Below the pieces are notes generated by a model. The model saw nothing but the letters and a program-made list of their open reading frames with translations. It was not told the DNA's origin and did not search any database. A DNA stretch of 64,000 nt, taken from contig JAGWXF010000011.1 in assembly GCA_018970025.1 (NCBI GenBank), forward strand, positions 8,898 to 72,897, given 5' to 3'. This document shows positions 1-64,000 of the stretch, one piece after another; within the stretch, counting starts at the first letter, position 1; the number at the start of each line of letters is the position of its first letter. Position numbers and translations under genes: made by a program. This stretch comes from Actinomycetales bacterium. GTDB taxonomy: Bacteria; Actinomycetota; Actinomycetes; S36-B12.

Positions 1-1
1 C

Positions 2-439
2 TACCAGGAGCTCGACCCGCAGCACCGCACTCGGCTGATCCCGATCGTGCAGAACTGCGCCGTCCCGCCGCTGGTGCCGCTGGCGAGGTCCTGGGATCTC
101 GGCCTCGGCCTGCGGCGTGCGATCGAGTCGGCGCCAGGGGATGAGCGCGTTGCCCTGATCGGCGCCGGCGGCCTGTCCCACTGGATCGGCCACCCGCGCG
201 TTGGCGACATCGACGAGGCATTCGACCGCTGGTTCCTCGACACGCTGGCCTCGGGACGCACCGAGTCGATCCTGGACATGGACGATGACGAGATTGAGCT
301 GGCCGGCAATGGGGCGCACGAGATCCGAAGCTGGGTCGCAGTCGCGGCGGCTGCCTGGCCCAGGCCGGCCACCGTCCTGGCCTATGAGCCGGTCTACCCG
401 TGGATCACCGGGATGGGCGTGGTCGACTTCAGCCGCTGA
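2..439 (+). CDS. LigB-family (class III) extradiol dioxygenase, C-terminal part; 5' end lies outside the window
   Basis: Frame is open from the window edge to TGA 437-439. Translation ...VALIGAGGLSHWIGHPRVGDIDEAFDRWFLD...ELAGNGAHEIRSW... resembles LigB/MhpB-type catalytic subunits. Confidence 0.55.
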   Translation, partial: YQELDPQHRTRLIPIVQNCAVPPLVPLARSWDLGLGLRRAIESAPGDERVALIGAGGLSHWIGHPRVGDIDEAFDRWFLDTLASGRTESILDMDDDEIELAGNGAHEIRSWVAVAAAAWPRPATVLAYEPVYPWITGMGVVDFSR

Positions 440-484
440 CGGCGGTCCTGCCCATCGCTCGGGCTGGTGCTGCCCGCTGCGCCG

Positions 485-1423
485 TTATGCCGATGCGGTG
501 TCGAGCATTGCGATCTCATCGCCCGTGAGCTCGAGGTCACCGAAGGGGAGCAGGTCGGCGAGCTGCTCGACCGTGCGGGCGCTGGCGATAGGCGTCGACA
601 CGGTTGGCTGCTGGGCGAGCCAGGCAAGCGCGGTGGCGCCCATGGTGACCCCGCGCTGGTCGGCGATGGCCCGCAGGGCCCCCAGCACCCGATCGCCGCG
701 CTCGCCGAGATAGGCACTGGCCCCGGCAGCGCGGACGCTGTCGATCGTGGTGCCGGCCGCGTACTTGCCGGTGAGGAAGCCCCGGGCCAGGCCGTAGTAG
801 GGAAGGTTCGAGATGCCGAACTGCTCCACGACCGGTCGCAGGCCCGCCTCATAGGTCGATCGCTCCATCAGGTGGTACTCGTCCTGGATCAGCGAGTACC
901 CGGCCATCGCATGCTCCCGGGCGAAGGCCAGTGACGCCTGCAGTCGCTCCGGGGTGAAGTTCGACGCGCCGACGTATCGCACCTTGCCCGACTGCACGAG
1001 CGCGTCGAAGGCCGATTGGACGTCGGCGATGGGCACGGCAGGGTCGTCCTCATGGGCGTAGTAGACGTCGATGCGATCAGTGCGCAGGCGACGCAGCGAT
1101 GACTCCACGCACGCGGCGATGTTGGCGGGGGCCAGGCCCGGTGAGGTCGGCAGCTTGCCGACCTTCGTGGCGATGGTCACCTGATCGCGGTTGCCACGCG
1201 CGGCCATCCAGTCCCCGATGATGGTCTCGGACTCTCCGCCGACATTCCCCGGTACCCAGGCCGAGTATCCGTCCGCGGTGTCGATGAACGTGCCGCCCGC
1301 CTCGAAGAAGGCATCGAGGACGGCGAAGGACTGCGCCCGGTCGGCCGACCAGCCGAACACATTGCCGCCCAGGCAGAGGCGGGACACGCGGAGGTCGGTG
1401 GTGGGGATCGTGATGGTTCGCAT
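485..1423 (-). CDS. aldo/keto reductase family oxidoreductase
   Basis: ORF 485..1480; start set at ATG 1423 (MRTITIPTTDLRVSRLCLGGNVFGW...). AKR-type motifs GGTFIDTADGY and GKVRYVGASNF. Confidence 0.85.
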   Translation of the reverse strand: MRTITIPTTDLRVSRLCLGGNVFGWSADRAQSFAVLDAFFEAGGTFIDTADGYSAWVPGNVGGESETIIGDWMAARGNRDQVTIATKVGKLPTSPGLAPANIAACVESSLRRLRTDRIDVYYAHEDDPAVPIADVQSAFDALVQSGKVRYVGASNFTPERLQASLAFAREHAMAGYSLIQDEYHLMERSTYEAGLRPVVEQFGISNLPYYGLARGFLTGKYAAGTTIDSVRAAGASAYLGERGDRVLGALRAIADQRGVTMGATALAWLAQQPTVSTPIASARTVEQLADLLPFGDLELTGDEIAMLDTASA

Positions 1424-1494
1424 GCCTGCATCCTGCACCCTCGCGGCATCGGTGCTTAGACTGCATCCTGACGCAGGCACCGGTCACACGACCC

Positions 1495-2724
1495 ATGGGA
1501 GTCGGCATGCCGCAGATCAGCACTCGGGCGTCCCTGCTGCTCGTGCCCGCACTGCTCGTTCCGCTCATCGCCAGCTGCAGTGCCGAATCCGCGACAGCGC
1601 CGACGGCCACGGTGCCGGCATCAGGTCAGGTGGCCGTGAAGGGCGACCTGCCCGTCGTCGCGGTGACGTCGACGGCGACGACCGCTCCGCCCACGACCGC
1701 TCCGCCGACGGCTGTCGTCGTTCCGGTGACGCCGGTGGCTACCGCGCTCCTGCCGACTGCTCAGGCGTTCATCCCGACGAAGCTGCCGACCGTGCCGACG
1801 AGGCTCACGCCGACCTCGGCGCAGACGGCAACGGTCCAGCCGCCCACGCCCGGGCCGACCTGCACCCCGGGCACCACGACGCCGGTCATCAGCGACGTCT
1901 ACCCCAAGGCCGGCGCGGCCGGCACGGACATCACGATCATCGGATCGAACCTCGGGACGGTCAATGGCTCGGTGCTGGTCACCTTCGGGTCGGTGGTGAT
2001 TATCCCGTGGAGCGTCACGCCCACGCTCGTCTCGGTCATCGCCCCCGCAGGGGTGACAGGCACGGTGCCGATCCGCGTCTGGAGCACCCTGGGCTGCGGC
2101 CAGGCGACCGCGCAGTTCACCTTCCCCGGCGGTCAGCCGGCACCGGCGACGACCGCTGCTGCTGCACCGGCAACGAGTGGCCCGTGCAATACGAATGCCT
2201 CGTCGGCCCCGGCGGTCACGACCATCAGCCCGCGCCCCTTCAACACGCTCGGTGGGGACGAGGTCACCATCGGCGGCCGCAATCTGGTGAGCAGTCGCGG
2301 CCCGACCGTCGTCATCTTCGGCTCCACGAGCGCGACCCCGACCTCGGCCACGGCGACATCCCTGAAGGTCATCGCGCCACCGGGGCCGGTCGGCCCGGTC
2401 GTGGTGAAGGTGGCCACGCCGGACGGATGCGCCCAGGTCTCCCAGAGCACCCTGGCGTATGCGGTGCCCAAGCCGACGGTCGATGCCGCGAGCCTGTCCC
2501 CGAAGTCCGGCCCGATCGCCGGCGGCACAACCGTGACCATCAACGGCCGGGCCCTCACCGGCGCGATCGTGAAGAACAGCGGTGGCTCGCCGGCGACCAT
2601 GCTCAGCGTCACCGACACCAGCGTCACCTTCGTGACGCCGTCCTCCCGGACGGTCGGCAGCGTCTCGTTCAGCCTGACCACGCCAGCCGGATCGACCGGG
2701 TTCATCTTCCAGTACACGCGCTAG
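1495..2724 (+). CDS. secreted lipoprotein with three IPT/TIG (Ig-like) domains
   Basis: Signal peptide with lipobox LIAS-C, then a Thr/Pro-rich linker. Three ~90-aa repeats of the form P-x-I-x-x-[VIL]-x-P...GG/AG-T-x-[IV]-T-I-x-G-x-[NA]-L (PVISDVYPKAGAAGTDITIIGSNL; PAVTTISPRPFNTLGGDEVTIGGRNL; ASLSPKSGPIAGGTTVTINGRAL). Confidence 0.75.
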   Translation: MGVGMPQISTRASLLLVPALLVPLIASCSAESATAPTATVPASGQVAVKGDLPVVAVTSTATTAPPTTAPPTAVVVPVTPVATALLPTAQAFIPTKLPTVPTRLTPTSAQTATVQPPTPGPTCTPGTTTPVISDVYPKAGAAGTDITIIGSNLGTVNGSVLVTFGSVVIIPWSVTPTLVSVIAPAGVTGTVPIRVWSTLGCGQATAQFTFPGGQPAPATTAAAAPATSGPCNTNASSAPAVTTISPRPFNTLGGDEVTIGGRNLVSSRGPTVVIFGSTSATPTSATATSLKVIAPPGPVGPVVVKVATPDGCAQVSQSTLAYAVPKPTVDAASLSPKSGPIAGGTTVTINGRALTGAIVKNSGGSPATMLSVTDTSVTFVTPSSRTVGSVSFSLTTPAGSTGFIFQYTR

Positions 2725-2767
2725 ACGGTTCCCGCCTACCTGGCAGGCGACCGCGGATCGCGTGCGC

Positions 2768-3787
2768 TCAGCCCGGACGGGGAGGCGCGCTCGTGGTCGA
2801 CCGGGCGACCAGTTGCGGCTCGACAAGCGTCGACCTTGGTGGAGGCAGGCCATCGTCGAGGTGGGCGGCGAGGAGTTGCGTTGCAAGGGTGCCCATGCCG
2901 GCAATCGGCTGGGCGATGGTGCTCAGGCCCAGGGTGGGCAGCGCCGACAGGTTGGTGCCGTCGTAGCCGATGATCGACAGGTCCTCCGGGATGCGCAGGC
3001 CGAGCTGGGTCGCCGCAGCCATGGCCCCGACAGCGGCGAAGTCGCTGCAGACGAACACGGCCGTCGGGCGCGGGCGCCGGGACAGCGCATCCAGCATCCC
3101 GGCATGGCCGCCAACGTCACTGAAGGCGCCCACGTGGCAGCGGATCTGCCGGGCCAGGCGATGCCGTCGCATGGCTGCCTCATAGCCGGCCTGCCGGCGC
3201 TGGGCAACGGCATTCGACCCGCCGGTCACATGGGCGATGCGACGATGGCCCAGGCCGACGAGATGGTCGACCGCCATCTGCGCACCGGCGACATCGTCGT
3301 TGGCGATCGATGCCAGGTGCGGGACCCTGGGATGCTCGCTGGAGACGATGATGGCCGGGAATCCCGCGCTGATGACCCGACGGGCCCGGACGGGCAGTCG
3401 ATGGCCAAGGGCGATCATCCCCTCGACGCGGAACTCCAGCAGCTTCTCCAGCTCGGCATACTCGGCCGCCGCGTCATCGCTGCCGACCACCAGGATCGTC
3501 CGGTAGTCCCGTGCCCGAGCCTCGGCCCGGACGGCGTCGACGAAGTCCGCAGTGATCGGGTTGTGGAGGTCGAGCAGGAAGATGCCGATCGTCCGGCTGC
3601 GCGCCGAGCCGAGGTTGCGCGCTGAGGCGTTCGGGCGGTATCCGAGCTCGTCGGCTGCCGCGAGGATGGCCTCGCGGCTCGTCTCGGAGACTCGGCTGGA
3701 GCCCTGCAGTGCGAGCGACACCAGCGACTTGGAGACGCCCGCGCGCGTAGCGACGTCCCGAATCGTTGGGTGGCGTCGAGCTTCCAT
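2768..3787 (-). CDS. LacI-family transcriptional regulator (likely inositol-cluster repressor)
   Basis: ORF 2768..3904; start set at ATG 3787 (MEARRHPTIRDVATRAGVSKSLVSLALQGS = LacI HTH), followed by a periplasmic-binding-fold sensor domain. Lies 17 nt downstream of the iolG stop on the same strand. Confidence 0.85.
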   Translation of the reverse strand: MEARRHPTIRDVATRAGVSKSLVSLALQGSSRVSETSREAILAAADELGYRPNASARNLGSARSRTIGIFLLDLHNPITADFVDAVRAEARARDYRTILVVGSDDAAAEYAELEKLLEFRVEGMIALGHRLPVRARRVISAGFPAIIVSSEHPRVPHLASIANDDVAGAQMAVDHLVGLGHRRIAHVTGGSNAVAQRRQAGYEAAMRRHRLARQIRCHVGAFSDVGGHAGMLDALSRRPRPTAVFVCSDFAAVGAMAAATQLGLRIPEDLSIIGYDGTNLSALPTLGLSTIAQPIAGMGTLATQLLAAHLDDGLPPPRSTLVEPQLVARSTTSAPPRPG

Positions 3788-3804
3788 CCAGGCGTGCCCG
3801 GCGC

Positions 3805-4794
3805 CTAGTGGATCTCGTCGATGCGAACGACCGCCCCGCTCCGCGCGGACTGCTCGCAGGCGAGTGCGATGCGCGTCGCCTCGATAGCGGCCCGCGGGGG
3901 GCACGGATTGTCGCGCTCGCCCTGGACGAGATCGACGAACGCGCGGGTCTCCTGGCGGAAGGCCTCGCGGAACCGGTCGACGAATCCGCGATAGGGATCG
4001 CGGTTGAAGTTGGCATCGGATGCCATGGCATGCAGGGGTGCCCGGCTGCCCAGGCCGACGGCGATGCTGTCCTGGGAGCCGAACACCTCCATGTGGACGT
4101 CGTGCCCGACCGGGTCATGCCGAGTGCCGGTGATCGCCACCTGCACCCCGGAGGTCGTAGTCAGGTGGATGAGGCTGGCATCCCCGTCATCGATCGCCCC
4201 GTACTGCTGCCAGACGCGCAGTCGCCTGGTCGCGTAGACCGACTCGACCTCGCTGCCGGTCATCCAGCGGACCAGGTCGAAGTCGTGGACGTGCAGGTCC
4301 TCGAAGATGCCGCCGCTGCCGGCGATGAACTCCGCCGGGCCTGGCTCATGGTCGTGGGCCATCATGTGGATGCTGTACAGGGTGCCGACCTGGCCGTCGG
4401 CGATCAGTCGCTGGCACTGCGCGATCTCCGGGTCGAAGCGACGCTGGAACCCGACCTGGACGGTGCAGCCGGCCTCCTGCGCCAGCCGGGCCATCTCGCG
4501 GGACTCCTCCAGGGTCAGGGCCAGGGGCTTCTCGACCAGGATGGGCCGGCCGGTGGCGATCAGCGCCTCGAACAGGCCCGCATGCGAGGCCGTCGACGTG
4601 GCCAGGACGTAGCCGTCGACCGCCTGCGCGGTGACCTGCTTGACGTCGATCGCTGCGGCTCCGAAGCGCTCTGCCAGGTCGTGGGCGCGCTGGGGTGTCC
4701 GATTGGCGACCAGGACGCTCGCGTGGTCGACGAGATCCTCGACCCGTATCGCGCCCATGCGGCCGGCGCCGATGACCAGGATGCGTGGTGCCAT
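3805..4794 (-). CDS. iolG: Gfo/Idh/MocA oxidoreductase, probable myo-inositol 2-dehydrogenase
   Basis: N-terminal Rossmann motif MAPRILVIGAGRMG and a Gfo/Idh/MocA-like C-terminal domain. Sits inside the iol cluster, divergent from iolE-like/iolC/iolB/iolD. Confidence 0.7.
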   Translation of the reverse strand: MAPRILVIGAGRMGAIRVEDLVDHASVLVANRTPQRAHDLAERFGAAAIDVKQVTAQAVDGYVLATSTASHAGLFEALIATGRPILVEKPLALTLEESREMARLAQEAGCTVQVGFQRRFDPEIAQCQRLIADGQVGTLYSIHMMAHDHEPGPAEFIAGSGGIFEDLHVHDFDLVRWMTGSEVESVYATRRLRVWQQYGAIDDGDASLIHLTTTSGVQVAITGTRHDPVGHDVHMEVFGSQDSIAVGLGSRAPLHAMASDANFNRDPYRGFVDRFREAFRQETRAFVDLVQGERDNPCPPRAAIEATRIALACEQSARSGAVVRIDEIH

Positions 4795-4868
4795 GCCGAC
4801 TCCCGTCTGCGACGTGCGCGTGAAGCCTTGCGATCGATCTGGCCAGTGTGCCAGAGTCTGCCGTAGTG

Positions 4869-4882
4869 TTGGACCGTTCCAA
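4869..4882. promoter_or_regulatory. candidate LacI-type operator (imperfect palindrome TTGGACC|GTTCCAA)
   Basis: 14-bp dyad with a central CG (6 of 7 half-site positions complementary) in the divergent iolG / iolE-like intergenic region. Confidence 0.3.
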
Positions 4883-4959
4883 TAGCGTGATCATCTGCCT
4901 GCCCGATTCACTGCCCGCTTGCCTGCGCGTGAGTCAGGCACCGGCCACCGAGGAGTGAC

Positions 4960-5862
4960 ATGTCCGACTTCCTGCAGCGGATCGCATCGGCCCCGATCTC
5001 CTGGGGGATCTGCGAGGTGCCCGGCTGGGGGGCGATGCTGCCGACTGACCGGGTGCTGTCGGAGATGAACTCCCTGGGCCTGCCGGCGACCGAGCTCGGC
5101 GCACCGGGCTTCCTGCCGGACTCGCCGGATGAGCTGCGCCAGACGCTCGGCGCCTACGACATGTCGCTGATCGGCGGGTTCACCCCGTTCGTGCTGCACG
5201 ACCCTGCGCAGCGGGATGCCGCGATCGCGGAGGCGCACCGGGTTGCCAGCCTGTTCCAGCGCTGCGGGGCCACGCATGTGGTCTCTGCCGTGGTGATGGA
5301 CGACCAGTGGTCGGTGCCCCGGCCGCTGGACGCTGCCGAGCAGCGGCACCTGCTGCACATGCTGGGGGTCATCGACGAGATCTGCGGGGAGTATGGCCTG
5401 CAGCAGGTCCTGCATCCCCACGTGCAGACCGTCGTCGAGACCCGCGACGACATCCACCGGGTGCTCGACGGATGCGATGTGCAGTGGTGCCTGGACACCG
5501 GTCACCTGGCGATCGGCGGCGAGGATCCAGTCGAGTTCGCGCGCCAGGCGGCCGACCGGGTCGGCCACGTCCACCTCAAGGACGTCAACCTCGATCTCGC
5601 ACCGGGCCTGCTGCGGCGGGAGTACTCCATCATGCAAGGGGTGCAGCGCAGCCTGTTCACCCCGCTGGGCCAGGGGGACGTCCCCATCGCCGACGTGATC
5701 GAGGTGCTCGAAGGGTCGGGCTATCGCGGCTGGTACGTCATCGAGCAGGACACCGCGATCCTCGGGGATCCGCCCCAGGAGGGCGCCGGGCCGGTCACCT
5801 CGGTCGCCCAATCGATGGACTACCTGCGCGAGGTCGTCGCCCCTCGCCTGGCCCAGGCCTGA
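4960..5862 (+). CDS. xylose-isomerase-like TIM-barrel protein, IolE/IolH family (probable inosose dehydratase)
   Basis: N-terminus MSDFLQRIASAPISWGICEVPGWG... resembles the IolE 'APxSWG' start. Has the sugar-phosphate isomerase/epimerase fold signature and sits in the iol cluster. Confidence 0.65.
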   Translation: MSDFLQRIASAPISWGICEVPGWGAMLPTDRVLSEMNSLGLPATELGAPGFLPDSPDELRQTLGAYDMSLIGGFTPFVLHDPAQRDAAIAEAHRVASLFQRCGATHVVSAVVMDDQWSVPRPLDAAEQRHLLHMLGVIDEICGEYGLQQVLHPHVQTVVETRDDIHRVLDGCDVQWCLDTGHLAIGGEDPVEFARQAADRVGHVHLKDVNLDLAPGLLRREYSIMQGVQRSLFTPLGQGDVPIADVIEVLEGSGYRGWYVIEQDTAILGDPPQEGAGPVTSVAQSMDYLREVVAPRLAQA

Positions 5863-5865
5863 GGG

Positions 5866-6912
5866 TTGAGTCGTCCGTTGGCGGACTCGGGTTCAGCAGT
5901 GGTGCCCGACCCTAAGCCATTCGACCCTAAGCCATTCGACCCTGTGCCATTCGACCTGATCGCTGTCGGCCGGATCAGCGTGGATCTGTATGCGCGGGAG
6001 CCGCATGCCTCCTTTGCCGACGAGCAGACCTTCATCAAGTCCATCGGCGGCAGCCCGACGAACGTGGCGGTCGCTGCTGCGCGGCTGGGCCTGCGCGCGG
6101 CCCTGGCCACCGGTGTCGGCGATGACGAGCTCGGCGCATATGCCCTGCGCCGGCTCGCGGCCTTCGGGGTGCACGAGGCGTTCGTCGAGTGCGTTGCCGG
6201 CGTGCCGACCCCGCTCGTGCTCGCGTCGCGAAATCCACCGCACGAGCCCGCGATCCTGTTCTTCCGCGATCCGGCAGCACCGGACACCTCGCTCACCATC
6301 GGTTCCATTCCTGCCGATCACGTCGAGTCGTGCCGCCTGCTGTGGACGAGCGGCAGTGCCCTGGCCATCGGATCGACTGCCGATGCGATGCGGGCGTGGA
6401 TGGCTGCGCGGCAGCGGCGCGGGGTCGCCCTCGACCTGGACTACCGGCCCGCCCTGTGGCCGTCCGCGCAGGATGCGCAGGAGCGGGTGCGCGAGGCGAT
6501 CGCCCTGTCATCGATCGTGATCGGCAATCGTGGCGAGTGCCGGATGGCCCTGGGCACGGATGATCCGGACGCTGCCGCCGACGTGCTGCTGGAGCAGGGC
6601 GTACAGCTGGCGGTGGTCAAGATGGGGGCAGAGGGCTCCCTGGCGGCGACGGCCACCGAGCGGGTTCGGGTGCCGACGATCAGCGTCGAGGTGGTGTGCG
6701 GCCTCGGTGCCGGCGACGCCTTCGGCGGAGCCCTGTCGTATGCGATCCTGCATGGCATGGGCCTGGCTGATGCACTGGCGCTGGCGAATGCCGCCGGCGC
6801 CCTGGTGGCATCACGGCCGACCTGCGCCGATGACATGCCATCGCTGGCAGAGCTGCAGGCCTTCGCGCGGCTGCGCGGACGCGATCCGGAGGGTAGGCAA
6901 CGTGACGAGTGA
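5866..6912 (+). CDS. iolC: 5-dehydro-2-deoxygluconokinase (PfkB family)
   Basis: FDLIAVGRISVDLYAREPHASFADEQTFIKSIGGSPTNVAVAAARLG... is typical of IolC, with the C-terminal PfkB motif GLGAGDAFGGA. Start uncertain: TTG 5866, GTG 5899/5902 or GTG 5944. Confidence 0.85.
   Translation: MSRPLADSGSAVVPDPKPFDPKPFDPVPFDLIAVGRISVDLYAREPHASFADEQTFIKSIGGSPTNVAVAAARLGLRAALATGVGDDELGAYALRRLAAFGVHEAFVECVAGVPTPLVLASRNPPHEPAILFFRDPAAPDTSLTIGSIPADHVESCRLLWTSGSALAIGSTADAMRAWMAARQRRGVALDLDYRPALWPSAQDAQERVREAIALSSIVIGNRGECRMALGTDDPDAAADVLLEQGVQLAVVKMGAEGSLAATATERVRVPTISVEVVCGLGAGDAFGGALSYAILHGMGLADALALANAAGALVASRPTCADDMPSLAELQAFARLRGRDPEGRQRDE
5908..5952 (+). repeat. 15-bp tandem repeat x3 (GACCCTAAGCCATTC x2, GACCCTGTGCCATTC)
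   Basis: Read directly from the sequence. Encodes DPKPF-DPKPF-DPVPF if the upstream TTG/GTG starts of iolC are used; otherwise it lies in the 5' leader. Confidence 0.95.
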
Positions 6913-7801
6913 GCCTGGCCTGTCCCGGGCCGACTACGACCGCATCCTGCAGGCGCGGCTGCGTGAGCCGGTATCGCTGCGGCGTGCGCTGGCCGGTCGA
7001 CGGCGGCGTGCCCTGCTGGGCGATGACGCCAATCTCCTGCTGCTGGCCGCCGACCACACCGCGCGCGGCATGCTGGCCGTCGGATCGGATCCGCTGGCCG
7101 TCGCCGACCGCTATGAGCTGCTGCGTCGCCTCGTGCTCGGCCTGGAGGATCCGCGCGTCGACGGGGTGCTCGCCAGCGCCGACATCCTCGAGGAGCTCGC
7201 CCTGCTCGGGGCCCTCGAGGGCCGGCTGGCCATCGGGACGATGAACCGGGGCGGCATCATCGGCGCATCCTGGGAGCTCGATGACCGGATGACCGCCTAT
7301 GACCCTGCCCATGTCATCAGCGCCGGCCTGGACGGCGGCAAGACGCTGCTGCGCATCGACCATGGCGACGCCGCCGTCGCGCGCACCCTGGAGATGGTGG
7401 CGCAGGCGACGACGACCCTGGCCGACGCCGGGGTGATGCACCTGATCGAGCCGTTGCCGTACCGCAAGCGCGAGGATGGCCGGGCCTTGCTCGACACGTC
7501 CGAGGAGGCCCTGGTCAAGGTCGTGGCCATCGCCTCCGGCCTGGGCTCGTCATCCGCGTTCAGCTGGCTGAAGATCCCCGCGACCGCGAATCCGGCGCTT
7601 GTCGCATCCGCGACGACCTGCCCGATCCTGCTGCTCGGCGGCGACCCGGGTCAGGAGTGGCGTGCGGTCTTCGATCGCTGGGAGCGGGCCCTGGCGGTGC
7701 CGAATATCCGTGGCCTGGTCCCGGGCCGGGCGTTGCTCTACCCGCATGAGCTGACCGTGCCGGAGGCGGTCGGCCGCGCAGCGGCGATCGTGCACCCATG
7801 A
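6902..7801 (+). CDS. DhnA/FbaB-type class I aldolase, probable 5-dehydro-2-deoxyphosphogluconate aldolase
   Basis: Track ORF 6530..7801, but its first 124 codons overlap iolC. In-frame GTG 6902 (VTSEPGLSRADYDRIL...) overlaps the iolC stop by 11 nt. Motifs LLLLAADHTARG, DGGKTLLRI and MHLIEPLPY fit class I aldolases found in actinobacterial iol clusters. Confidence 0.7.
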   Translation: MTSEPGLSRADYDRILQARLREPVSLRRALAGRRRRALLGDDANLLLLAADHTARGMLAVGSDPLAVADRYELLRRLVLGLEDPRVDGVLASADILEELALLGALEGRLAIGTMNRGGIIGASWELDDRMTAYDPAHVISAGLDGGKTLLRIDHGDAAVARTLEMVAQATTTLADAGVMHLIEPLPYRKREDGRALLDTSEEALVKVVAIASGLGSSSAFSWLKIPATANPALVASATTCPILLLGGDPGQEWRAVFDRWERALAVPNIRGLVPGRALLYPHELTVPEAVGRAAAIVHP

Positions 7802-7838
7802 TCCGTCCCACATCGTTCAGCCGAGGAGGCCGCACATC

Positions 7839-8726
7839 ATGAGCTGGTTGCATTCGAGCGCATCGCTCTCCGACGGCGCTGGCACGGTCAGCATCACCCC
7901 GCAGCAGGCCGGCTGGGAGTACTGCGGCCTGGACGTCTACGACCTCGGCCGCCTGGGGAGCATCAGCCGGACGATGGATGGCTGCGAGGGGGTGCTGGTG
8001 CCGCTATCGGCCACCGATGTCGAGGTCGAGGTCGACGGCGAGGCCTATCGGCTGGCCGGCCGCGACGGCGTGTTCGCCGCAGTATCCGACTGGCTGTACG
8101 TGCCATCGGGGAGCCAGCTGAGCGTGCGCGGCACGGCCGGCGAGGTCGCCCTGTGCACGGCGCGCACCGAGGTGCGGCACCCGGTCGCGTACGTGCCCGC
8201 GGCGGAGGTCGAGGTCGAGGTGCGCGGTGCCGGCCGCGCGACCCGCCAGGTGACCAACATCGCCACCGCGACCTCGTTCAGCGGCGCGGAGAAGATCCTG
8301 GTGTGCGAGGTGCTGACCCCAGGCGGCAACCTGTCGTCCTGGCCACCCCATCGCCATGACGGCATCGGCGACTGCCCGGCGAGCAATGAGGAGATCTACT
8401 ACTTCCGCATCGGCAAGCTGGATGCCCCCCACGGCGACCCCGAGGGCTGCGGCCTGTTCCACGTCTACACGGTGGACGGCTCTGTCGACGAGACAGTCAC
8501 GATTCGCGACACGGATGTCTACGTCGTACCCCAGGGCTACCACGGGCCCAGCATCGCGACCCCGGAGTACCCGATGTACTTCCTGAACGTGCTGGCCGGC
8601 CCGGGCGCCGAGCGCACGATGGCCTTCTGCGACGACCCCTCGCATCACTGGATCCGCGGGGCCTGGCAGGAGCAGGAGCAGGACCCGCGCTGCCCGATGA
8701 CCTCCGCAGCAGGACGCAGGGCCTGA
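7839..8726 (+). CDS. iolB: 5-deoxy-glucuronate isomerase
   Basis: 295-aa cupin-type protein (…GGNLSSWPPHRHD…EEIYYFR…) in the canonical position before iolD. Confidence 0.85.
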   Translation: MSWLHSSASLSDGAGTVSITPQQAGWEYCGLDVYDLGRLGSISRTMDGCEGVLVPLSATDVEVEVDGEAYRLAGRDGVFAAVSDWLYVPSGSQLSVRGTAGEVALCTARTEVRHPVAYVPAAEVEVEVRGAGRATRQVTNIATATSFSGAEKILVCEVLTPGGNLSSWPPHRHDGIGDCPASNEEIYYFRIGKLDAPHGDPEGCGLFHVYTVDGSVDETVTIRDTDVYVVPQGYHGPSIATPEYPMYFLNVLAGPGAERTMAFCDDPSHHWIRGAWQEQEQDPRCPMTSAAGRRA

Positions 8727-10584
8727 TGGGCGCCCTCGACGAGCAGACCGTGCGGATCACGGTTGCCGAGGCGATCGTCCGCTACCTCATCGCGCAGCGG
8801 ACCGTCGTCGACGGAACGCAGGTGCCGCTCTATCGGGGGTGCTCGCCATCTTCGGGCACGGCAACGTGACCAGCCTGGGCCACTCCCTGGAGCAGCATCG
8901 CGATGAGATCCCCGTCTGGCGCGGCCAGAACGAGCAGGGGATGGGCCTGGCCGCTGCTGCCTTCGCCAAGGCCAGGCGCCGCCAGCAGGTGCTCGTCTGC
9001 ACCTCATCGGTCGGCCCGGGCGCGACGAACATGGTGACGTCCGCCGGGGTCGCGATGGCCAATCGGCTGCCGGTGCTGTTCATCTGCGGCGACACCTTCA
9101 ACTCCCGCCTGCCGGATCCGGTGCTGCAGCAGGTGGAGCACTTCGGCACGCCCTCGACCACGGTGAACGATGCCTTCCGGTCGGTGGTGCGCTTCTGGGA
9201 CCGCATCACCGACCCCGCGCAGGTGCTCAGCAGCCTGCCGCAGGCGACCCGGGTGTTCCTGGACCCGGCCGAGTGCGGCCCGGCCTTCATCGGCCTGCCG
9301 CAGGATGTCGCGGCCGAGGCCTATGACTTCCCGGTGCGCTTCTTCGAGCCGGCCGTGCACCAGGTGCCCCGTCCGCGAGCCGATCGAGCCGAGCTCGAGC
9401 AGGCGATCGCCCTCATTGCGGGAGCGCAGCGGCCGGTGCTCATCGCCGGGGGAGGGGTGCACTACTCGCGTGCCGAGGCCGAGCTTGCCGAGTTCGCGCT
9501 CCGGCATGGCATGCCGGTGGTGGAGACCGTCGCGGGCAAGTCCTCGCTCCTGGCCGACCACCCGCTGAACCTCGGGCCGCTCGGCGTCACGGGAGCGGCA
9601 GCGCCGAATGCGCTGTGCGCGCAAGCCGACGTCATCGTCGCCATCGGCACGCGGCTGCAGGATTTCGCGACCGGCTCGTGGACCCTGTTCGACCCGGATG
9701 CGACGGTCGTCGCCGTCAACGCGGCCCGCTTCGATGCGGCCAAGCACCTGTCGACGCCGGTGGTGGGCGATGCCCGGGAGTGCCTGGCCGAGATCTCCGC
9801 TGGGCTTGCCGACTGGCAGGTACCCCCCGCCTGGCGTGCGGAGGCTGACCGGCTGCGCGAGGAGCTCCGCGCGTTCGTCGATGATCGTATTGCCGTTGAC
9901 GGCCAGACGCCGGTGAGCTACGCGCAGGTCGTCGGAGCGGTCAACCGCGCGGCCAGCGAGCAGGACTACGTGCTGACCGCTGCGGGCGGCCTACCCGGCG
10001 AGCTGAACATCAACTGGCGAAGCCGTGGCATCGCTACCTTCGACTGCGAGTACGGGTACTCGTGCATGGGGTACGAGATCTCCGGCGCGTGGGGGGCGGC
10101 CATGGCCCGCTCGCAGGGGAAGGTCTTCGCTCTCGTCGGCGATGGCTCGTACCTGATGCTCAACAGTGACATCTACTCCTCGGTGCTCTCCGGGCACCCG
10201 TTCATCCTCGTCGTCTGCGACAACGGCGGATACGCCGTCATCGAGCGACTGCAGCGCAATCAAGGGGGCAACTCCTACAACAACATGCTGCGGGATTCGA
10301 CCGGGCCCGGATCGGGCGTCCGCGTCGACTTTGCTGCCCATGCCGCTGCACTTGGCGCGCACGTGACCCGGGTGGCGACCATCGACGAGCTCGAGCGGGC
10401 TCTCGCCGAGGCGCGCAAGCATCAGGGCACCTCGGCGATCGTCATCGACGTGCGCGAGGCCGACTGGACCGAGGGCGGGGCGTTCTGGCAGGTCGGGGTG
10501 CCGGAGGTGAGCGACCGGGTACAGGTGCGCCAGGCCCGGGCCGCCGTCGATGCCGGGCTGGCAGCCCAGCGGCGCGGGATCTAG
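8726..10584 (+). pseudogene. iolD: 3D-(3,5/4)-trihydroxycyclohexane-1,2-dione acylhydrolase (ThDP enzyme) interrupted by a 1-nt frameshift
   Basis: ATG 8726 overlaps the iolB stop and gives MGALDEQTVRITVAEAIVRYLIAQRTVVDGTQVPLYRG in one frame, with a stop at 8867-8869. The main ORF 8839..10584 continues VLAIFGHGNVTSLG... in the next frame. The junction is a G5 run (8835-8839); one extra G would restore ...PLYRGVLAIFGHGNV.... Confidence 0.85.
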
Positions 10585-11405
10585 GCGTTCGAGCCGGTAC
10601 GTGGGCGAGCCCGCGGCCGCCAGGGGATGACCGGTGAGGTGCGAGCCTGGTAGTCGGCGTACTCGGGGTACTTCGACAGCGAGATCTGCTCGGTGAGCCG
10701 GGTCGAGCCGATGAACAGCGCCGTGAGCAGCACCACCCCGATGCCGCTCCACTGGAGCAGGGAGCCCGCGGCCGTCGCCCCGATGAGGAAGATGATCCAC
10801 CACTGGGCCAGCTCGAAGAAGTAGTTCGGATGCCGGGAGACGCGGAACAGCCCGGTCTGCAGGAACCTCGGATCGGGGGCGATCCCAGCCGCGATCTGGG
10901 CGTGCTTGCGCTGGTGGAAGTTCCACTGCTGCTGGTCGGCGATCGTCTCGCCGGCCAGGCAGGCCAGGAACAGCAGCGCCAGCAGGGCATCGAGCGGCCC
11001 GAACGGCGTGGACTGATGATCGAAGGCGGTCAGGGCAGGCATGGCGATCAGGGCCAGCAGGATGTTCTGCGCGATCACGATGAACAGCAGGTTGAAGACC
11101 TGGAACTGCCAGGGCGTCATCCCGGCGCGGACGACCTCCCAGCGGTAGTCCTCGACGCCGCTGTAGCCGCCCTTGCGCGCGAAGTTGAAGGTCAGCCGCG
11201 CTCCCCAGAGCACGGCGATGACGGCCATGACGTTCAGCCGCACGTCGGAGAATCCGGCGGCCCAGGCGAACACCACGATGTAGGCGGCCGGGAGGATCGA
11301 CCAGAGCCGGTCGACCCAGGACGTGTCCTTGGTGATGAGCGAGGCGATCCAGCACGCTGCGCTGGCGACGGAAGCGATCAGGACGACGATCGTCAGTGGC
11401 TCCAT
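10581..11405 (-). CDS. DUF1295 / steroid 5-alpha-reductase-like membrane protein
   Basis: ORF 10581..11615; start set at ATG 11405 (MEPLTIVVLIASVASAACW...). Multi-TM, with the C-terminal motif GLFRVSRHPNYFFE typical of this family. Confidence 0.7.
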   Translation of the reverse strand: MEPLTIVVLIASVASAACWIASLITKDTSWVDRLWSILPAAYIVVFAWAAGFSDVRLNVMAVIAVLWGARLTFNFARKGGYSGVEDYRWEVVRAGMTPWQFQVFNLLFIVIAQNILLALIAMPALTAFDHQSTPFGPLDALLALLFLACLAGETIADQQQWNFHQRKHAQIAAGIAPDPRFLQTGLFRVSRHPNYFFELAQWWIIFLIGATAAGSLLQWSGIGVVLLTALFIGSTRLTEQISLSKYPEYADYQARTSPVIPWRPRARPRTGSNA

Positions 11406-11478
11406 GAGGAACGAAGGGTAGTTGGCCCCGGCGCGCTGCGCGAGATGGCACGCGCAGGCCCATGGAAGACTTCCGTCC

Positions 11479-13650
11479 GTGAGGCGGTGGGGCGTCCTCG
11501 GCAGGGAGGCGGGCTGGCTCGCCGCAGCGGTTGGCTGCGCGGCACTGATCGCCTGCTGGATCAATCGGGATGCGATCGGAGAGCTGGCTGCCCCCTGGTC
11601 GGACTTCGACATCATCTCCGTCTACGCCCTCGCCAAGGGCCTGCAGGTGCATGGATGGTTCACCCCCAATCCCGACCTCGGCTGGCCCTACGGACTGGAC
11701 CTTGCCCAGTTCCCGACCACCGAGATCTGGCAGGTCCTGCAGATCAAGGCCCTCACCGCCATCACGGCAAGCCCAGTCGCGGCCGTCAACCTGCTGTTCC
11801 TGCTCGGATACCCCCTGGCAGCTGCCACGGCCTACCTGTTCCTCCGGTGGATCGGCATCGCCCGCGTGCTGGCATGCCTGCTGGCCATCGGCTTCAGCTC
11901 GGTGCCCTGGCATCAGCAGCGCTTCAGCCAGGTCTTCTTCACGAACTACGCCGCCTGGCCGGTGGCGGCGTTCCTGCTGAGCGTGCTGCTGTCGCAGCCA
12001 GTGCATCTTGCCTGGCTCCGCCAGCGGCCGCGCGACTGGTGGGCGATCGTGGTGACGGCCGCGATCATCGTCGGCCTGAGCGGGGCATATCTGGGTGCCT
12101 TCTTCATCCTCATCACCGCCATCTGCCTGATCGGCTCCGCCGCTGCCTCCCGGGTCGACCTGCGCCGCCTGCTCCTGGCCGTCGTGGTGAGCGGTACCGT
12201 CATGCTCGCCTTCGGTGCCGTCCTGGCCCTGTATCGCCTGCGGGACGTCACCGAGATCTCGGCCAGCCCCGTCCAGCGCTCCCTTGAGGACTCCTACGCC
12301 TTCGGCGGGGACCTGGCCTCCCTGCTGGTGCCCGCGCCGACGACCTGGCTGGCCGACCACCTGCCGGAGCGACTGACGCACGGCCTGGCACTGGTAGGCG
12401 CTCAGCCGTTGTACGAGGGCAACGCCGCCGCAAGTCCGCTCGTGGCCGGCTGCGTGGTGACGGCCGTCCTGGTCGCCCTCGGCCTGCTCATCGGGCGCCG
12501 CCACGTGCGCCCGGCCCTTCGACCCGTGGTGGGTACCCCCTGGGCCGGCGTGCTGCTGGTGGCCATGCTGCTGTTCGCGGTGGGCGGGCTCGGCGCCGTC
12601 TTCGCCGGGGTGTTCACGCCCGAGATCCGCGCATGGGGCAGGCTGGCGATCTTCATCATCCTCGTCGCGATGGCCATCACCGGCCTGCTGCTGACCTCGG
12701 TGCTCGACCGAGCGGGCACCCATCGGCGGGTCGCGAGCACCGTGATCGTGAGCCTGCTCGCGCTGCTGGTGCTGGACCAGGCCACCGGGCCGAGCCGGCT
12801 CGCCCCTGACCCTGGCCTGCGCAAGGAGATGACCGACCTCGGCAGGGTCGCGCAGGCGCAACTCCCGGCAGGGTGTGCCATCTTCAATCACCCCCCGACG
12901 CCCTTCCCGGAATCGCCGACGGTCCAGGACATGGGCGACTACAGCCACTTCCTCGCATATCTCTTCGTTGACGGCCACCCGATGAGCTACGGAGCCGTCA
13001 AGGGCACTCCCCAGTCGCTGTGGCAGCTATCCCTGCCCAGGGATGCCGCCGATCTGAACGGGCGGCTGAGCAGCATGGGGTTCTGCGCGATCCTCGTCGA
13101 TGCCAATGGCCTGCCGCAGGAGCAGCGGTCGATGGATGAATGGAAGGCCGTGCTGGGGGAGCCCATTGCCATCGCCCTCGGCCGCTGGTTCCTCTTCCGG
13201 CTGCCTGACTCCTCCGCTGGCCCCGATCCATCGGCAGCGAACCTGGGCGCGGCGAGTGCGATGGCGGGGGACGTCGTCGCCGTACCGGTCAATGCCTCCT
13301 CTGGCGTGGAGGCCATCGACGGCTCGATGCTGTGGTGGAATGCCAACCCGCGCCTGTCGCTGGGGATCGTCAATCTCGTGCCGGAGCGGCGCGCCGGCGT
13401 TCTCCGGGTGCCGGTGAAGGCTGCGGACTGCGTCATGCAGCCCGTGCAGGTGAGCAGCCCGCAGGCCCTCGAGCCAAGGCTGTCGATCGCCGCTGGCCAG
13501 CGCCGATACCTGGACATCCCAGTCGACCTCGGTGCCGGGGCGAGCGAGGTCATCGAGGTGACCATCGTGGGGCCTGCCTGCCGCAATGCCGGTGATCCGC
13601 GGGACCTGCTCGTCGCGATCGAAGGGACCACGTTCACGCCGTCGGCATGA
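11479..13650 (+). CDS. large polytopic membrane protein with extracytoplasmic C-terminal domain (GT-C-like; function unknown)
   Basis: ORF 11422..13650 (TTG). GTG 11479 (VRRWGVLGREAGWLAAAVGCAALIACW) is preferred as the start. About 12 hydrophobic segments over ~430 aa, then a ~290-aa soluble domain (…DMGDYSHFLAYLFVDGHPMSYGAVKG…). Confidence 0.6.
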   Translation: MRRWGVLGREAGWLAAAVGCAALIACWINRDAIGELAAPWSDFDIISVYALAKGLQVHGWFTPNPDLGWPYGLDLAQFPTTEIWQVLQIKALTAITASPVAAVNLLFLLGYPLAAATAYLFLRWIGIARVLACLLAIGFSSVPWHQQRFSQVFFTNYAAWPVAAFLLSVLLSQPVHLAWLRQRPRDWWAIVVTAAIIVGLSGAYLGAFFILITAICLIGSAAASRVDLRRLLLAVVVSGTVMLAFGAVLALYRLRDVTEISASPVQRSLEDSYAFGGDLASLLVPAPTTWLADHLPERLTHGLALVGAQPLYEGNAAASPLVAGCVVTAVLVALGLLIGRRHVRPALRPVVGTPWAGVLLVAMLLFAVGGLGAVFAGVFTPEIRAWGRLAIFIILVAMAITGLLLTSVLDRAGTHRRVASTVIVSLLALLVLDQATGPSRLAPDPGLRKEMTDLGRVAQAQLPAGCAIFNHPPTPFPESPTVQDMGDYSHFLAYLFVDGHPMSYGAVKGTPQSLWQLSLPRDAADLNGRLSSMGFCAILVDANGLPQEQRSMDEWKAVLGEPIAIALGRWFLFRLPDSSAGPDPSAANLGAASAMAGDVVAVPVNASSGVEAIDGSMLWWNANPRLSLGIVNLVPERRAGVLRVPVKAADCVMQPVQVSSPQALEPRLSIAAGQRRYLDIPVDLGAGASEVIEVTIVGPACRNAGDPRDLLVAIEGTTFTPSA

Positions 13651-13683
13651 CTCGCGTTGCGAGTCGAGTGCCAGACTGGGCAC

Positions 13684-14136
13684 ATGCCGATCACCGTCCG
13701 CTCCGGCCCGTGGGACCGGGCGCAGGTCGAGCAGTTCCTGGCCTCGTCCGTGATCCCCGTCCGGCTGGCCTCGAGCGGCAGGCATGGACCCATCGTGCAG
13801 TCGCTGTGGTTCGCCTTCGCGGATCACTCGATCTGGTGCGCGACGCAGTCCGCATCCGTCCTGGTCCGCCGGCTGCGCCGGGATGCCGCCGTGGGCTGGG
13901 AAGTCTCCGCCGACCTGCCGCCGTACCGGGGCGTCCGCGGCACCGGCCGGGCGCTGCTGGTCGACGACGCCGCCCAGACCCTGCAGCTGCTGATCGATCG
14001 CTACGGGCAGGCGGGCACCCCGCTGGCGCAATGGCTCCTCGGGCGGGTGCATGCCGAAGTCGCCATCTGCATCACGGACCTGCGCGTCACGAGCTGGGAC
14101 TACTCAGGGCGGATGAGCTCACGGCCCGAGACCTGA
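13684..14136 (+). CDS. pyridoxamine 5'-phosphate oxidase (PPOX) family / F420-type split-barrel protein
   Basis: ORF 13657..14136; start set at ATG 13684 (MPITVRSGPWDRAQVEQFL...). Resembles the PPOX split-barrel family (…VIPVRLASSGRHGPIVQSLWF…). Confidence 0.65.
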   Translation: MPITVRSGPWDRAQVEQFLASSVIPVRLASSGRHGPIVQSLWFAFADHSIWCATQSASVLVRRLRRDAAVGWEVSADLPPYRGVRGTGRALLVDDAAQTLQLLIDRYGQAGTPLAQWLLGRVHAEVAICITDLRVTSWDYSGRMSSRPET

Positions 14137-14256
14137 CCGCTCGTGGAGGGACGCATTGGACCGTGGCGCGGCGTGCTGGGGTCCGGTCGGCCTGTGGTGA
14201 CGCTCAGGCGGGTGCTCGCTCGAGTGCGGCGAAACGTGTGCTCCACATCTGTCGAC

Positions 14257-14366
14257 TCAGGTCCGATGAAGGCTCGAAGAGTTCCCCGTCACCATGCCAC
14301 CGCCATGAATGAGGTAGATGCAGGGGCGGCTCGGCGCGGGCGCATTCGGTCGGGAGATCCGCGGCA
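14257..14366 (-). pseudogene. fragment of an alpha/beta-hydrolase-fold-3 esterase (HGGG oxyanion box)
   Basis: A 35-codon open stretch on the minus strand reads CRISRPNAPAPSRPCIYLIHGGGMVTGNSSSLHRT, the characteristic ...RP..P.P..vY.HGGG..G segment. It is bounded by stops in that frame, and neighbouring frames carry other short pieces. Confidence 0.35.
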
Positions 14367-14456
14367 TCAACTCCCCAGCGGGCCCGGACGTCCTCATGTG
14401 CACAACCGCAACCGTGGCTACGGCGTGAAGCGGGCCCGAACCGACGCAAGTATGGT

Positions 14457-15362
14457 GTGGAGGGCTCGACGTTGATCGTCAATGTGCTGTCCCTCTTCGT
14501 GTGGGGGAAGTGCCGCGTACATGGCCGCCTCACCGATCGCTTGATGCGCCTGCAGCACCCGGAGGCACAAGTCGTTCTGCTGGACCGCGCGAGCTCCGCA
14601 GCCGCCGAGTTCGGCTGGCCACCCGAATGGCACGACGACCTCGGCTACCTCGACGTCTGGGTCGCCACCGGAGGTACAGCCACCGCCGCCTTCTCACACT
14701 GGGCTGACGTCCGCGACCCCGAGATGGCCGTGATGATCGACGACGAACTCGCCGCCTACATCGCCCAATGGAAGACCAACCTCGCAAACGACCGCGAGCA
14801 GGCCAAGAACCGCACAGAGCCACTGAATCCAGGAGAGAAAGGACCGGGGTTCTCCACCTGTTGGGCCGGCAAGATCCTCGACCGCGTCTACTCGAACCCG
14901 CCCGACGCCGACACCACGCGTTCGCGCACCGCGCGACGACGCTCACCCGCCTCGAGACGACCAAGGAGCTCGGCGATGCGTGGGCGGGACGACTGGCCGT
15001 CGGAACTGACCACGCAGATCCTGACCCGCTTCTTCATGGGCGGCATCGCCGAACACGAGTACCTCGACCAGCGCATCAGCATTGCTCACGACGCCTTCGA
15101 TGCCACGTTCGGTGTCGTGATCATCTTGGACGCCGACGCGCAACCGGTCCCCCTGGGGCGTCACCGAACTGCGCTACGGGCTAACCGACGACGACATCCC
15201 CGATCACAAGCCGTCGCCACCACCGAACGGAGGAAACTCAGGACATCAGCTGCCGTGCGCTCCCGCCGTCGATCAAGCATTTGTCGAACAACCGTCGCGG
15301 TTTCGTTTAGCAGGGCAAGGATGCATCGGGGGCGCCCTGACGCGAAAGTGGCGAATCCATGA
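14457..15362 (+). CDS. hypothetical ORF, possibly a degraded gene
   Basis: 301-codon ORF in a lower-GC patch with an Arg/Ser-rich low-complexity middle and tail. One segment (WPSELTTQILTRFFMGGIAEHEYLDQRISIAHDAFDATFGVVIILDADAQPVP) followed in another frame by WGVTELRYGLTDDDIPD faintly resembles dual-specificity phosphatases. Coding status is doubtful. Confidence 0.25.
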   Translation: MEGSTLIVNVLSLFVWGKCRVHGRLTDRLMRLQHPEAQVVLLDRASSAAAEFGWPPEWHDDLGYLDVWVATGGTATAAFSHWADVRDPEMAVMIDDELAAYIAQWKTNLANDREQAKNRTEPLNPGEKGPGFSTCWAGKILDRVYSNPPDADTTRSRTARRRSPASRRPRSSAMRGRDDWPSELTTQILTRFFMGGIAEHEYLDQRISIAHDAFDATFGVVIILDADAQPVPLGRHRTALRANRRRHPRSQAVATTERRKLRTSAAVRSRRRSSICRTTVAVSFSRARMHRGRPDAKVANP

Positions 15363-15428
15363 GCGAATCCGTGGCGGTCGATGGTAGATCGGAGACGTCC
15401 TGACACGCAGTGATGCTGCCGCCGCCGT

Positions 15429-15473
15429 CTCGTAATCTGGCTGTCGCGGGTTCGAGCCCGACCCGCCCCACCA
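15429..15473 (+). other. tRNA 3'-half-like fragment (anticodon-loop-like CTCGTAA, GGTTCGAGCCC, acceptor 3' strand CCGCCCC-A-CCA); not an intact tRNA
   Basis: Read directly from the sequence. There is no complementary 5' acceptor strand (GGGGCGG) or D-arm in the upstream 80 nt. The T-stem halves do not pair (GCGGG vs CCGAC), suggesting a hybrid junction. Shares the 17-mer GCCCGACCCGCCCCACC (15456-15472) with 17641-17657. Confidence 0.55.
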
Positions 15474-15707
15474 ATTCTTTGCGTGGTTTCGCCTGGAGCG
15501 TCACGTTCTTGTTGCGGTATTTGGATGACGTGGCTTCGCCTGATGGGTACCGCAGTCCTCGCGACCTTCATGCTCGACGGGCTCAGTTTCGTCGTCCTGG
15601 TCATCTCCGCAAGAAGAGATTGAATGGCGATGTACAGTGCGAAAGGCGGTCGAGGGATGCCCGCCGACAGGCTCATGCGCGGGCCGGGCGTGAGCACTCT
15701 CACGGGG

Positions 15708-16084
15708 TTAGCGGGGAATCGTCATGTGCTCCAGGCGTCGCGCGATAGCCGAGACGTCGGCGAAGGATCCGTTGGCCACGTCGATGGTGACGTCCTAGCC
15801 TCGTCGTTCGTGATGGCAAGTCGTCGTCCATTGATACCGACGAAGGTGATAACGGCGGCAAGCGCCAGTCGCTCGTTGCCGTCGATGAGCGTGTGGTTGC
15901 GGGCGATCGATTCCATGAGCGCACCGGCCTTGTCGTGGAGCGAGGGGTAGGCGTCCGACCCGAACACACGCGACTGAGGGCGAAAGGCTGCCGACTCGAG
16001 TAACCCAGCGTCGCGCACGAGCGGTGGGGTGCCCATGACACGCGTGGCGATAGCGAGATGATCGCCGTAATCGAGAAAGATCAC
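15708..16084 (-). pseudogene. doc: Doc (death-on-curing, Fic-fold) toxin gene with a frameshift near its 3' end
   Basis: ORF 15722..16084 carries the Fic/Doc motif HTLIDGNERLA and runs ...GRRLAITNDEA, then turns to nonsense (RTSPSTWPTDPS...). The adjacent frame reads DVTIDVANGSFADVSAIARRLEHMTIPR-stop (stop at 15708-15710), a canonical Doc C-terminus. The shift lies at ~15794-15799. Confidence 0.75.
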
Positions 16085-16284
16085 TGACCGAGACGGTCAA
16101 GCGCCTCAGCCAAGGGCGGCAATCCTTGGTCCATGACCTGGACAAGCAGTTCGGCGCGTGATTGGCGCTCCACGTAGTCCCGCAGAGCGGCTCGAAGAAC
16201 CTTGTTGTGCGACGGACCGCTGCGCTCAGCCAGTGTCGCGAGGGCTTCCTGCTCCCCTGTCGAGAGACGGACGGTCAAGGCCAA
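16081..16284 (-). CDS. ribbon-helix-helix type antitoxin partnered with Doc
   Basis: 67 aa, MALTVRLSTGEQEALATLAERSGPSHNKVLRAALRDYV... (RHH/CopG-like). Its stop overlaps the doc start by 4 nt (16081-16084). Confidence 0.7.
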   Translation of the reverse strand: MALTVRLSTGEQEALATLAERSGPSHNKVLRAALRDYVERQSRAELLVQVMDQGLPPLAEALDRLGQ

Positions 16285-16557
16285 CCCCGGATGGCATTAC
16301 CGGTGACACCACGTGTGACGTGGGCGGCGCCGCGCCAAAGGTCGACCCAGCAGATGCAGACCAGCGCGATCACCACATGCCCGCCCCTGACTCCCTCGTT
16401 GCTCCGTCAAGCTCGGCGTTCAGTGGCGCCGGTAACGTCGTCGGGTGTTCCAGAGCGCGATCCGCTGGTCCGCGTGGACGACCGCCATATGAGGCCCCGC
16501 GAAAAGCGACAAGCAGCTACGTGCCCGATGTGGGGTATCGTTTCCGATACCTAGGAG

Positions 16558-17079
16558 GTGGATGTGGCGACATTGATGGCGATGGCCCGGCGTGCCTCCG
16601 GAATGTCGCAGGCCGAGGTAGCCAGGCGCGCGGGAACCTCGCGCCCCACGCTGTCGGCCTACGAGAGCGGGTCGCGCAATCCCACGCTGGACACCCTCGA
16701 GCGTGTCCTGGCTGCGAATAGGCAGCACCTGGTGTCGGTGCCCGACCCAGTGTTCACGCATCACGCCGACCGGCGGGGCAAGACGTTCTTCGTGCCTGAC
16801 CAGCTGCCGCGCCTGCCGGTCGAGGCCGCGCTCGCGACGGTCGTCCTACCGCCGCACGCTGACTGGTCTCCGTCGGGCCGCCCGAGGAACCTCGCCGATC
16901 GCAGCGAGCGACTGCTGGCCTACCAGGTGGTGCTGGCGGAGGGCAGACCCGCGGACATCCTGCGGTTCGTCGATGGAGCGCTCCTTGTCGATGCCTGGGC
17001 CGATCTGCACCTGCCTGCCGCGATCAGGCACGCGTGGCAGCCGCTCGTTGATCGCGCCCTGTCGGCCGGATCCCGATGA
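16558..17079 (+). CDS. XRE-family HTH protein, probable antitoxin of a DUF1814 (AbiEii/MenT-like) nucleotidyltransferase toxin
   Basis: HTH MSQAEVARRAGTSRPTLSAYESGSRNPTLDTLERVL plus a ~110-aa C-terminal domain. Its stop overlaps (ATGA) the start of the NTase remnant. Confidence 0.75.
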   Translation: MDVATLMAMARRASGMSQAEVARRAGTSRPTLSAYESGSRNPTLDTLERVLAANRQHLVSVPDPVFTHHADRRGKTFFVPDQLPRLPVEAALATVVLPPHADWSPSGRPRNLADRSERLLAYQVVLAEGRPADILRFVDGALLVDAWADLHLPAAIRHAWQPLVDRALSAGSR

Positions 17080-17620
17080 GCGACAGTCCCATCACCGGCT
17101 TTCAAGTGGAGGTGGCGCGCGTCTTCTTCGCCATGCCTGAGGCTGGCTCCTTCCTGCCGACCGGCAGTGGATGGTTGAAACGGTGCAGGAGTCCCAGACC
17201 TTCGTTCGACTCTCCGTTGCCGGCCAAGATGACCTGATCGTCGACATCGGCCTCGACTCTCCACCTGATCTGCCGCCCACGATGTCGATCCTCGGCCCCA
17301 CGTACGCACCCCTGGAACTCGCCGCACGAAAGTTGCTGGCACTGTTCGATCGGGCGATGCCGCGCGACTTCGTCGATGTGTTCCGCCTCGTCCAACGCTG
17401 GAACCGGGAAGAACTGATGAGCCTCGCGCGAGCCATTGATCCGGGTTTCGACACCAAGGTCCTCGCGACCGCCGTGCGCCAACTCGACCGTTACCGCAAT
17501 GACGACATCCCGATCGGCGCCACCGAACTCCCAGAATTGCGGGCCTACTTCCACGGGTGGGCGCAAGAACTGGCGTCAGAGGTGGCGGACGGGCGCCAGC
17601 AGGCTCGAACCGACGCATAA
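17076..17620 (+). pseudogene. DUF1814 / AbiEii-MenT-like nucleotidyltransferase toxin, internally deleted and frameshifted
   Basis: ATG 17076 gives MSDSPITGFQVEVARVFFAMPEAGSFL... (family-typical N-terminus), then nonsense to a stop at 17235-17237. ORF 17171..17620 in another frame holds only the C-terminal half (…TFVRLSVAGQDDLIVDIGLD…LGPTYAPLELAARKLLALFDRAMPRDFVDVFRL…). The ~70-90 aa bearing the catalytic NTase motif are absent. Confidence 0.7.
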
Positions 17621-17658
17621 TCTGGTACGCGTCGGTTCGCGCCCGACCCGCCCCACCC
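17614..17658 (+). other. tRNA 3'-end-like fragment (T-arm GTCGG-TTCGCGC-CCGAC, acceptor 3' strand CCGCCCC-A)
   Basis: Read directly from the sequence. Aligns with 15429-15473 (TAATCTGG, then about 14 of the next 22 positions, then the shared 17-mer at 17641-17657). No 5' half is present. It overlaps the stop codon of the NTase remnant. Confidence 0.5.
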
Positions 17659-18072
17659 GAAATCCCCGTGCAAATCAAGGGGTTTCTCGCTCCTTTCGGC
17701 ACTCGGAATCGGGGCGAAAGATGCAGGGGGCCCATGAGTGAGGCCCATTTGATCCCGGGCTGCAGGCAGCGGTCCGGCCGAGGCCAGCACAGCAGCCCAC
17801 CACTGAGAGCGAGCCGCCATGCCCGAAGCCACGATCAGCAGCCCCGAGCAGGCCCCATCGGTCATCCGTATGACCCTGGGCGTCACCAGCGCCCGAGGCG
17901 AAACCGCAGCACCGAGTATGTTGCCGTCAATTTCCTGTAGCGCTTCCGAGGACGAGTAAGGCGCACTGAGTGCTCGCGGGCGCACGTGGGTGGTTCCCCG
18001 TCGCGCCCCCGACACTTGTTGTGTCGCGCGGACGAGCGACCCGGCGGCTGCCGACCCGAAGTCAATGGAAGC

Positions 18073-18636
18073 CTAGTTGAACGCGACCAGGGTGAGCCCG
18101 CTGGTGATCCAGCGCACCTGGGCATAGGTCAGGCCCGTGGTCCGGATGCGCACGGATGCCGCCGTCACGCCCTTGGCATACGGCCGTGACTGCACGATCG
18201 CACCCTTCGGGACGCTCGAGGCCGGGCACCTGGGCTTGCCGCACCGGGCATAGATGTCGAACACGAAGCCGAGGTTCTCGACCTTGCCCACGCGCCCGTA
18301 TCCCTTCAGGGTCGTCCTGACGCAGCGGATGCCATTGGGCTGCTCGAGCACCGAGAACGCGCGCCGGCCATTGGGCGAGGCGTACGCAACCCTGATCGCG
18401 AAGCGGCCGCGGTGCTTGCGGCAGCCGAAGACGTCGATCCCCTGCTGATCCATCGCCAGGCCCAGAGTGCGATGCGGCTCCCAGGGCGTCATCGACCCGG
18501 CCAGCCGGACGGTGACGGCACCCCAGGTGTCGTACGTTCGAGCCTGGGCGGCGGGCGCGTCCAGCAGGGCAGCGCCGATCGTCACGGTGGCAATCGCGGC
18601 TGACACCAGCCGCCGGACACCGCTGGTGCGCTCCAT
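18073..18636 (-). CDS. secreted hypothetical protein (Cys-containing)
   Basis: ORF 18073..18708; start set at ATG 18636 (MERTSGVRRLVSAAIATVTIGAALLDAPAAQA = signal peptide). No family recognised. Confidence 0.55.
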   Translation of the reverse strand: MERTSGVRRLVSAAIATVTIGAALLDAPAAQARTYDTWGAVTVRLAGSMTPWEPHRTLGLAMDQQGIDVFGCRKHRGRFAIRVAYASPNGRRAFSVLEQPNGIRCVRTTLKGYGRVGKVENLGFVFDIYARCGKPRCPASSVPKGAIVQSRPYAKGVTAASVRIRTTGLTYAQVRWITSGLTLVAFN

Positions 18637-18711
18637 GCATCGAGCGTACGTCGCCTCCGCAAGCCGCTCCTTCGGACGGTTCCCGACACGCCGCCCGGAT
18701 GCGCGCACCGA

Positions 18712-19254
18712 TCACCTGGTCGCAGGCCAGCGGCACTCGAAGTCGTAGATGGCATAGCGGCTGCCGGCCGGCCCATCCCACGCCACGGTGACGTCGGCTC
18801 GCTCACCCGGCCAGATGGGCGGCCCGGCAGCCCAGCCCTCGTTGACCTTGGCCCCGATGGCATTCAGGACGCTCACCCGGAGCCAGAATCCGCTTGGGCA
18901 GCCATCCCGGGTCACGATCTGGTAGCCGATGCAGGAGCCGTCGCCGGCATTGCACGAGGGGTCAAGGGGCGCGACCCGAAGGTAGCCGGCGGTCCCGTCA
19001 CCGGATATGTCGGTGAACCCGCTCGGCATCCACGACGTATCCGGGCCGTCCTTGAGCGAGACGGTGGTCCAGCTGCGCGATCCGAGGTCGGTCTGCTGGG
19101 TTCGGCTGATGCCGAGGCCAGCGCCGACCGCATATGCCAGGAACACCATCGTCCCGATGGTGAGTGCCGTGACGACCCACGGCCACCGCCGGTGCGGTCC
19201 GGTCCACAGGAGCGCCCGCAGTTCCTCGTCGCTCAGGTCATGCACGTGCGCCAC
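18712..19254 (-). CDS. membrane-anchored hypothetical protein (single N-terminal TM, Cys-rich ectodomain)
   Basis: MAHVHDLSDEELRALLWTGPHRRWPWVVTALTIGTMVFLAYAV..., followed by a soluble domain with 5 Cys. Confidence 0.55.
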   Translation of the reverse strand: MAHVHDLSDEELRALLWTGPHRRWPWVVTALTIGTMVFLAYAVGAGLGISRTQQTDLGSRSWTTVSLKDGPDTSWMPSGFTDISGDGTAGYLRVAPLDPSCNAGDGSCIGYQIVTRDGCPSGFWLRVSVLNAIGAKVNEGWAAGPPIWPGERADVTVAWDGPAGSRYAIYDFECRWPATR

Positions 19255-19403
19255 CCGGTGATCGGTGCTGGCCCCTCGACTCGAGTATCGGGGCGCCGCC
19301 TCGATGGATGCCGCCGCTTGGATACCGGCTGCAGGCCATTGCTCGGTCCCGGGGCCGTGCGTGGGAGAGCCTCCTGGGGCCGCGACGCTCAGACTTCGGA
19401 GGT

Positions 19404-20255
19404 ATGTGGGAGATCGGGATCATCGTGCTGGCGTGCGGCGCCGCTGCCTGCTATCGCCTGCCGCACCCCGCCCCCGTGAGCTCATGGCGGGCGACCGCCG
19501 CCATGGCCCTGACGGTCGCGATGGCATGGACCGTGATCGCGGTCCTGCTCGCCGGGGCGCATCACGGATACCTGCCGCTCGCGCTGCTCCTGGCCGGCCT
19601 GCTGGCCCTCGTGGCCGGTCGCTCGAGCCTGGACGCCCAGTCGGCTGCCTGGATCACCGCCCTGGCGTGGACGCTCATGCTCCTCGCCGGCAGCATCCTG
19701 GCCCTGCGACTGCTCGAGCCCTTCGTCGCAAGCTGGGTCATCGCCCTGGCGGGCAGTGCGGTCATCGCCAGTCGGGGCCCGGGGCCGGCAGGGACATCCG
19801 CTGCGATCGTCCTGCCGGCCTGGCTCGCCTGGGCACAGGCCGTGATCGACCTGCCTGGCGAGCGGGGCCCGATCGTGGACTGCTTCCTGGCCGTAAGCAG
19901 CCTGGGCTTCATGGTCCTGGCCCTTCGCGGTCGGCAGGGGTGGCCCGTGGCCGCCTGGGCCGGCACCGCAGAGGTGGCCCTGCTGCTGATGATCGGGCCC
20001 GGCGCCGGCCTGGCCGGCACCCTGGTCGGGACGCTCGCGCTGGGGGTGGTCGTCCTCGGCCTGCTGCTGGCCGCGGGACGGATCAGCCGGCTGGCGGCAC
20101 GCCGGTGCCTGGCCGTGCTGGCACTGGCGGCGGGTGTGGCCGCCCTGCTCACGGCCGGGTGGTCGCTGCTGCTCGGCCGGGGCATCGGCCCGGGGTGGGT
20201 GGTCATCATCGCGGCCCTTGGCTGGCTGGTCTTCCCGTCCTCGCGATACCCCTGA
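19404..20255 (+). CDS. polytopic membrane protein, function unknown
   Basis: ORF 19308..20255; ATG 19404 (MWEIGIIVLACGAAACY...) begins the hydrophobic part. About 8 Ala/Leu/Gly-rich TM segments. Start uncertain. Confidence 0.5.
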   Translation: MWEIGIIVLACGAAACYRLPHPAPVSSWRATAAMALTVAMAWTVIAVLLAGAHHGYLPLALLLAGLLALVAGRSSLDAQSAAWITALAWTLMLLAGSILALRLLEPFVASWVIALAGSAVIASRGPGPAGTSAAIVLPAWLAWAQAVIDLPGERGPIVDCFLAVSSLGFMVLALRGRQGWPVAAWAGTAEVALLLMIGPGAGLAGTLVGTLALGVVVLGLLLAAGRISRLAARRCLAVLALAAGVAALLTAGWSLLLGRGIGPGWVVIIAALGWLVFPSSRYP

Positions 20256-20275
20256 TACAGCGCGCTGCGTCACCG

Positions 20276-20929
20276 ATGACGCCGACGGCGGTTACTGTGG
20301 TCACCGTGACCAGTCAGGCCCCCACGAGTTCAGCCCCCCAGGCCCCAGCCCCGGCACCTGCCCGGCATGTCGGCGCCTACCTGGAGATGCTGGCCGGCAG
20401 CATCCTGGGGCTGATCGCCTCGTTCGTGCTGTCGGTCGATGCGATCGAGCTGGCGCGCAACCCGGCTGCCACGTTCTCCTGCGACATCTCCGCGAAGGTC
20501 TCGTGCAGCACGGTCGGCCTGTCGTGGCAGGCGAGCCTGCTGGGCTTCCCGAATGCATTCCTGGGCCTGATGACCGAGCCCGTGGTCATCACCCTGGCGG
20601 TTGCCGCATTGGGCGGCGTGCGCTTCCCGCGGTGGTTCATGCTCGCCGCCCAGGCCGTCTATGCCATCGGCTTCGTCTTCGCCTACTGGCTGTTCTACCA
20701 GGCGTACTTCGATATCGGTGCCCTGTGCCCGTGGTGCCTGCTCGTGACGGCCACCACGACCCTGGTGTTCGTGTCGATGACGCGGGTGAACCTGCTGGAC
20801 AACAACTTCCGCCTGCCGGCTGCCGTGCACGAGCGAGTGTCCGGCTGGCTCCGCATGGGTGCTGACATCGGCTTCACGGTGATCCTGCTGGCGATCATCG
20901 CGGGGATGGTCATCTACCGCTACCTGTGA
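20276..20929 (+). CDS. vitamin K epoxide reductase (VKOR) family protein, DsbB-like thiol oxidase
   Basis: This is the last 217 codons of track ORF 19265..20929, starting at ATG 20276. Contains loop cysteines (FSCD…KVSCS) and the active-site CPWC in a TM helix. Confidence 0.8.
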   Translation: MTPTAVTVVTVTSQAPTSSAPQAPAPAPARHVGAYLEMLAGSILGLIASFVLSVDAIELARNPAATFSCDISAKVSCSTVGLSWQASLLGFPNAFLGLMTEPVVITLAVAALGGVRFPRWFMLAAQAVYAIGFVFAYWLFYQAYFDIGALCPWCLLVTATTTLVFVSMTRVNLLDNNFRLPAAVHERVSGWLRMGADIGFTVILLAIIAGMVIYRYL

Positions 20930-20945
20930 TGCGGCTGCCGGCAGG

Positions 20946-22733
20946 ATGCGCATGCGCATGATCGCAGGGCGCATGACGGCTCCCGTGGTCACCTGCTGTG
21001 CCGTGCTGGCTGCCTGCCTCGTGCTGCCGGTGCTGGCGCCGACAGCCCAGGCCTCGCCCGACACCGCCTGGGTGGAGCGGACCCTGGCGGCGATGACGAC
21101 CCGGCAGAAGGTGGGTCAGCTGTTCGTGCCCCGCGTCTATGGCACCAGCGCCGACACCCGGAACCCGGCTGCTATCCGGCGCAATCGCGCTGAGCTCGGC
21201 GTGGCCAATGCCGTGGAGCTCGTCGCCGACTACGGCATCGGCGGGGTGGTCTACTTCAGTGCGAACGTGACCACGCCCCGGGCACTGGCCCGCTTCGGCA
21301 ACTCGCTCCAGCAGGCGGCAGCGCAGCTTCCCGTCCCCATCGCGGTCCTGACCGCCATGGACCAGGAGCAGGGCACGGTGGTGCGGGTCGGGCCTCCGGC
21401 AACCGTCCTGCCCGGGAACATGGCCCTGGGAGCCAGCCGATCCCTGCCGGCCGCTCGCGAGTCCGCGCGCATCACCGCAGTGGAGCTGCGCGCCATGGGC
21501 GTGCGCATGGACTACGCGCCAGTCGCCGACGTGAACACCAATCCAGCCAATCCGGTGATCGGGGTTCGCTCCTTCTCATCGGATCCCGTGCTCGCCGCCC
21601 AGCTGACCGGGGCAAGCATCGACGGCCTGCACGCCGGTGGTGTGGCAGCGACCGCCAAGCACTTCCCCGGCCACGGGGATACCTCGGTCGACAGCCACCG
21701 AGGCCTGCCGGTCATCGACCATGATCGGGCAGGCCTGGATGCCGTCGACCTGGCACCCTTCCGTGCGGCCATCGCGGCCGGCGTCGATGCCATCATGACC
21801 GGCCACCTGGTCGTCCCTGCCCTCGACCCGTCAGGGAGCCCGGCGACCCTCTCCGAGCCCGTCATCACCGGCGTGCTGCGTCGCCAACTGGGCTTCGACG
21901 GGGTCGTCGTGACCGACTCGCTGCGGATGGCGGGCGTGCGCAGGCAGCATGCCGATGGCGAGGTGGCCGTGCGGGCGATCCTCGCCGGGGCGGATCAGCT
22001 CCTCGACCCGCCGGACCTGCCAGCTGCCTTCGCGGCCGTCCTGCGCGCGGTGGGGAGCGGGCGCATCAGCGCAGCGCGCCTGGATGCCTCCGTTCGGCGC
22101 ATCCTCGCCCTGAAGGCCGACCTCGGCCTGACCTCGCCCGAGCTGGCCATGGTCGATACGAGTGCGGTTCGCGCCGTCGTGGGAGGTGCGGCCCACCGTG
22201 ATGCGGCCCTGCGGATCACCGACCTGACCACGACCGTGATCGCCGGCGATGGAGGCACTGCGCTGCCTGACGTGCGGGGGAGCCGGATCCTGATCACGGG
22301 TCCCAGCTCGGCCGCGATGTCTGCCCTGGCCCGGATCCTTGGCCAGCGGGGAGCTCAGGTGAGTGTCCTGCAGACCGGCGCCAGGCCCTCGCCCGCCGCG
22401 ATCGATCGAGCCGTCCGCGCGGCCCGGGGGGCGGATCATGTGATCGCCCTGACCTGGGATGTGCGCAGCGGCGATCGCCAGGCGCGGCTCATCCATGCAC
22501 TCCAGGATTGCCGGACGCCGCTGCACCAGGTCGCCATCGGCACGCCGTACGACATCAGCGCCTTCCCAGATGTCACGGACGCCCTGGCCACCTACTCCGC
22601 CCTGCCGATCGCGATGCGCTCCCTGGCCCGCGTGCTGCTGGGCGAGGTCCGCCCGGTCGGCCGGCTCCCGGTTGCCGTCCCTGGCCAGGGCGGCAGGATC
22701 CTGTTCCCGGTCGGATGGCGGGCCATGCCATGA
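20946..22733 (+). CDS. secreted glycoside hydrolase family 3 (beta-N-acetylhexosaminidase/NagZ-LpqI-like)
   Basis: Signal peptide, then QKVGQLF..., the GH3 motif KHFPGHGDTSVDSH and a C-terminal GH3 domain. Confidence 0.85.
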   Translation: MRMRMIAGRMTAPVVTCCAVLAACLVLPVLAPTAQASPDTAWVERTLAAMTTRQKVGQLFVPRVYGTSADTRNPAAIRRNRAELGVANAVELVADYGIGGVVYFSANVTTPRALARFGNSLQQAAAQLPVPIAVLTAMDQEQGTVVRVGPPATVLPGNMALGASRSLPAARESARITAVELRAMGVRMDYAPVADVNTNPANPVIGVRSFSSDPVLAAQLTGASIDGLHAGGVAATAKHFPGHGDTSVDSHRGLPVIDHDRAGLDAVDLAPFRAAIAAGVDAIMTGHLVVPALDPSGSPATLSEPVITGVLRRQLGFDGVVVTDSLRMAGVRRQHADGEVAVRAILAGADQLLDPPDLPAAFAAVLRAVGSGRISAARLDASVRRILALKADLGLTSPELAMVDTSAVRAVVGGAAHRDAALRITDLTTTVIAGDGGTALPDVRGSRILITGPSSAAMSALARILGQRGAQVSVLQTGARPSPAAIDRAVRAARGADHVIALTWDVRSGDRQARLIHALQDCRTPLHQVAIGTPYDISAFPDVTDALATYSALPIAMRSLARVLLGEVRPVGRLPVAVPGQGGRILFPVGWRAMP

Positions 22734-23557
22734 GCGTCATCGAGGTTGAGGACGAGAACGATGACCGGCTCGGGGAGTACCTGCGACTGACCGACGTGGC
22801 ATTGCGGTCGCGCATCGAGCCGGGACTTGGCGTGTACCTGGCTGAGAGCATGGAGGTGATCAGGCGTGCCGTCGAGGCCGGGCATCGGCCGCGCTCCTTC
22901 CTGATGGCCGGCCGCTGGCTCGAGGCCATGGACGATGTCCTTCGGCACACCGGTGCCGGGCCGCACGGGGATGTTCCGGTGTTCATCGCCGATGAGCCGC
23001 TGCTGCGCTCCATCACCGGCTTCCACCTGCACCGCGGCGCCATTGCGGCCATGCATCGTCCGCCCCTGCCGAGCCTGGATGACGTGATCGGCCGTCCAGG
23101 CTGCCGGGTGATCGCAATCCTGGAGGATCTGGTCGACCACACCAATGTGGGAGCCATCTTCCGTTCCGCCGCGGCCCTGGGCGCCGACGCAGTCCTGGTG
23201 ACCCCACGGTGCGCGGACCCGCTCTACCGTCGAAGCGTGCGTGTCTCCATGGGAACGGTGTTCCAGGTGCCGTGGACGAGGCTGCCGTCCTGGCCGGAGT
23301 CACTCGATGCGATACGCGGCCGGGGCTTTGCCGTTGTCGGGCTCGACCCGGATCCCTCGGGCGTCTCCCTTGCGGACTTCTGCGCCCCACGGCCCGAGCG
23401 GGTGGCACTCGTCCTCGGCACGGAGGGAGCAGGCGTGGCGCGGGAGACCTCGCGACGACTCGACCTTGGGGTTCGCATTCCGATGGCGGGCGGTGTCGAC
23501 TCGCTCAACGTCGCTGCGGCGAGCGCGGTGGCCTTCTGGGCCCTGTGCGCTCGCTGA
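22730..23557 (+). CDS. TrmH/SpoU-family RNA 2'-O-methyltransferase
   Basis: In-frame ATG 22730 overlaps the GH3 stop (ATGA). MSVIEVEDENDDRLGEYLRLTD... and the SpoU motifs NVGAIFRSAAALGADAVLV and SLNVAAASAVAFW. Confidence 0.85.
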   Translation: MSVIEVEDENDDRLGEYLRLTDVALRSRIEPGLGVYLAESMEVIRRAVEAGHRPRSFLMAGRWLEAMDDVLRHTGAGPHGDVPVFIADEPLLRSITGFHLHRGAIAAMHRPPLPSLDDVIGRPGCRVIAILEDLVDHTNVGAIFRSAAALGADAVLVTPRCADPLYRRSVRVSMGTVFQVPWTRLPSWPESLDAIRGRGFAVVGLDPDPSGVSLADFCAPRPERVALVLGTEGAGVARETSRRLDLGVRIPMAGGVDSLNVAAASAVAFWALCAR

Positions 23558-24356
23558 CGCCGGGCTCCGCCGCGATTGCGATGCCGGCGGCTCCGGCACG
23601 GATGACGGCATCATGTCGATCAACGGCCCCCAGGAGAGCGAGGATCGCCTGCACTTCCGCCTTCACCGTCGACATCGAGAATCCCAGGTCGCGGGCGATC
23701 ACCTTGTTGGCCTTGCCCTGGCGAATGCCCTCCAGGACCTGCTCCTGCCGGCGCGTGAGCACGATGGATCCGCCCCTTCCGCGTCGTTGCGCGCGCTCAA
23801 CGGCCGCCTCCAGGCCGAGTTGGTGAATGCGCGACCACAGGCTGACCGCGGCTGCCACGGCCGTCAGATGCGAGCGCTCGGACCACTCCCAGGTCAGGTT
23901 CCCGGGGACGGCCACCACGAGGGTTCCGATCCCCGTGCCCAGGTAGCCCAGCGGCAGGTGGATCCAGTCGCGCTCCCGGCTGCCGGGCTCGGTGGCGAAG
24001 AACGCACGCGTGAGCGGGAACTCCTCGTCGCCGGCGGAGCCCCTCAGGTAGAGCTCCTCGCCGGTCCGCATCGCCCGGGCGACGGGAACCTCGACGTCGA
24101 CCGGCACCAGCTGGTATCGGTCCAGCGCCTCGCTGACGAACCCGTGCTCGCCGACCAGGGTCAGGTGCCTGCGCATGTCATCGCACAGGAAGATGGCACA
24201 GCTGGACGCCTGGAATCTGGCGCATGGGCCGTTGGCCACGGCATATGCGACGGCGTCCCCGTCAGGCTGGGAGGCAAGCAATCGGAGGAAGTCCGCTTGC
24301 ACCCACAGACCGGATTGGTCGGGCTGCCCGCGGTGGGCGCTGGACAGCTGGCTCAT
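23505..24356 (-). CDS. GAF-domain LuxR-family transcriptional regulator
   Basis: ORF 23505..24611; start set at ATG 24356 (MSQLSSAH...; alternative ATG 24395). C-terminal LuxR HTH LTRRQEQVLEGIRQGKANKVIARDLGFSMSTVKAEV. The 3' end overlaps the convergent trmH-like gene by 53 nt. Confidence 0.7.
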   Translation of the reverse strand: MSQLSSAHRGQPDQSGLWVQADFLRLLASQPDGDAVAYAVANGPCARFQASSCAIFLCDDMRRHLTLVGEHGFVSEALDRYQLVPVDVEVPVARAMRTGEELYLRGSAGDEEFPLTRAFFATEPGSRERDWIHLPLGYLGTGIGTLVVAVPGNLTWEWSERSHLTAVAAAVSLWSRIHQLGLEAAVERAQRRGRGGSIVLTRRQEQVLEGIRQGKANKVIARDLGFSMSTVKAEVQAILALLGAVDRHDAVIRAGAAGIAIAAEPGVSERTGPRRPPRSPQRR

Positions 24357-24510
24357 CTTCCCCCCGGATCGGCCATAGCCGAAGACTGGCCGCATTGTTC
24401 CGCGCAATCTCGCCAATGACAAGGCCCGATCCGCAACGCTGCGACTGGCCGTGGCGTTCGGGGGGCGCCGCGACCCCTGCATTCGGCTCGGATCGGTAGG
24501 CTCGCGCGCC

Positions 24511-25254
24511 ATGCGCGGCCTGGGGACGATCGTCAATGTGCTCGCGATCCTCGTCGGTTCCGGGCTCGGCATCCTGATCGGCCATCGGCTGCCCGAGCGC
24601 ACCCGGGTCACCGTGACCGACGCCCTCGGCCTGGTGACCCTGGTGATCGGCGGGATGAACTGCTTCGCCCTGGTCGATCCGGCCTACGTCAGTGCTGTCG
24701 GCAGCGCGGCCACCCTGCTCATCGTGCTCGGCGCCCTGATCATCGGCGGCATCGCCGGCTCCCTGCTGCGAATCAAGGATCGCCTGGAGTCCGCCGGCGG
24801 CTGGCTGCAGTCGCGACTGGTCCGACGTGACGCGGGCGATGGACGTGCCCGCTTCATCGAGGGCTTCGTGAGCTCCTCCCTGGTCTTCTGCATCGGCCCG
24901 CTGGCCATCATGGGATCGCTCAGCGATGGCCTGGGCCTGGGCAGCGAGCAGCTGGTGCTGAAGTCGTCGCTGGACTTCTTCGGCTCGCTGGCGTTCGCCG
25001 CCGCCATGGGGTGGGGGGTCGCCGCCTCGGCGATCTCGGTCGGCGCATTTCAGGGCCTTGTCACCGTCCTCGGGCTGCTGATGGGCAACGTGCTGTCGGA
25101 TGCGCTGATCGCGTCGATCACCGCCACCGGCGGGGTGCTGCTGCTCGGCGTGGGCCTGCGACTGCTCCACCTGCGTGCCGTGCCGGTCGGCAACCTGCTC
25201 CCGGCCCTGCTGGCCGCGCCGCTCCTGACCGTCGTGGTCAGCCAGGTTCGCTGA
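24511..25254 (+). CDS. DUF554 family membrane protein
   Basis: ORF 24451..25254; start set at ATG 24511 (MRGLGTIVNVLAILVGSGLGILIGHRLPER...), a typical DUF554 N-terminus. Confidence 0.8.
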   Translation: MRGLGTIVNVLAILVGSGLGILIGHRLPERTRVTVTDALGLVTLVIGGMNCFALVDPAYVSAVGSAATLLIVLGALIIGGIAGSLLRIKDRLESAGGWLQSRLVRRDAGDGRARFIEGFVSSSLVFCIGPLAIMGSLSDGLGLGSEQLVLKSSLDFFGSLAFAAAMGWGVAASAISVGAFQGLVTVLGLLMGNVLSDALIASITATGGVLLLGVGLRLLHLRAVPVGNLLPALLAAPLLTVVVSQVR

Positions 25255-26101
25255 CCGCCCGTCGGGTTCGCATGAGGGATTCCTGGACGACGGAGGCGAC
25301 CAGCGTGCCGACCGGGGAGAAAATGAGTCCGCGTGCCAGGCCGTGGCCGGCGCGGGCGACCGGCGTGTCCTGGGCGAACAGTAGCCAGTCGTCGGCACGC
25401 GCCGATGCGTGAAACCACATGGCATGGTCGATCGAGGCCAGCTGCAGCGCGCCGGCTTCCTGCGGATGCGGGCTGATGGCCGTCCGCACCATCGTGAGAT
25501 CGGACAGGTAGGCCAGGGCGCATGCCTGGACGAGCGGATCGTCGGGGAGCTGCTCGGTCGCCCGGATCCATGCAAGCCACTCGTACCGGCCGTCGCGCAG
25601 CGTGGCGGCGTCCGCCGGATTGACGGGCCGCAGGTCGATGAGCGACTCGGCCGGGTAGTCCATCGACTGCGGGTCGGACTGGATCGTCAGGACGAGCGGG
25701 GTGCTGGTCAGGCCCTCGGGAGGCGGTGCGGGTGGCTGCGCGAACTGATGCTCCGGGCCCGGATCGAGGACGGCGAACGATGCCGTCATCATGAAGATCG
25801 TCTCGCCATGCTGGACAGCGCGCACGAAGCGGGTGGAGAAGGAGCCACCGTCGCGTGGGCGATCCACCAGGTAGGTGATCGTGTCCTTCGTCTGGCCGGG
25901 CCGCAGGAAGTAGCCGTGCAGCGAGTGCACCGTGCGGCCGGGCGCATCCACCGTCGTGCCGGCCGCCATGAGCGACTGGGCGGCGATCTGCCCGCCGTAG
26001 GCACGCAGGGGAGCGCCTGAGTGGCAGGTGCCGGTGAAGATATCCCGGTCGACGCGATCCAGGGTGAGACGGTCCAGGAAGCTGTCGCCGGCGGCAGGCA
26101 C
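25238..26101 (-). CDS. tesB: acyl-CoA thioesterase II
   Basis: ORF 25238..26260; GTG 26101 (VPAAGDSFLDRLTLDRVDRDIFTG...) gives a TesB-sized protein of about 287 aa. Double hot-dog motifs (…YGGQIAAQSL…HSLHGYFLRPG…). Confidence 0.85.
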   Translation of the reverse strand: MPAAGDSFLDRLTLDRVDRDIFTGTCHSGAPLRAYGGQIAAQSLMAAGTTVDAPGRTVHSLHGYFLRPGQTKDTITYLVDRPRDGGSFSTRFVRAVQHGETIFMMTASFAVLDPGPEHQFAQPPAPPPEGLTSTPLVLTIQSDPQSMDYPAESLIDLRPVNPADAATLRDGRYEWLAWIRATEQLPDDPLVQACALAYLSDLTMVRTAISPHPQEAGALQLASIDHAMWFHASARADDWLLFAQDTPVARAGHGLARGLIFSPVGTLVASVVQESLMRTRRAVSEPG

Positions 26102-26118
26102 GACAGCACTGTACGCAG

Positions 26119-26826
26119 TCAGGATGCCTGCGGTGCTCCGGCTCGTGGGCAGACCCGCACGTAGGCAAGGTCGATCACCGGCCGGCCGGCATCGAGGGCC
26201 TGCTGCTCGTAGCGAGTGATCGGACGCCAGGCCGGCCGGTCGATCTGCCCGCCATCCCACTGGTCACTGCCATCGAGGATGCCGGACGCGTGATCGGCGT
26301 ATGCCGCCGAGTCGGTGGCCAGGTACCACATGCCGGCCTCGACCGTCCGGGCAGCCACCAGTGCGGCGTTCGCCGCGGTCACCAGGCGACGCTTGTGATG
26401 GCGTGCCTTCGGCCAGGGATCGGGGAAGTAGGTGCGCACCTGGCTCAAGGCCGCGTCGGGGATCCCTTCGTGCAGGACGTCGAGGGCGTCGGCCTCGATC
26501 ACCCGCACGTTGCCGAGCCCGGCATCGCGGATCCGCCACAGCAGGTCGCCGACGCCCGGCGTATGGACGTCCACGGCCAGGATGCCGGCATCCGGCGCTT
26601 GTTGCGCGAGCGCGACGGTGGCGGCGCCGGTGCCGAATCCGATCTCCAGGATGACCGGCCGGCCGCCGAAGCAGCCGGCGAGGTCGATGCGCTCCTGCGG
26701 CCAGTCCAGCAGCAGGCCGTCGTCGACGGCCAGGGCCGTCGCCTGTCGCGGGGTGACCCGGCCCCGCCTGGGCTTGTAGGTCCGGATCCGGGCACGCGGC
26801 CGGCCCGGGAGCGCCTCTGCTGGCAT
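26119..26826 (-). CDS. trmB: tRNA (guanine-N7)-methyltransferase
   Basis: …RIRTYKPRRGRVTPRQ…VILEIGFGTGAATVALA…VRTYFPDPWPKARHHKRR…, typical TrmB motifs. Confidence 0.85.
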   Translation of the reverse strand: MPAEALPGRPRARIRTYKPRRGRVTPRQATALAVDDGLLLDWPQERIDLAGCFGGRPVILEIGFGTGAATVALAQQAPDAGILAVDVHTPGVGDLLWRIRDAGLGNVRVIEADALDVLHEGIPDAALSQVRTYFPDPWPKARHHKRRLVTAANAALVAARTVEAGMWYLATDSAAYADHASGILDGSDQWDGGQIDRPAWRPITRYEQQALDAGRPVIDLAYVRVCPRAGAPQAS

Positions 26827-26835
26827 GGTCAGGGC

Positions 26836-27549
26836 TCAGCAGTCGACGCGCAGGTCGACCGGGCTGTTGATCCGATGGCGGCGGTCGGCATCGATGCGCC
26901 AGGCCGACTGCCGTCCGCGCACGCGAAAGCTCCACGTCGGCGACTCGGCTGGCTCGCCCAGCAGTGCGGTGTCCTCGTCGATGCCGATGACCAGGTGGGC
27001 TGGCGACACCAGCGGCCGCATGGCGAAGTCCGGGATCCACCGGGCATACCGGTCGAAGTGGGGCAGGACTCGGATCTCCGGCACGACGCCCAGGCCCTCG
27101 GTGCCGCCTCGGCGAGGATGCCGGAAGTCCGGCACGTAGCCGGCCAGTGCCATCGCCCCCGCGCTGCAGCCGGCCAGGGACGCGCCTGCCAGCCATGCCT
27201 GCCGGATCGCCCGCCACACCGCCGTCCCCTGCAGGGTTCGCACCAGGTGCATGGGGTTGCCCCCGGAGAGGTACACCAGGCCGGCACCGGCGATGGCATC
27301 GGCCCATTCCGGCTGCTCGGCGTCGGGCCTGGTGCGCACGTCGATGACGACCTGCTCGACCCCGAGGCGCTGCGCGGCCGTGGCGCCGAGGTCGTGCCAG
27401 TGCTGCAGGGATGCCGCGCCCTCGGGCGCGGCCGCAGTGGCCAGCTGGACGTACCTGCCGGGCCGGCCGTCCAGCAGCCAGCCCTCGACCTCCTGCATGA
27501 CGGGCAGGTACTCGCCGCTGCCCACCAGGGCGATTCGTCCGGCTGCCAT
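26836..27549 (-). CDS. peptidase S51 / type-1 glutamine-amidotransferase-like protein (cyanophycinase/dipeptidase E family)
   Basis: ORF 26836..27570; start set at ATG 27549 (MAAGRIALVGSGEY...). Motifs YLSGGNP and nucleophile elbow GCSAGAM. Confidence 0.7.
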   Translation of the reverse strand: MAAGRIALVGSGEYLPVMQEVEGWLLDGRPGRYVQLATAAAPEGAASLQHWHDLGATAAQRLGVEQVVIDVRTRPDAEQPEWADAIAGAGLVYLSGGNPMHLVRTLQGTAVWRAIRQAWLAGASLAGCSAGAMALAGYVPDFRHPRRGGTEGLGVVPEIRVLPHFDRYARWIPDFAMRPLVSPAHLVIGIDEDTALLGEPAESPTWSFRVRGRQSAWRIDADRRHRINSPVDLRVDC

Positions 27550-27590
27550 GTGCCGACTGTAGGCGCCCATGTCTCCCTCTGGGTCAACCC

Positions 27591-27606
27591 ATACCTAGCC
27601 GGGTAT
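27591..27606. promoter_or_regulatory. candidate CsoR-family operator (ATACC-N6-GGTAT, nested in AACCC...GGGTT 27586-27616)
   Basis: The dyad lies 16 nt upstream of the csoR-like ATG, in the divergent intergenic region. It resembles the GC-rich ATACC...GGTAT operators known for CsoR-family repressors. Confidence 0.4.
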
Positions 27607-27612
27607 CAGTAG

Positions 27613-27882
<270 letters not shown>

Positions 27883-27901
27883 AGCACTGGGCGGTCGCCT
27901 G

Positions 27902-29044
27902 ATGGAGGAGCCGTTGGACGTCGCTCAGATGCGGGCCCGGACCAGTGCGAAGTGGCGTGCCTTCCCGCCGGATGTCATCCCGGCCTGGATTGCCGAGATG
28001 GACGTCGCGCTCGCCGAGCCGATCGCTGCCGCGCTGCACGATGCCGTCCGCAGGTCCGACACCGGCTACCGCTGGCCCGGTGACCTGCCCGATGCACTGG
28101 CGCAGTTCGCGTCGCAACGCTGGGGCTGGCAGGTCGACCCGCAGCACGTGCTGCTGCTGCCGGACGTCATCACCTGCATGCGCCAGTCCATCGAGGCGCT
28201 GACCGAGCCGGGGGCGGGCATCGTGATCAACCCGCCCGTCTATCCGCCGTTCTTCAGCACCATCGCGCAGGCCGGGCGCAGGGTCGTCGAGGTACCTCTG
28301 GTGGCAGATGCCGCAGGCCGGCTCGCCCTGGACCTGCCGGGCATCGAGCGGGCGTTCGCCATGCCCGAGGTCGGCGGCTACCTGCTCTGCAATCCGCACA
28401 ACCCCACCGGTGCGGTCCTGCCGCGCGAAGCGCTCGAGCGGATCAGCCACGCAGCGCAGGCGACCGGCGTGGTCGTGATCGCGGACGAGATCCACGCGCC
28501 GCTGGCCTATCCCGGGGTGCAGCATGTGCCGTACCTGACCGTGGCACCGCCGACAGCGCCCGCGGTAAGCCTGCTGTCGGCGTCCAAGGGCTGGAACCTG
28601 GCAGGCCTGAAGTGCGCCCAGGTCGTCGCCGGATCGCCCGCGTGCATGGAGCGACTGCAGGAGCGGATCCCGATGGAGGCGCAGTTCACCACCGGCCACT
28701 TCGGCGTCCTGGCCTCGATCGCGGCCTATCGCGAGGGCATCGACTGGCTCGATGCCACCGTCCTGGACCTGCAGGCCAATGCCCGCCTGCTCGCGGGCCT
28801 CATCGACCGACAGCTCCCGGGCGTGCGCTACCAGGTGCCTGATGCCTCCTACCTGGCCTGGCTCGACCTGCGTGCCCTCGGCCTCGGCGATGACCCGAGC
28901 GCAGTGATCCTCGAGCAGGCCCGGGTCGCCCTGAGCGCCGGCCCGACCTTCGGCTCGCCGGGCGAGGGATTCGCCCGGCTCAACTTCGGCACCAGCCCCC
29001 AGACGCTTCAGGCCATCGTGGCGCGGATGTCCGTCCTGACCTGA
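27902..29044 (+). CDS. PatB/MalY-type PLP-dependent C-S lyase (cystathionine beta-lyase family)
   Basis: ORF 27875..29044 overlaps the csoR-like stop; ATG 27902 (MEEPLDVAQMRARTSAKWRAFPPDVIPAWIAEMD...) is the family-typical N-terminus. The PLP-lysine context is SASKGWNLAGLK. Confidence 0.85.
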   Translation: MEEPLDVAQMRARTSAKWRAFPPDVIPAWIAEMDVALAEPIAAALHDAVRRSDTGYRWPGDLPDALAQFASQRWGWQVDPQHVLLLPDVITCMRQSIEALTEPGAGIVINPPVYPPFFSTIAQAGRRVVEVPLVADAAGRLALDLPGIERAFAMPEVGGYLLCNPHNPTGAVLPREALERISHAAQATGVVVIADEIHAPLAYPGVQHVPYLTVAPPTAPAVSLLSASKGWNLAGLKCAQVVAGSPACMERLQERIPMEAQFTTGHFGVLASIAAYREGIDWLDATVLDLQANARLLAGLIDRQLPGVRYQVPDASYLAWLDLRALGLGDDPSAVILEQARVALSAGPTFGSPGEGFARLNFGTSPQTLQAIVARMSVLT

Positions 29045-29095
29045 TCAAGGCTCCCACATGACCGCCGGAGCCGACCGCGCGCGTAGGGTCGCGGG

Positions 29096-29680
29096 ATGGT
29101 TCGGCTGCTGGCGGGGCGCTCGGTCAGGCGACTGACGGCCGCGGGCCTGGCCTGCGTCATGGCGGCGAGTGTCTGGACGATCCTGCCGGCCGGCGAGGCG
29201 GACGCTGCTGAGCCGCCGCCGGGCGTGATGGCCATCGGCGACTCCATCATGCTCGGTGCGCGCTGGCTGCTGCGCCGGGATGGCGTGCGCGTCGACGCGC
29301 GGGTCAGCCGGCAGGCGACCAGTGCACCGGGGATCATGCGTCGGATGGGAGCGCGGCTGCCGGCCGTCGTCGTCGTCCATCTCGGCACGAACGGCACCTT
29401 CCCCTCGTCGACCTGCCGGGACATCGTCCGCATCGCTGGCCCGAATCGGCGGGTCTACCTGCTGACGATCAAGGTGCCCCGGCGCTGGGAGCGGTCCAAC
29501 AATGCGGCCATCCGTGCCTGCGCCCGGCAGCATCCAGACCGGGTGAGCGTCATCGACTGGAACTGGGCGGCATCCCGGCACCGTGGCTGGCTCTACGGCG
29601 ACGGGTTCCACCTGCGGCCGGACGGGGCTCGCGGATACGCGCGTGTGATCCACGACGCACTGGCCAGGAGCCAGGGCTAG
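29096..29680 (+). CDS. secreted SGNH/GDSL-type hydrolase
   Basis: Signal peptide, then block I MAIGDSIML, block III HLGTNG and block V DGFHL. Confidence 0.7.
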   Translation: MVRLLAGRSVRRLTAAGLACVMAASVWTILPAGEADAAEPPPGVMAIGDSIMLGARWLLRRDGVRVDARVSRQATSAPGIMRRMGARLPAVVVVHLGTNGTFPSSTCRDIVRIAGPNRRVYLLTIKVPRRWERSNNAAIRACARQHPDRVSVIDWNWAASRHRGWLYGDGFHLRPDGARGYARVIHDALARSQG

Positions 29681-29806
29681 TCGCACGCTGTGTGTTTGCT
29701 CACTTGTCACCGCTTTCATGGCGCTCCACGGCATGCACGCCCGTCGAGCAGGAGCATCCTTGGCAGACGCCCCGACGAGGCGTCTGCTGCGACCCGAGGA
29801 GTCCGC

Positions 29807-31636
29807 ATGACCGTGCCAGGCCTAGAGCATCCGCCAACGAAGAACAAGCAGTTGCTCGAGTGGGTCGAGGAGGTCGCCGCCCTCGCCGAGCCCGATCGGG
29901 TCGAGTGGTGCGATGGCTCGCAGGAGGAGTGGGATCGGCTTACCGAGGCCATGGTGGATGCCGGGACGTTCATCAGGCTCAATCCGGACCTGCGGCCCAA
30001 CTCGTTCCTGGCACGGTCGAATCCCAGTGACGTGGCGCGCGTGGAGGACCGTACATTCATCTGCTCGCAGCGGGAGCAGGATGCAGGTCCGACGAACAAC
30101 TGGGCTGATCCCGGCGAGATGCGCGCAACCCTTCGCGGGCTCTTCGCCGGCTGCATGCGCGGGCGCACGATGTACGTGGTGCCCTTCTCGATGGGCCCGC
30201 TCGGATCGCGCATCTCCCAGCTGGGCGTGGAGATCACCGACTCTGCGTACGTCGTGGTCAACATGCGGATCATGACGCGGATGGGGCGGGCGGCCCTGGA
30301 CCAGATCGGCGAGCATGGCGACTTCGTCCCGGCGGTGCACTCCGTCGGGTACCCGCTCATCGACGGCAATGGGCTGAGCAGGGCGGACGTGTCGTGGCCC
30401 TGCAATGACGCCAAGTACATCGTCCACTTCCCGGAGACCCGCGAGATCTGGTCCTTCGGCAGCGGCTACGGCGGCAACGCGCTGCTCGGCAAGAAGTGCT
30501 TCGCCCTGCGCATCGCGTCGGCGATGGCCCGCGACGGGGGCTGGCTGGCCGAGCACATGCTCATCCTGAAGCTCACCTCGCCCCAGGGCTCCGTCCACTA
30601 CATCACCGCCGCCTTCCCCTCGGCCTGCGGCAAGACGAACCTGGCCATGCTGGAGCCCACGGTCGACGGCTGGACGGTGGAGACGATCGGCGATGACATC
30701 GCCTGGATGCGGTTCGGCGAGGACGGCCGGCTGTACGCGATCAACCCGGAGGCCGGCTTCTTCGGCGTTGCCCCGGGCACCGGCATGCAGACCAACGCCA
30801 ATGCGGTGCGCACGCTGGACGCCAACTGCATCTACACCAATGTCGCGCTCACCGATGACGGTGACATCTGGTGGGAGGGGCTCACCGCCGAGGCGCCGGC
30901 GCACCTGATCGACTGGAAGGGCCAGGACTGGACCCCGGCGTCGGCGGAGCCGTCCAGCCACCCCAATGCGCGCTTCACCGCACCGGCCGGCCAGTGCCCG
31001 TCCATCGCGCCGAACTGGGAGGACCCGGCCGGGGTCCCGATCGACGCGATCCTGTTCGGCGGGCGCCGGGCAACGAACGTCCCGCTGGTGAACGAGTCCT
31101 TCGACTGGACCCACGGCGTGTTCATGGGCTCGACCGTCTCCAGCGAGATGACGGCTGCTGCCGTCGGAGGCGTGGGGCAGCTGCGACGCGATCCCTTCGC
31201 GATGCTCCCCTTCTGCGGCTACAACATGGCCGACTACTGGGGGCACTGGCTGACGGTCGGCGGCTTCACCTCGCCGGAGAAGCTGCCGAGGATCTACGCG
31301 GTCAACTGGTTCCGCAAGGACGCGGACGGCAGGTTTATCTGGCCGGGCTACGGCGAGAATTCCCGGGTGCTGGAGTGGATCATCAAGCGGCTGGACGGGA
31401 CTGCCGAGGCAGTCGAGACGCCGATCGGCCGGCTCCCGGCCGCCGGAGCGCTGGACTTCGATGGCCTGGGCCTCAGCGACGAGCAGGTCGCAGAGCTGTT
31501 CGCCGTCGATCCGGTGACCTGGCTGGCCGAGGCGGATCTCACCGAGGAGTACTTCGCGATGTTCGGGGACCGGGTGCCACCGGCACTCACCGAGCAGCTC
31601 GCTGCGCTCCGCGAGCGGCTGCTCGCAGCGGGCTAG
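29807..31636 (+). CDS. pckG: phosphoenolpyruvate carboxykinase (GTP)
   Basis: ORF 29690..31636; ATG 29807 is preceded by [44 protein letters not shown]... and the P-loop [13 protein letters not shown]; 609 aa. Confidence 0.95.
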
Positions 31637-31726
31637 TCGCCTGCGCCGAGTTCGACTTCCGCAGGCTCGTCGCCTGCGCCGAGTTCGACTTCCGCAGGCT
31701 CGTCGCCTGCGCCGAGTTCGACTCCC
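31636..31726. repeat. 33-bp tandem repeat x ~2.7, each unit a hairpin (GCCTGCG-N14-CGCAGGC)
   Basis: GTCGCCTGCGCCGAGTTCGACTTCCGCAGGCTC occurs at 31636-31668 and 31669-31701, with a partial third copy from 31702. It fills the whole gap between convergent pckG and the OTCase gene. Confidence 0.95.
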
Positions 31727-31733
31727 CGCGCCG

Positions 31734-32768
31734 CTAGGCCGGGTCGCTTGCGGCGCTAGCGGTCGAAGTCGGCGCTGGGGTGGCGAGGGTCTCGACAAGC
31801 AGCGCCTTGATCGTGTGCATCCGGTTCTCGGCCTGGTCGAACACGATGCTCGCCGCCGACTCGAACACCTCATCGCTGACCTCGACGCCATCGAGGAGGC
31901 CGAAGCGCTCGGCGACCTGCCGCCCGACCGTGGTCCGCTGATCGTGATAGGCGGGCAGGCAGTGCATGAACCTCGTCCCGGGCCTGCCGGTCAGCGACAT
32001 CAGGTGACGGTCGACCCGGTAGGGCCGCAGCAGGTCGACACGCTCACTCCAGGCGTCCGCAGGCTCGCCCATCGAGACCCAGACATCCGTGTGGACGAAG
32101 TCCACTCCGGCGAGCCCTTCGCGGGGGTCGTTGGTGATCGTGATCGACGCGCCGCTTGCCTGGGCCCGTGCCCGGGCGAGCTGGACGATGTCATCCTGGG
32201 GCCAGAGTGCCTGCGGGGCGATGATGCGCACATCCGACCCCATGATGGCCCCCATCACCAGCAGGGAGTTGCCCATGTTGAAGCGGGCATCCCCGATGTA
32301 GGCGTAGCACAGCCGCCCGTGCGGTGCGTGCTCGTGCATGGTCATGAAGTCCGCGAGCACCTGCGTCGGATGCCAGCGGTCGGTGAGCCCGTTGTAGACG
32401 GGGACCGTCGCCGCGGAGGCGAGCTCGACGACGTCGGAGTGGTGGGAACCGCGGAACTCGATCGCATCGAAGACCCGCGACAGCACCCGAGCCGTATCAG
32501 CCACCGACTCCTTGTGGCCGATCTGCGAGGTGGTCCCATCAAGCACGGTCGTGCGCGCACCCTGCTGCGCCGCCGCGACCTCGAAGGCGATCCGCGTACG
32601 CGTGGAGGACTTCTCGAAGACCAGGGCGATGTGCCGGCCCGTGAGCAGCGGTCGCTCCGTGCCTGCCAGGCGCGACGCCTTTAGCTCGGCGGCCCGGGTG
32701 AGCAGCAGCTGAAGCTCGGCGTGGCTGAAGTCGTCCTCCTGGATGAAGTCACGACCGAACAGGCTCAC
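31734..32768 (-). CDS. argF: ornithine carbamoyltransferase
   Basis: Motifs STRTR, HPTQ, HCLPAYH and the DxxxSMG-type VWVSMG. 344 aa with a Thr/Ala/Ser-rich tail. Anabolic versus catabolic (arcB-like) role cannot be decided from sequence. Confidence 0.9.
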
Positions 32769-32825
32769 TGGCGAACGCTAGCAGTCGCCGCCCGGCATGA
32801 GGTGCCCGCGGACGGCCCGTCTCGG

Positions 32826-33197
32826 TCAGGCGATGCCCAAGGCGCGCGGCGAGATGGCCTCCGCGATCTCGCGTGCGGCAGCCCTGGCGCCCTCCCCCTC
32901 GCGCCGGGGGTAGTGGCGGGCATCGAGCCGGGCATAGATCTGCTCGCGGTCCTCCTCGGACAGGCCCCCCCAGACGCCGTACGGCTCGCGCGCGCGGACG
33001 GCGTAGTCGGCGCACTCGACCCGGACGGGGCAGGAGGCACAGATGAGCTTCGCCGCTCGATCGCGGCGGAGCCGGGCTGAGCCCCGCTCGTTCTGCGGGT
33101 GGAAGAACAGCAGCGGGTCAGCGCTGCGGCAGGACCCATAGTCCTGCCAGAACCACCGGGCATCCGTGGGGACTTGGGCAAGTGGCTGCTGAGGCAT
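32826..33197 (-). CDS. WhiB-family Fe-S transcription factor
   Basis: ORF 32826..33254; start set at ATG 33197 (MPQQPLAQVPTDARWFWQDYGSC...). Cys pattern C-x(n)-C-x2-C-x5-C (GSC…ICASCPVRVEC) and GVWGG. Confidence 0.85.
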   Translation of the reverse strand: MPQQPLAQVPTDARWFWQDYGSCRSADPLLFFHPQNERGSARLRRDRAAKLICASCPVRVECADYAVRAREPYGVWGGLSEEDREQIYARLDARHYPRREGEGARAAAREIAEAISPRALGIA

Positions 33198-33328
33198 GGC
33201 TCGACGGTAGGCGAACCCGACGCCCGCACCTATGGACGAAGGTCCTGAGCTCACCGGGATAAGGCCCCGACCTGCCCGGTCGCAGCGACATGCAGGGACG
33301 CTGCAGCAGCCCGCCTACACTCCGTGAC

Positions 33329-33613
33329 ATGAGCACGCCGACCACCGCCCCGCTGCAGACCCCTGGCCTTGCCGGCGACACCCTGCTCGAGGAACGCACC
33401 GATCACGGCCTCGACGATGGCGATCACGAGCGCTTCGCGCACTACGTGCAGAAGGCCAAGGTCGTGGAGAGTGCGGTGACGGGCAAGCCGATCCGGGCGC
33501 TCTGCGGCAAGGTCTGGGTGCCGAACCGGGATCCGTCCAAGTTCCCGATCTGCCCGGACTGCAAGAAGATCCACGACGGGCTGCCGCCGGGGAAGCCGGC
33601 TGACGGGTCCTGA
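33329..33613 (+). CDS. DUF3039 domain protein
   Basis: ATG 33329 (MSTPTTAPL...). …HYVQKAKVVESAVTGKPIRALCGKVWVPNRDPSKFPICPDCKKI… is typical of DUF3039. Confidence 0.75.
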   Translation: MSTPTTAPLQTPGLAGDTLLEERTDHGLDDGDHERFAHYVQKAKVVESAVTGKPIRALCGKVWVPNRDPSKFPICPDCKKIHDGLPPGKPADGS

Positions 33614-33656
33614 CCCGATCGTGCGCGCTGGCGGCTCATGCGCCACAATTCCCGGC

Positions 33657-34586
33657 ATGACCTCTCCCCTGAAGCCTGTCCTGCCCTTCATTGCCCTCGG
33701 CGCCGCGCTGCTGCTCGCAGCGTGTGCCCAGGAGGGCTCGAGCGCGCCAGCGACCTCCGCTGCGGCATCCAGCGCTGCGGCAAGCGCGGCGGCCCCGAGC
33801 TCGGCCGCCCCGGCTGCGTCCGAGCCGGCACTTGATGACTGCGCTCCGCAGAACCTGACGACGCTGGAGCCCGGCAAGCTGACCATCGGCACGGATTCCC
33901 CCGCCTATCCGCCATACTTCATGGACGACGACCCCTCCAACGGCCAGGGATTCGAGTCGGCCGTCGCCTACGCGGTCGCCGAGGGCCTGGGCTTCAAGCC
34001 GGCCGACGTGAGCTGGACGGTCGTGCCGTTCAACTCGTCCTACGCCCCCGGCGACAAGGACTTCGACTTCGACATCAACCAGATCTCGATCACGCCCGAG
34101 CGAGCCGAGGTCGTCGACTTCTCCGATGGCTACTACACCGTGAACCAGGCGGTTATCGCCCTGAAGGACTCGCCGATCGCCAAGGCCACGTCGGTCGCAG
34201 ACCTCAAGGAGGCCAACCTCGGTGCGCAGGTCGGCACCACGAGCCTGGACTTCATCAACACCGTGGTGCAGCCCAGCAACCAGGCGCAGGTGTTCAACGA
34301 CACCAATGACGCGAAGTCGGCGATGAATAACGGCCAGATCGACGGCCTGGTCGTCGACCTGCCGACCGCCTACTACATCACCGCCGTCGAGATCCCCGAC
34401 GCATCGATCATCGGCCAGTTCCCCGCTCAGGAGGGTGGCGAGCAGTTCGGCATGCTCTTCCAGAAGGGCAATCCGCTGGCGGCCTGCGTCAACAAGGTGC
34501 TCGGCGACCTCAAGGACGCCGGCACCCTGCAGTCGATCCAGGACGAGTGGCTGGCCGGCACCACCGCCCCGTACTTCAAGCAGTAG
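33657..34586 (+). CDS. polar amino-acid ABC transporter substrate-binding lipoprotein
   Basis: ATG 33657 (MTSPLKPVLPFIALGAALLLAAC = lipobox), an Ala/Ser linker, then a family-3 SBP domain (…LTIGTDSPAYPPYF…). Confidence 0.85.
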   Translation: MTSPLKPVLPFIALGAALLLAACAQEGSSAPATSAAASSAAASAAAPSSAAPAASEPALDDCAPQNLTTLEPGKLTIGTDSPAYPPYFMDDDPSNGQGFESAVAYAVAEGLGFKPADVSWTVVPFNSSYAPGDKDFDFDINQISITPERAEVVDFSDGYYTVNQAVIALKDSPIAKATSVADLKEANLGAQVGTTSLDFINTVVQPSNQAQVFNDTNDAKSAMNNGQIDGLVVDLPTAYYITAVEIPDASIIGQFPAQEGGEQFGMLFQKGNPLAACVNKVLGDLKDAGTLQSIQDEWLAGTTAPYFKQ

Positions 34587-34592
34587 CGCTCC

Positions 34593-35468
34593 TTGAGCGC
34601 TGATGCGCTTGCTCCCGCACCCGGCGAGTCGGTTCCCTATGTCGACCCGATTCGCCGGGCGCGGGTGCGCCAGCGAGCACGACGCAATGCCCTGGTTGGC
34701 ATGGCAAGCCTGGTCGGCTTCGTCGTCGTCATCAGCCTGCTGGTGTCCCGCACTCCCGGGTGGCCGGCCGTCCAGGAGACGTTCTTCAACGGCGAGGAGT
34801 TCGTCGCAACCTTCCCCGGCCTGCTGGAGGCCTTCTGGCTGAACGTCCGGATCTTCCTCGTGGCTGAGCCGCTGATCCTCGTGCTTGGCCTGCTGGTGGC
34901 GCTGGCCAGGAACCTGCGCGCGCCGGTTTTCCTGCCCATTCGTGTCCTGGCCACCGCCTATGTGGACGTATTCCGCGGCATCCCCACCATCCTGGTGATC
35001 TTCCTGCTGGGCTTCGGCGTGCCCGCCCTGCGACTGCAGGGGGTGCCGAACGAGGCCGTCTTCTGGGGCACGATGGCATTGGTGCTGTCCTACGGTGCCT
35101 ACGTCGCGGAGGTCTTCCGGGCCGGGATCGATTCGGTGCATCCCAGTCAGCGCATGGCTGCGCGGTCCCTCGGGCTCTCCGCCTTCCAGACCGACCGGCA
35201 CGTCGTGCTCCCGCAGGCCGTGCGCAATGTCGTGCCCCCGCTGATGAACGACTTCATCTCGTTGCAGAAGGACACCGCCCTCGTCGCGGTGCTCGGGCCC
35301 ATCGAGGTGCTGCGGCAGGCGCAGATCGATGCCTCGTTCAACTTCAACTACACCCCGTACGTAGGCGCTGCGCTGATCTTCATTTCCCTGACGATCCCGA
35401 TGACCAGGCTCGCCGACTGGCTGCAGGCGCGGACGGCTCGGCGCCGACGGGCTGGGAGCATGGCGTGA
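34593..35468 (+). CDS. amino-acid ABC transporter permease (His/Glu/Gln/Arg/opine family)
   Basis: Multi-TM with the EAA-like loop …MAARSLGLSAFQTDRHVVLPQAVRNVVPPLMNDFISLQKDTALV…. TTG start at 34593 is uncertain. Confidence 0.85.
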   Translation: MSADALAPAPGESVPYVDPIRRARVRQRARRNALVGMASLVGFVVVISLLVSRTPGWPAVQETFFNGEEFVATFPGLLEAFWLNVRIFLVAEPLILVLGLLVALARNLRAPVFLPIRVLATAYVDVFRGIPTILVIFLLGFGVPALRLQGVPNEAVFWGTMALVLSYGAYVAEVFRAGIDSVHPSQRMAARSLGLSAFQTDRHVVLPQAVRNVVPPLMNDFISLQKDTALVAVLGPIEVLRQAQIDASFNFNYTPYVGAALIFISLTIPMTRLADWLQARTARRRRAGSMA

Positions 35469-36235
35469 CCGCGGAGGCCGGGCCATCGAGTGCGAGCACC
35501 GCCATGCTCGAGGTCGCACGAGTGTGGAAGTCGTTCGACGGGCTCTCGGTGCTTCGCGGACTTGACCTGCAGGTGTCACGCCATGAGGCGGTGGTCCTCA
35601 TCGGGGCATCGGGCTCGGGGAAGTCGACCCTGCTGCGGTGCATCAACGGACTGGAGTCGGTCGATGCCGGCTCGATCACCCTGGACGGCGATCTGGAGGT
35701 CACCGACCTCGATGCGGACCTCGATCGTCTCCGCCGCCGCGTCGGGATCGTCTTCCAGTCCTACAACCTCTTCCCGCATATGAGCGTCATCGACAACGTC
35801 ATGCTGGCACCGCGCAAGGTCCTCGGCGTCCCGCGCGAGCAGGCCAGGAGACAGGCCGCCGCACTGCTGGCCAGGTTCGGCCTGGCCGACAAGGCCGACG
35901 AGTTCCCGGATCGGCTCTCCGGGGGCCAGTCGCAGCGCGCCGCTATCGTCCGAGCGCTGGCCATGGAGCCTGAGCTGATGCTGTTCGACGAGATCACCTC
36001 GGCGCTCGATCCGCTGCTGGTCTCAGAGGTGCTCGATGCCGTCCGCGACCTGCGAGCCGGCGGCTTGACCATCGTGATGGCTACCCACGAGATGCAGTTC
36101 GCCCGCGATGTCGCCGACCGCGTGTGCTTCCTGCATGAGGGAGTCGTCCTGGAGCAGGGCCCGCCGGAGGCGTTGTTCACTGCGCCGAGGCAGCAGCAGA
36201 CGGCGGATTTCCTTGCCCGCGCACGTCGTGCGTGA
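35465..36235 (+). CDS. amino-acid ABC transporter ATP-binding protein
   Basis: GTGA overlap with the permease gene. Walker A GASGSGKST, signature LSGGQSQR, Walker B LMLFDE. Alternative start ATG 35504. Confidence 0.9.
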   Translation: MTAEAGPSSASTAMLEVARVWKSFDGLSVLRGLDLQVSRHEAVVLIGASGSGKSTLLRCINGLESVDAGSITLDGDLEVTDLDADLDRLRRRVGIVFQSYNLFPHMSVIDNVMLAPRKVLGVPREQARRQAAALLARFGLADKADEFPDRLSGGQSQRAAIVRALAMEPELMLFDEITSALDPLLVSEVLDAVRDLRAGGLTIVMATHEMQFARDVADRVCFLHEGVVLEQGPPEALFTAPRQQQTADFLARARRA

Positions 36236-36368
36236 GGGATTCCCCGTGATCGCTGAATGGGGGAGTGGGGCAGTTGCGGCGTGCCGGGGATGGTGACGGC
36301 GCTCGCATCACTATCCTGAGGGCCGTCGTGTGGCCGCGCTGTGCGGGGCACGCTCACAGGAGGAATAC

Positions 36369-36962
36369 ATGTCAACGGTTCAAGCTGGACCCAGCGACGA
36401 TCAGCTCGCCGCCGGGACGATGGCCGCGATCGGCCGCAACTGGTGGCTCTTGCTGGTCATGGGCCTGGTCAGCATCATCGTGGGGATCTTCTGCGTGGCG
36501 CAGCCTGTCGACACCTTCGCCACCCTGGCCTGGCTGTTCGCGATCTGGCTTGTCGTCTCGGGCATCTTCGAGCTGGTTCGCGGATTCTCCTCCGGCCTCT
36601 CGGGCGGGATGCGCGCACTGCTCTTCATCACCGGCGCGCTGTCGCTCGTGCTTGGCGCGGTTGCCTTCCGCTCCTTCTGGACCACCGACGGTCTGCTTGC
36701 CGGCTACATCCTGGCGATCTTCATCGGCGTGTCGTTCCTGTTCCGCGGGTTCACCGTGCTGTTCATCGGGATCGACTCCAAGGGCCAGTCGGGCCGCGGC
36801 TGGAACATCTTCGCCGGCATCGTCATCATCATCGGCGGCATGATCATCCTGAGCACCCCGGAGAGCGTCCTGGCGCTCACGTGGGTCGTCGGCATCTGGC
36901 TGATCGTGATGGGCGTCTTCGAGATCATCAGCTCGTTCATGGTCAAGAAGGCCGCTGCCTAG
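36369..36962 (+). CDS. HdeD/DUF308 family membrane protein
   Basis: ATG 36369 is preceded by AGGAGG. …IGRNWWLLLVMGLVSIIVGIFCVAQP… shows repeated DUF308 TM pairs. Confidence 0.8.
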   Translation: MSTVQAGPSDDQLAAGTMAAIGRNWWLLLVMGLVSIIVGIFCVAQPVDTFATLAWLFAIWLVVSGIFELVRGFSSGLSGGMRALLFITGALSLVLGAVAFRSFWTTDGLLAGYILAIFIGVSFLFRGFTVLFIGIDSKGQSGRGWNIFAGIVIIIGGMIILSTPESVLALTWVVGIWLIVMGVFEIISSFMVKKAAA

Positions 36963-36979
36963 TCACTGCTCGATCCTTC

Positions 36980-37007
36980 GTGGCCCGCGGCGCATGCCGC
37001 GGGCCAC
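36980..37007 (+). terminator. GC-rich hairpin (12-bp stem GTGGCCCGCGGC / GCCGCGGGCCAC, 4-nt loop) followed by TACATTT
   Basis: Read directly from the sequence, 18 nt after the hdeD-like stop. The annotated IclR ATG (36994) lies in the loop. Confidence 0.55.
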
Positions 37008-37668
37008 TACATTTGCAGGCGTGGCCGCAGAGACTTCACAGACCCTTGACCGCGGCCTTCGCGTCCTTGAGGTCCTCGCGGAATCACCGGAGGGGCTCAC
37101 CGTCACTGAGCTCGCCGGAGCCCTCGGGGTCGGGCGAACAGTCGTGTACCGACTCGTCGTCACCCTGGAGCAGCACGCCTTCCTGCGGCGCTCTGCCGAC
37201 GGCAGGTGCCGGCTCGGGCTTGCGGTCCTCACCATGGGCCGGCAGGTGCAGCCGCTGGTTCGAGACGTGGCCATGCCATCCCTGCGACTGCTCGCGGATG
37301 CCGTGGGGGCGACGGCTCACCTGACTCTGGTCGATGGCAACGAGGCCATGGCAGCGCTCGTCGTCGAGCCCACCCGATCGGACCTGCACGTCGCCTATCG
37401 GACCGGCGCTCGTCACCCGCTGGAGGCAGGGGCCGCTGGCCGGGCGGTGCTGGCCGCTCGCACGGCCGCCGGTCGGCCCCTGGATCCGCCGTGGGTGGTG
37501 GCAACGAGCGACGGGCCGCAGGGCACGTACGGGATCGCCGTCCCCATCACCGGGGTTCCGGGCATCGAGGCAAGCGTGGGAGTGGTGTCGCTGCGGGAGC
37601 TGCAGGAGGCCGAGGTCGGCCCGCGGGTGGCGCGAGCCGCCGGCGAGATCGCCCGCGCCCTGCGCTGA
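36994..37668 (+). CDS. IclR-family transcriptional regulator
   Basis: …LDRGLRVLEVLAESPEGLTVTELAGALGVGRTVVYRLVVTLEQHAFL… (IclR wHTH) plus an effector domain. The start could instead be GTG 37021. Confidence 0.8.
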   Translation: MPRATTFAGVAAETSQTLDRGLRVLEVLAESPEGLTVTELAGALGVGRTVVYRLVVTLEQHAFLRRSADGRCRLGLAVLTMGRQVQPLVRDVAMPSLRLLADAVGATAHLTLVDGNEAMAALVVEPTRSDLHVAYRTGARHPLEAGAAGRAVLAARTAAGRPLDPPWVVATSDGPQGTYGIAVPITGVPGIEASVGVVSLRELQEAEVGPRVARAAGEIARALR

Positions 37669-37689
37669 CCAACCCCCTTCTTCTTCCCC

Positions 37690-37755
37690 CTGCCGAGTGG
37701 CCACATGTTGCAGGCGACACGCCGATGAACCCAGCAACAACCGGCCACTCGGCAG
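37690..37755. repeat. 13-bp perfect inverted repeat CTGCCGAGTGGCC / GGCCACTCGGCAG with 40-nt spacer
   Basis: Read directly from the sequence, in the gap between the convergent IclR gene and dacB. The left arm is preceded by a pyrimidine run and the right arm is followed by a purine run. Confidence 0.9.
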
Positions 37756-37824
37756 AAGAGAAGAGAAGGGAAGGGGAGGGGACGGGAGGGGAGGGGAGGG
37801 AGGGGAGGGAGTGGGGGGACGGGG
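37755..37824 (+). repeat. 70-nt near-pure polypurine tract with >10 G3-6 runs (GAAGAGAAGAGAAGGGAAGGGGAGGGGACGGGAGGGGAGGGGAGGGAGGGGAGGGAGTGGGGGGACGGGG)
   Basis: Read directly from the sequence; only 3 pyrimidines in 70 nt. It ends 1 nt before the dacB stop codon (37825-37827, minus strand), so it forms a C-rich, G-poor 3' UTR on the dacB transcript. Confidence 0.95.
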
Positions 37825-39147
37825 TTACCAGCAGCCGTGGATCGTCGCCGCGAGGCCGTCGACGGCCTGCCTGGTCGTCAGCGGGGAGACACGCTGCGGC
37901 CGTTCGTTGACCAGGATCGAGAAGGCCTTCTCCTGGCCATCTGCCGCCGTCGTGATGCCGGTGAGCCCGATGGAGTCGAACAGGGTGCCTGTCTTCGCGC
38001 GAATATCCCCGCGAGCGCAGCGCGATGGGCCGCTTCGATAGCGGCCGTAGCGGTCGTCCAAGGTCCCGGAGATTCCTGAGGTGGGCATGCCCTTCGGCGC
38101 GTACATCGACGCGAAGCGCGGGTCGGTGCGTGACAGCCGGATCACCTGCGCGAGCGTGAGCGCGGTCATCCGGTCGGCACGGGAGAGTCCGCTGCCGTCC
38201 ATCAGCTTCAGGATCCCTGCGTCGATCCCCAGTGCGGTCAGCTGGCGCATGGCTGCGCGGCGTGCCCCGGGCCAGTTCGCAGGCTCGCCCGTGGCGATGG
38301 CAACATGGCGGAACAGCAGCTCTGCCACGTTGTTCTCCGACCACAGGAGCATCACGTTGACGGCCTGCCGGACGGTATGCGGGTCGACCTGGGCGAGGAC
38401 TCGGGCATTCGCCGGGGCCGTCGTGCCCGTGCGAACCACGACCGTGAAGCCTCGGTCAGCCAGGGCGCGCCGGAAGGCCTCGACGGCATTGGCCTGATTG
38501 CGCATGGAGTAGTCACCGATCAGGGCCAGTGCCCGCACTGGTGCTGCTGCCGAAGGCTGGTAGTCGCGCGGCCAGCCAGGCGCTCGCCCGGTACGCGGGA
38601 TCAGGTGATCGTCCAGTCGGAGGATGACCCTGCGGCCACGCTGCAGCTCCACTGAGGTGCGCCTGGCCAGGGTCTTCAGGTTCGCGGTCGTGAGCAGTGG
38701 ATCGCCGCCTCCTTGCAGGATCACCTCATTTGGACGATCCCCGGCAAGCGTTCGGGTGACGAAGCGCTGCTCGGGATCGAGCGCCGACAGGGTGTTCACC
38801 GCTGTGATCACCTTCATGTTGGAGGCGGGCAGCATCGAGACCGAAGCGCGATGCCCGGTGACGAGGCGGTCCGTAGCCACGTCGATGACGGCAACGGATA
38901 CGTCGCGGCCGAGGGCCCGGTCCGCGAGGCGCTTGTCGAGGAGCTGGCTCAGGCGGCTCTCCGCGTCGTTCACTGGCTCCACAGGGCGGGCCGCCGGGGC
39001 GGCATGCGCACTCGACGCCGGCACCAGGACGCTGGCGAGTGTGACAATGGTCACGACCCATGGCGCCCGCCGGGCGCTGCTCCCTCGTGTCCGGCGGGAT
39101 CCGGGGCGGCCGGTGCCGGCCACGAGAGGCGAGGCTCCGATGGGCAT
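37825..39147 (-). CDS. dacB: D-alanyl-D-alanine carboxypeptidase/endopeptidase (PBP4, peptidase S13)
   Basis: Signal peptide; SxxK as ASNMK, SxN-region motif DGSGLSR, and KTG as AKTGTL. Confidence 0.85.
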   Translation of the reverse strand: MPIGASPLVAGTGRPGSRRTRGSSARRAPWVVTIVTLASVLVPASSAHAAPAARPVEPVNDAESRLSQLLDKRLADRALGRDVSVAVIDVATDRLVTGHRASVSMLPASNMKVITAVNTLSALDPEQRFVTRTLAGDRPNEVILQGGGDPLLTTANLKTLARRTSVELQRGRRVILRLDDHLIPRTGRAPGWPRDYQPSAAAPVRALALIGDYSMRNQANAVEAFRRALADRGFTVVVRTGTTAPANARVLAQVDPHTVRQAVNVMLLWSENNVAELLFRHVAIATGEPANWPGARRAAMRQLTALGIDAGILKLMDGSGLSRADRMTALTLAQVIRLSRTDPRFASMYAPKGMPTSGISGTLDDRYGRYRSGPSRCARGDIRAKTGTLFDSIGLTGITTAADGQEKAFSILVNERPQRVSPLTTRQAVDGLAATIHGCW

Positions 39148-39258
39148 GGTCGATCATGGCGCAGAATGGAAATCACGACGCGGATCGCCGAAGGTGATCC
39201 GCGTGTCATGCACCACGGACCTCGCTTGATCGAGTCCGCGACCTGCCAGGGAGGATCC

Positions 39259-41046
39259 GTGCGTCGATGCGTGCTGGCGGCCGTCGCATGCGCTCTGTCG
39301 GCGGCCGTCATCGCGGGTGCCACTCCGGCGCAGGCCGATCCACCGCGGATTGCCACCGGGTGGCTGCCCTACTGGGTCACCTCTCCTGCTGCCCCGCAGG
39401 GGGTCGCCAGCGCCACCGCGAACGCCGACGTGCTGACCGAGGTGTCGCCATTCTGGTACTCGGCCACCAAGGGCGGGCCAGCCGGCGTGACCGTCGGCTT
39501 CAATCCGAACTTCAAGGATGCCGCGGCCAGCGCGTCCTGGGCCATGGCCCAGTTGCGGGCGGCCGGCTTGAGCGTCCTGCCGGCGATCGCGGACGGATCC
39601 GGCAAGGGGACGATGGCGGCCGTGCTGGCGAACCCGGCAACGCGCACCGCGCACGTGAACGACATCGTCAGCCTGGTCGTCGCCAATGGCTACGACGGCA
39701 TCGACCTGGACTACGAGCAGTTCGCCTTCGCGGACGGTCGCGGGACCTGGGCGGCGACCCAGCCGAACTGGACGGCCTTCGTCACCGAGCTCGGCGCCGC
39801 GCTGAAGGCCCAGGGCAAGCTGCTGTCGGTCACCATCCCCGGGCCCTGCTCGACCACGAATGCCTGTGGCGGCACGAACGGCTACTGGGTGTACGACCTC
39901 GCCGGCATCTCGGCCGCTGCCGATCGCATCCGGATCATGACCTACGACTTCCACTACAACGCGCCCGGTGCGATCGCGCCCATCGGCTGGGTCACGGCAA
40001 CGGCCCAGTACGCCGCGACGGTCGTCCCGCCGGCCAAGCTGAGCATCGGCATCCCGGCCTACTCGCGCTCCTGGACGGTCAAGGACGGATCGAAGTTCCG
40101 GCTGACCGGTGCCTGCCCGACGACCGGTGACGCCTATCGCAAGCTCACCGCGATGTCGTCGACCACCGCGGCGGCGATCCCGGCACTGCTGGCAACCGTG
40201 GGCGTCGACCCGGCCACGGTGCAATGGGACCCGGCCAGCCAGGAGAGCTGGGTCGAGTACGACAAGCCGGTCACCTGGACGGATGCGGCTGGTGCCCAGC
40301 AGACCTGCGTTGCCAGGCGGGTGATGTGGTGGGTGCCCCCGCAGGGGGTCCTTGCGCGAGCGCAGCTGGTGGGGCAGCTCGGCCTTGGGAGCGTGGCGTT
40401 CTGGACCATCGGCGGCGAGGATCCGGGCCAGTGGTCGGTGATCCGCACCTACGCCCAGCAACTGGCCCCCGCCGCCACGGCCGTCGCGATCAGCGCCCCG
40501 CCGACGGCGGTGTTCGGCACGAATGCCCCGATCTCGGCCGTCGTCACCGCGAATGGGGCTCCGGTGACCGGCGTGGAGGCAGCCCTGCAGTTCCAGCCAG
40601 CCGGCGGGCAGTGGGCGACGGTGCAGAGCGCTGGCCTGGCGGCTGACGGGACGGTGAGCTTCGCACCGGCCTTCACGGCCAGCGGGCGATGGCGCATCTT
40701 CGTCCCGGGGGCTCCGGGACGCGCCGAGCAGGCAAGCGACCCGCAGCCGGTCGAGGTGACCTCCGCCGTCCGCGCCGTCCCGAGGAAGAAGAAGGCGCCG
40801 AAGGGCAGCAGCCTGGTCGTGCGAGCAGTGGCGCGGCCGGCGCTGGCCCGCCAGAAGCTGGTCGTCCAGATGCTGGCCAAGGGCACCTGGTCGGCGGTCG
40901 GGCGGGGACGGGCAAATGCCAAGGGCATCGCCAAGATCGACATCAGGATCGGCAAGAAGGGGCCGCATCAGTACCGGGTGATGGCCCAGGCGCGGCGCGG
41001 GGTCGGCCCCGGCTTCTCCGAGCCCTTCACCATCAAGGGGACGTAG
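39259..41046 (+). CDS. secreted glycoside hydrolase family 18 (chitinase-like) with C-terminal Ig-like domains
   Basis: Track ORF 38713..41046 starts inside antisense dacB. GTG 39259 follows GGGAGGA and gives the signal peptide VRRCVLAAVACALSAAVIAGATPAQA (alternative ATG 39208). GH18 catalytic motif DGIDLDYE. Confidence 0.8.
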   Translation: MRRCVLAAVACALSAAVIAGATPAQADPPRIATGWLPYWVTSPAAPQGVASATANADVLTEVSPFWYSATKGGPAGVTVGFNPNFKDAAASASWAMAQLRAAGLSVLPAIADGSGKGTMAAVLANPATRTAHVNDIVSLVVANGYDGIDLDYEQFAFADGRGTWAATQPNWTAFVTELGAALKAQGKLLSVTIPGPCSTTNACGGTNGYWVYDLAGISAAADRIRIMTYDFHYNAPGAIAPIGWVTATAQYAATVVPPAKLSIGIPAYSRSWTVKDGSKFRLTGACPTTGDAYRKLTAMSSTTAAAIPALLATVGVDPATVQWDPASQESWVEYDKPVTWTDAAGAQQTCVARRVMWWVPPQGVLARAQLVGQLGLGSVAFWTIGGEDPGQWSVIRTYAQQLAPAATAVAISAPPTAVFGTNAPISAVVTANGAPVTGVEAALQFQPAGGQWATVQSAGLAADGTVSFAPAFTASGRWRIFVPGAPGRAEQASDPQPVEVTSAVRAVPRKKKAPKGSSLVVRAVARPALARQKLVVQMLAKGTWSAVGRGRANAKGIAKIDIRIGKKGPHQYRVMAQARRGVGPGFSEPFTIKGT

Positions 41047-42802
41047 CCTGATCCGATCGCGTCGGGATGCTGACGCTGGCCGACGCCAGCTCGAACCAGC
41101 GCAGGTGCTCGAAGTCGAAGGTCGGGCCGGCGGCATCGGCGAGGTCGGCACTGGTGACCGGGTCCGGATCCGGCAGGCCGGTCAGGAGGGCATTCGCGTC
41201 CTGCAGGTAGTCCATGAGCGCAGACTCGGGCGCCTGATCGTGCTGCTTGGGATACGACAGCCGGCCGAGCGCGTCATAGTGCAATGACGCCAGGCGCAGG
41301 GGCGGCTCGACCGGGCCCTGACGGTGATGCCAGCGGCCGGTCGACGGATCGAAGCGGTAGGACGGGAGCAGCCGCCAGCCGTGCTGCGCGATCAGGTCGA
41401 CGGAGCGGACGATGTACTCGAACACCTGCTCCGAGATGAAGTAGTTGAAGTTCACCCGCACCCAGCCTGGCTTGATGCCCTCGCAGCCCCGGGTGATCTC
41501 CCGCTCGAAGGCATGGGAGCGCTCGAGGTCGATGCCCAGCAGACGGTGCCCGTACGGGCCGGCACATGAGCACCCGCCACGGGACTGGATGCCGAACAGG
41601 TCGTTCAGCACGGCGACCACGAAGTTGTGATGCAGGTAGGCACCGCGGGGGCTGCGGATGACGAAGGACACGATCGACAGGCGCTCGGCCTGCAGGTTGC
41701 CGAGCACCTCGATCCGCGGATTGCCCTGCCAGGCGGCGATCGCCCGCCGGACGAAGTCCTCCTCATGCGCCCGGATGACGTCTGCGCCAACGGCCTGCTT
41801 GAGGTGGAAGACCAGTCCGGCGCGGATGGACTCGACGATCGCCGGGGTGCCGCCCTCCTCGCGATGCTCGGGGTCGCGGAGGTAGACATGCTCCTGCGGG
41901 TTGACGTACGCGACGGTCCCGCCGCCGACGACGTCGGGCACGCTGTTCACCAACAGGTCGCGGCGGACGATGAGGACGCCGGGCGTGCCGGGGCCGCCGA
42001 CGAACTTGTGCGGGCTGAGGAAGATGGCGTCCTTGTATGCCAGGGGATGATCAGTGCAGCGAGGGTTCATCTCGATGTCGACGTACGGCCCTGCCGCGGC
42101 GAAGTCCCAGAAGGCCAGGGCGCCGTGCTCATGCAGGACCTGGGTGATGGCGTGGGTATCTGAGACGATGCCGGTCACATTGCTCGCGGCGCTGAAGGAC
42201 GCGATGCGCAGCGGCCGATCGCGGTAGGCGGTGAGCTCGGCGCGCAAGTGCTCGAGGTCGATGTGGCCGTCCGCATCCTCCCGGATGGTCACCACGTCGG
42301 CGATCGACTCCCGCCAGGGCAGCTCATTGCTGTGGTGCTCGAACGGGCCGATGAACACCACCGGCCGCTCGTCTGCGGGGATGTGATCGGTGAGGCGATA
42401 GCGAGCATCGAGATCCGCCGGCACCCGCAGGTTGAGGATGCCGATGAGGCGGTTCACCGCCCCCGTCGATCCCGAGCCGCAGAAGATCACGCAGGTGGAG
42501 TCGTCTCCGTTGACGGCCTGGCGGATGATCGACCGGGCATCCTCGCGCAGCCGGGTCGTCTGCAGCCCGGTCCCGCTGGACTCGGTGTGGGTATTGGCAT
42601 ACCGGGGCAGGACCTCGTCCGTGATGAAGTCCTCGATGAAGGCCAGCGCCCGGCCGCTGGCGGTGTAGTCGGCGTAGGTGACCCGGCGTGCGCCGAAGGG
42701 ACCATGCATCACCTGGTCATCGCCGATCACCGATGCGCGGATCCTCGCCAGCAGCGGCGGGTCGGGCAGGTGCTCGGCGGCCGGCGGGATGACCAGGGTC
42801 AT
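41033..42802 (-). CDS. class V aminotransferase-fold PLP enzyme (cysteine-desulfurase-like) with ~170-aa C-terminal extension
   Basis: ORF 41033..42943; start set at ATG 42802 ([12 protein letters not shown]...) to avoid overlap with divergent clpS. …[14 protein letters not shown]…, PLP lysine in [14 protein letters not shown]. Confidence 0.8.
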
Positions 42803-42845
42803 GACCGCAGGGTACGAGTCGGCCGTGGTGGGAGACAATGGGGCC

Positions 42846-43130
42846 ATGTCGATCGCCCCTGCCGAGGTCGAGCGTCCGAGCGTGGACGTCGCCGCGGACC
42901 GGCCGTGGGTCACGATCGTCTGGAATGACCCGATCAACCTCATGTCGTACGTGACCTACGTGTTCATGACCTACTTCCGCTACGACCGGTCCAGGGCCGA
43001 GTCGCTCATGCTGGACGTCCACCAGCGTGGCCGCGCCGTGGTCTCCAGCGGATCTCGCGAGGAGATGGAGCGCGATGTCACCGCGATGCATTCCTATGGC
43101 CTGTGGGCCACCCTGCGCAAGGACGAGTAG
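42846..43130 (+). CDS. clpS: ATP-dependent Clp protease adaptor ClpS
   Basis: ATG 42846; …[46 protein letters not shown]…; 94 aa. Confidence 0.9.
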
Positions 43131-43696
43131 TGGGATTCCAGCGGACGGACTCCGCGCGCATCATCCTGCGCACTGAGGAGTTCGAGCGCGCCCTGCTCCT
43201 GTCGCTGGCCGATCAGCTGTGCTCGTTCATCCTCCCTGATGGCCAGGCCGGCGATTGCGATGCGGACCCCCTCGAGGCCATGGTGGGCATCGACTCCCAG
43301 GCGCAGCGGCCGCAGGATCCCGCACTTGCCCGGCTGCTGCCGGATGCCTACCTCGACGATGAGGAGGCGGCGGACGAGTTCCGCCGCTTCACCGAGCGCT
43401 CGCTGCGCCAGGCGAAGCTGGCGCATGCGAGCACGGTGCAGGACACCCTGCGTCGGTCGGGGGACAAGGTCGTGCTCTCGCAGGACGAGGCCCTCAGCTG
43501 GCTGGGCTTCCTGAACGATGCCCGGATCACCCTCGGGGTGCGGATCGAGATCACCGAGGACAACCACGAGGAGCTCGCCGGCCTGCCGGAGGACGATCCG
43601 AGGCTGGCCTCCTTCCAGGTCTACGACTGGCTGACCTACCTGCAGGACTCACTCATCCGGGTGCTGGCCCCGCAGGAGTCGGACGAGCCCGCCTGA
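43130..43696 (+). CDS. DUF2017 domain protein (conserved ClpS neighbour)
   Basis: GTG 43130 overlaps the clpS TAG by 1 nt (track ORF starts at 43103). Acidic ~188-aa protein in the conserved position after clpS. Confidence 0.7.
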   Translation: MGFQRTDSARIILRTEEFERALLLSLADQLCSFILPDGQAGDCDADPLEAMVGIDSQAQRPQDPALARLLPDAYLDDEEAADEFRRFTERSLRQAKLAHASTVQDTLRRSGDKVVLSQDEALSWLGFLNDARITLGVRIEITEDNHEELAGLPEDDPRLASFQVYDWLTYLQDSLIRVLAPQESDEPA

Positions 43697-43717
43697 GTGG
43701 GCGCCTAGGCTGTCGCC

Positions 43718-44149
43718 GTGCTGGTGATCCGCAGGGAGCTGGTCGATCGCATCGTCGCCCATGCCAGGGCCGATCATCCGGACGAGGCCTGCGGGGTGAT
43801 CGCCGGGCCCGTCGGGACGGATCGGCCCGAGCGGTTCATCCCGATGGTGAACGCGGCGAGGTCCCCGACGTTCTATGAGTTCGACTCCTCGGACCTGCTG
43901 CGCCTGTACCGGCAGATGGACGACCTGGACGAGGTTCCCGTGGTCATCTATCACTCGCATACGGCCACTGAGGCGCGTCCGTCGCGGACGGACATCTCGC
44001 TGGCCAGCGAGCCCGATGCCCACTATGTCCTGGTCTCCACTCGCCAGACCGGCCCGCTGGACGGCCCGTATGAGCTCCGCTCGTTCCGCATCGTCGACGG
44101 CCAGGTGAGCGAGGAGGACGTCCAGATCGTCGAGGCCTATCCGGGCTGA
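43718..44149 (+). CDS. mec: JAMM/MPN+ metalloprotease (Mec-type CysO-cysteine peptidase)
   Basis: EACG… and the JAMM motif HSHTATEARPSRTD (H-x-H-x7-S-x2-D); 143 aa. Confidence 0.85.
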   Translation: MLVIRRELVDRIVAHARADHPDEACGVIAGPVGTDRPERFIPMVNAARSPTFYEFDSSDLLRLYRQMDDLDEVPVVIYHSHTATEARPSRTDISLASEPDAHYVLVSTRQTGPLDGPYELRSFRIVDGQVSEEDVQIVEAYPG

Positions 44150-44337
44150 GCCGAGGCGAGGCGGCGACTGCGCCTGACGAGCGCGGGCATGCGTGCCTTC
44201 CTGCGAGGGATTCGCAACAGCGGTGCCTGGCATGGCGCAGGCGGCCCGCCTTTCGTAGGCTGTCGTGGCTGCTCTACGAGGGGTACCAGGCCAGCCCGGC
44301 CGCCGAGAAGCCGTCGAACCGTCGTCTATGGGGTTGA

Positions 44338-45564
<1,227 letters not shown>

Positions 45565-45589
45565 CGCCCTGACCTAGGCTGGTCGCGCT

Positions 45590-46390
45590 ATGACGGATGC
45601 GCCGATCGGCATCATCGACTCCGGGGTCGGCGGGCTCACGGTCGCCCGCGCGATCCTCGATCAGCTGCCCCATGAGCCGATCCGCTATGTCGGCGATACC
45701 GCCCGTGGCCCCTACGGCCCGCGTCCCATCGCCGAGGTGCGCCAGTTCGCCCTGGAGATCATGGATGTCCTGGTGGCGGATGGCGTGAAGCTGCTGGTGA
45801 TCGCCTGCAACTCCGCGAGCGCGGCGACCCTGCGCGATGCCCGGGAGCGCTATGACGTCCCGGTCATCGAGGTCGTGCACCCGGCGGTCCGGCGGGCCTC
45901 GGCGGCGACCAGATCGGGCCGGGTGGGGGTCATCGGCACCCAGATGACGATCACCTCGCGTGCCTATGAGGACGCCTTCGCCGCCGCCCCGGATGTCACG
46001 CTGGTGTCGGCCGCCTGCCCGCGATTCGTGTCGTTCGTCGAGGCCGGGGTGACCGGCGGGCCGGAGCTGCTCGCAGTCGCCCGGGAGTACCTCGCGCCGC
46101 TGCAGGAGGCCGAGGTCGACACCCTGGTACTCGGCTGCACCCACTACCCGCTGCTCACCGGAGTGCTCTCCTACGTGATGGGGGAGCAGGTGACCCTCGT
46201 GTCGAGCGCGGAGGAGACCGCCAAGGACGTCTACCGCACGCTGGTGGCCCAGGACCTGCTCCGCGACCCGGGCCTGCCTGAGCCGATCCATCGCTTCATG
46301 GCGACGGGCGACCCGGAGGAGTTCCAGCGCCTCGGCCGGCGCTTCCTCGGTCCCGAGATCGGCGACGTCGCCGGCTTCAGGGGAGCATGA
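45590..46390 (+). CDS. murI: glutamate racemase
   Basis: [13 protein letters not shown], catalytic Cys motifs IACNSAS and GCTHYP. Confidence 0.9.
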
Positions 46391-46432
46391 CCGGGTGAGC
46401 GCGGACCGGGCCGCGAGGCATGGACGGCCCCG

Positions 46433-47182
46433 ATGCGGCTGACCGTCCTGGGCTGTGCCGGATCCTTCCCGACGGCCGACTCGCCGGCCTCTGCCTACCT
46501 GGTGGAGCATGAGGGCCACCGCATCCTGCTGGACCTGGGCAATGGCGCGATCAGCGGCCTGCAGCGCCTGGTCGACCTGGACGATCCCGATGCCCTCGAC
46601 GCCGTGGTGCTCTCCCATGGGCACCTGGATCACTGCGCCGACCTCGGCTCGCTGTACGTCGCCCGGACCTACCACCCCACGGTGCGGTTCCCCCGGCTGC
46701 CGGTCCTGGGCCCGGCCGGGATCGCCGGGCGCATCGCCGAGATGTACGGCACGAGCATTGCCGCGCTGGAGTCGAGCTTCGCCTTCGGTGAGCTCGGCAG
46801 CAGTCCGATGGCCCTGGGCCCGTTCGAGGTGGACGCCTGCCCCGCCCGCCATCCGGTGGCCGCCCTGTGCATCGGGGTGCGCGCCGGCGGCCGGCGGCTG
46901 GCGTACTCGGGTGATACCGGGCCGAATGACGAGCTCGTCGAGCTCGCGCGTGATGCTGACCTGGCACTATTCGAGGCATCATTCGTGGGTGACGATGCCC
47001 CGCCGGCCCTGCACCTGACCGCGACGCAGGCCGGGCAGCATGCGGCACTGGCTGGCGCCCGGAGCCTGCTGGTGACGCACCTGGTGAGGTGGAATGACGA
47101 TGCGCAGGTGCTGGCTGAGGCGACTGCGGCATTCGGCGGGCCGACCCGGCTGGCCCACCCCGGGCTAGTGGTCGATGTCTAG
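46433..47182 (+). CDS. MBL-fold metallo-hydrolase
   Basis: HxHxDH as SHGHLDHCAD; conserved position between murI and rph. Confidence 0.85.
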   Translation: MRLTVLGCAGSFPTADSPASAYLVEHEGHRILLDLGNGAISGLQRLVDLDDPDALDAVVLSHGHLDHCADLGSLYVARTYHPTVRFPRLPVLGPAGIAGRIAEMYGTSIAALESSFAFGELGSSPMALGPFEVDACPARHPVAALCIGVRAGGRRLAYSGDTGPNDELVELARDADLALFEASFVGDDAPPALHLTATQAGQHAALAGARSLLVTHLVRWNDDAQVLAEATAAFGGPTRLAHPGLVVDV

Positions 47183-47221
47183 CGTCCGGCTGCCCCGGGC
47201 GATTCACTAGGGTCAGCGCCC

Positions 47222-47959
47222 ATGACCCGCTCCGATGGCCGGACCAATGACGAACTGCGACCTGTGAGCTTCGAGCGCGGATGGCTGGACCAGGCCGAGG
47301 GGTCGGTGCTGGTGAGCTTCGGCCGCACCCGGGTGCTGTGCGCGGCCTCCTTCACCGAGGGGGTGCCGCGCTGGCTGAAGGGATCGGGCAAGGGCTGGGT
47401 GACGGCGGAGTACGCCATGCTGCCGCGGGCGACGAATACCCGCTCCGATCGAGAGTCGGTGAAGGGACGGGTGGGCGGACGCACCCAGGAGATCTCCCGG
47501 CTCGTCGGTCGCAGCATCCGCGCGGTGGTGGACATGTCGGTGCTCGGCGAGAACACCATCGTGCTGGACTGCGATGTGCTGCAGGCCGATGGCGGGACAC
47601 GGACGGCGGCGATCACCGGCGCCTACGTCGCCCTGGCGGATGCGGTCACGTGGGCGATGGATCGCGGGGTGCTGGCGCGCACGCCGCTGATCGGGACGGT
47701 GGCCGCCGTGAGCGTCGGCATCATCGAGGGCCAGCCGCGGCTGGACCTGCACTACGACGATGACGTGCGGGCGGAGACGGACATGAACGTCGTGATGACC
47801 GGTGACGGCAGGTACGTCGAGGTGCAGGGCACGGCGGAGGGGGAGCCGTTCGATCGCAGCCTGCTCGATCAGCTCCTCGCGCTGGCCGCCGACGGCTGCG
47901 CGACGCTGACCGACCTGCAGCAGCAGGCGCTGTCGCTGCCGCTGGTCATTCGCGGATGA
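47222..47959 (+). CDS. rph: ribonuclease PH
   Basis: [40 protein letters not shown]…GRTQEISRL…; 245 aa. Confidence 0.95.
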
Positions 47960-48561
47960 GCCGGCAGCTGGTGCTGGCCAGCCGCAATCCCAAGAAGGTC
48001 GCCGAGCTGCATCGCATCCTGTCCGATGCGGGCCTGGACATCGACCTGCTGGGCACCGATGCCTTCCCCGGCCTGCCCGAGGTCGAGGAGACCGCATCCA
48101 CGTTCGCCGGCAATGCGCTGCTGAAGGCACGGCAGGTATGTGCCTTCACCGGCCTGCCGGCGGTCGCCGACGACTCCGGCCTGACGGTGGATGCCCTCAA
48201 CGGGATGCCGGGCGTGCTGTCGGCCCGCTGGGCGGGTTCGCACGGTGATGATGAGGCGAACCTTCGGCTGATCCTGGCACAGGTGGCGCATGTGCCGCCG
48301 GGTCGGCGCGGCGCCGCCTTCCACTGCGCGGCGGCCCTTGCCCTGCCGGACGGCACGGAGCGGGTCGTCGAGGGAACCCTGGAGGGGGAGCTCATCGACC
48401 AGCCGCGCGGCGGCAATGGCTTCGGGTACGACCCGATTTTCCTCCCGCTCGGCTCCTCGGTGACGACCGCCGAGATGTCCGCGAGCCAGAAGGATGCGAT
48501 CAGCCATCGGGGCGTGGCCCTGCGTGCCCTGGTGCCGGTCCTGCGCGAGCTGCTCGGCTGA
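47956..48561 (+). CDS. rdgB: dITP/XTP pyrophosphatase (non-canonical purine NTPase)
   Basis: ATGA overlap with rph. …[14 protein letters not shown]… and …[11 protein letters not shown]…SHRG… motifs. Confidence 0.9.
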
Positions 48562-48602
48562 GCAGCGACCGGCCCCGCTGACCGATGCGTGCGCCGTGCC
48601 CG

Positions 48603-48687
48603 TGGTGCGGGAGGCGGGACTTGAACCCGCACGTCCGAGGACACAGGTTCCTAAGACCTGCGTGTCTGCCAGTTCCACCACTCCCGC
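48603..48687 (-). tRNA. tRNA-Leu (anticodon UAG)
   Basis: The reverse complement folds as a class II tRNA: GCGGGAG-UG-GUGG…; anticodon arm CAGGU-CUUAGGA-ACCUG; long variable arm; T-arm GCGGG-UUCAAGU-CCCGC; CUCCCGC-A-CCA encoded. Confidence 0.95.
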
Positions 48688-48736
48688 GTGGGTCGCAATC
48701 CTAGGCGAGGGTGTCGTTCATCAGGCCCTGCGTTCA

Positions 48737-49195
48737 TCAGGCCCTGCGGCAGGGGACCTCGATCACCGTACGGGGCGAAGGCGCGTCGGGGCCGTCCAGA
48801 TACCGCTCGAGGAAGTCCCCGGTCATTTCATAGCCCGATGCGTCGATCCAGGCGATGAGCGCGTCATAGGCGGCGCCGATCTCGGTGTACGGGCCGGTCA
48901 CGGTGGTGCGGGCGACCGTCCCTGCCGGCAGGCTGATCGGGACGACCCCATCGGATGCCGATACGGGCGACGTCACCGGGAAGCCGACCGCGATGTCGAA
49001 GGTGCCGTCATCTGCCAGCCGATACTGGGCGAAGGGCTCGCCGGCCGGCTGCACCTGCTGTGCCCCGATCGCCTGCATGACCTCCCGGATCGAGGCGCCG
49101 ACGAAGGCCCCGATGCCGTCATGCTCGACGTGGCCCCGTACGACGGCCGCCGGCCGGGGCTCGGCCTGCTCGATGGTGAACGCTCCGTGCGACAT
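48737..49195 (-). CDS. GyrI-like small-molecule-binding domain protein
   Basis: ORF 48737..49297; start set at ATG 49195 (MSHGAFTIEQAEPRPAAVVRGHV...). Has the SRPBCC/GyrI-like pattern (…GEPFAQY…GPYTEIGAAYDALIAWI…). Confidence 0.7.
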   Translation of the reverse strand: MSHGAFTIEQAEPRPAAVVRGHVEHDGIGAFVGASIREVMQAIGAQQVQPAGEPFAQYRLADDGTFDIAVGFPVTSPVSASDGVVPISLPAGTVARTTVTGPYTEIGAAYDALIAWIDASGYEMTGDFLERYLDGPDAPSPRTVIEVPCRRA

Positions 49196-49259
49196 ATGCG
49201 CCTCCGCTGGTCGATCCTCCTGCTGCCATCGAGCGTGCCAGTCCGGGACGCGGATGTCA

Positions 49260-49739
49260 TCACGACAGGTCGAGCTCCCGGAGCAGCCGGGCAACATGAC
49301 CGGTCGCCCGGACGTTGTGCTGGGCGAGCTCGACCCGGCCAGTTGGGCCGATGACGAAGGTCGACCGGATCACGCCGGTTACCGTCTTGCCGTACAGCTG
49401 CTTGGCCCCCCAGGCGCCGTACTGCTCCATGACGGCATGGTCGGGGTCGGAGAGCAGGGTGAACGTCAGCTGGTCGCGCTCCCGGAAGGCGGCCAGCCTG
49501 GGCGCAGGGTCAGGGGAGATCCCCACGACGGCCAGGCCATGGCCGGTCAGCACGTCGAGACTGTCGCGGAAGTCGCATGCCTGCTTGGTGCAGCCGGGGG
49601 TCATGGCGGCTGGGTAGAAGTACAGGATGACCCGCTGGCCGGCGAAGTCCTTCAGCCGCACGCGCGTGCCGGCATCGTCCAGCAGGCTGAAGGGCGGGGC
49701 CTTGGTTCCCACCGACGGGCCCGGGCGGGTTCCGCTCAT
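49260..49739 (-). CDS. bcp: thioredoxin-dependent thiol peroxidase (peroxiredoxin Bcp)
   Basis: ORF 49260..49811; start set at ATG 49739 (MSGTRPGPSVGTKAPPFSL...). Active site YFYPAAMTPGCTKQAC. Confidence 0.9.
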   Translation of the reverse strand: MSGTRPGPSVGTKAPPFSLLDDAGTRVRLKDFAGQRVILYFYPAAMTPGCTKQACDFRDSLDVLTGHGLAVVGISPDPAPRLAAFRERDQLTFTLLSDPDHAVMEQYGAWGAKQLYGKTVTGVIRSTFVIGPTGRVELAQHNVRATGHVARLLRELDLS

Positions 49740-49850
49740 GCAGGCCTCCGCTTCACGATTCATCTGGCGTTCAGGTACTTGCAAGATATTCGCAGGTGTC
49801 GAAATCTGCAAAGAAGGCTAGGATGACGCGACGTATGAGAGGAGCCTGCC

Positions 49851-50588
49851 ATGCCGATCGCAGCAGTGCATATCCCAGGAGTGCACGTCCCAGCGATGCA
49901 TATCCCGGACGGTTTTATCAACGCGCCGGTGAGCGCGATCGCCGGCGCCATCGCCATCGCCGGCATCGCCGTGTGCATCTGGGGTGCCCGTCGGCAGCTC
50001 GATGAGAAGACGGCTCCCCTCGCGGGGCTGGTGGCCGTCTTCGTCTTCGCGATGCAGATGCTGAACTTCCCCGTGGCGGCGGGTACCAGCGGCCACCTGC
50101 TGGGCGGCGCCCTGGCCGCGATCCTGGTCGGCCCCTATGCGGGCGCCCTGGCGGTGAGCGTGGTGATCCTGGTGCAGGGCCTGCTGTTCGCCGATGGCGG
50201 GCTCAGCGCCCTCGGCCTGAACATCATCAACATGGCCCTGCTCACGGCCGTCGTCGGCTGGGCCGTCTTCCGCCTGGTCATCCGCCTCGCCGGCACCTCA
50301 CGGCCCGCCGTGATCGCCGGCTCGTTCGCGGCCGGGTTCGTCGCGGTGCCGGTCGCGAGCCTGATGTTCGTGCTGGAATACGCGCTCGGTGGGACGGGCA
50401 CGATCAGCGTGTCCACCGTCCTGGTCGCCATGACCGGGGTGCACGTCCTCATCGGGATCGGCGAGGGGCTGATCACGGCCCTGACCGTCGGTGCGGTTTA
50501 CCTCACTCGGCCGGATCTCGTCTACGGCGTGCATGACCGCAGGGCTCGCACGCTGGAGATCCGCACGGCGACGACAGCGGGAGCGTGA
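49851..50588 (+). CDS. cbiM: ECF-transporter substrate-capture component CbiM/NikM (Co/Ni)
   Basis: ATG 49851 has the SD GAGAGGAG (49837-49844). The canonical family N-terminus MHIPDGF begins only at ATG 49896. …NFPVAAGTSGHLLGGALAAILVGP…. Confidence 0.85.
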   Translation: MPIAAVHIPGVHVPAMHIPDGFINAPVSAIAGAIAIAGIAVCIWGARRQLDEKTAPLAGLVAVFVFAMQMLNFPVAAGTSGHLLGGALAAILVGPYAGALAVSVVILVQGLLFADGGLSALGLNIINMALLTAVVGWAVFRLVIRLAGTSRPAVIAGSFAAGFVAVPVASLMFVLEYALGGTGTISVSTVLVAMTGVHVLIGIGEGLITALTVGAVYLTRPDLVYGVHDRRARTLEIRTATTAGA

Positions 50589-50592
50589 GGGC

Positions 50593-50940
50593 ATGCGACG
50601 CAGCATCTGGATCGTCATCGGGGTCGGCCTGGCCGTCGCGCTGGTCGCGGCGGGATTCCTGAGCTACTACGCCAGCAGTGCTCCGGATGGCCTGGAGAAG
50701 GTGGCCGAGGACCACGGGTTCATCGATACGGCGCAGGACTCCGCCATGGCCAGCCTGCCGACGGCCGGCTACGCCATCGAGGGGCTGGGCAATGACCGGC
50801 TGTCGAGCGGTCTCGCCGGCGTGCTCGGGGTCCTGGTCATGATCGTCGTCGGCTTCGGCCTGTTCTGGCTGCTGGGTCGGGGCCGCAGGTCTGGCCAGGC
50901 TGGCGTGAGCGCCGATGACCACGCGCAGGTCGGCGGATAG
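50593..50940 (+). CDS. PDGLE-domain membrane protein (CbiN/NikN-like accessory component)
   Basis: ATG 50593, 5 nt after the cbiM stop. MRRSIWIVIGVGLAVALVAAGFLSYYASSAPDGLEKVAEDHGF… plus a C-terminal TM segment. Confidence 0.75.
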   Translation: MRRSIWIVIGVGLAVALVAAGFLSYYASSAPDGLEKVAEDHGFIDTAQDSAMASLPTAGYAIEGLGNDRLSSGLAGVLGVLVMIVVGFGLFWLLGRGRRSGQAGVSADDHAQVGG

Positions 50941-51726
50941 GTGCCCACGACCCATCATCATGGGCACGATGTCGGCGAGCGCCTGTACGTTCACGTGCAC
51001 ACCCCGGTCCACGCCCTGCCGGCAGAGGTGAAGACCGTTGCCATGGTCGCGTTCGTCTTCGCGGTCATCGCCACGCCGAACAACCAGTTCTGGGCCTTCG
51101 GGGCCTACGCGGCGATCCTGGTCGCGCTGGCCGCCATCTCCCGGATTCCCGCGCGCACGATCGTGCCGCGGATGCTCGTGGAGGTGCCGTTCGTCCTCTT
51201 CGCGATCCTCATGCCGGTGCTCGGCCCGGCACCCAAGGTCGAGGTCCTCGGCCTGAGCCTGTCCTCGGCCGGCCTGCTCGCCGGCTGGGGCATCCTGATC
51301 AAGGGCACCCTGGGGGTCGTCTGCTCGATCCTGCTGGCCGCGACCACGCCAGCCCGTGACCTCCTGCTCGGCCTGGAGCGGCTGCGGGTGCCACAGTTGA
51401 TCGTCCAGATCGCCGGCTTCATGCTGCGCTATGTCCACGTCGTGGGAGATGAGATGCACCGGATGTCCCTGGCCCGCCAGGCTCGCGGATTCCAGGCGAC
51501 CGGTGTCCGGTCGTGGCCGGTCCTGGCCCAGTCGGGCGGGACGCTGTTCATCCGCTCGTACGAGCGCGGCGAGCGCGTGCACCTGGCCATGCTCAGTCGC
51601 GGCTATACCGGCCGGATGCCGGAACTGTCGTCCCATGTGACGACCGGACGAGACTGGGCGACGGGCTTGATGCTGCCGGCAGTGGCGGCCGCGATCGCCA
51701 TCTGCGCATGGCTGGCAAGCCGATGA
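50941..51726 (+). CDS. cbiQ: ECF transporter transmembrane (T) component
   Basis: GTG 50941 immediately follows the previous stop. Multi-TM with …ARQARGF…/…RSYERGERVHLAMLSRGY… typical of CbiQ/EcfT. Confidence 0.85.
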   Translation: MPTTHHHGHDVGERLYVHVHTPVHALPAEVKTVAMVAFVFAVIATPNNQFWAFGAYAAILVALAAISRIPARTIVPRMLVEVPFVLFAILMPVLGPAPKVEVLGLSLSSAGLLAGWGILIKGTLGVVCSILLAATTPARDLLLGLERLRVPQLIVQIAGFMLRYVHVVGDEMHRMSLARQARGFQATGVRSWPVLAQSGGTLFIRSYERGERVHLAMLSRGYTGRMPELSSHVTTGRDWATGLMLPAVAAAIAICAWLASR

Positions 51727-52490
51727 GCGAGGCAATGATGGCGCCGAATGACCCGAGCCTGGACGTCTCCGGCCTGGCCTTCGCCTACCCGGATGGCCAC
51801 CAGGCCCTCTTCGGCGTCGACCTGGTCATCCAGCGTGGTGAGCGGGTTGCGCTGCTGGGGGCCAATGGCGCCGGCAAGACCACCCTGGTGATGCACCTGA
51901 ACGGCCTGCTGTCGGGGGGCGTGGGCACGGTGCACGTAGCCGGCTTGCTGGTCGGCAAGCCCAACCTGCGCGAGATCCGACGTCGGGTCGGGGTGGTCTT
52001 CCAGGATCCGGACGACCAGCTGTTCATGCCGACGGTCCGCGATGACGTGGCCTTCGGGCCGGCGAACATTGGCCTCGAAGGCGATGCGCTGACGGCGCGG
52101 GTCGAGTCGGCCCTGGCCATGGTGGGGATGCTGGAGTTCGCCGATCGGCCCCCGCACCACCTGTCCTTCGGCCAGCGTCGACGCGTCGCCGTTGCGACCG
52201 TCCTGGCCATGGAGCCCGAGATCCTGGTGCTCGACGAGCCCTCGAGCAATCTCGATCCGGCCAGCCGCCGCGAGCTCGCTGACATCCTGCGCTCCCTCGA
52301 CATCACGATGCTGATGGTGACCCATGACCTGCCGTACGCCCTTGAGCTGTGCCCGCGGGCGGTCATCCTGTCGGACGGCGTGGTCGTGGCCGATGGCTCG
52401 ACCCGAGAGATCCTGACGGACGATGCGCTGATGCGGGCCAATCGCCTCGAGCTTCCGTACGGCTTCGACCCGGCCTCGCTGCCGGCCTGA
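51723..52490 (+). CDS. cbiO: ECF transporter ATPase
   Basis: ATGA overlap with cbiQ. Walker A GANGAGKTT, signature LSFGQRRR, Walker B ILVLDEP. Confidence 0.9.
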   Translation: MSEAMMAPNDPSLDVSGLAFAYPDGHQALFGVDLVIQRGERVALLGANGAGKTTLVMHLNGLLSGGVGTVHVAGLLVGKPNLREIRRRVGVVFQDPDDQLFMPTVRDDVAFGPANIGLEGDALTARVESALAMVGMLEFADRPPHHLSFGQRRRVAVATVLAMEPEILVLDEPSSNLDPASRRELADILRSLDITMLMVTHDLPYALELCPRAVILSDGVVVADGSTREILTDDALMRANRLELPYGFDPASLPA

Positions 52491-52540
52491 GCCCGGGCCC
52501 CGGCCAGGCACGGACGGTCGATGCGCCCAGGGCGTAGGCT

Positions 52541-52882
52541 GTGCCTGTGGCATCCGACCTGCCCCTGGGCCCACCGCAGGAACAACCCTTGAACGGCCAG
52601 GCTCATGGCAAGCCGCCGTCGCCGGCTCCGGCGGCGCCGCGGCGAACCCCGGAGGAACTCCAGGCGGAGGTCGTCGCCGCGCGCGAGGCCCTGCTGGCAT
52701 CGGTCGCCGAGCTCAGGGAGCAGTTCGTCCCGGGCGCCCTGGTCGCGCGCAGCGGCAGGGCCGTGGCCGGCTGGTTCACCCGCCCGGATGGCGGCATCCG
52801 GCCGGAGCGGGTCGCCATCGCAGGAGCGGTCGTGGTCGGCCTGGTCGTGCTGACGGCCATCGGCCGGCGCCGGCGCTCCTGA
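52541..52882 (+). CDS. DUF3618 domain protein with C-terminal TM anchor
   Basis: …RTPEELQAEVVAAREALLASVAELREQF… followed by …AIAGAVVVGLVVLTAIGRRRR. GTG start. Confidence 0.6.
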   Translation: MPVASDLPLGPPQEQPLNGQAHGKPPSPAPAAPRRTPEELQAEVVAAREALLASVAELREQFVPGALVARSGRAVAGWFTRPDGGIRPERVAIAGAVVVGLVVLTAIGRRRRS

Positions 52883-52933
52883 GCGACCCGTCAGCATCCA
52901 CCCTGCCGAGGCAGCCGCCGTGCGAAGGAAGCC

Positions 52934-53293
52934 ATGACCACCCTGGACGCACCCCCGAGCACCACGCCCAATGCCGACGGCTCCGTGCCGATCAAGCTGC
53001 TGCATGACCGAGTGCTCGTCCGGGAGAGCGGCGAGGACGGCGAGCGACGCTCGAGCGGGGGCATTGTCATCCCGGCCACCGCGCAGGTCGGCCGCCGGCT
53101 CAGCTGGGCCAGGGTGGTGGCAATCGGCCCGAATGTGCGGACCATCGAGATCGGCGATCGCGTGCTCTTCGAGCCAGAGGATCGCAGCAGTGTCGAGCTG
53201 CAGGGCCAGGTGTACGTCCTGCTACGGGAGCGCGATGTGCACGCCGTGGCCGCCGAGCACGCGAGCAATGCCGGGACTGGCCTGTACCTCTAG
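52934..53293 (+). CDS. GroES (Cpn10)-family protein
   Basis: …IKLLHDRVLVRESGEDGERRSSGGIVIPATAQ…ARVVAIGP…IEIGDRVLF… follows the GroES pattern, with an N-terminal extension. Confidence 0.75.
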   Translation: MTTLDAPPSTTPNADGSVPIKLLHDRVLVRESGEDGERRSSGGIVIPATAQVGRRLSWARVVAIGPNVRTIEIGDRVLFEPEDRSSVELQGQVYVLLRERDVHAVAAEHASNAGTGLYL

Positions 53294-53358
53294 GCTGATC
53301 GCGCCTGCGCCAGGGATGCGTCCCGGCGGGGTGTACTGGAGTATCGACGGGAGCGCTG

Positions 53359-54918
53359 GTGCCTGACCGCACGGACTGCGTCATCATCGGGGCCGGCCAT
53401 AACGGCCTTGTCGCGGCGTGCTACCTGGCCATGGCCGGCAAGCGGGTGCACATCCTCGAGGCCCAGCAGGCCGTGGGCGGGGCGACCGTGTCGTCGCGCG
53501 TGTTCCCCGGGGTCGACGCCGCCCTGTCGAAGTACTCCTACCTGGTCTCGCTGTTCGCCCATCAGATCCGGCAGGAGCTCGGCGTCAGCATCCGAACCCA
53601 GAAGCGGCGAGTGGCGTCCTATACCCCGGATCCGCCCAATCCGGCCCAGGGGATGCTCGTCCCGGCGGGCGACGGCGATGGCCTCGAGCGGAGCATCGAG
53701 CGACTGACTGGCCGACGAGATGACGCGGCGGCGTGGCGGGAGTTCACCGCGCGCACGGCCACCCTGGCGCGGATCATCTTCCCGACCATGCTGGAGCCGC
53801 TCCGCTCGCGGGAGCAGATGCGGCAGCTGGTTCCCGATGACCTGTGGCGCGACTTCATCGAGCGGCCGATCGGCGAGGTGATCGAGCGCACCTTCACCGA
53901 TGACCTCGTCCGCGGCGTGGTGCTCACCGATGCGCTGATCGGGACCTTCTCCCATGCGCACGATCCCTCACTGCGACAGAACCAGTGCTTCCTCTACCAC
54001 GTGATCGGCAACGGCACGGGCGACTGGGACGTCCCGGTTGGCGGCATGGGCGCGCTGACCGGCGCCCTGCTCGCACGGGCCAGCGAGCTGCAGGTCCAGG
54101 TCACCACGGGCGCGCGGGTCACCGCCGTCGAGGCCAATGGTGTTCGTGCCATGGTGCGCGCGGAGACGGCGACCGGGACCCTGCGGATCGACTGCCAGGA
54201 TGTGCTGGCCAATTGCGCGCCCGCGGTGCTCGATGAGCTGCTCGGCCGGGCTCCTCGGCCCATCAAGGCGGCGGATGCCGGCGCGCAGGTGAAGGTGAAC
54301 ATGGTGCTCAAGCGGCTGCCCCGCCTGCGCGATCAGACCGTGGATCCGGCCGATGCCTTTGCCGGCACCTTCCACGTCAACGAGTCGTACCGGCAGCTGG
54401 CGGCGGCGCATGGCATCGCATCCAGGGGCGAGATCCCCACGCCGCTGCCGCTGGAGATCTACTGCCACAGCCTGACCGACCCGACGATCCTGGGCCCCGA
54501 GCTTCGTCAGTCCGGAGCGCAGACCATGACGGTCTTCGCCCTGCAGACCCCCCATGCGCTGTTCGCCGGCGGCGACGACCGGATGCGCAAGCGAGCCCTG
54601 CGAGCGGTCGTGGCCAGCCTGAACTCGGTGCTGGCCGAGCCGATCCAGGGTTGCCTGCTCATCGACGCCGAAGGCCGGCCGTGCATCGAGACGAATACCA
54701 CCGCCGACATCGAGCAGGCCCTGGGCATCCCGACGGGCAATATCTTCCACACCCCGCTCGACTGGCCGTTCGTGGACGATCCAGCACTGGTCGGAACCTG
54801 GGGCGGCGAGACCGAGATCCCCAACGTCACCATCTGCGGATCGGGTGCGCGGCGAGGCGGGGGAGTATCAGGCATCCCCGGCCGCAACGCGGCGCACTAT
54901 CTGCTCTCCCGGCCCTAG
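53359..54918 (+). CDS. FAD/NAD(P)-dependent oxidoreductase, phytoene-desaturase family
   Basis: GTG 53359; dinucleotide motif DCVIIGAGHNGLVAACYLAMAGKRVHILE; 519 aa. Confidence 0.8.
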   Translation: MPDRTDCVIIGAGHNGLVAACYLAMAGKRVHILEAQQAVGGATVSSRVFPGVDAALSKYSYLVSLFAHQIRQELGVSIRTQKRRVASYTPDPPNPAQGMLVPAGDGDGLERSIERLTGRRDDAAAWREFTARTATLARIIFPTMLEPLRSREQMRQLVPDDLWRDFIERPIGEVIERTFTDDLVRGVVLTDALIGTFSHAHDPSLRQNQCFLYHVIGNGTGDWDVPVGGMGALTGALLARASELQVQVTTGARVTAVEANGVRAMVRAETATGTLRIDCQDVLANCAPAVLDELLGRAPRPIKAADAGAQVKVNMVLKRLPRLRDQTVDPADAFAGTFHVNESYRQLAAAHGIASRGEIPTPLPLEIYCHSLTDPTILGPELRQSGAQTMTVFALQTPHALFAGGDDRMRKRALRAVVASLNSVLAEPIQGCLLIDAEGRPCIETNTTADIEQALGIPTGNIFHTPLDWPFVDDPALVGTWGGETEIPNVTICGSGARRGGGVSGIPGRNAAHYLLSRP

Positions 54919-55023
54919 CGTTCCCGGCAGAGTGCTCCAGGCCTGTTCCTGCGCGGCCCCAGAGCCGACCCCTGATTTCGTGGTCCGCCGGGCATGCAGT
55001 ATCGTCCGCAGCCACAACTGAAT

Positions 55024-55148
55024 ACCTCATCAAGAGGGGCAGAGGGATACGGCCCGTTGAAGCCCCGGCAACCTATCCGGCGAATCTCGTTCACGAGGCC
55101 ACCCGGAGTTCGGTGCCAACTCCGACCTGACCACAGGAAAGATGAGCG
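55024..55148 (+). promoter_or_regulatory. SAM-I (S-box) riboswitch
   Basis: CTCATCAAGAGGGGCAGAGGGATACGGCCCGTTGAAGCCCCGGCAACC…GGTGCCAACTCCGACC…GAAAGATGAG matches the conserved SAM-I core. P1 is CTCATC (55026-31) / GATGAG (55141-46). The SD GAGAGG at 55148-53 precedes ATG 55161. Confidence 0.9.
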
Positions 55149-55160
55149 AGAGGCCTCGTC

Positions 55161-56438
55161 ATGACCGTTCTTGAGCACGTTCGTCCAACCGACGTCCTTG
55201 GCGCTGCTACCGCACTGGTGTGCCGTGCGTGCGGTGCGCGAGCACCGCTCGATGCGAGCTACGCCTGCATGGAGTGCTTCGGCCCCCTCGAAGTGGGCTA
55301 CGAGTACGACACCATCACCCGTCAGCAGATCCAGGCCGGCCCATCCTCGATGTGGCGCTATGAGGCGCTGCTGCCGGTCGCCCCCGGAGCGCACGCTCGG
55401 GCCGGGCTCCATCCCGGACTCACCAGGCTGGTGCGCGCCGACAACCTGGCAGCGGCACTCGGCGCCCGAACCGTGTGGGTCAAGGACGACTCAGGCAACC
55501 CGACCCACTCCTTCAAGGACCGCGTGGTGGCCGTCGCCCTGGAGAACGCCCGCCGGCTGGGCTACCAGACCATCGCCTGCGCATCGACCGGCAACCTGGC
55601 CAATGCGGTCGCGGCTGCCGCTGCCCGGGCCGGGCTCGCATCCGTGGTGTTCGTCCCCTCGAACCTCGAGGCGGGCAAGATCGTCACGACGGCCGTCTAC
55701 GGCGGCACCCTGGTGGCCATCGAGGGGACCTACGACGACGTCAACCGCCTGTGCACCGAGGTCGCGGCATGCCGCGACTGGGGCTTCGTGAACGTCAACC
55801 TGCGCCCGTACTACGCCGAGGGCAGCAAGACGATGGGCTATGAGATCGCCGAGCAGCTCGGGTGGCGACTGCCCGATGCCGTCATCGCGCCGGTGGCCTC
55901 GGGATCGCTGCTGACCAAGGTCGACAAGGCGTTCCGGGAGTTCACCTCCCTCGGGCTCGTCGATCCGCACCCAACGGCTGTCTACGGAGCCCAGGCGACT
56001 GGCTGCTCCCCGGTATCCCGCGCCTTCCGCGAGGGGCAGGATTTCGTCACCCCGGTCAAGCCGGACACGATCGCCAAGTCCCTGGCGATCGGGAATCCGG
56101 CCGATGGGCCCTTCGCTCTCGATGTCGTGCGGCGTACCGAGGGCGCCATCGAGGACGTCAGCGATGCCGAGGTGGTCGAGGGCATCAGGCTGCTCGCGCG
56201 CACCGAGGGCATCTTCGCCGAGACGGCCGGTGGTGTCGTGGTGGCGACCTACCGCAAGCTGCTGCGCGAAGGGCTGATCGACCCGAGGGCCGAGGTCGTC
56301 CTGCTCAATACCGGCGACGGGCTGAAGACCCTCGATGCGGTGCAGCCCTCCTGCGGCCCGACGCTGACCGTCACCCCGTCATTCGATGCCTTCCAGGCTG
56401 CCTTTGCCGGCATCGCAGCCGATGGGGCATCGGCATGA
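55161..56438 (+). CDS. threonine-synthase-like fold-type-II PLP enzyme, probable sulfur-carrier-dependent homocysteine synthase (MetM-like)
   Basis: N-terminal CRAC…CMEC zinc-ribbon-like motif and PLP-lysine motif NPTHSFKDR; 425 aa. Preceded by the SAM-I riboswitch and translationally coupled (ATGA) to a MoaD-like gene. Confidence 0.8.
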   Translation: MTVLEHVRPTDVLGAATALVCRACGARAPLDASYACMECFGPLEVGYEYDTITRQQIQAGPSSMWRYEALLPVAPGAHARAGLHPGLTRLVRADNLAAALGARTVWVKDDSGNPTHSFKDRVVAVALENARRLGYQTIACASTGNLANAVAAAAARAGLASVVFVPSNLEAGKIVTTAVYGGTLVAIEGTYDDVNRLCTEVAACRDWGFVNVNLRPYYAEGSKTMGYEIAEQLGWRLPDAVIAPVASGSLLTKVDKAFREFTSLGLVDPHPTAVYGAQATGCSPVSRAFREGQDFVTPVKPDTIAKSLAIGNPADGPFALDVVRRTEGAIEDVSDAEVVEGIRLLARTEGIFAETAGGVVVATYRKLLREGLIDPRAEVVLLNTGDGLKTLDAVQPSCGPTLTVTPSFDAFQAAFAGIAADGASA

Positions 56439-56710
56439 GTGCCACGGTCCGCATCCCGACCATCCTGCGGACGTATACCCAGGGATCGACGGAGGTGACG
56501 GTCGAGGCAGGCACCCTGCAGGAGGCGATCGCTGACCTCGACCGCCAGTACCCCGGGATCGGCGCGCGCGTGCTCGACGAGGCCGGTGCGCTGCGCCGCT
56601 TCGTCAATGTCTACGTCAACGACGATGACGTACGGTTCCTCGACGGCCTGCAGACATCGCTCGCCGATGGCGCGGCCATCTCGATCATCCCGGCGGTCGC
56701 GGGAGGGTGA
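56435..56710 (+). CDS. MoaD/ThiS-family sulfur-carrier protein (MetO-like; CysO paralogue)
   Basis: ATG 56435 overlaps the upstream stop. 91 aa, MSATVRIPTILRTYTQGSTEVTVEAGTLQEAIADLDRQYPGIGARVL…IIPAVAGG. About 54 of 90 positions match CysO at 44342 by eye. Confidence 0.85.
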   Translation: MSATVRIPTILRTYTQGSTEVTVEAGTLQEAIADLDRQYPGIGARVLDEAGALRRFVNVYVNDDDVRFLDGLQTSLADGAAISIIPAVAGG

Positions 56711-56723
56711 GCTTCGGCTCACC
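56706..56723 (+). terminator. short hairpin GGTGAGC-TTCG-GCTCACC spanning the metO-like stop codon
   Basis: Read directly from the sequence. A second dyad CACCTGA-N11-TCAGGTG (56720-56744) reaches the stop of the convergent metzincin gene. There is no U-tract, so terminator function is unproven. Confidence 0.35.
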
Positions 56724-56737
56724 TGATCACGCGCCGC

Positions 56738-57982
56738 TCAGGTGAAGCAGGGCAGGGAGGCGAGCTGGGCGAGGCCGGCGAGGTCCCCTGGCTGGAGCCG
56801 GTTGGTCGAGTCATTCCCGTGCACGGGCGACATGAGCTGCTCCGGGTCGTCGACATGCCCGAGGTTGAGGACGTGCCCGAGCTCATGCAGGACGATCGGC
56901 CCCAGGCCGCGGCCGTGGAAGCCGCGGTAGATCTGCTCCGTTCGATCGATGGCGATCCCGGCCTTGACGATGCGGACGCGGCCATCGGGCAGCGCCTGCG
57001 TCAGGGCAAGGGTCTGCGCGGCCGCGGTCGCCAGGCCGGGCAGTGACGACGGGTCCGAGTAGCCGATGAACAGGTCTGCCTGATCGGTGGCCCAGCTGCC
57101 GGACTGCTGTGGCAGGACGCTGGTGTCGCCGACGTCGACGAAGGTGAACCCGGATGCTGCGCTGATCTGCCGGATCGCCTCCTGGATGGTCGCAACGGCC
57201 TGACCGGCAGGGCTGGGCAGCGAGGCGCGGTTGATCGCGTACCGGATGGGCGTGCAGCGATCCCAGTGCGCAGGGCTGCCGGAGGCGTCGGTAAACAGGA
57301 ATGCGTAGGAGGTCGCGCTGGGCGGGGCTACCGGTTGCAGGCCCTCGGCGATGCGAACCAGGCCATCCAGGCCGACCGTTGGCTTGCCCAGCGAGCTCTC
57401 CTGCGCCGTCACCATGACATCAGTGCCAGCGAGCCCGCCGGCGCCGGGCAGGGTCACCACGACGCCCCCTCCGTACCGGGTGATGTCCGAGGCGCGGCAG
57501 TGCCTGCGGCCCGTGCCGCAGGCGGCGTACACCCGACCCGTCACAGCGCCGACCTGAGTCGAGCCGGCCGCGGAGCCGGCCTCCCAGGTCGGCCATCTGC
57601 CGGGGCCAAAGGAGCCCGCCGGGCCCTGGATGACCGTGATCGTCCCCCTGGCACTGACGTAGGTCGCCTCCAGCTGCGGGCGAGCGACCGACGGATCCTG
57701 GCATTCGGCGTAGAACGCCTCGCGCAGGCGGAAGCCGAGCTTCTGGGTGGGCTGGTAGACCGTGTAGTCGACGCAGCCCTGCTTGCCGCGATACTGCCCG
57801 GTCTCATCGGGGCCAGTCGCAGCCGAGGCCGGCGGGATCCCAGGGCCCTCCACGAGGGCAAGCCCGGCGAGGACGATGGCGATCGCGACCGTGAGCCAGT
57901 GCGTTCGACCAGGACGTGTTCGACCGGGCGTGAGCCGCAATGGCGAGCGTCGGCCAGAGCCGACGTCATGGTCGCGGGCCAT
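56738..57982 (-). CDS. secreted zinc metalloprotease (metzincin, matrixin/M10-like catalytic domain)
   Basis: ORF 56738..58015 (TTG); start set at ATG 57982 (MARDHDVGSGRR…, then TM/signal HWLTVAIAIVLAGLALV). HExxHxxxxxH as HELGHVLNLGH, followed by a Met-turn candidate LMSP. Confidence 0.75.
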   Translation of the reverse strand: MARDHDVGSGRRSPLRLTPGRTRPGRTHWLTVAIAIVLAGLALVEGPGIPPASAATGPDETGQYRGKQGCVDYTVYQPTQKLGFRLREAFYAECQDPSVARPQLEATYVSARGTITVIQGPAGSFGPGRWPTWEAGSAAGSTQVGAVTGRVYAACGTGRRHCRASDITRYGGGVVVTLPGAGGLAGTDVMVTAQESSLGKPTVGLDGLVRIAEGLQPVAPPSATSYAFLFTDASGSPAHWDRCTPIRYAINRASLPSPAGQAVATIQEAIRQISAASGFTFVDVGDTSVLPQQSGSWATDQADLFIGYSDPSSLPGLATAAAQTLALTQALPDGRVRIVKAGIAIDRTEQIYRGFHGRGLGPIVLHELGHVLNLGHVDDPEQLMSPVHGNDSTNRLQPGDLAGLAQLASLPCFT

Positions 57983-58016
57983 GGGCGCAATGTACCCCGG
58001 GACACCATGCTGCAAG

Positions 58017-58092
<76 letters not shown>

Positions 58093-58292
58093 TGAAGCGT
58101 TGCTGAGTCTAACAGTGCTCTCAATGTGCTGGTCGACCGGTCACGGTCCCCGACGGCGGCGATGGAGTTCGTCGCGCCGGAGCGCGGGCGTCGTCACGTG
58201 CGAGGTGGGCGGCAGCCGGGGCGATCCGTGCAGCCGTCCGAGTCGACCGCGCGGCACCTGCTCGATGATCGGGTCCCGTAGGTTCGGCGACG

Positions 58293-59579
58293 CTAGGCCA
58301 GTGGATGATCCGTGAGGTATGGCTCCAGGATGACGTTCAGCGGCAACGCATGGGCGTCGGGAACGAGCTGGCCCAGGACTGGCAGGCCGTGGCCCGACGC
58401 GAACTCGACGTGGACGTAGCCGGTGAGCTCGGCACGACGTTCATCGGGGGTGCCTCGAAGCTGCTCCTCGAGGACTGCGGTGTCTTCTGCATGCGTCAGG
58501 TCTCGCATCCTCGGGTCATACAGGCTCAGCCGGTCGGTCTCAGTGCCGACGACCTGGCGGTCAACGATGGCCGGGTTGAGGTACTCCCGCCAGAGTGCGG
58601 CCTCTGCGAGGCCTGGGCCATGGGTGTCGGCGATTCGCCGCTGGTAGTCGATCGTCTCGGCGTACGCCTGCGCGTAGCCGGCTCGGTTGATGGCGAGGAA
58701 CACGTCGAGCTTGGTCGGATAACGGGAGAAGATCAGCCCCTCGCTGGTGCCGCTGGACTCGGCGATGTCGCGCAGGCGCGTGCGCCGATAGCCAATGTCG
58801 CCGATCGAGGCGAGGGTTCGCTGCAGGACCTCGTCGATCCGGGGATCCCCGGTGTCGAACGGGGAGGCGTGCAGGTGCTGCGCGGGATGCGCAGGCGGGC
58901 TGCCGGGTCGGGCCGGCTGCTGGAGAGCGCGGTGCATGTGGCGCAGGGCCGGGGTGATGTCCATCGACCCGAGCCAGGGGCGGTTGCGGAACAGGATCAG
59001 ACCGAAGGCCCAGGTGGCGATGGCCGCGATCCGAGGCGCCCGGGCGGGGTCATCAGCGTCGCCGATGGCGGCACGCAGCCAGGCCGCGAATTCGTCGGCT
59101 ACTCCTGGCCTCAGGGCGGGATCGAAGCGGGAGCCCAGGATCAGGTCCAGGGCGCCGCTGACGTGAGCCGACGGGTGGACGAATGCACCCATGGCGTCGA
59201 GGAATGGCACTGGATCGGCTGCGTCCGCTGCCAGGACACCGGAATCGAAGGCGGTTGCCAGGGCATGGGTCAGGGCGGGACGGAGGGGATCGGCCCACAG
59301 GGACAGGCCAAGGGCGGACGCGTCGGGGAACCTGCCGAGCAGGGCTCCATTGCTCAGGTCGGCTGCCTTGGCGACCCGATTGATCGACAGCCGGTCCCAG
59401 CCGACCTCGTCAAGGACTGCCAGGGCGGCCCGGTGAATGCGACTGTCGTTGCGTTGGGCGTGCGAGGGCCGTGACCGCTGGGTCCGAGCACGGCGGGGGA
59501 TCGCGGTGCTGGATCCGCTCGACTCGGTCGTCACCGCTACGTGGGGCTGGTGGTCGGCGAGTCCAGTCAGGCCACGCAT
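58293..59579 (-). CDS. tandem (two-module) TetR-family transcriptional regulator
   Basis: ORF 58293..60092; start ATG 59579 or GTG 59534. Two TetR HTH modules (…IHRAALAVLDEVGWDRLSINRVAKAADLSNGALLGRF… and …IDEVLQRTLASIGDIGYRRTRLRDIAESSGTSEGLIFSRY…), each with a ligand domain. Confidence 0.75.
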   Translation of the reverse strand: MRGLTGLADHQPHVAVTTESSGSSTAIPRRARTQRSRPSHAQRNDSRIHRAALAVLDEVGWDRLSINRVAKAADLSNGALLGRFPDASALGLSLWADPLRPALTHALATAFDSGVLAADAADPVPFLDAMGAFVHPSAHVSGALDLILGSRFDPALRPGVADEFAAWLRAAIGDADDPARAPRIAAIATWAFGLILFRNRPWLGSMDITPALRHMHRALQQPARPGSPPAHPAQHLHASPFDTGDPRIDEVLQRTLASIGDIGYRRTRLRDIAESSGTSEGLIFSRYPTKLDVFLAINRAGYAQAYAETIDYQRRIADTHGPGLAEAALWREYLNPAIVDRQVVGTETDRLSLYDPRMRDLTHAEDTAVLEEQLRGTPDERRAELTGYVHVEFASGHGLPVLGQLVPDAHALPLNVILEPYLTDHPLA

Positions 59580-61398
59580 CGGGCAGTGTTCACCAAGGTG
59601 CGGGCCAGTGGCTCGGTGACCGCTGGGGGATACGTCGGGGCCCTGCTGGGCTACGGCAAGGGCAACATCAGCCAGTCCTACTCGACGGCGACGGTCACGA
59701 GTGGGCCCAGCGCCGTTCAGACGGGAGGACTCGTGGGCTCCTGGAGTGCGGCGTCCATGGTCAACAGCTACGCGGCGGGGGCGGTGACCGGGACTGGCGC
59801 AAGTTCGGCGGTGGGGGGCCTCGTCGGATCCTCGGGCACCGCGACCATCGAGAAGAGCTATGCCTCGGGGGCTGTGTCGGTCACGAACTGGTCGGCCGCC
59901 GCCGAGCAGCGCCGCGGGGGCCTGGCCGGCAGCGCCTTCAACCTGACGAATACGGACTCGTTCTGGGATGCGACCACGACCGGGCAGGCCACCTCCAGCT
60001 ACGCGAACCTGGGCAATGGCTCGAACCGGGGCCTGGCGAGCAATGTCGCGACGCTGACGCTGGGGTCGGGCACGCCGCCCGCCAGCGGGCAAGAGGTGAC
60101 AGTTGCCGGGCTCGGGGCACCGTTCGACGGAGTGCAGACCATCCAGACCACCGGCACGCCGACCGCACAGAGTTTCACCTATGCCGCAACCGGCTCGGAC
60201 GTCACCTACGGCGCGAACTACAACTTCTTCGTCTACCGTCAGACGTCCACCGGTGCGCAGCCGACCTCCGCGATGCAGACGCCGGCGACCTTCGCCGGGT
60301 GGGATCCATCCATCTGGACGCTCAGCAATGGCCAGTATCCGACGCTGGCCTGGGGCGCCGCGGCGAACCCGTTCGGGACCTGCGGCGGCGGCGGTGGCGG
60401 CGGTGGCGGTGGTGGTGGTGGTGGCGGCGGTGGCGGCGCAGGAGGGGGTTCCGTCGAGCCGGCTGTTGAGCCCTCCGCTGCCGACAGCACCCCTGCTCGC
60501 CCGTCATCGCCCGTGTCGTCGGTGCCGAGCCTGGATGCGATCCCCAATGCCGTGAACGGCAACGTGCCGCTCGGCGGGCTGCCCGCAGGCGGTTCGCTGC
60601 TGCTGGTGAGCGGTCAGCCGGTGCCGGTGGTGGTCCGCACCCGACGCCCCACGGAACCCCAGCGGACTGCAGGTCCAGGGGGATGGCTGGCAGATGCGGC
60701 TGGTGGGCCGCGGCGATGACGCGGATCCGCTCGGCCTGACGGAGAAGCAGGCGCTCATCCTGCAGTCTGAGCGACCTCGCGGGCGGTCACTGGTGCTGAC
60801 GGCCGAACAGCGCGAGCAATCGGCGCGCAAGGTGCGGGTCGCGCCGGTGGCGCAGGCGACCGGGAGCGGGTTCCTGCCGGGATCGCCGGTGAAGTTCTAT
60901 CTGCTGCCATCGACCTACCTCGGCCAGCTGATCAATGACGGGTCGGGGGCGTTCGCGGGCGATATCCCCGTGCCACCGGGCCTTACCCCGGGCACGTACA
61001 CGCTGCAGATGAACGGCCTGTCGCCGACGAGTCAAGTCCGGTCGCTATCGATCGGGGTCGTGGTCAAGCCGACCTCTGTCACCGTCGGCAAGGTGCGGGC
61101 CAAGGTGTACTTCGACGCCCTGAGCCCACTGCTCGATGATGCGGCCAAGGCGACGTTGCGCAAGGTGGCCCGCAAGGCCCGCGCCGGCTCGATTCGCTCG
61201 GTGGTCGTGGGCTACGTCCAGCCGACGGACGCCACGGCCAATGACGTTGCCCTGTCGACAGCCCGGGCCAGGGCCGTCGCTGCCTATCTCAGGTCGCGCG
61301 GGGTGACGGGTGCCTATGTCGTGCGAGGTGATGGCAGGGCGGCAGAGTCCGGGGTACGGGCACGCAGGGTCAACCTCTCGATCACGTTCCAGCGCTAG
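59541..61398 (+). pseudogene. GLUG-repeat / OmpA-domain cell-surface protein gene, 5'-truncated and frameshifted
   Basis: ORF 59541..60719 opens straight into GLUG repeats (…VGLVVG…, …GGLVGSW…, …VGGLVGSS…, …RGGLAGSA…) with no signal peptide. An 18-Gly tract follows. The frame breaks near 60636-60641, and ORF 60694..61398 (open in that frame from 60610) continues …GLQVQGDGWQMRLVGRG… into an OmpA-like domain (VYFDALSPLLDD…LSTARARAVAAYL). Confidence 0.7.
60384..60437 (+). repeat. (GGY)18 trinucleotide tract encoding poly-Gly
   Basis: ggc ggc ggc ggt ggc ggc ggt ggc ggt ggt ggt ggt ggt ggc ggc ggt ggc ggc, read directly from the sequence inside the GLUG/OmpA remnant. Confidence 0.95.
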
Positions 61399-62953
61399 GG
61401 CCATCGCCGGTGCCGACCACTGAGCGCGCGGCACCGGCGATGGCCTGGCCGATGGCCTGCTGGCCGCGCGGGTTGGGGTGGAAGCCGGCGCTGGAGAATC
61501 CCTGCAGGGTGGTCAGGCCGAACACCCACGCATCGTGCCCAGCGCAGACGCCGTGGCCGGCACGCGATTCGCCGGTGGCGGCCCAGATCCTGGTGACCGG
61601 CTTCCAGCCCAGGGTGAATGTCCCGCCGACCTGCTGGTTCAGGGTCCCCGATGCCAGCGACAGCGCGCTTGAGCCGCCGCCGCGGGTGCGGTAGTCGTAG
61701 GACGTCGGCGGGTTCGGCACCAGGATGGTGTCACGCGCCCAGGAGAAGTCGGATGCATCCAGCGTGAGGTACGTGCACGGCTCGCCGCCGGCACCCCTGG
61801 TGATGTCCGGGTACAGGGTCGGCAGGACGACGGCACCTGGGGCCATCGGCAGTGGTCGGGTCGTGCGGTTGCCGGCCTGCACGCATGCGCTCCCGCCCAG
61901 GCAGCCGGCGATGCGGGCGTAGTCGGCGGCGAGCTCGGCGGTCTGGGCCTGGACGCCGTCCTGCAGCGTCGGATACTTCGCCAGCGGGCCGGAGGGGGCC
62001 GGACGGACGGGGCAGTCGGTGACAGTCGCGCATGCGGCCAGGATGTTCGTGAAGCCGACGTCATTGCCGCCGATCGACAAGGTGACCAGGTCGATCGCCC
62101 TGCTGCCGACGATGCGACGGACCTGCTCGACCTGGCTGAGTGACTGACCGGCCGCTGCCTGCGGGCCGAGGACTCCGGCATCGACGGTGGCACCGCTGCA
62201 GGCGACGTCGACGAGCGTGACGGAGGTCGTGCTCGAGGCCTGCTCCAGAGTCAGGGCAGCCTGGGCTGGGCCGCCGCGGACGCTGCGCCGGCACGGGTCA
62301 TCGTCCCAATAGGGGGTGAAGGCAGTGAACAGCCCGCCCTGGGCGATCCATGCGTCGACATTGCGCGGATTGCCCTCGCCGGAGGCGTAGGAGTCGCCCA
62401 GGGCGACCATGAGGATGTTTCGGACGGTTCCCCGCAGGGTTGTGCTGGTGCTGGCCCCACCTGCATTGACCGTGAGCTCGAAGGAGTAGGCGCCTTCGGG
62501 CAGGGTGACCCGAGACTTGCAGGTCTTCTTGCGCAGGGCCCGCGCAGGGGTGCTCGTCGCGGGCGCGCTCGCGTCGGTGCGGGTGACGCGCCATTGATAC
62601 GTGTCACCCGTGGATGGGCAGGCATTGAGCAGCACCTCGTAGCCTGCGGGATCCAGGTACCAGGACAGGGCTCCGCTGATCAGCCGCTCATTGGGCTGGG
62701 CGATGCCGTTGCCCGCGCCCTTGTACGTGCGCGCCGGCTGCAGGCTCAGGGCCCCGCTGACGGGCACGCCGCCGTCGCCGTCGATGAAGCCATCGCCATT
62801 GGCATCCTTGCTCATCGGTACCATCGACCAGCTGCCCTTGGCGACCGGCGCCGCCCAGGCCGGGGCTGCTGGAAGGCCCAGCGCGCCGACCACGAGCACG
62901 GCGAGCACAACGAGCACGGCAAGCACGGCATGGACGATGACGGGTCGGCGCAC
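61382..62953 (-). CDS. secreted SGNH/GDSL lipase-esterase with N-terminal Ig-like/beta-sandwich region
   Basis: ORF 61382..62995 starts at a TTG that overlaps the trx remnant. GTG 62953 (VRRPVIVHAVLAVLVVLAVLVVGALGLPAAPAWA) gives a normal signal peptide. Block I MVALGDSYASGEG, block III SIGGNDVGF, C-terminal GFHPN. Confidence 0.8.
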   Translation of the reverse strand: MRRPVIVHAVLAVLVVLAVLVVGALGLPAAPAWAAPVAKGSWSMVPMSKDANGDGFIDGDGGVPVSGALSLQPARTYKGAGNGIAQPNERLISGALSWYLDPAGYEVLLNACPSTGDTYQWRVTRTDASAPATSTPARALRKKTCKSRVTLPEGAYSFELTVNAGGASTSTTLRGTVRNILMVALGDSYASGEGNPRNVDAWIAQGGLFTAFTPYWDDDPCRRSVRGGPAQAALTLEQASSTTSVTLVDVACSGATVDAGVLGPQAAAGQSLSQVEQVRRIVGSRAIDLVTLSIGGNDVGFTNILAACATVTDCPVRPAPSGPLAKYPTLQDGVQAQTAELAADYARIAGCLGGSACVQAGNRTTRPLPMAPGAVVLPTLYPDITRGAGGEPCTYLTLDASDFSWARDTILVPNPPTSYDYRTRGGGSSALSLASGTLNQQVGGTFTLGWKPVTRIWAATGESRAGHGVCAGHDAWVFGLTTLQGFSSAGFHPNPRGQQAIGQAIAGAARSVVGTGDGPSAGT

Positions 62954-62988
62954 CGGGCAACGGTACGCCAGGGCACGAAGGAGCAGGC

Positions 62989-63195
62989 ATGGCAACCATC
63001 GAGCTCGCCAGTGCCGCCCAGATCACCTCGATCCCCACCCTGATGGCCTTCCGGGATGGCATCCTGGTGTTCCGGCAGGCAGGTGCGCTGCCGGCGGCAG
63101 CACTCGAGCAGCTGATCGCCTCGGTCGAGGCACTGGACATGGACGAGGTCACGGCGCAGGCTGCGGCGTCGGGGGCCGCGCCGAGCGGCTCCTGA
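62989..63195 (+). pseudogene. thioredoxin remnant lacking the WCGPC active-site region
   Basis: 68-aa ORF MATIEL-ASAAQITSIPTLMAFRDGILVFRQAGALPAAALEQLIASVEALDMDEV…. It matches the first ~6 and last ~60 residues of ~120-aa actinobacterial thioredoxins (…SIPTLM…G.LP…LDMDEV). No Cys is present. Confidence 0.6.
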
Positions 63196-63254
63196 CGGCT
63201 GAGCCGCCGCTGGCGACACGTCCGCCGGCGTAGAGGACTGGGAGGTCCACTGTC

Positions 63255-64000
63255 ATGCGCTGGCTGCGGTCGATAGGCCTGACCCTCGGCAGCATCGGGG
63301 TGCTCGGCCTTGCTCTCACCCACGGCCCCAGCGCGATCGCGGCCCAGGCCGGGCCGAGGGTGGCCGGCCACGCCAGCATCCCGAGCCAGCCCACGGCCGT
63401 GGCCGTCAGCCCCGACGGCGCGCGCCTGTATGTCACCAGCGCACAGGCATCCGTCCTCACTGCGCTCGATGCGGCGAGCCTGCAGGTCCTGTGGAGCGTG
63501 CCCATCGCCGGTGGCGCCGACGACGTGGTCGTGGCCCCATCCGGTGCCGTCGGCTACGTCGCGAGCAGCGGGTCGCGATCCGTCAGCGTCGTCGACCTGC
63601 GCCAGGGCTCGGTGCGCTCGACGGTCACGGTCAAGGCAGGTGCCGATGCCCTTGCCGTGACCCCCGATGGATCGCAGGTGTGGGTGCTGTCCAGTGGCGG
63701 GGAGCAGAACCTCAGTGGCGGGGCGACCAGTCGCAATGCCGGGACGCTGACCGTCGTCAGCGGACGGACCCTCCGCCCGTCTCGAACGATGCCGGCGGGG
63801 ACGATCCCGCGAGAGGTGGTCATCAGCCCATCCGGCGCTCGCGCCTACGTGCTCAGCTGGGGATCGAATGAGGTCTGGGCCTACAACGCACGTTCCTTCC
63901 GGGTCCTCGACCGGATCGCGACGCGCAGCTGGCCGAATGCATTGGCCATCAATCCGGAGGGCACCAGGCTCCTGGTTGCCCACTCGGTGCCAGGTGCGGT
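63255..64000 (+). CDS. secreted YVTN/YncE-type beta-propeller repeat protein (3' end outside window)
   Basis: Not in the ORF track because the frame has no stop before the window end. ATG 63255 follows GGAGG (63241-45). Signal peptide MRWLRSIGLTLGSIGVLGLALTHGPSAIAAQA, then repeats …AVAVSPDGARLYVTS…, …VVVAPSGAVGYVASS…, …LAVTPDGSQVWVLS…, …VVISPSGARAYVLS…, …LAINPEGTRLLVAH…. Confidence 0.75.
   Translation, partial: MRWLRSIGLTLGSIGVLGLALTHGPSAIAAQAGPRVAGHASIPSQPTAVAVSPDGARLYVTSAQASVLTALDAASLQVLWSVPIAGGADDVVVAPSGAVGYVASSGSRSVSVVDLRQGSVRSTVTVKAGADALAVTPDGSQVWVLSSGGEQNLSGGATSRNAGTLTVVSGRTLRPSRTMPAGTIPREVVISPSGARAYVLSWGSNEVWAYNARSFRVLDRIATRSWPNALAINPEGTRLLVAHSVPGA

Follow-up and report, generated by a model that had tools for sequence, protein, structure and literature searches.

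The 64-kb window analysed here (the whole stretch of DNA, to which all coordinates refer) most probably carries a two-gene methionine-biosynthesis operon, metM-metO, under the control of a SAM-I riboswitch. The first gene is expected by orthology to code for a homocysteine synthase, which would use O-phosphohomoserine and the thiocarboxylated carrier encoded by the second gene (MetO-COSH). The metM-metO system is real and has already been described. In the work of Hasebe et al. (2024, AEM 90:e01247-24), as related in citing papers including the GapMind 2026 preprint, MetO serves as a sulfur carrier, and its thiocarboxylate is required by MetM, a homocysteine synthase that takes O-phosphohomoserine as its substrate. 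The preprint describes a MetM/MetO/Mec/MoeZ pathway, which is built into GapMind. The Streptomyces metM/metO route, which the first-pass annotation had invoked, is thus on record. New here are the presence of a mec-cysO-cysM cluster near metM-metO and a possible pairing between the P3 element of the riboswitch and the ribosome-binding site (RBS). The operon comprises the following features:

55161-56438, + strand: metM-type gene, 425 aa, predicted MetO-thiocarboxylate-dependent homocysteine synthase (ThrC-homologous fold-type-II PLP enzyme)
56435-56710, + strand: metO-type gene, 91 aa, product ending in AVAGG (ThiS/MoaD-family sulfur carrier)
56705-56724, no strand assigned: G+C-rich stem-loop with a UUCG loop, overlapping the metO stop codon and lying between convergent genes

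In the mechanism that we propose, the C-terminal Gly-Gly of MetO would be converted to a thiocarboxylate by a MoeZ-type E1 encoded elsewhere. MetM, a PLP enzyme presumably derived from threonine synthase (ThrC), would bind O-phosphohomoserine, eliminate its phosphate, and add the sulfur of the carrier where ThrC adds water, yielding homocysteine, and a Mec-like JAMM hydrolase (43718-44149) may aid product release. When plentiful, SAM would bind the leader RNA and lock P1, blocking ribosome binding, and pairing of the distal P3 strand with the GGCCUCG of the RBS may assist this block.

The SAM-I riboswitch reported by the first-pass annotation was recovered over the full length of the Rfam model. 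In a cmscan search, RF00162 matched the + strand at 55024-55148 with 71.8 bits (E 7.9e-15), against a gathering score of 44.4 bits, from model position 1 to 108 of 108, and the P1 helix closed by CTCATC/GATGAG was located as described. The aptamer is organised as follows:

55024-55148, + strand: SAM-I riboswitch aptamer (full-length RF00162 model)
55026-55031 (CUCAUC) with 55141-55146 (GAUGAG), + strand: P1 helix
55036-55040 with 55062-55066, + strand: P2a helix
55044-55046 with 55053-55055, + strand: P2b helix
55067-55117, + strand: P3, with its distal hairpin at 55086-55097
55126-55129 with 55134-55137, + strand: P4 helix

An alignment of 60 distinct related leaders revealed an unvarying SAM-I core, a four-helix junction (P1-P4) in which 91% of the cells are paired, and compensatory changes on both sides of P2a, P3b and P4. 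SAM riboswitches are regulators of Met/Cys/SAM genes, and we infer that this leader RNA binds SAM and that the switch operates in the OFF direction. Outside the aptamer helices, the leader harbours five further elements:

55000-55005, + strand: candidate -10 promoter element TATCGT (TAnnnT type), proposed from the sequence only
55013-55025, + strand: conserved 5' leader motif CACAACTGAATAC, directly 5' of P1
55093-55100, + strand: candidate anti-RBS strand ACGAGGCC on the distal 3' side of P3, complementary to 55152-55159
55148-55153, + strand: Shine-Dalgarno (SD) sequence GAGAGG, 1 nt past the 3' strand of P1 and 7 nt before the ATG at 55161
55152-55159, + strand: conserved GGCCUCGU, spanning the final SD nucleotides plus the spacer; may pair with 55093-55100

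With regard to the 5' side, a conserved CACAAC motif in related leaders is preceded, at a comparable distance, by TACAGT, and a sigma-70 consensus scan gave no hit. Most related leaders, drawn from several actinobacterial lineages, have the CACAACTGAATAC motif or its near variant ACAACU[GU][AC]AUA 5' of P1; the motif possibly marks the transcript start. On the 3' side, the SD abuts P1, the start codon follows 15 nt past P1, and a scan of 54700-57000 with a U-tract criterion returned no terminator-like site, all in agreement with the earlier reading of this leader. For these reasons, the switch most likely blocks ribosome binding, i.e. exerts translational control. Among 61 related leaders, the purine-rich SD begins 0-3 nt past P1 and translation would start 7-19 nt past P1, too short a stretch to hold a further expression platform; together with the abutting SD, this spacing represents the usual signature of translational riboswitches.

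How the RBS would be hidden is a separate question, for which the complementarity between P3 and the RBS offers a candidate answer. The strands ACGAGGCC and GGCCUCGU can form 8 bp (-16.6 kcal/mol in RNAduplex), and the GGCCUCG between SD and start codon is kept in most lineages represented among the related leaders. Over 60 leaders, 80-84% of the cells are paired and covariation is weak. In the MAFFT alignment, the paired fraction is 80% versus 78% for shuffles, and the observed covariation score was reached by 31 of 500 shuffles; similarly, the mean RNAduplex z relative to shuffles is only -0.8 over 61 leaders. The pairing is thus hypothesised on the basis of conserved complementarity rather than proven covariation. 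Positions 55155-55160 could alternatively pair with the 3' strand of P1, and the minimum-free-energy structure computed for a short fragment contains a GAUGAG/CUCGUC hairpin; this hairpin is specific to the clade of the window and was rejected as a general feature. Minimum-free-energy folding of the leader was also discarded as evidence, being uninformative because of its z of -0.5 and an outcome that shifts with fragment length.

If the P3-RBS pairing is real, it would provide translational SAM-I switches of high-G+C bacteria with a compact mechanism. It is conceivable, albeit doubtful, that the metM leaders of Actinomycetota constitute a SAM-I subtype that carries its expression platform within the aptamer, via a ACGAGGCC-GGCCUCGU pseudoknot resembling PK-2 of SAM-IV and with P4 retained; SAM-dependent docking of P1 on P3 would then hide the RBS directly. 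PK-2 of SAM-IV joins the P3 loop to the tail located 3' of P1 (PMC6890682), and the distal P3 strand of the window is likewise complementary to the tail. However, the window RNA differs from SAM-IV in being a SAM-I with P4, its top-scoring model being RF00162, and its extra pairing, unlike PK-2, is no more than a candidate, one that would overlap the RBS. We consider it unlikely that the riboswitch acts otherwise than on translation initiation, via Rho-dependent termination, mRNA decay, or some mechanism other than P3-RBS pairing. Such action would suit the missing intrinsic terminator, which leaves Rho or decay available, the weak covariation, and the dependence of the thermodynamic folds on fragment length, but it is at odds with the translational signature displayed by the 61 leaders.

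Turning to the coding part of the operon, the metM stop and the metO start overlap as ATGA at 56435-56438, and the downstream gene codes for a 91-aa carrier ending in AVAGG, as had been noted from the sequence. The carrier matches PF02597 (ThiS) and, at the sequence level, aligns over its full length with M. tuberculosis CysO in the PDB (3dwg_C, E 2.2e-25). Its AlphaFold2 model is a beta-grasp with a pLDDT of 94, and the top Foldseek match of this model is again 3dwg_C (TM 0.92, probability 1.00, 53% identity), so that the beta-grasp with a free GG terminus anticipated for this protein is backed by a confident model. The protein therefore displays the features of CysO-type carriers, namely a beta-grasp fold, a length of about 90 aa, a C-terminal GG and similarity to CysO. 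Beyond it, the stem-loop at 56705-56724 (fold of 56698-56735: -22.3 kcal/mol, z -4.0) has no U tract and fails the corresponding criterion of the terminator scan; it likely represents the operon end or a transcript stabiliser.

A second carrier system, mec-cysO-cysM, is present about 11 kb upstream of metM-metO in the same window:

43718-44149, + strand: JAMM/MPN protein, Mec-like (PF14464 Prok-JAB, E 3e-29)
44342-44614, + strand: second sulfur carrier, CysO-type, 90 aa, ending in AVAGG (PF02597)
44617-45564, + strand: CysM-type O-phosphoserine sulfhydrylase orthologue (TIGR01136, 360.9 bits, above cutoff)

The JAMM protein resembles a desampylase model, with a score under its cutoff, and is a candidate for a hydrolase acting in trans on carrier-amino-acid adducts. 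The second carrier matches M. tuberculosis CysO 3dwg_C with an E of 2.4e-32 and shares 59% identity with the MetO of the window, while the CysM orthologue matches M. tuberculosis CysM 3dwg_A with an E of 2.9e-147. Since true orthologues of CysM, CysO and Mec occupy 43718-45564, metM-metO would represent a second, parallel system. The first-pass annotation had stated that the operon has neither an activating E1 nor a dedicated JAMM protease as a direct neighbour, which holds for the flanking genes but has to be qualified by the JAMM, carrier and CysM genes located about 11 kb away. A point against the proposed pathway is that no ThiF/MoeZ-type E1 was found within the 64-kb window, where a ThiF-like probe (an approximate query sequence) also gave no match, a weak negative.

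The conservation of the riboswitch-enzyme-carrier trio was surveyed in related loci, chiefly the 80 closest relatives among the matches listed in a search of genome contigs. The closest among these listed matches are MAGs labelled Nanopelagicales or Actinomycetota (80-82% identity). In each of 30 related loci that were tested, two of them from Streptomyces, the homologous gene is immediately preceded by RF00162. An adjacent carrier gene is present in 67 of the 80 loci, and two others end too early to tell, which brings the proportion to 67 of 78 informative loci; the other 11 possess the riboswitch and the enzyme without an adjacent carrier. The genes conserved around the related loci include neither an E1 nor a JAMM gene. 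The Streptomyces loci, reached via MetO homologues, are arranged as otsB-otsA-GT2-[SAM-I]-PALP-ThiS-csp-groEL. The enzyme of the window shares 63% identity over 410 aa with the PALP proteins of two Streptomyces genomes, encoded in this same type of locus, and the window MetO shares 76% identity with its positional counterpart in Streptomyces. As judged from sequence and gene order, the window trio is orthologous to the riboswitch-PALP-ThiS unit of these two Streptomyces genomes, and its orthology to the characterised MetM of S. albulus is presumed by way of these other Streptomyces species.

Whether MetO is the obligatory donor deserves consideration, since the carrier is not adjacent in the 11 loci mentioned above, a second carrier with the same AVAGG end exists in the window, and carriers of the MetO/CysO family serve several pathways, as illustrated by the BexX/CysO structure 4n6e. 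MetM might accordingly use free sulfide or another carrier, e.g. the CysO encoded at 44342-44614, MetO being helpful without being obligatory. We regard this as rather improbable. The overlap of the two genes, together with an identity of MetO that is higher across orders (76%) than between the paralogues of the window (59%), points to MetO as the dedicated partner of MetM.

With regard to the enzyme itself, the threonine-synthase-like ORF described earlier is indeed present at 55161-56438, with its N-terminal CxxC...CxxC (CRAC at residues 21-24 and CMEC at 36-39) and its NPTHSFKDR motif (residues 113-121), in which K119 is the PLP lysine. The 425-aa protein matches PF00291 (247.6 bits) and misses NF006050 (282.6 versus a cutoff of 303). 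As a counterpoint to the metM reading, it still passes the thrC equivalog model TIGR00260 (277.6 bits versus a cutoff of 167.1). In the PDB, its top matches consist entirely of threonine synthases (E 1e-44 to 5e-54), and its identity to solved canonical ThrCs (PDB 2zsj, 6cgq, 1uim and 2d1f) is 34-37%, the canonical actinobacterial enzyme, M. tuberculosis ThrC, reaching only 34%. The ThrC active-site motifs GSFKDRG, STGNTS, SVNPxRxEGQKT and GNAGN are replaced in the window by HSFKDRV, STGNLA, NLRPYYAEGSKT and ASGSL, respectively. In contrast to the solved ThrCs, the more closely related Streptomyces proteins of the same locus type share with it the motifs NLRPYYAEGSKT, STGNLA, AKSLAIGNPADGP and ETAGG. 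Neither hom nor thrB, nor a second ThrC paralogue, occurs within the 64-kb window.

The protein could also be bifunctional or moonlighting, forming homocysteine with the carrier and retaining a threonine synthase or deaminase activity. In PMC12172450, a protein from Microcystis with 51.6% identity to S. albulus MetM, encoded next to a metO-like gene, was reported to act in vitro as both a threonine synthase and a threonine deaminase and not to raise methionine, which also weighs against the metM reading. Moreover, the phosphate- and PLP-binding framework is common to ThrC and the enzyme of the window. However, the Microcystis gene is more distant and devoid of a SAM riboswitch (PMC12172450), which makes a dual function improbable here. 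The gene of the window belongs to the riboswitch-bearing actinobacterial group, for which the known activity data are those of S. albulus.

In plants, SAM activates threonine synthase, the reverse of a ThrC under SAM-OFF control. A genuine threonine synthase, with a riboswitch balancing O-phosphohomoserine between threonine and methionine and a small ORF coding for an unrelated MoaD-type protein, would account for the TIGR00260 score, the PDB matches and the database names of close relatives and Streptomyces orthologues, but is very improbable, since a ThrC shut off by SAM would be metabolically senseless, lowering threonine when methionine is replete, most informative loci keep the translational coupling to a CysO-like carrier, the active-site motifs and the low identity to M. 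tuberculosis ThrC set the enzyme apart, and the published MetM work contradicts it. The reading as a SAM-repressed, thiocarboxylate-dependent homocysteine synthase, proposed in the first-pass annotation, is favoured by the published route, the Streptomyces orthology and the distance from ThrC.

The value of this finding is chiefly one of annotation. In NCBI, UniRef and JGI, the enzyme and all its close relatives, Streptomyces orthologues included, are named "threonine synthase", and the carrier is named MoaD or SAMP1, in line with the mis-annotation as threonine synthase plus MoaD suspected beforehand; the GapMind 2026 preprint similarly describes MetM as "often misannotated" as threonine synthase. 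Because of these names, automated reconstructions would miss the methionine route in many Actinomycetota. Here, the route is seen in an uncultured freshwater or soil-type actinobacterium, and as metM-metO stands beside a complete mec-cysO-cysM set, a single genome would run two carrier-thiocarboxylate systems side by side, for cysteine and for homocysteine, respectively. An HMM telling MetM from ThrC could be seeded with the signature motifs.

Among known systems, the closest counterpart is MetM/MetO of S. albulus, whose metM is preceded by a SAM riboswitch according to PMC12172450. The window shares with it a ThrC-homologous PLP enzyme, a ThiS/MoaD carrier and an upstream SAM riboswitch, and the genome also codes for a Mec-type JAMM protein. 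The flanking genes differ, being cbiMNQO and a FAD oxidoreductase in the window but otsA/otsB and groEL2 in the Streptomyces loci, and the host, unlike S. albulus, is an uncultured high-G+C actinobacterium. Canonical ThrC has in common with the window enzyme the fold, the PLP-lysine motif and, presumably, the substrate O-phosphohomoserine. Besides the motif replacements, the latter is distinguished by an N-terminal CxxC...CxxC segment of about 60 aa absent from the solved ThrCs, and by the linkage of its gene to a SAM riboswitch and a carrier.

The CysM/CysO/Mec/MoeZ system of M. tuberculosis (3dwg) similarly relies on a fold-type-II PLP enzyme that acts on an O-phospho amino acid and receives sulfur from a carrier thiocarboxylate. 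It converts O-phosphoserine to cysteine, however, and its enzyme belongs to the CysK/CysM branch, whereas the MetM of the window belongs to the ThrC branch. Thiocarboxylate-dependent homocysteine synthesis is also said to have been described by Krishnamoorthy and Begley in 2011 for the HcyS/MetY/HcyD/HcyF system of Wolinella succinogenes, in which, as proposed for the window, a carrier thiocarboxylate reportedly serves as the sulfur donor for homocysteine. The Wolinella enzyme, by contrast, is reportedly MetY, an O-acetylhomoserine sulfhydrylase of fold type I and no homologue of ThrC, and its E1 and JAMM genes are said to be clustered with it.

The RF00162 (SAM-I) model matches 55024-55148 (+) over its whole length, scoring 71.8 bits where the gathering threshold is 44.4 (E 7.9e-15; cmscan, Rfam 15), and this is the sole riboswitch found in the window. 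The first-pass annotation had read the element from the sequence and named the RF00162 search as its check; the SAM-I element, the P1 strands, the Shine-Dalgarno sequence (SD) and the ATG were all recovered where it had placed them, as was the overlap of the enzyme stop with the start of a 91-aa ORF. The features discussed here are as follows.

Features of the riboswitch-enzyme-carrier trio, its flanks and the upstream carrier cluster
43718-44149, +, Prok-JAB (JAMM) protein, Mec-like by family match
44342-44614, +, ThiS-family carrier of CysO type, 90 aa, also ending AVAGG
44617-45564, +, cysteine synthase, orthologue of M. tuberculosis CysM (E 2.9e-147)
49851-52490, +, cbiM-(cbiN?)-cbiQ-cbiO, cobalt ECF transporter
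52934-53293, weak GroES-like ORF
53359-54918, FAD oxidoreductase
55026-55031 with 55141-55146, +, P1, CUCAUC with GAUGAG, read from the sequence
55148-55153, +, SD GAGAGG, 1 nt past the P1 3' strand; enzyme ATG at 55161
55161-56438, +, enzyme, 425 aa
56435-56710, +, carrier, 91 aa, ending AVAGG; its ATG overlaps the enzyme stop
56738-58015, minus, matrixin-like protease
58017-58092, tRNA-Lys

The enzyme is threonine-synthase-like, as first described, with CRAC, CMEC and NPTHSFKDR occupying residues 21-24, 36-39 and 113-121, respectively; K119 is the PLP lysine. It matches PF00291 (PALP) and the NCBI thrC equivalog TIGR00260 (277.6 bits, cutoff 167.1), and misses the NF006050 cutoff (282.6 vs 303). 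In the PDB it is matched best by four threonine synthases from bacteria (E 5e-54 to 4e-44), whose alignments begin at enzyme residue ~61, so that the CxxC...CxxC segment is an N-terminal extension absent from these four. The window enzyme is 34-37% identical to the solved ThrCs, among them that of the actinobacterium M. tuberculosis. An alignment was built from the window enzyme, two Streptomyces enzymes, the four PDB ThrCs and 74 full-length representatives, the latter taken from the 1845 cluster representatives that an exhaustive HMMER search gave at E <= 1e-30. The window enzyme, the Streptomyces enzymes and representatives down to ~45% identity have in common HSFKDRV, STGNLA, N[LVIM]RP[YF]YAEG[SA]KT, ASGS, AKSLAIGNPADG, ETAGG and NTGDGLKT, whereas the solved ThrCs carry their own motifs, namely GSFKDRG, STGNTS, SVNPxRxEGQKT, GNAGN, ATAIRIGNPASW and EPASAA. 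This contrast in sequence concerns putative functional residues. No second ThrC paralogue was found within the 64-kb window.

The carrier belongs to PF02597 (ThiS family), and among PDB sequences M. tuberculosis CysO matches it best (3dwg_C; E 2.2e-25 over the full length). The beta-grasp fold expected of the small ORF was borne out by an AlphaFold2 model (26 homologues in the input; mean pLDDT 94, pTM 0.84; order beta-beta-alpha-beta-beta), for which Foldseek returned CysO on top (TM 0.92, probability 1.00), followed by SAMP1, MoaD and Urm1. A strong 8-bp stem-loop with a UUCG loop (56705-56724) overlaps the metO stop codon between convergent genes; folding of 56698-56735 gives -22.3 kcal/mol (z -4.0), and the stem-loop has no U tract.

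A complete mec-cysO-cysM set lies ~11 kb 5' of the metM-metO pair, with DUF2017 at its head (cluster span 43103-45564, +) and genes for a racemase, an MBL-fold protein, RNase PH and Ham1 3' of cysM (45590-48561). Two carrier/PLP-enzyme pairs of one genome are thus found inside a single 64-kb window. Identity between the two carriers is 59%, less than the 76% between the MetO-type carrier and its Streptomyces counterpart, which supports, from sequence comparison, a dedicated role for each. The Mec-like protein could act in either pathway. The first-pass annotation had placed no E1 or JAMM protease beside the pair; this stands insofar as the flanking genes are unrelated and no ThiF/MoeZ-type E1 was found within the 64-kb window, but a JAMM protein is present upstream in the mec-cysO-cysM set. 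Adjoining that cluster, a 636-aa class-V aminotransferase/SufS-like cysteine desulfurase (41033-42943, -), with ~170 extra C-terminal residues and a score well under the SufS cutoff, might supply the carriers with sulfur.

Elsewhere in the window, 3805-10584 resembles a myo-inositol catabolism cluster (GFO/IDH/MocA oxidoreductase, xylose-isomerase-like TIM barrel, Cgl0159-like, IolB/KduI and IolD-like TPP enzyme genes, with an iolC-type 5-dehydro-2-deoxygluconokinase at 5866-6912). At 16558-17620 (+), an HTH_3 regulator precedes a 149-aa ORF that aligns with the profile of the AbiEii nucleotidyltransferase toxin in part only, and the pair may represent what is left of a type IV toxin-antitoxin system after truncation. 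No cobalamin riboswitch was detected at the cbi genes at Rfam gathering thresholds.

With regard to conservation, one genome per GTDB species was scanned, and the 80 closest loci listed (63-82% identity to the enzyme) all come from Actinomycetota, including Nanopelagicales-labelled MAGs, Kribbella, Actinomadura, Streptosporangium, Microlunatus and Nakamurella. RF00162 lies directly 5' of the MetM-like gene in all 30 loci run against Rfam, the others being covered by SAM-I core-motif searches; the core is invariant among 60 distinct aligned leaders, with compensatory changes in P2a, P3b and P4. Of the 80 loci, 67 have a MetO-like ORF after the enzyme gene. Two are uninformative, as the sequence ends too soon, and eleven (L017, L019, L025, L036, L037, L047, L054, L060, L072, L073, L074) show no carrier within the available downstream flank; these eleven keep the riboswitch and the MetM-like gene. 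Three of them (L019, L025, L047) have a very short P3 and AGAUGCG as P1 3' strand. Clustering of flanking ORFs revealed recurrent otsA, otsB, DUF3263 and GT2 upstream and cold-shock protein and GroEL genes downstream; neither E1 nor JAMM genes were conserved as neighbours. The DUF3263-otsB-otsA-GT2-[riboswitch-metM-metO]-cold-shock-groEL block occurs in the Streptomyces loci L081 and L082 and ~29 others, including Actinomadura and Streptosporangium, and its synteny is lost in the window's clade. Directly 5' of P1, CACAACTGAATAC or near variants (window 55013-55025; leaders of L001-L029, from several actinobacterial orders) sit 3' of a TAnnnT -10-like hexamer and may mark the transcript start.

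Across 61 leaders, the SD starts 0-3 nt past the P1 3' strand and the start codon 7-19 nt past P1, and a consensus scan of 54700-57000 gave no terminator-like site, in line with the lack of a terminator reported earlier. Because of this proximity and the missing terminator, the translational control first proposed is supported as the probable mechanism. Furthermore, a GGCCUCG between SD and start codon is kept across orders, and its reverse complement, CGAGGCC, is conserved in the distal part of P3, on the 3' side. In the window sequence, 55093-55100 could pair with 55152-55159 (8 bp, -16.6 kcal/mol), displacing a local P3 hairpin of -2.4. Paired changes occur in L011, L012 and L015 (GCGGAGAC with GUCUCCGC), in L077 (an inserted G answered by an inserted C) and in the Streptomyces loci (extra UC or UCUC answered by extra G or GAGA). 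The statistics are weak: 80% of cells are paired vs 78% in shuffles, the covariation score is matched by 31 of 500 shuffles, and RNAduplex z-scores average just -0.8. Such pairing has precedent in the clan, since SAM-IV has a pseudoknot (PK-2) between P3 and the 3' tail (PMC6890682), and we count a PK-2-like pseudoknot here among the candidates rather than the findings.

Homologues retrieved with MetO as query include Kitasatospora and Streptomyces proteins of 74-77% identity. Two Streptomyces loci carry, in order, DUF3263, otsB, otsA, GT2, PALP (448 or 441 aa), ThiS (91 or 93 aa), CSD and Cpn60, with RF00162 immediately 5' of the PALP gene in both, and the window enzyme is 63% identical to each of their enzymes over 410 residues. 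In Streptomyces albulus, as citing papers relate, O-phosphohomoserine is converted to homocysteine by a thiocarboxylate pathway comprising the carrier MetO, the hydrolase Mec, the ligase MoeZ and the synthase MetM (Hasebe et al. 2024). According to the GapMind 2026 preprint, MetM frequently carries the wrong label of threonine synthase. A SAM riboswitch lies 5' of S. albulus metM (PMC12172450). The same source mentions a cyanobacterial homologue with threonine synthase and deaminase activity. The window is tied to the S. albulus system by way of orthologues from other Streptomyces species with this gene context, and this link supports assignment of the trio as a metM-metO-type homocysteine system and gives weight to the earlier proposal of a thiocarboxylate-dependent homocysteine synthase, the predicted chemistry following that account. 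The pathway can no longer be called sparsely characterised, as it had been: the window system is an additional example of one published in 2024 and already built into GapMind.
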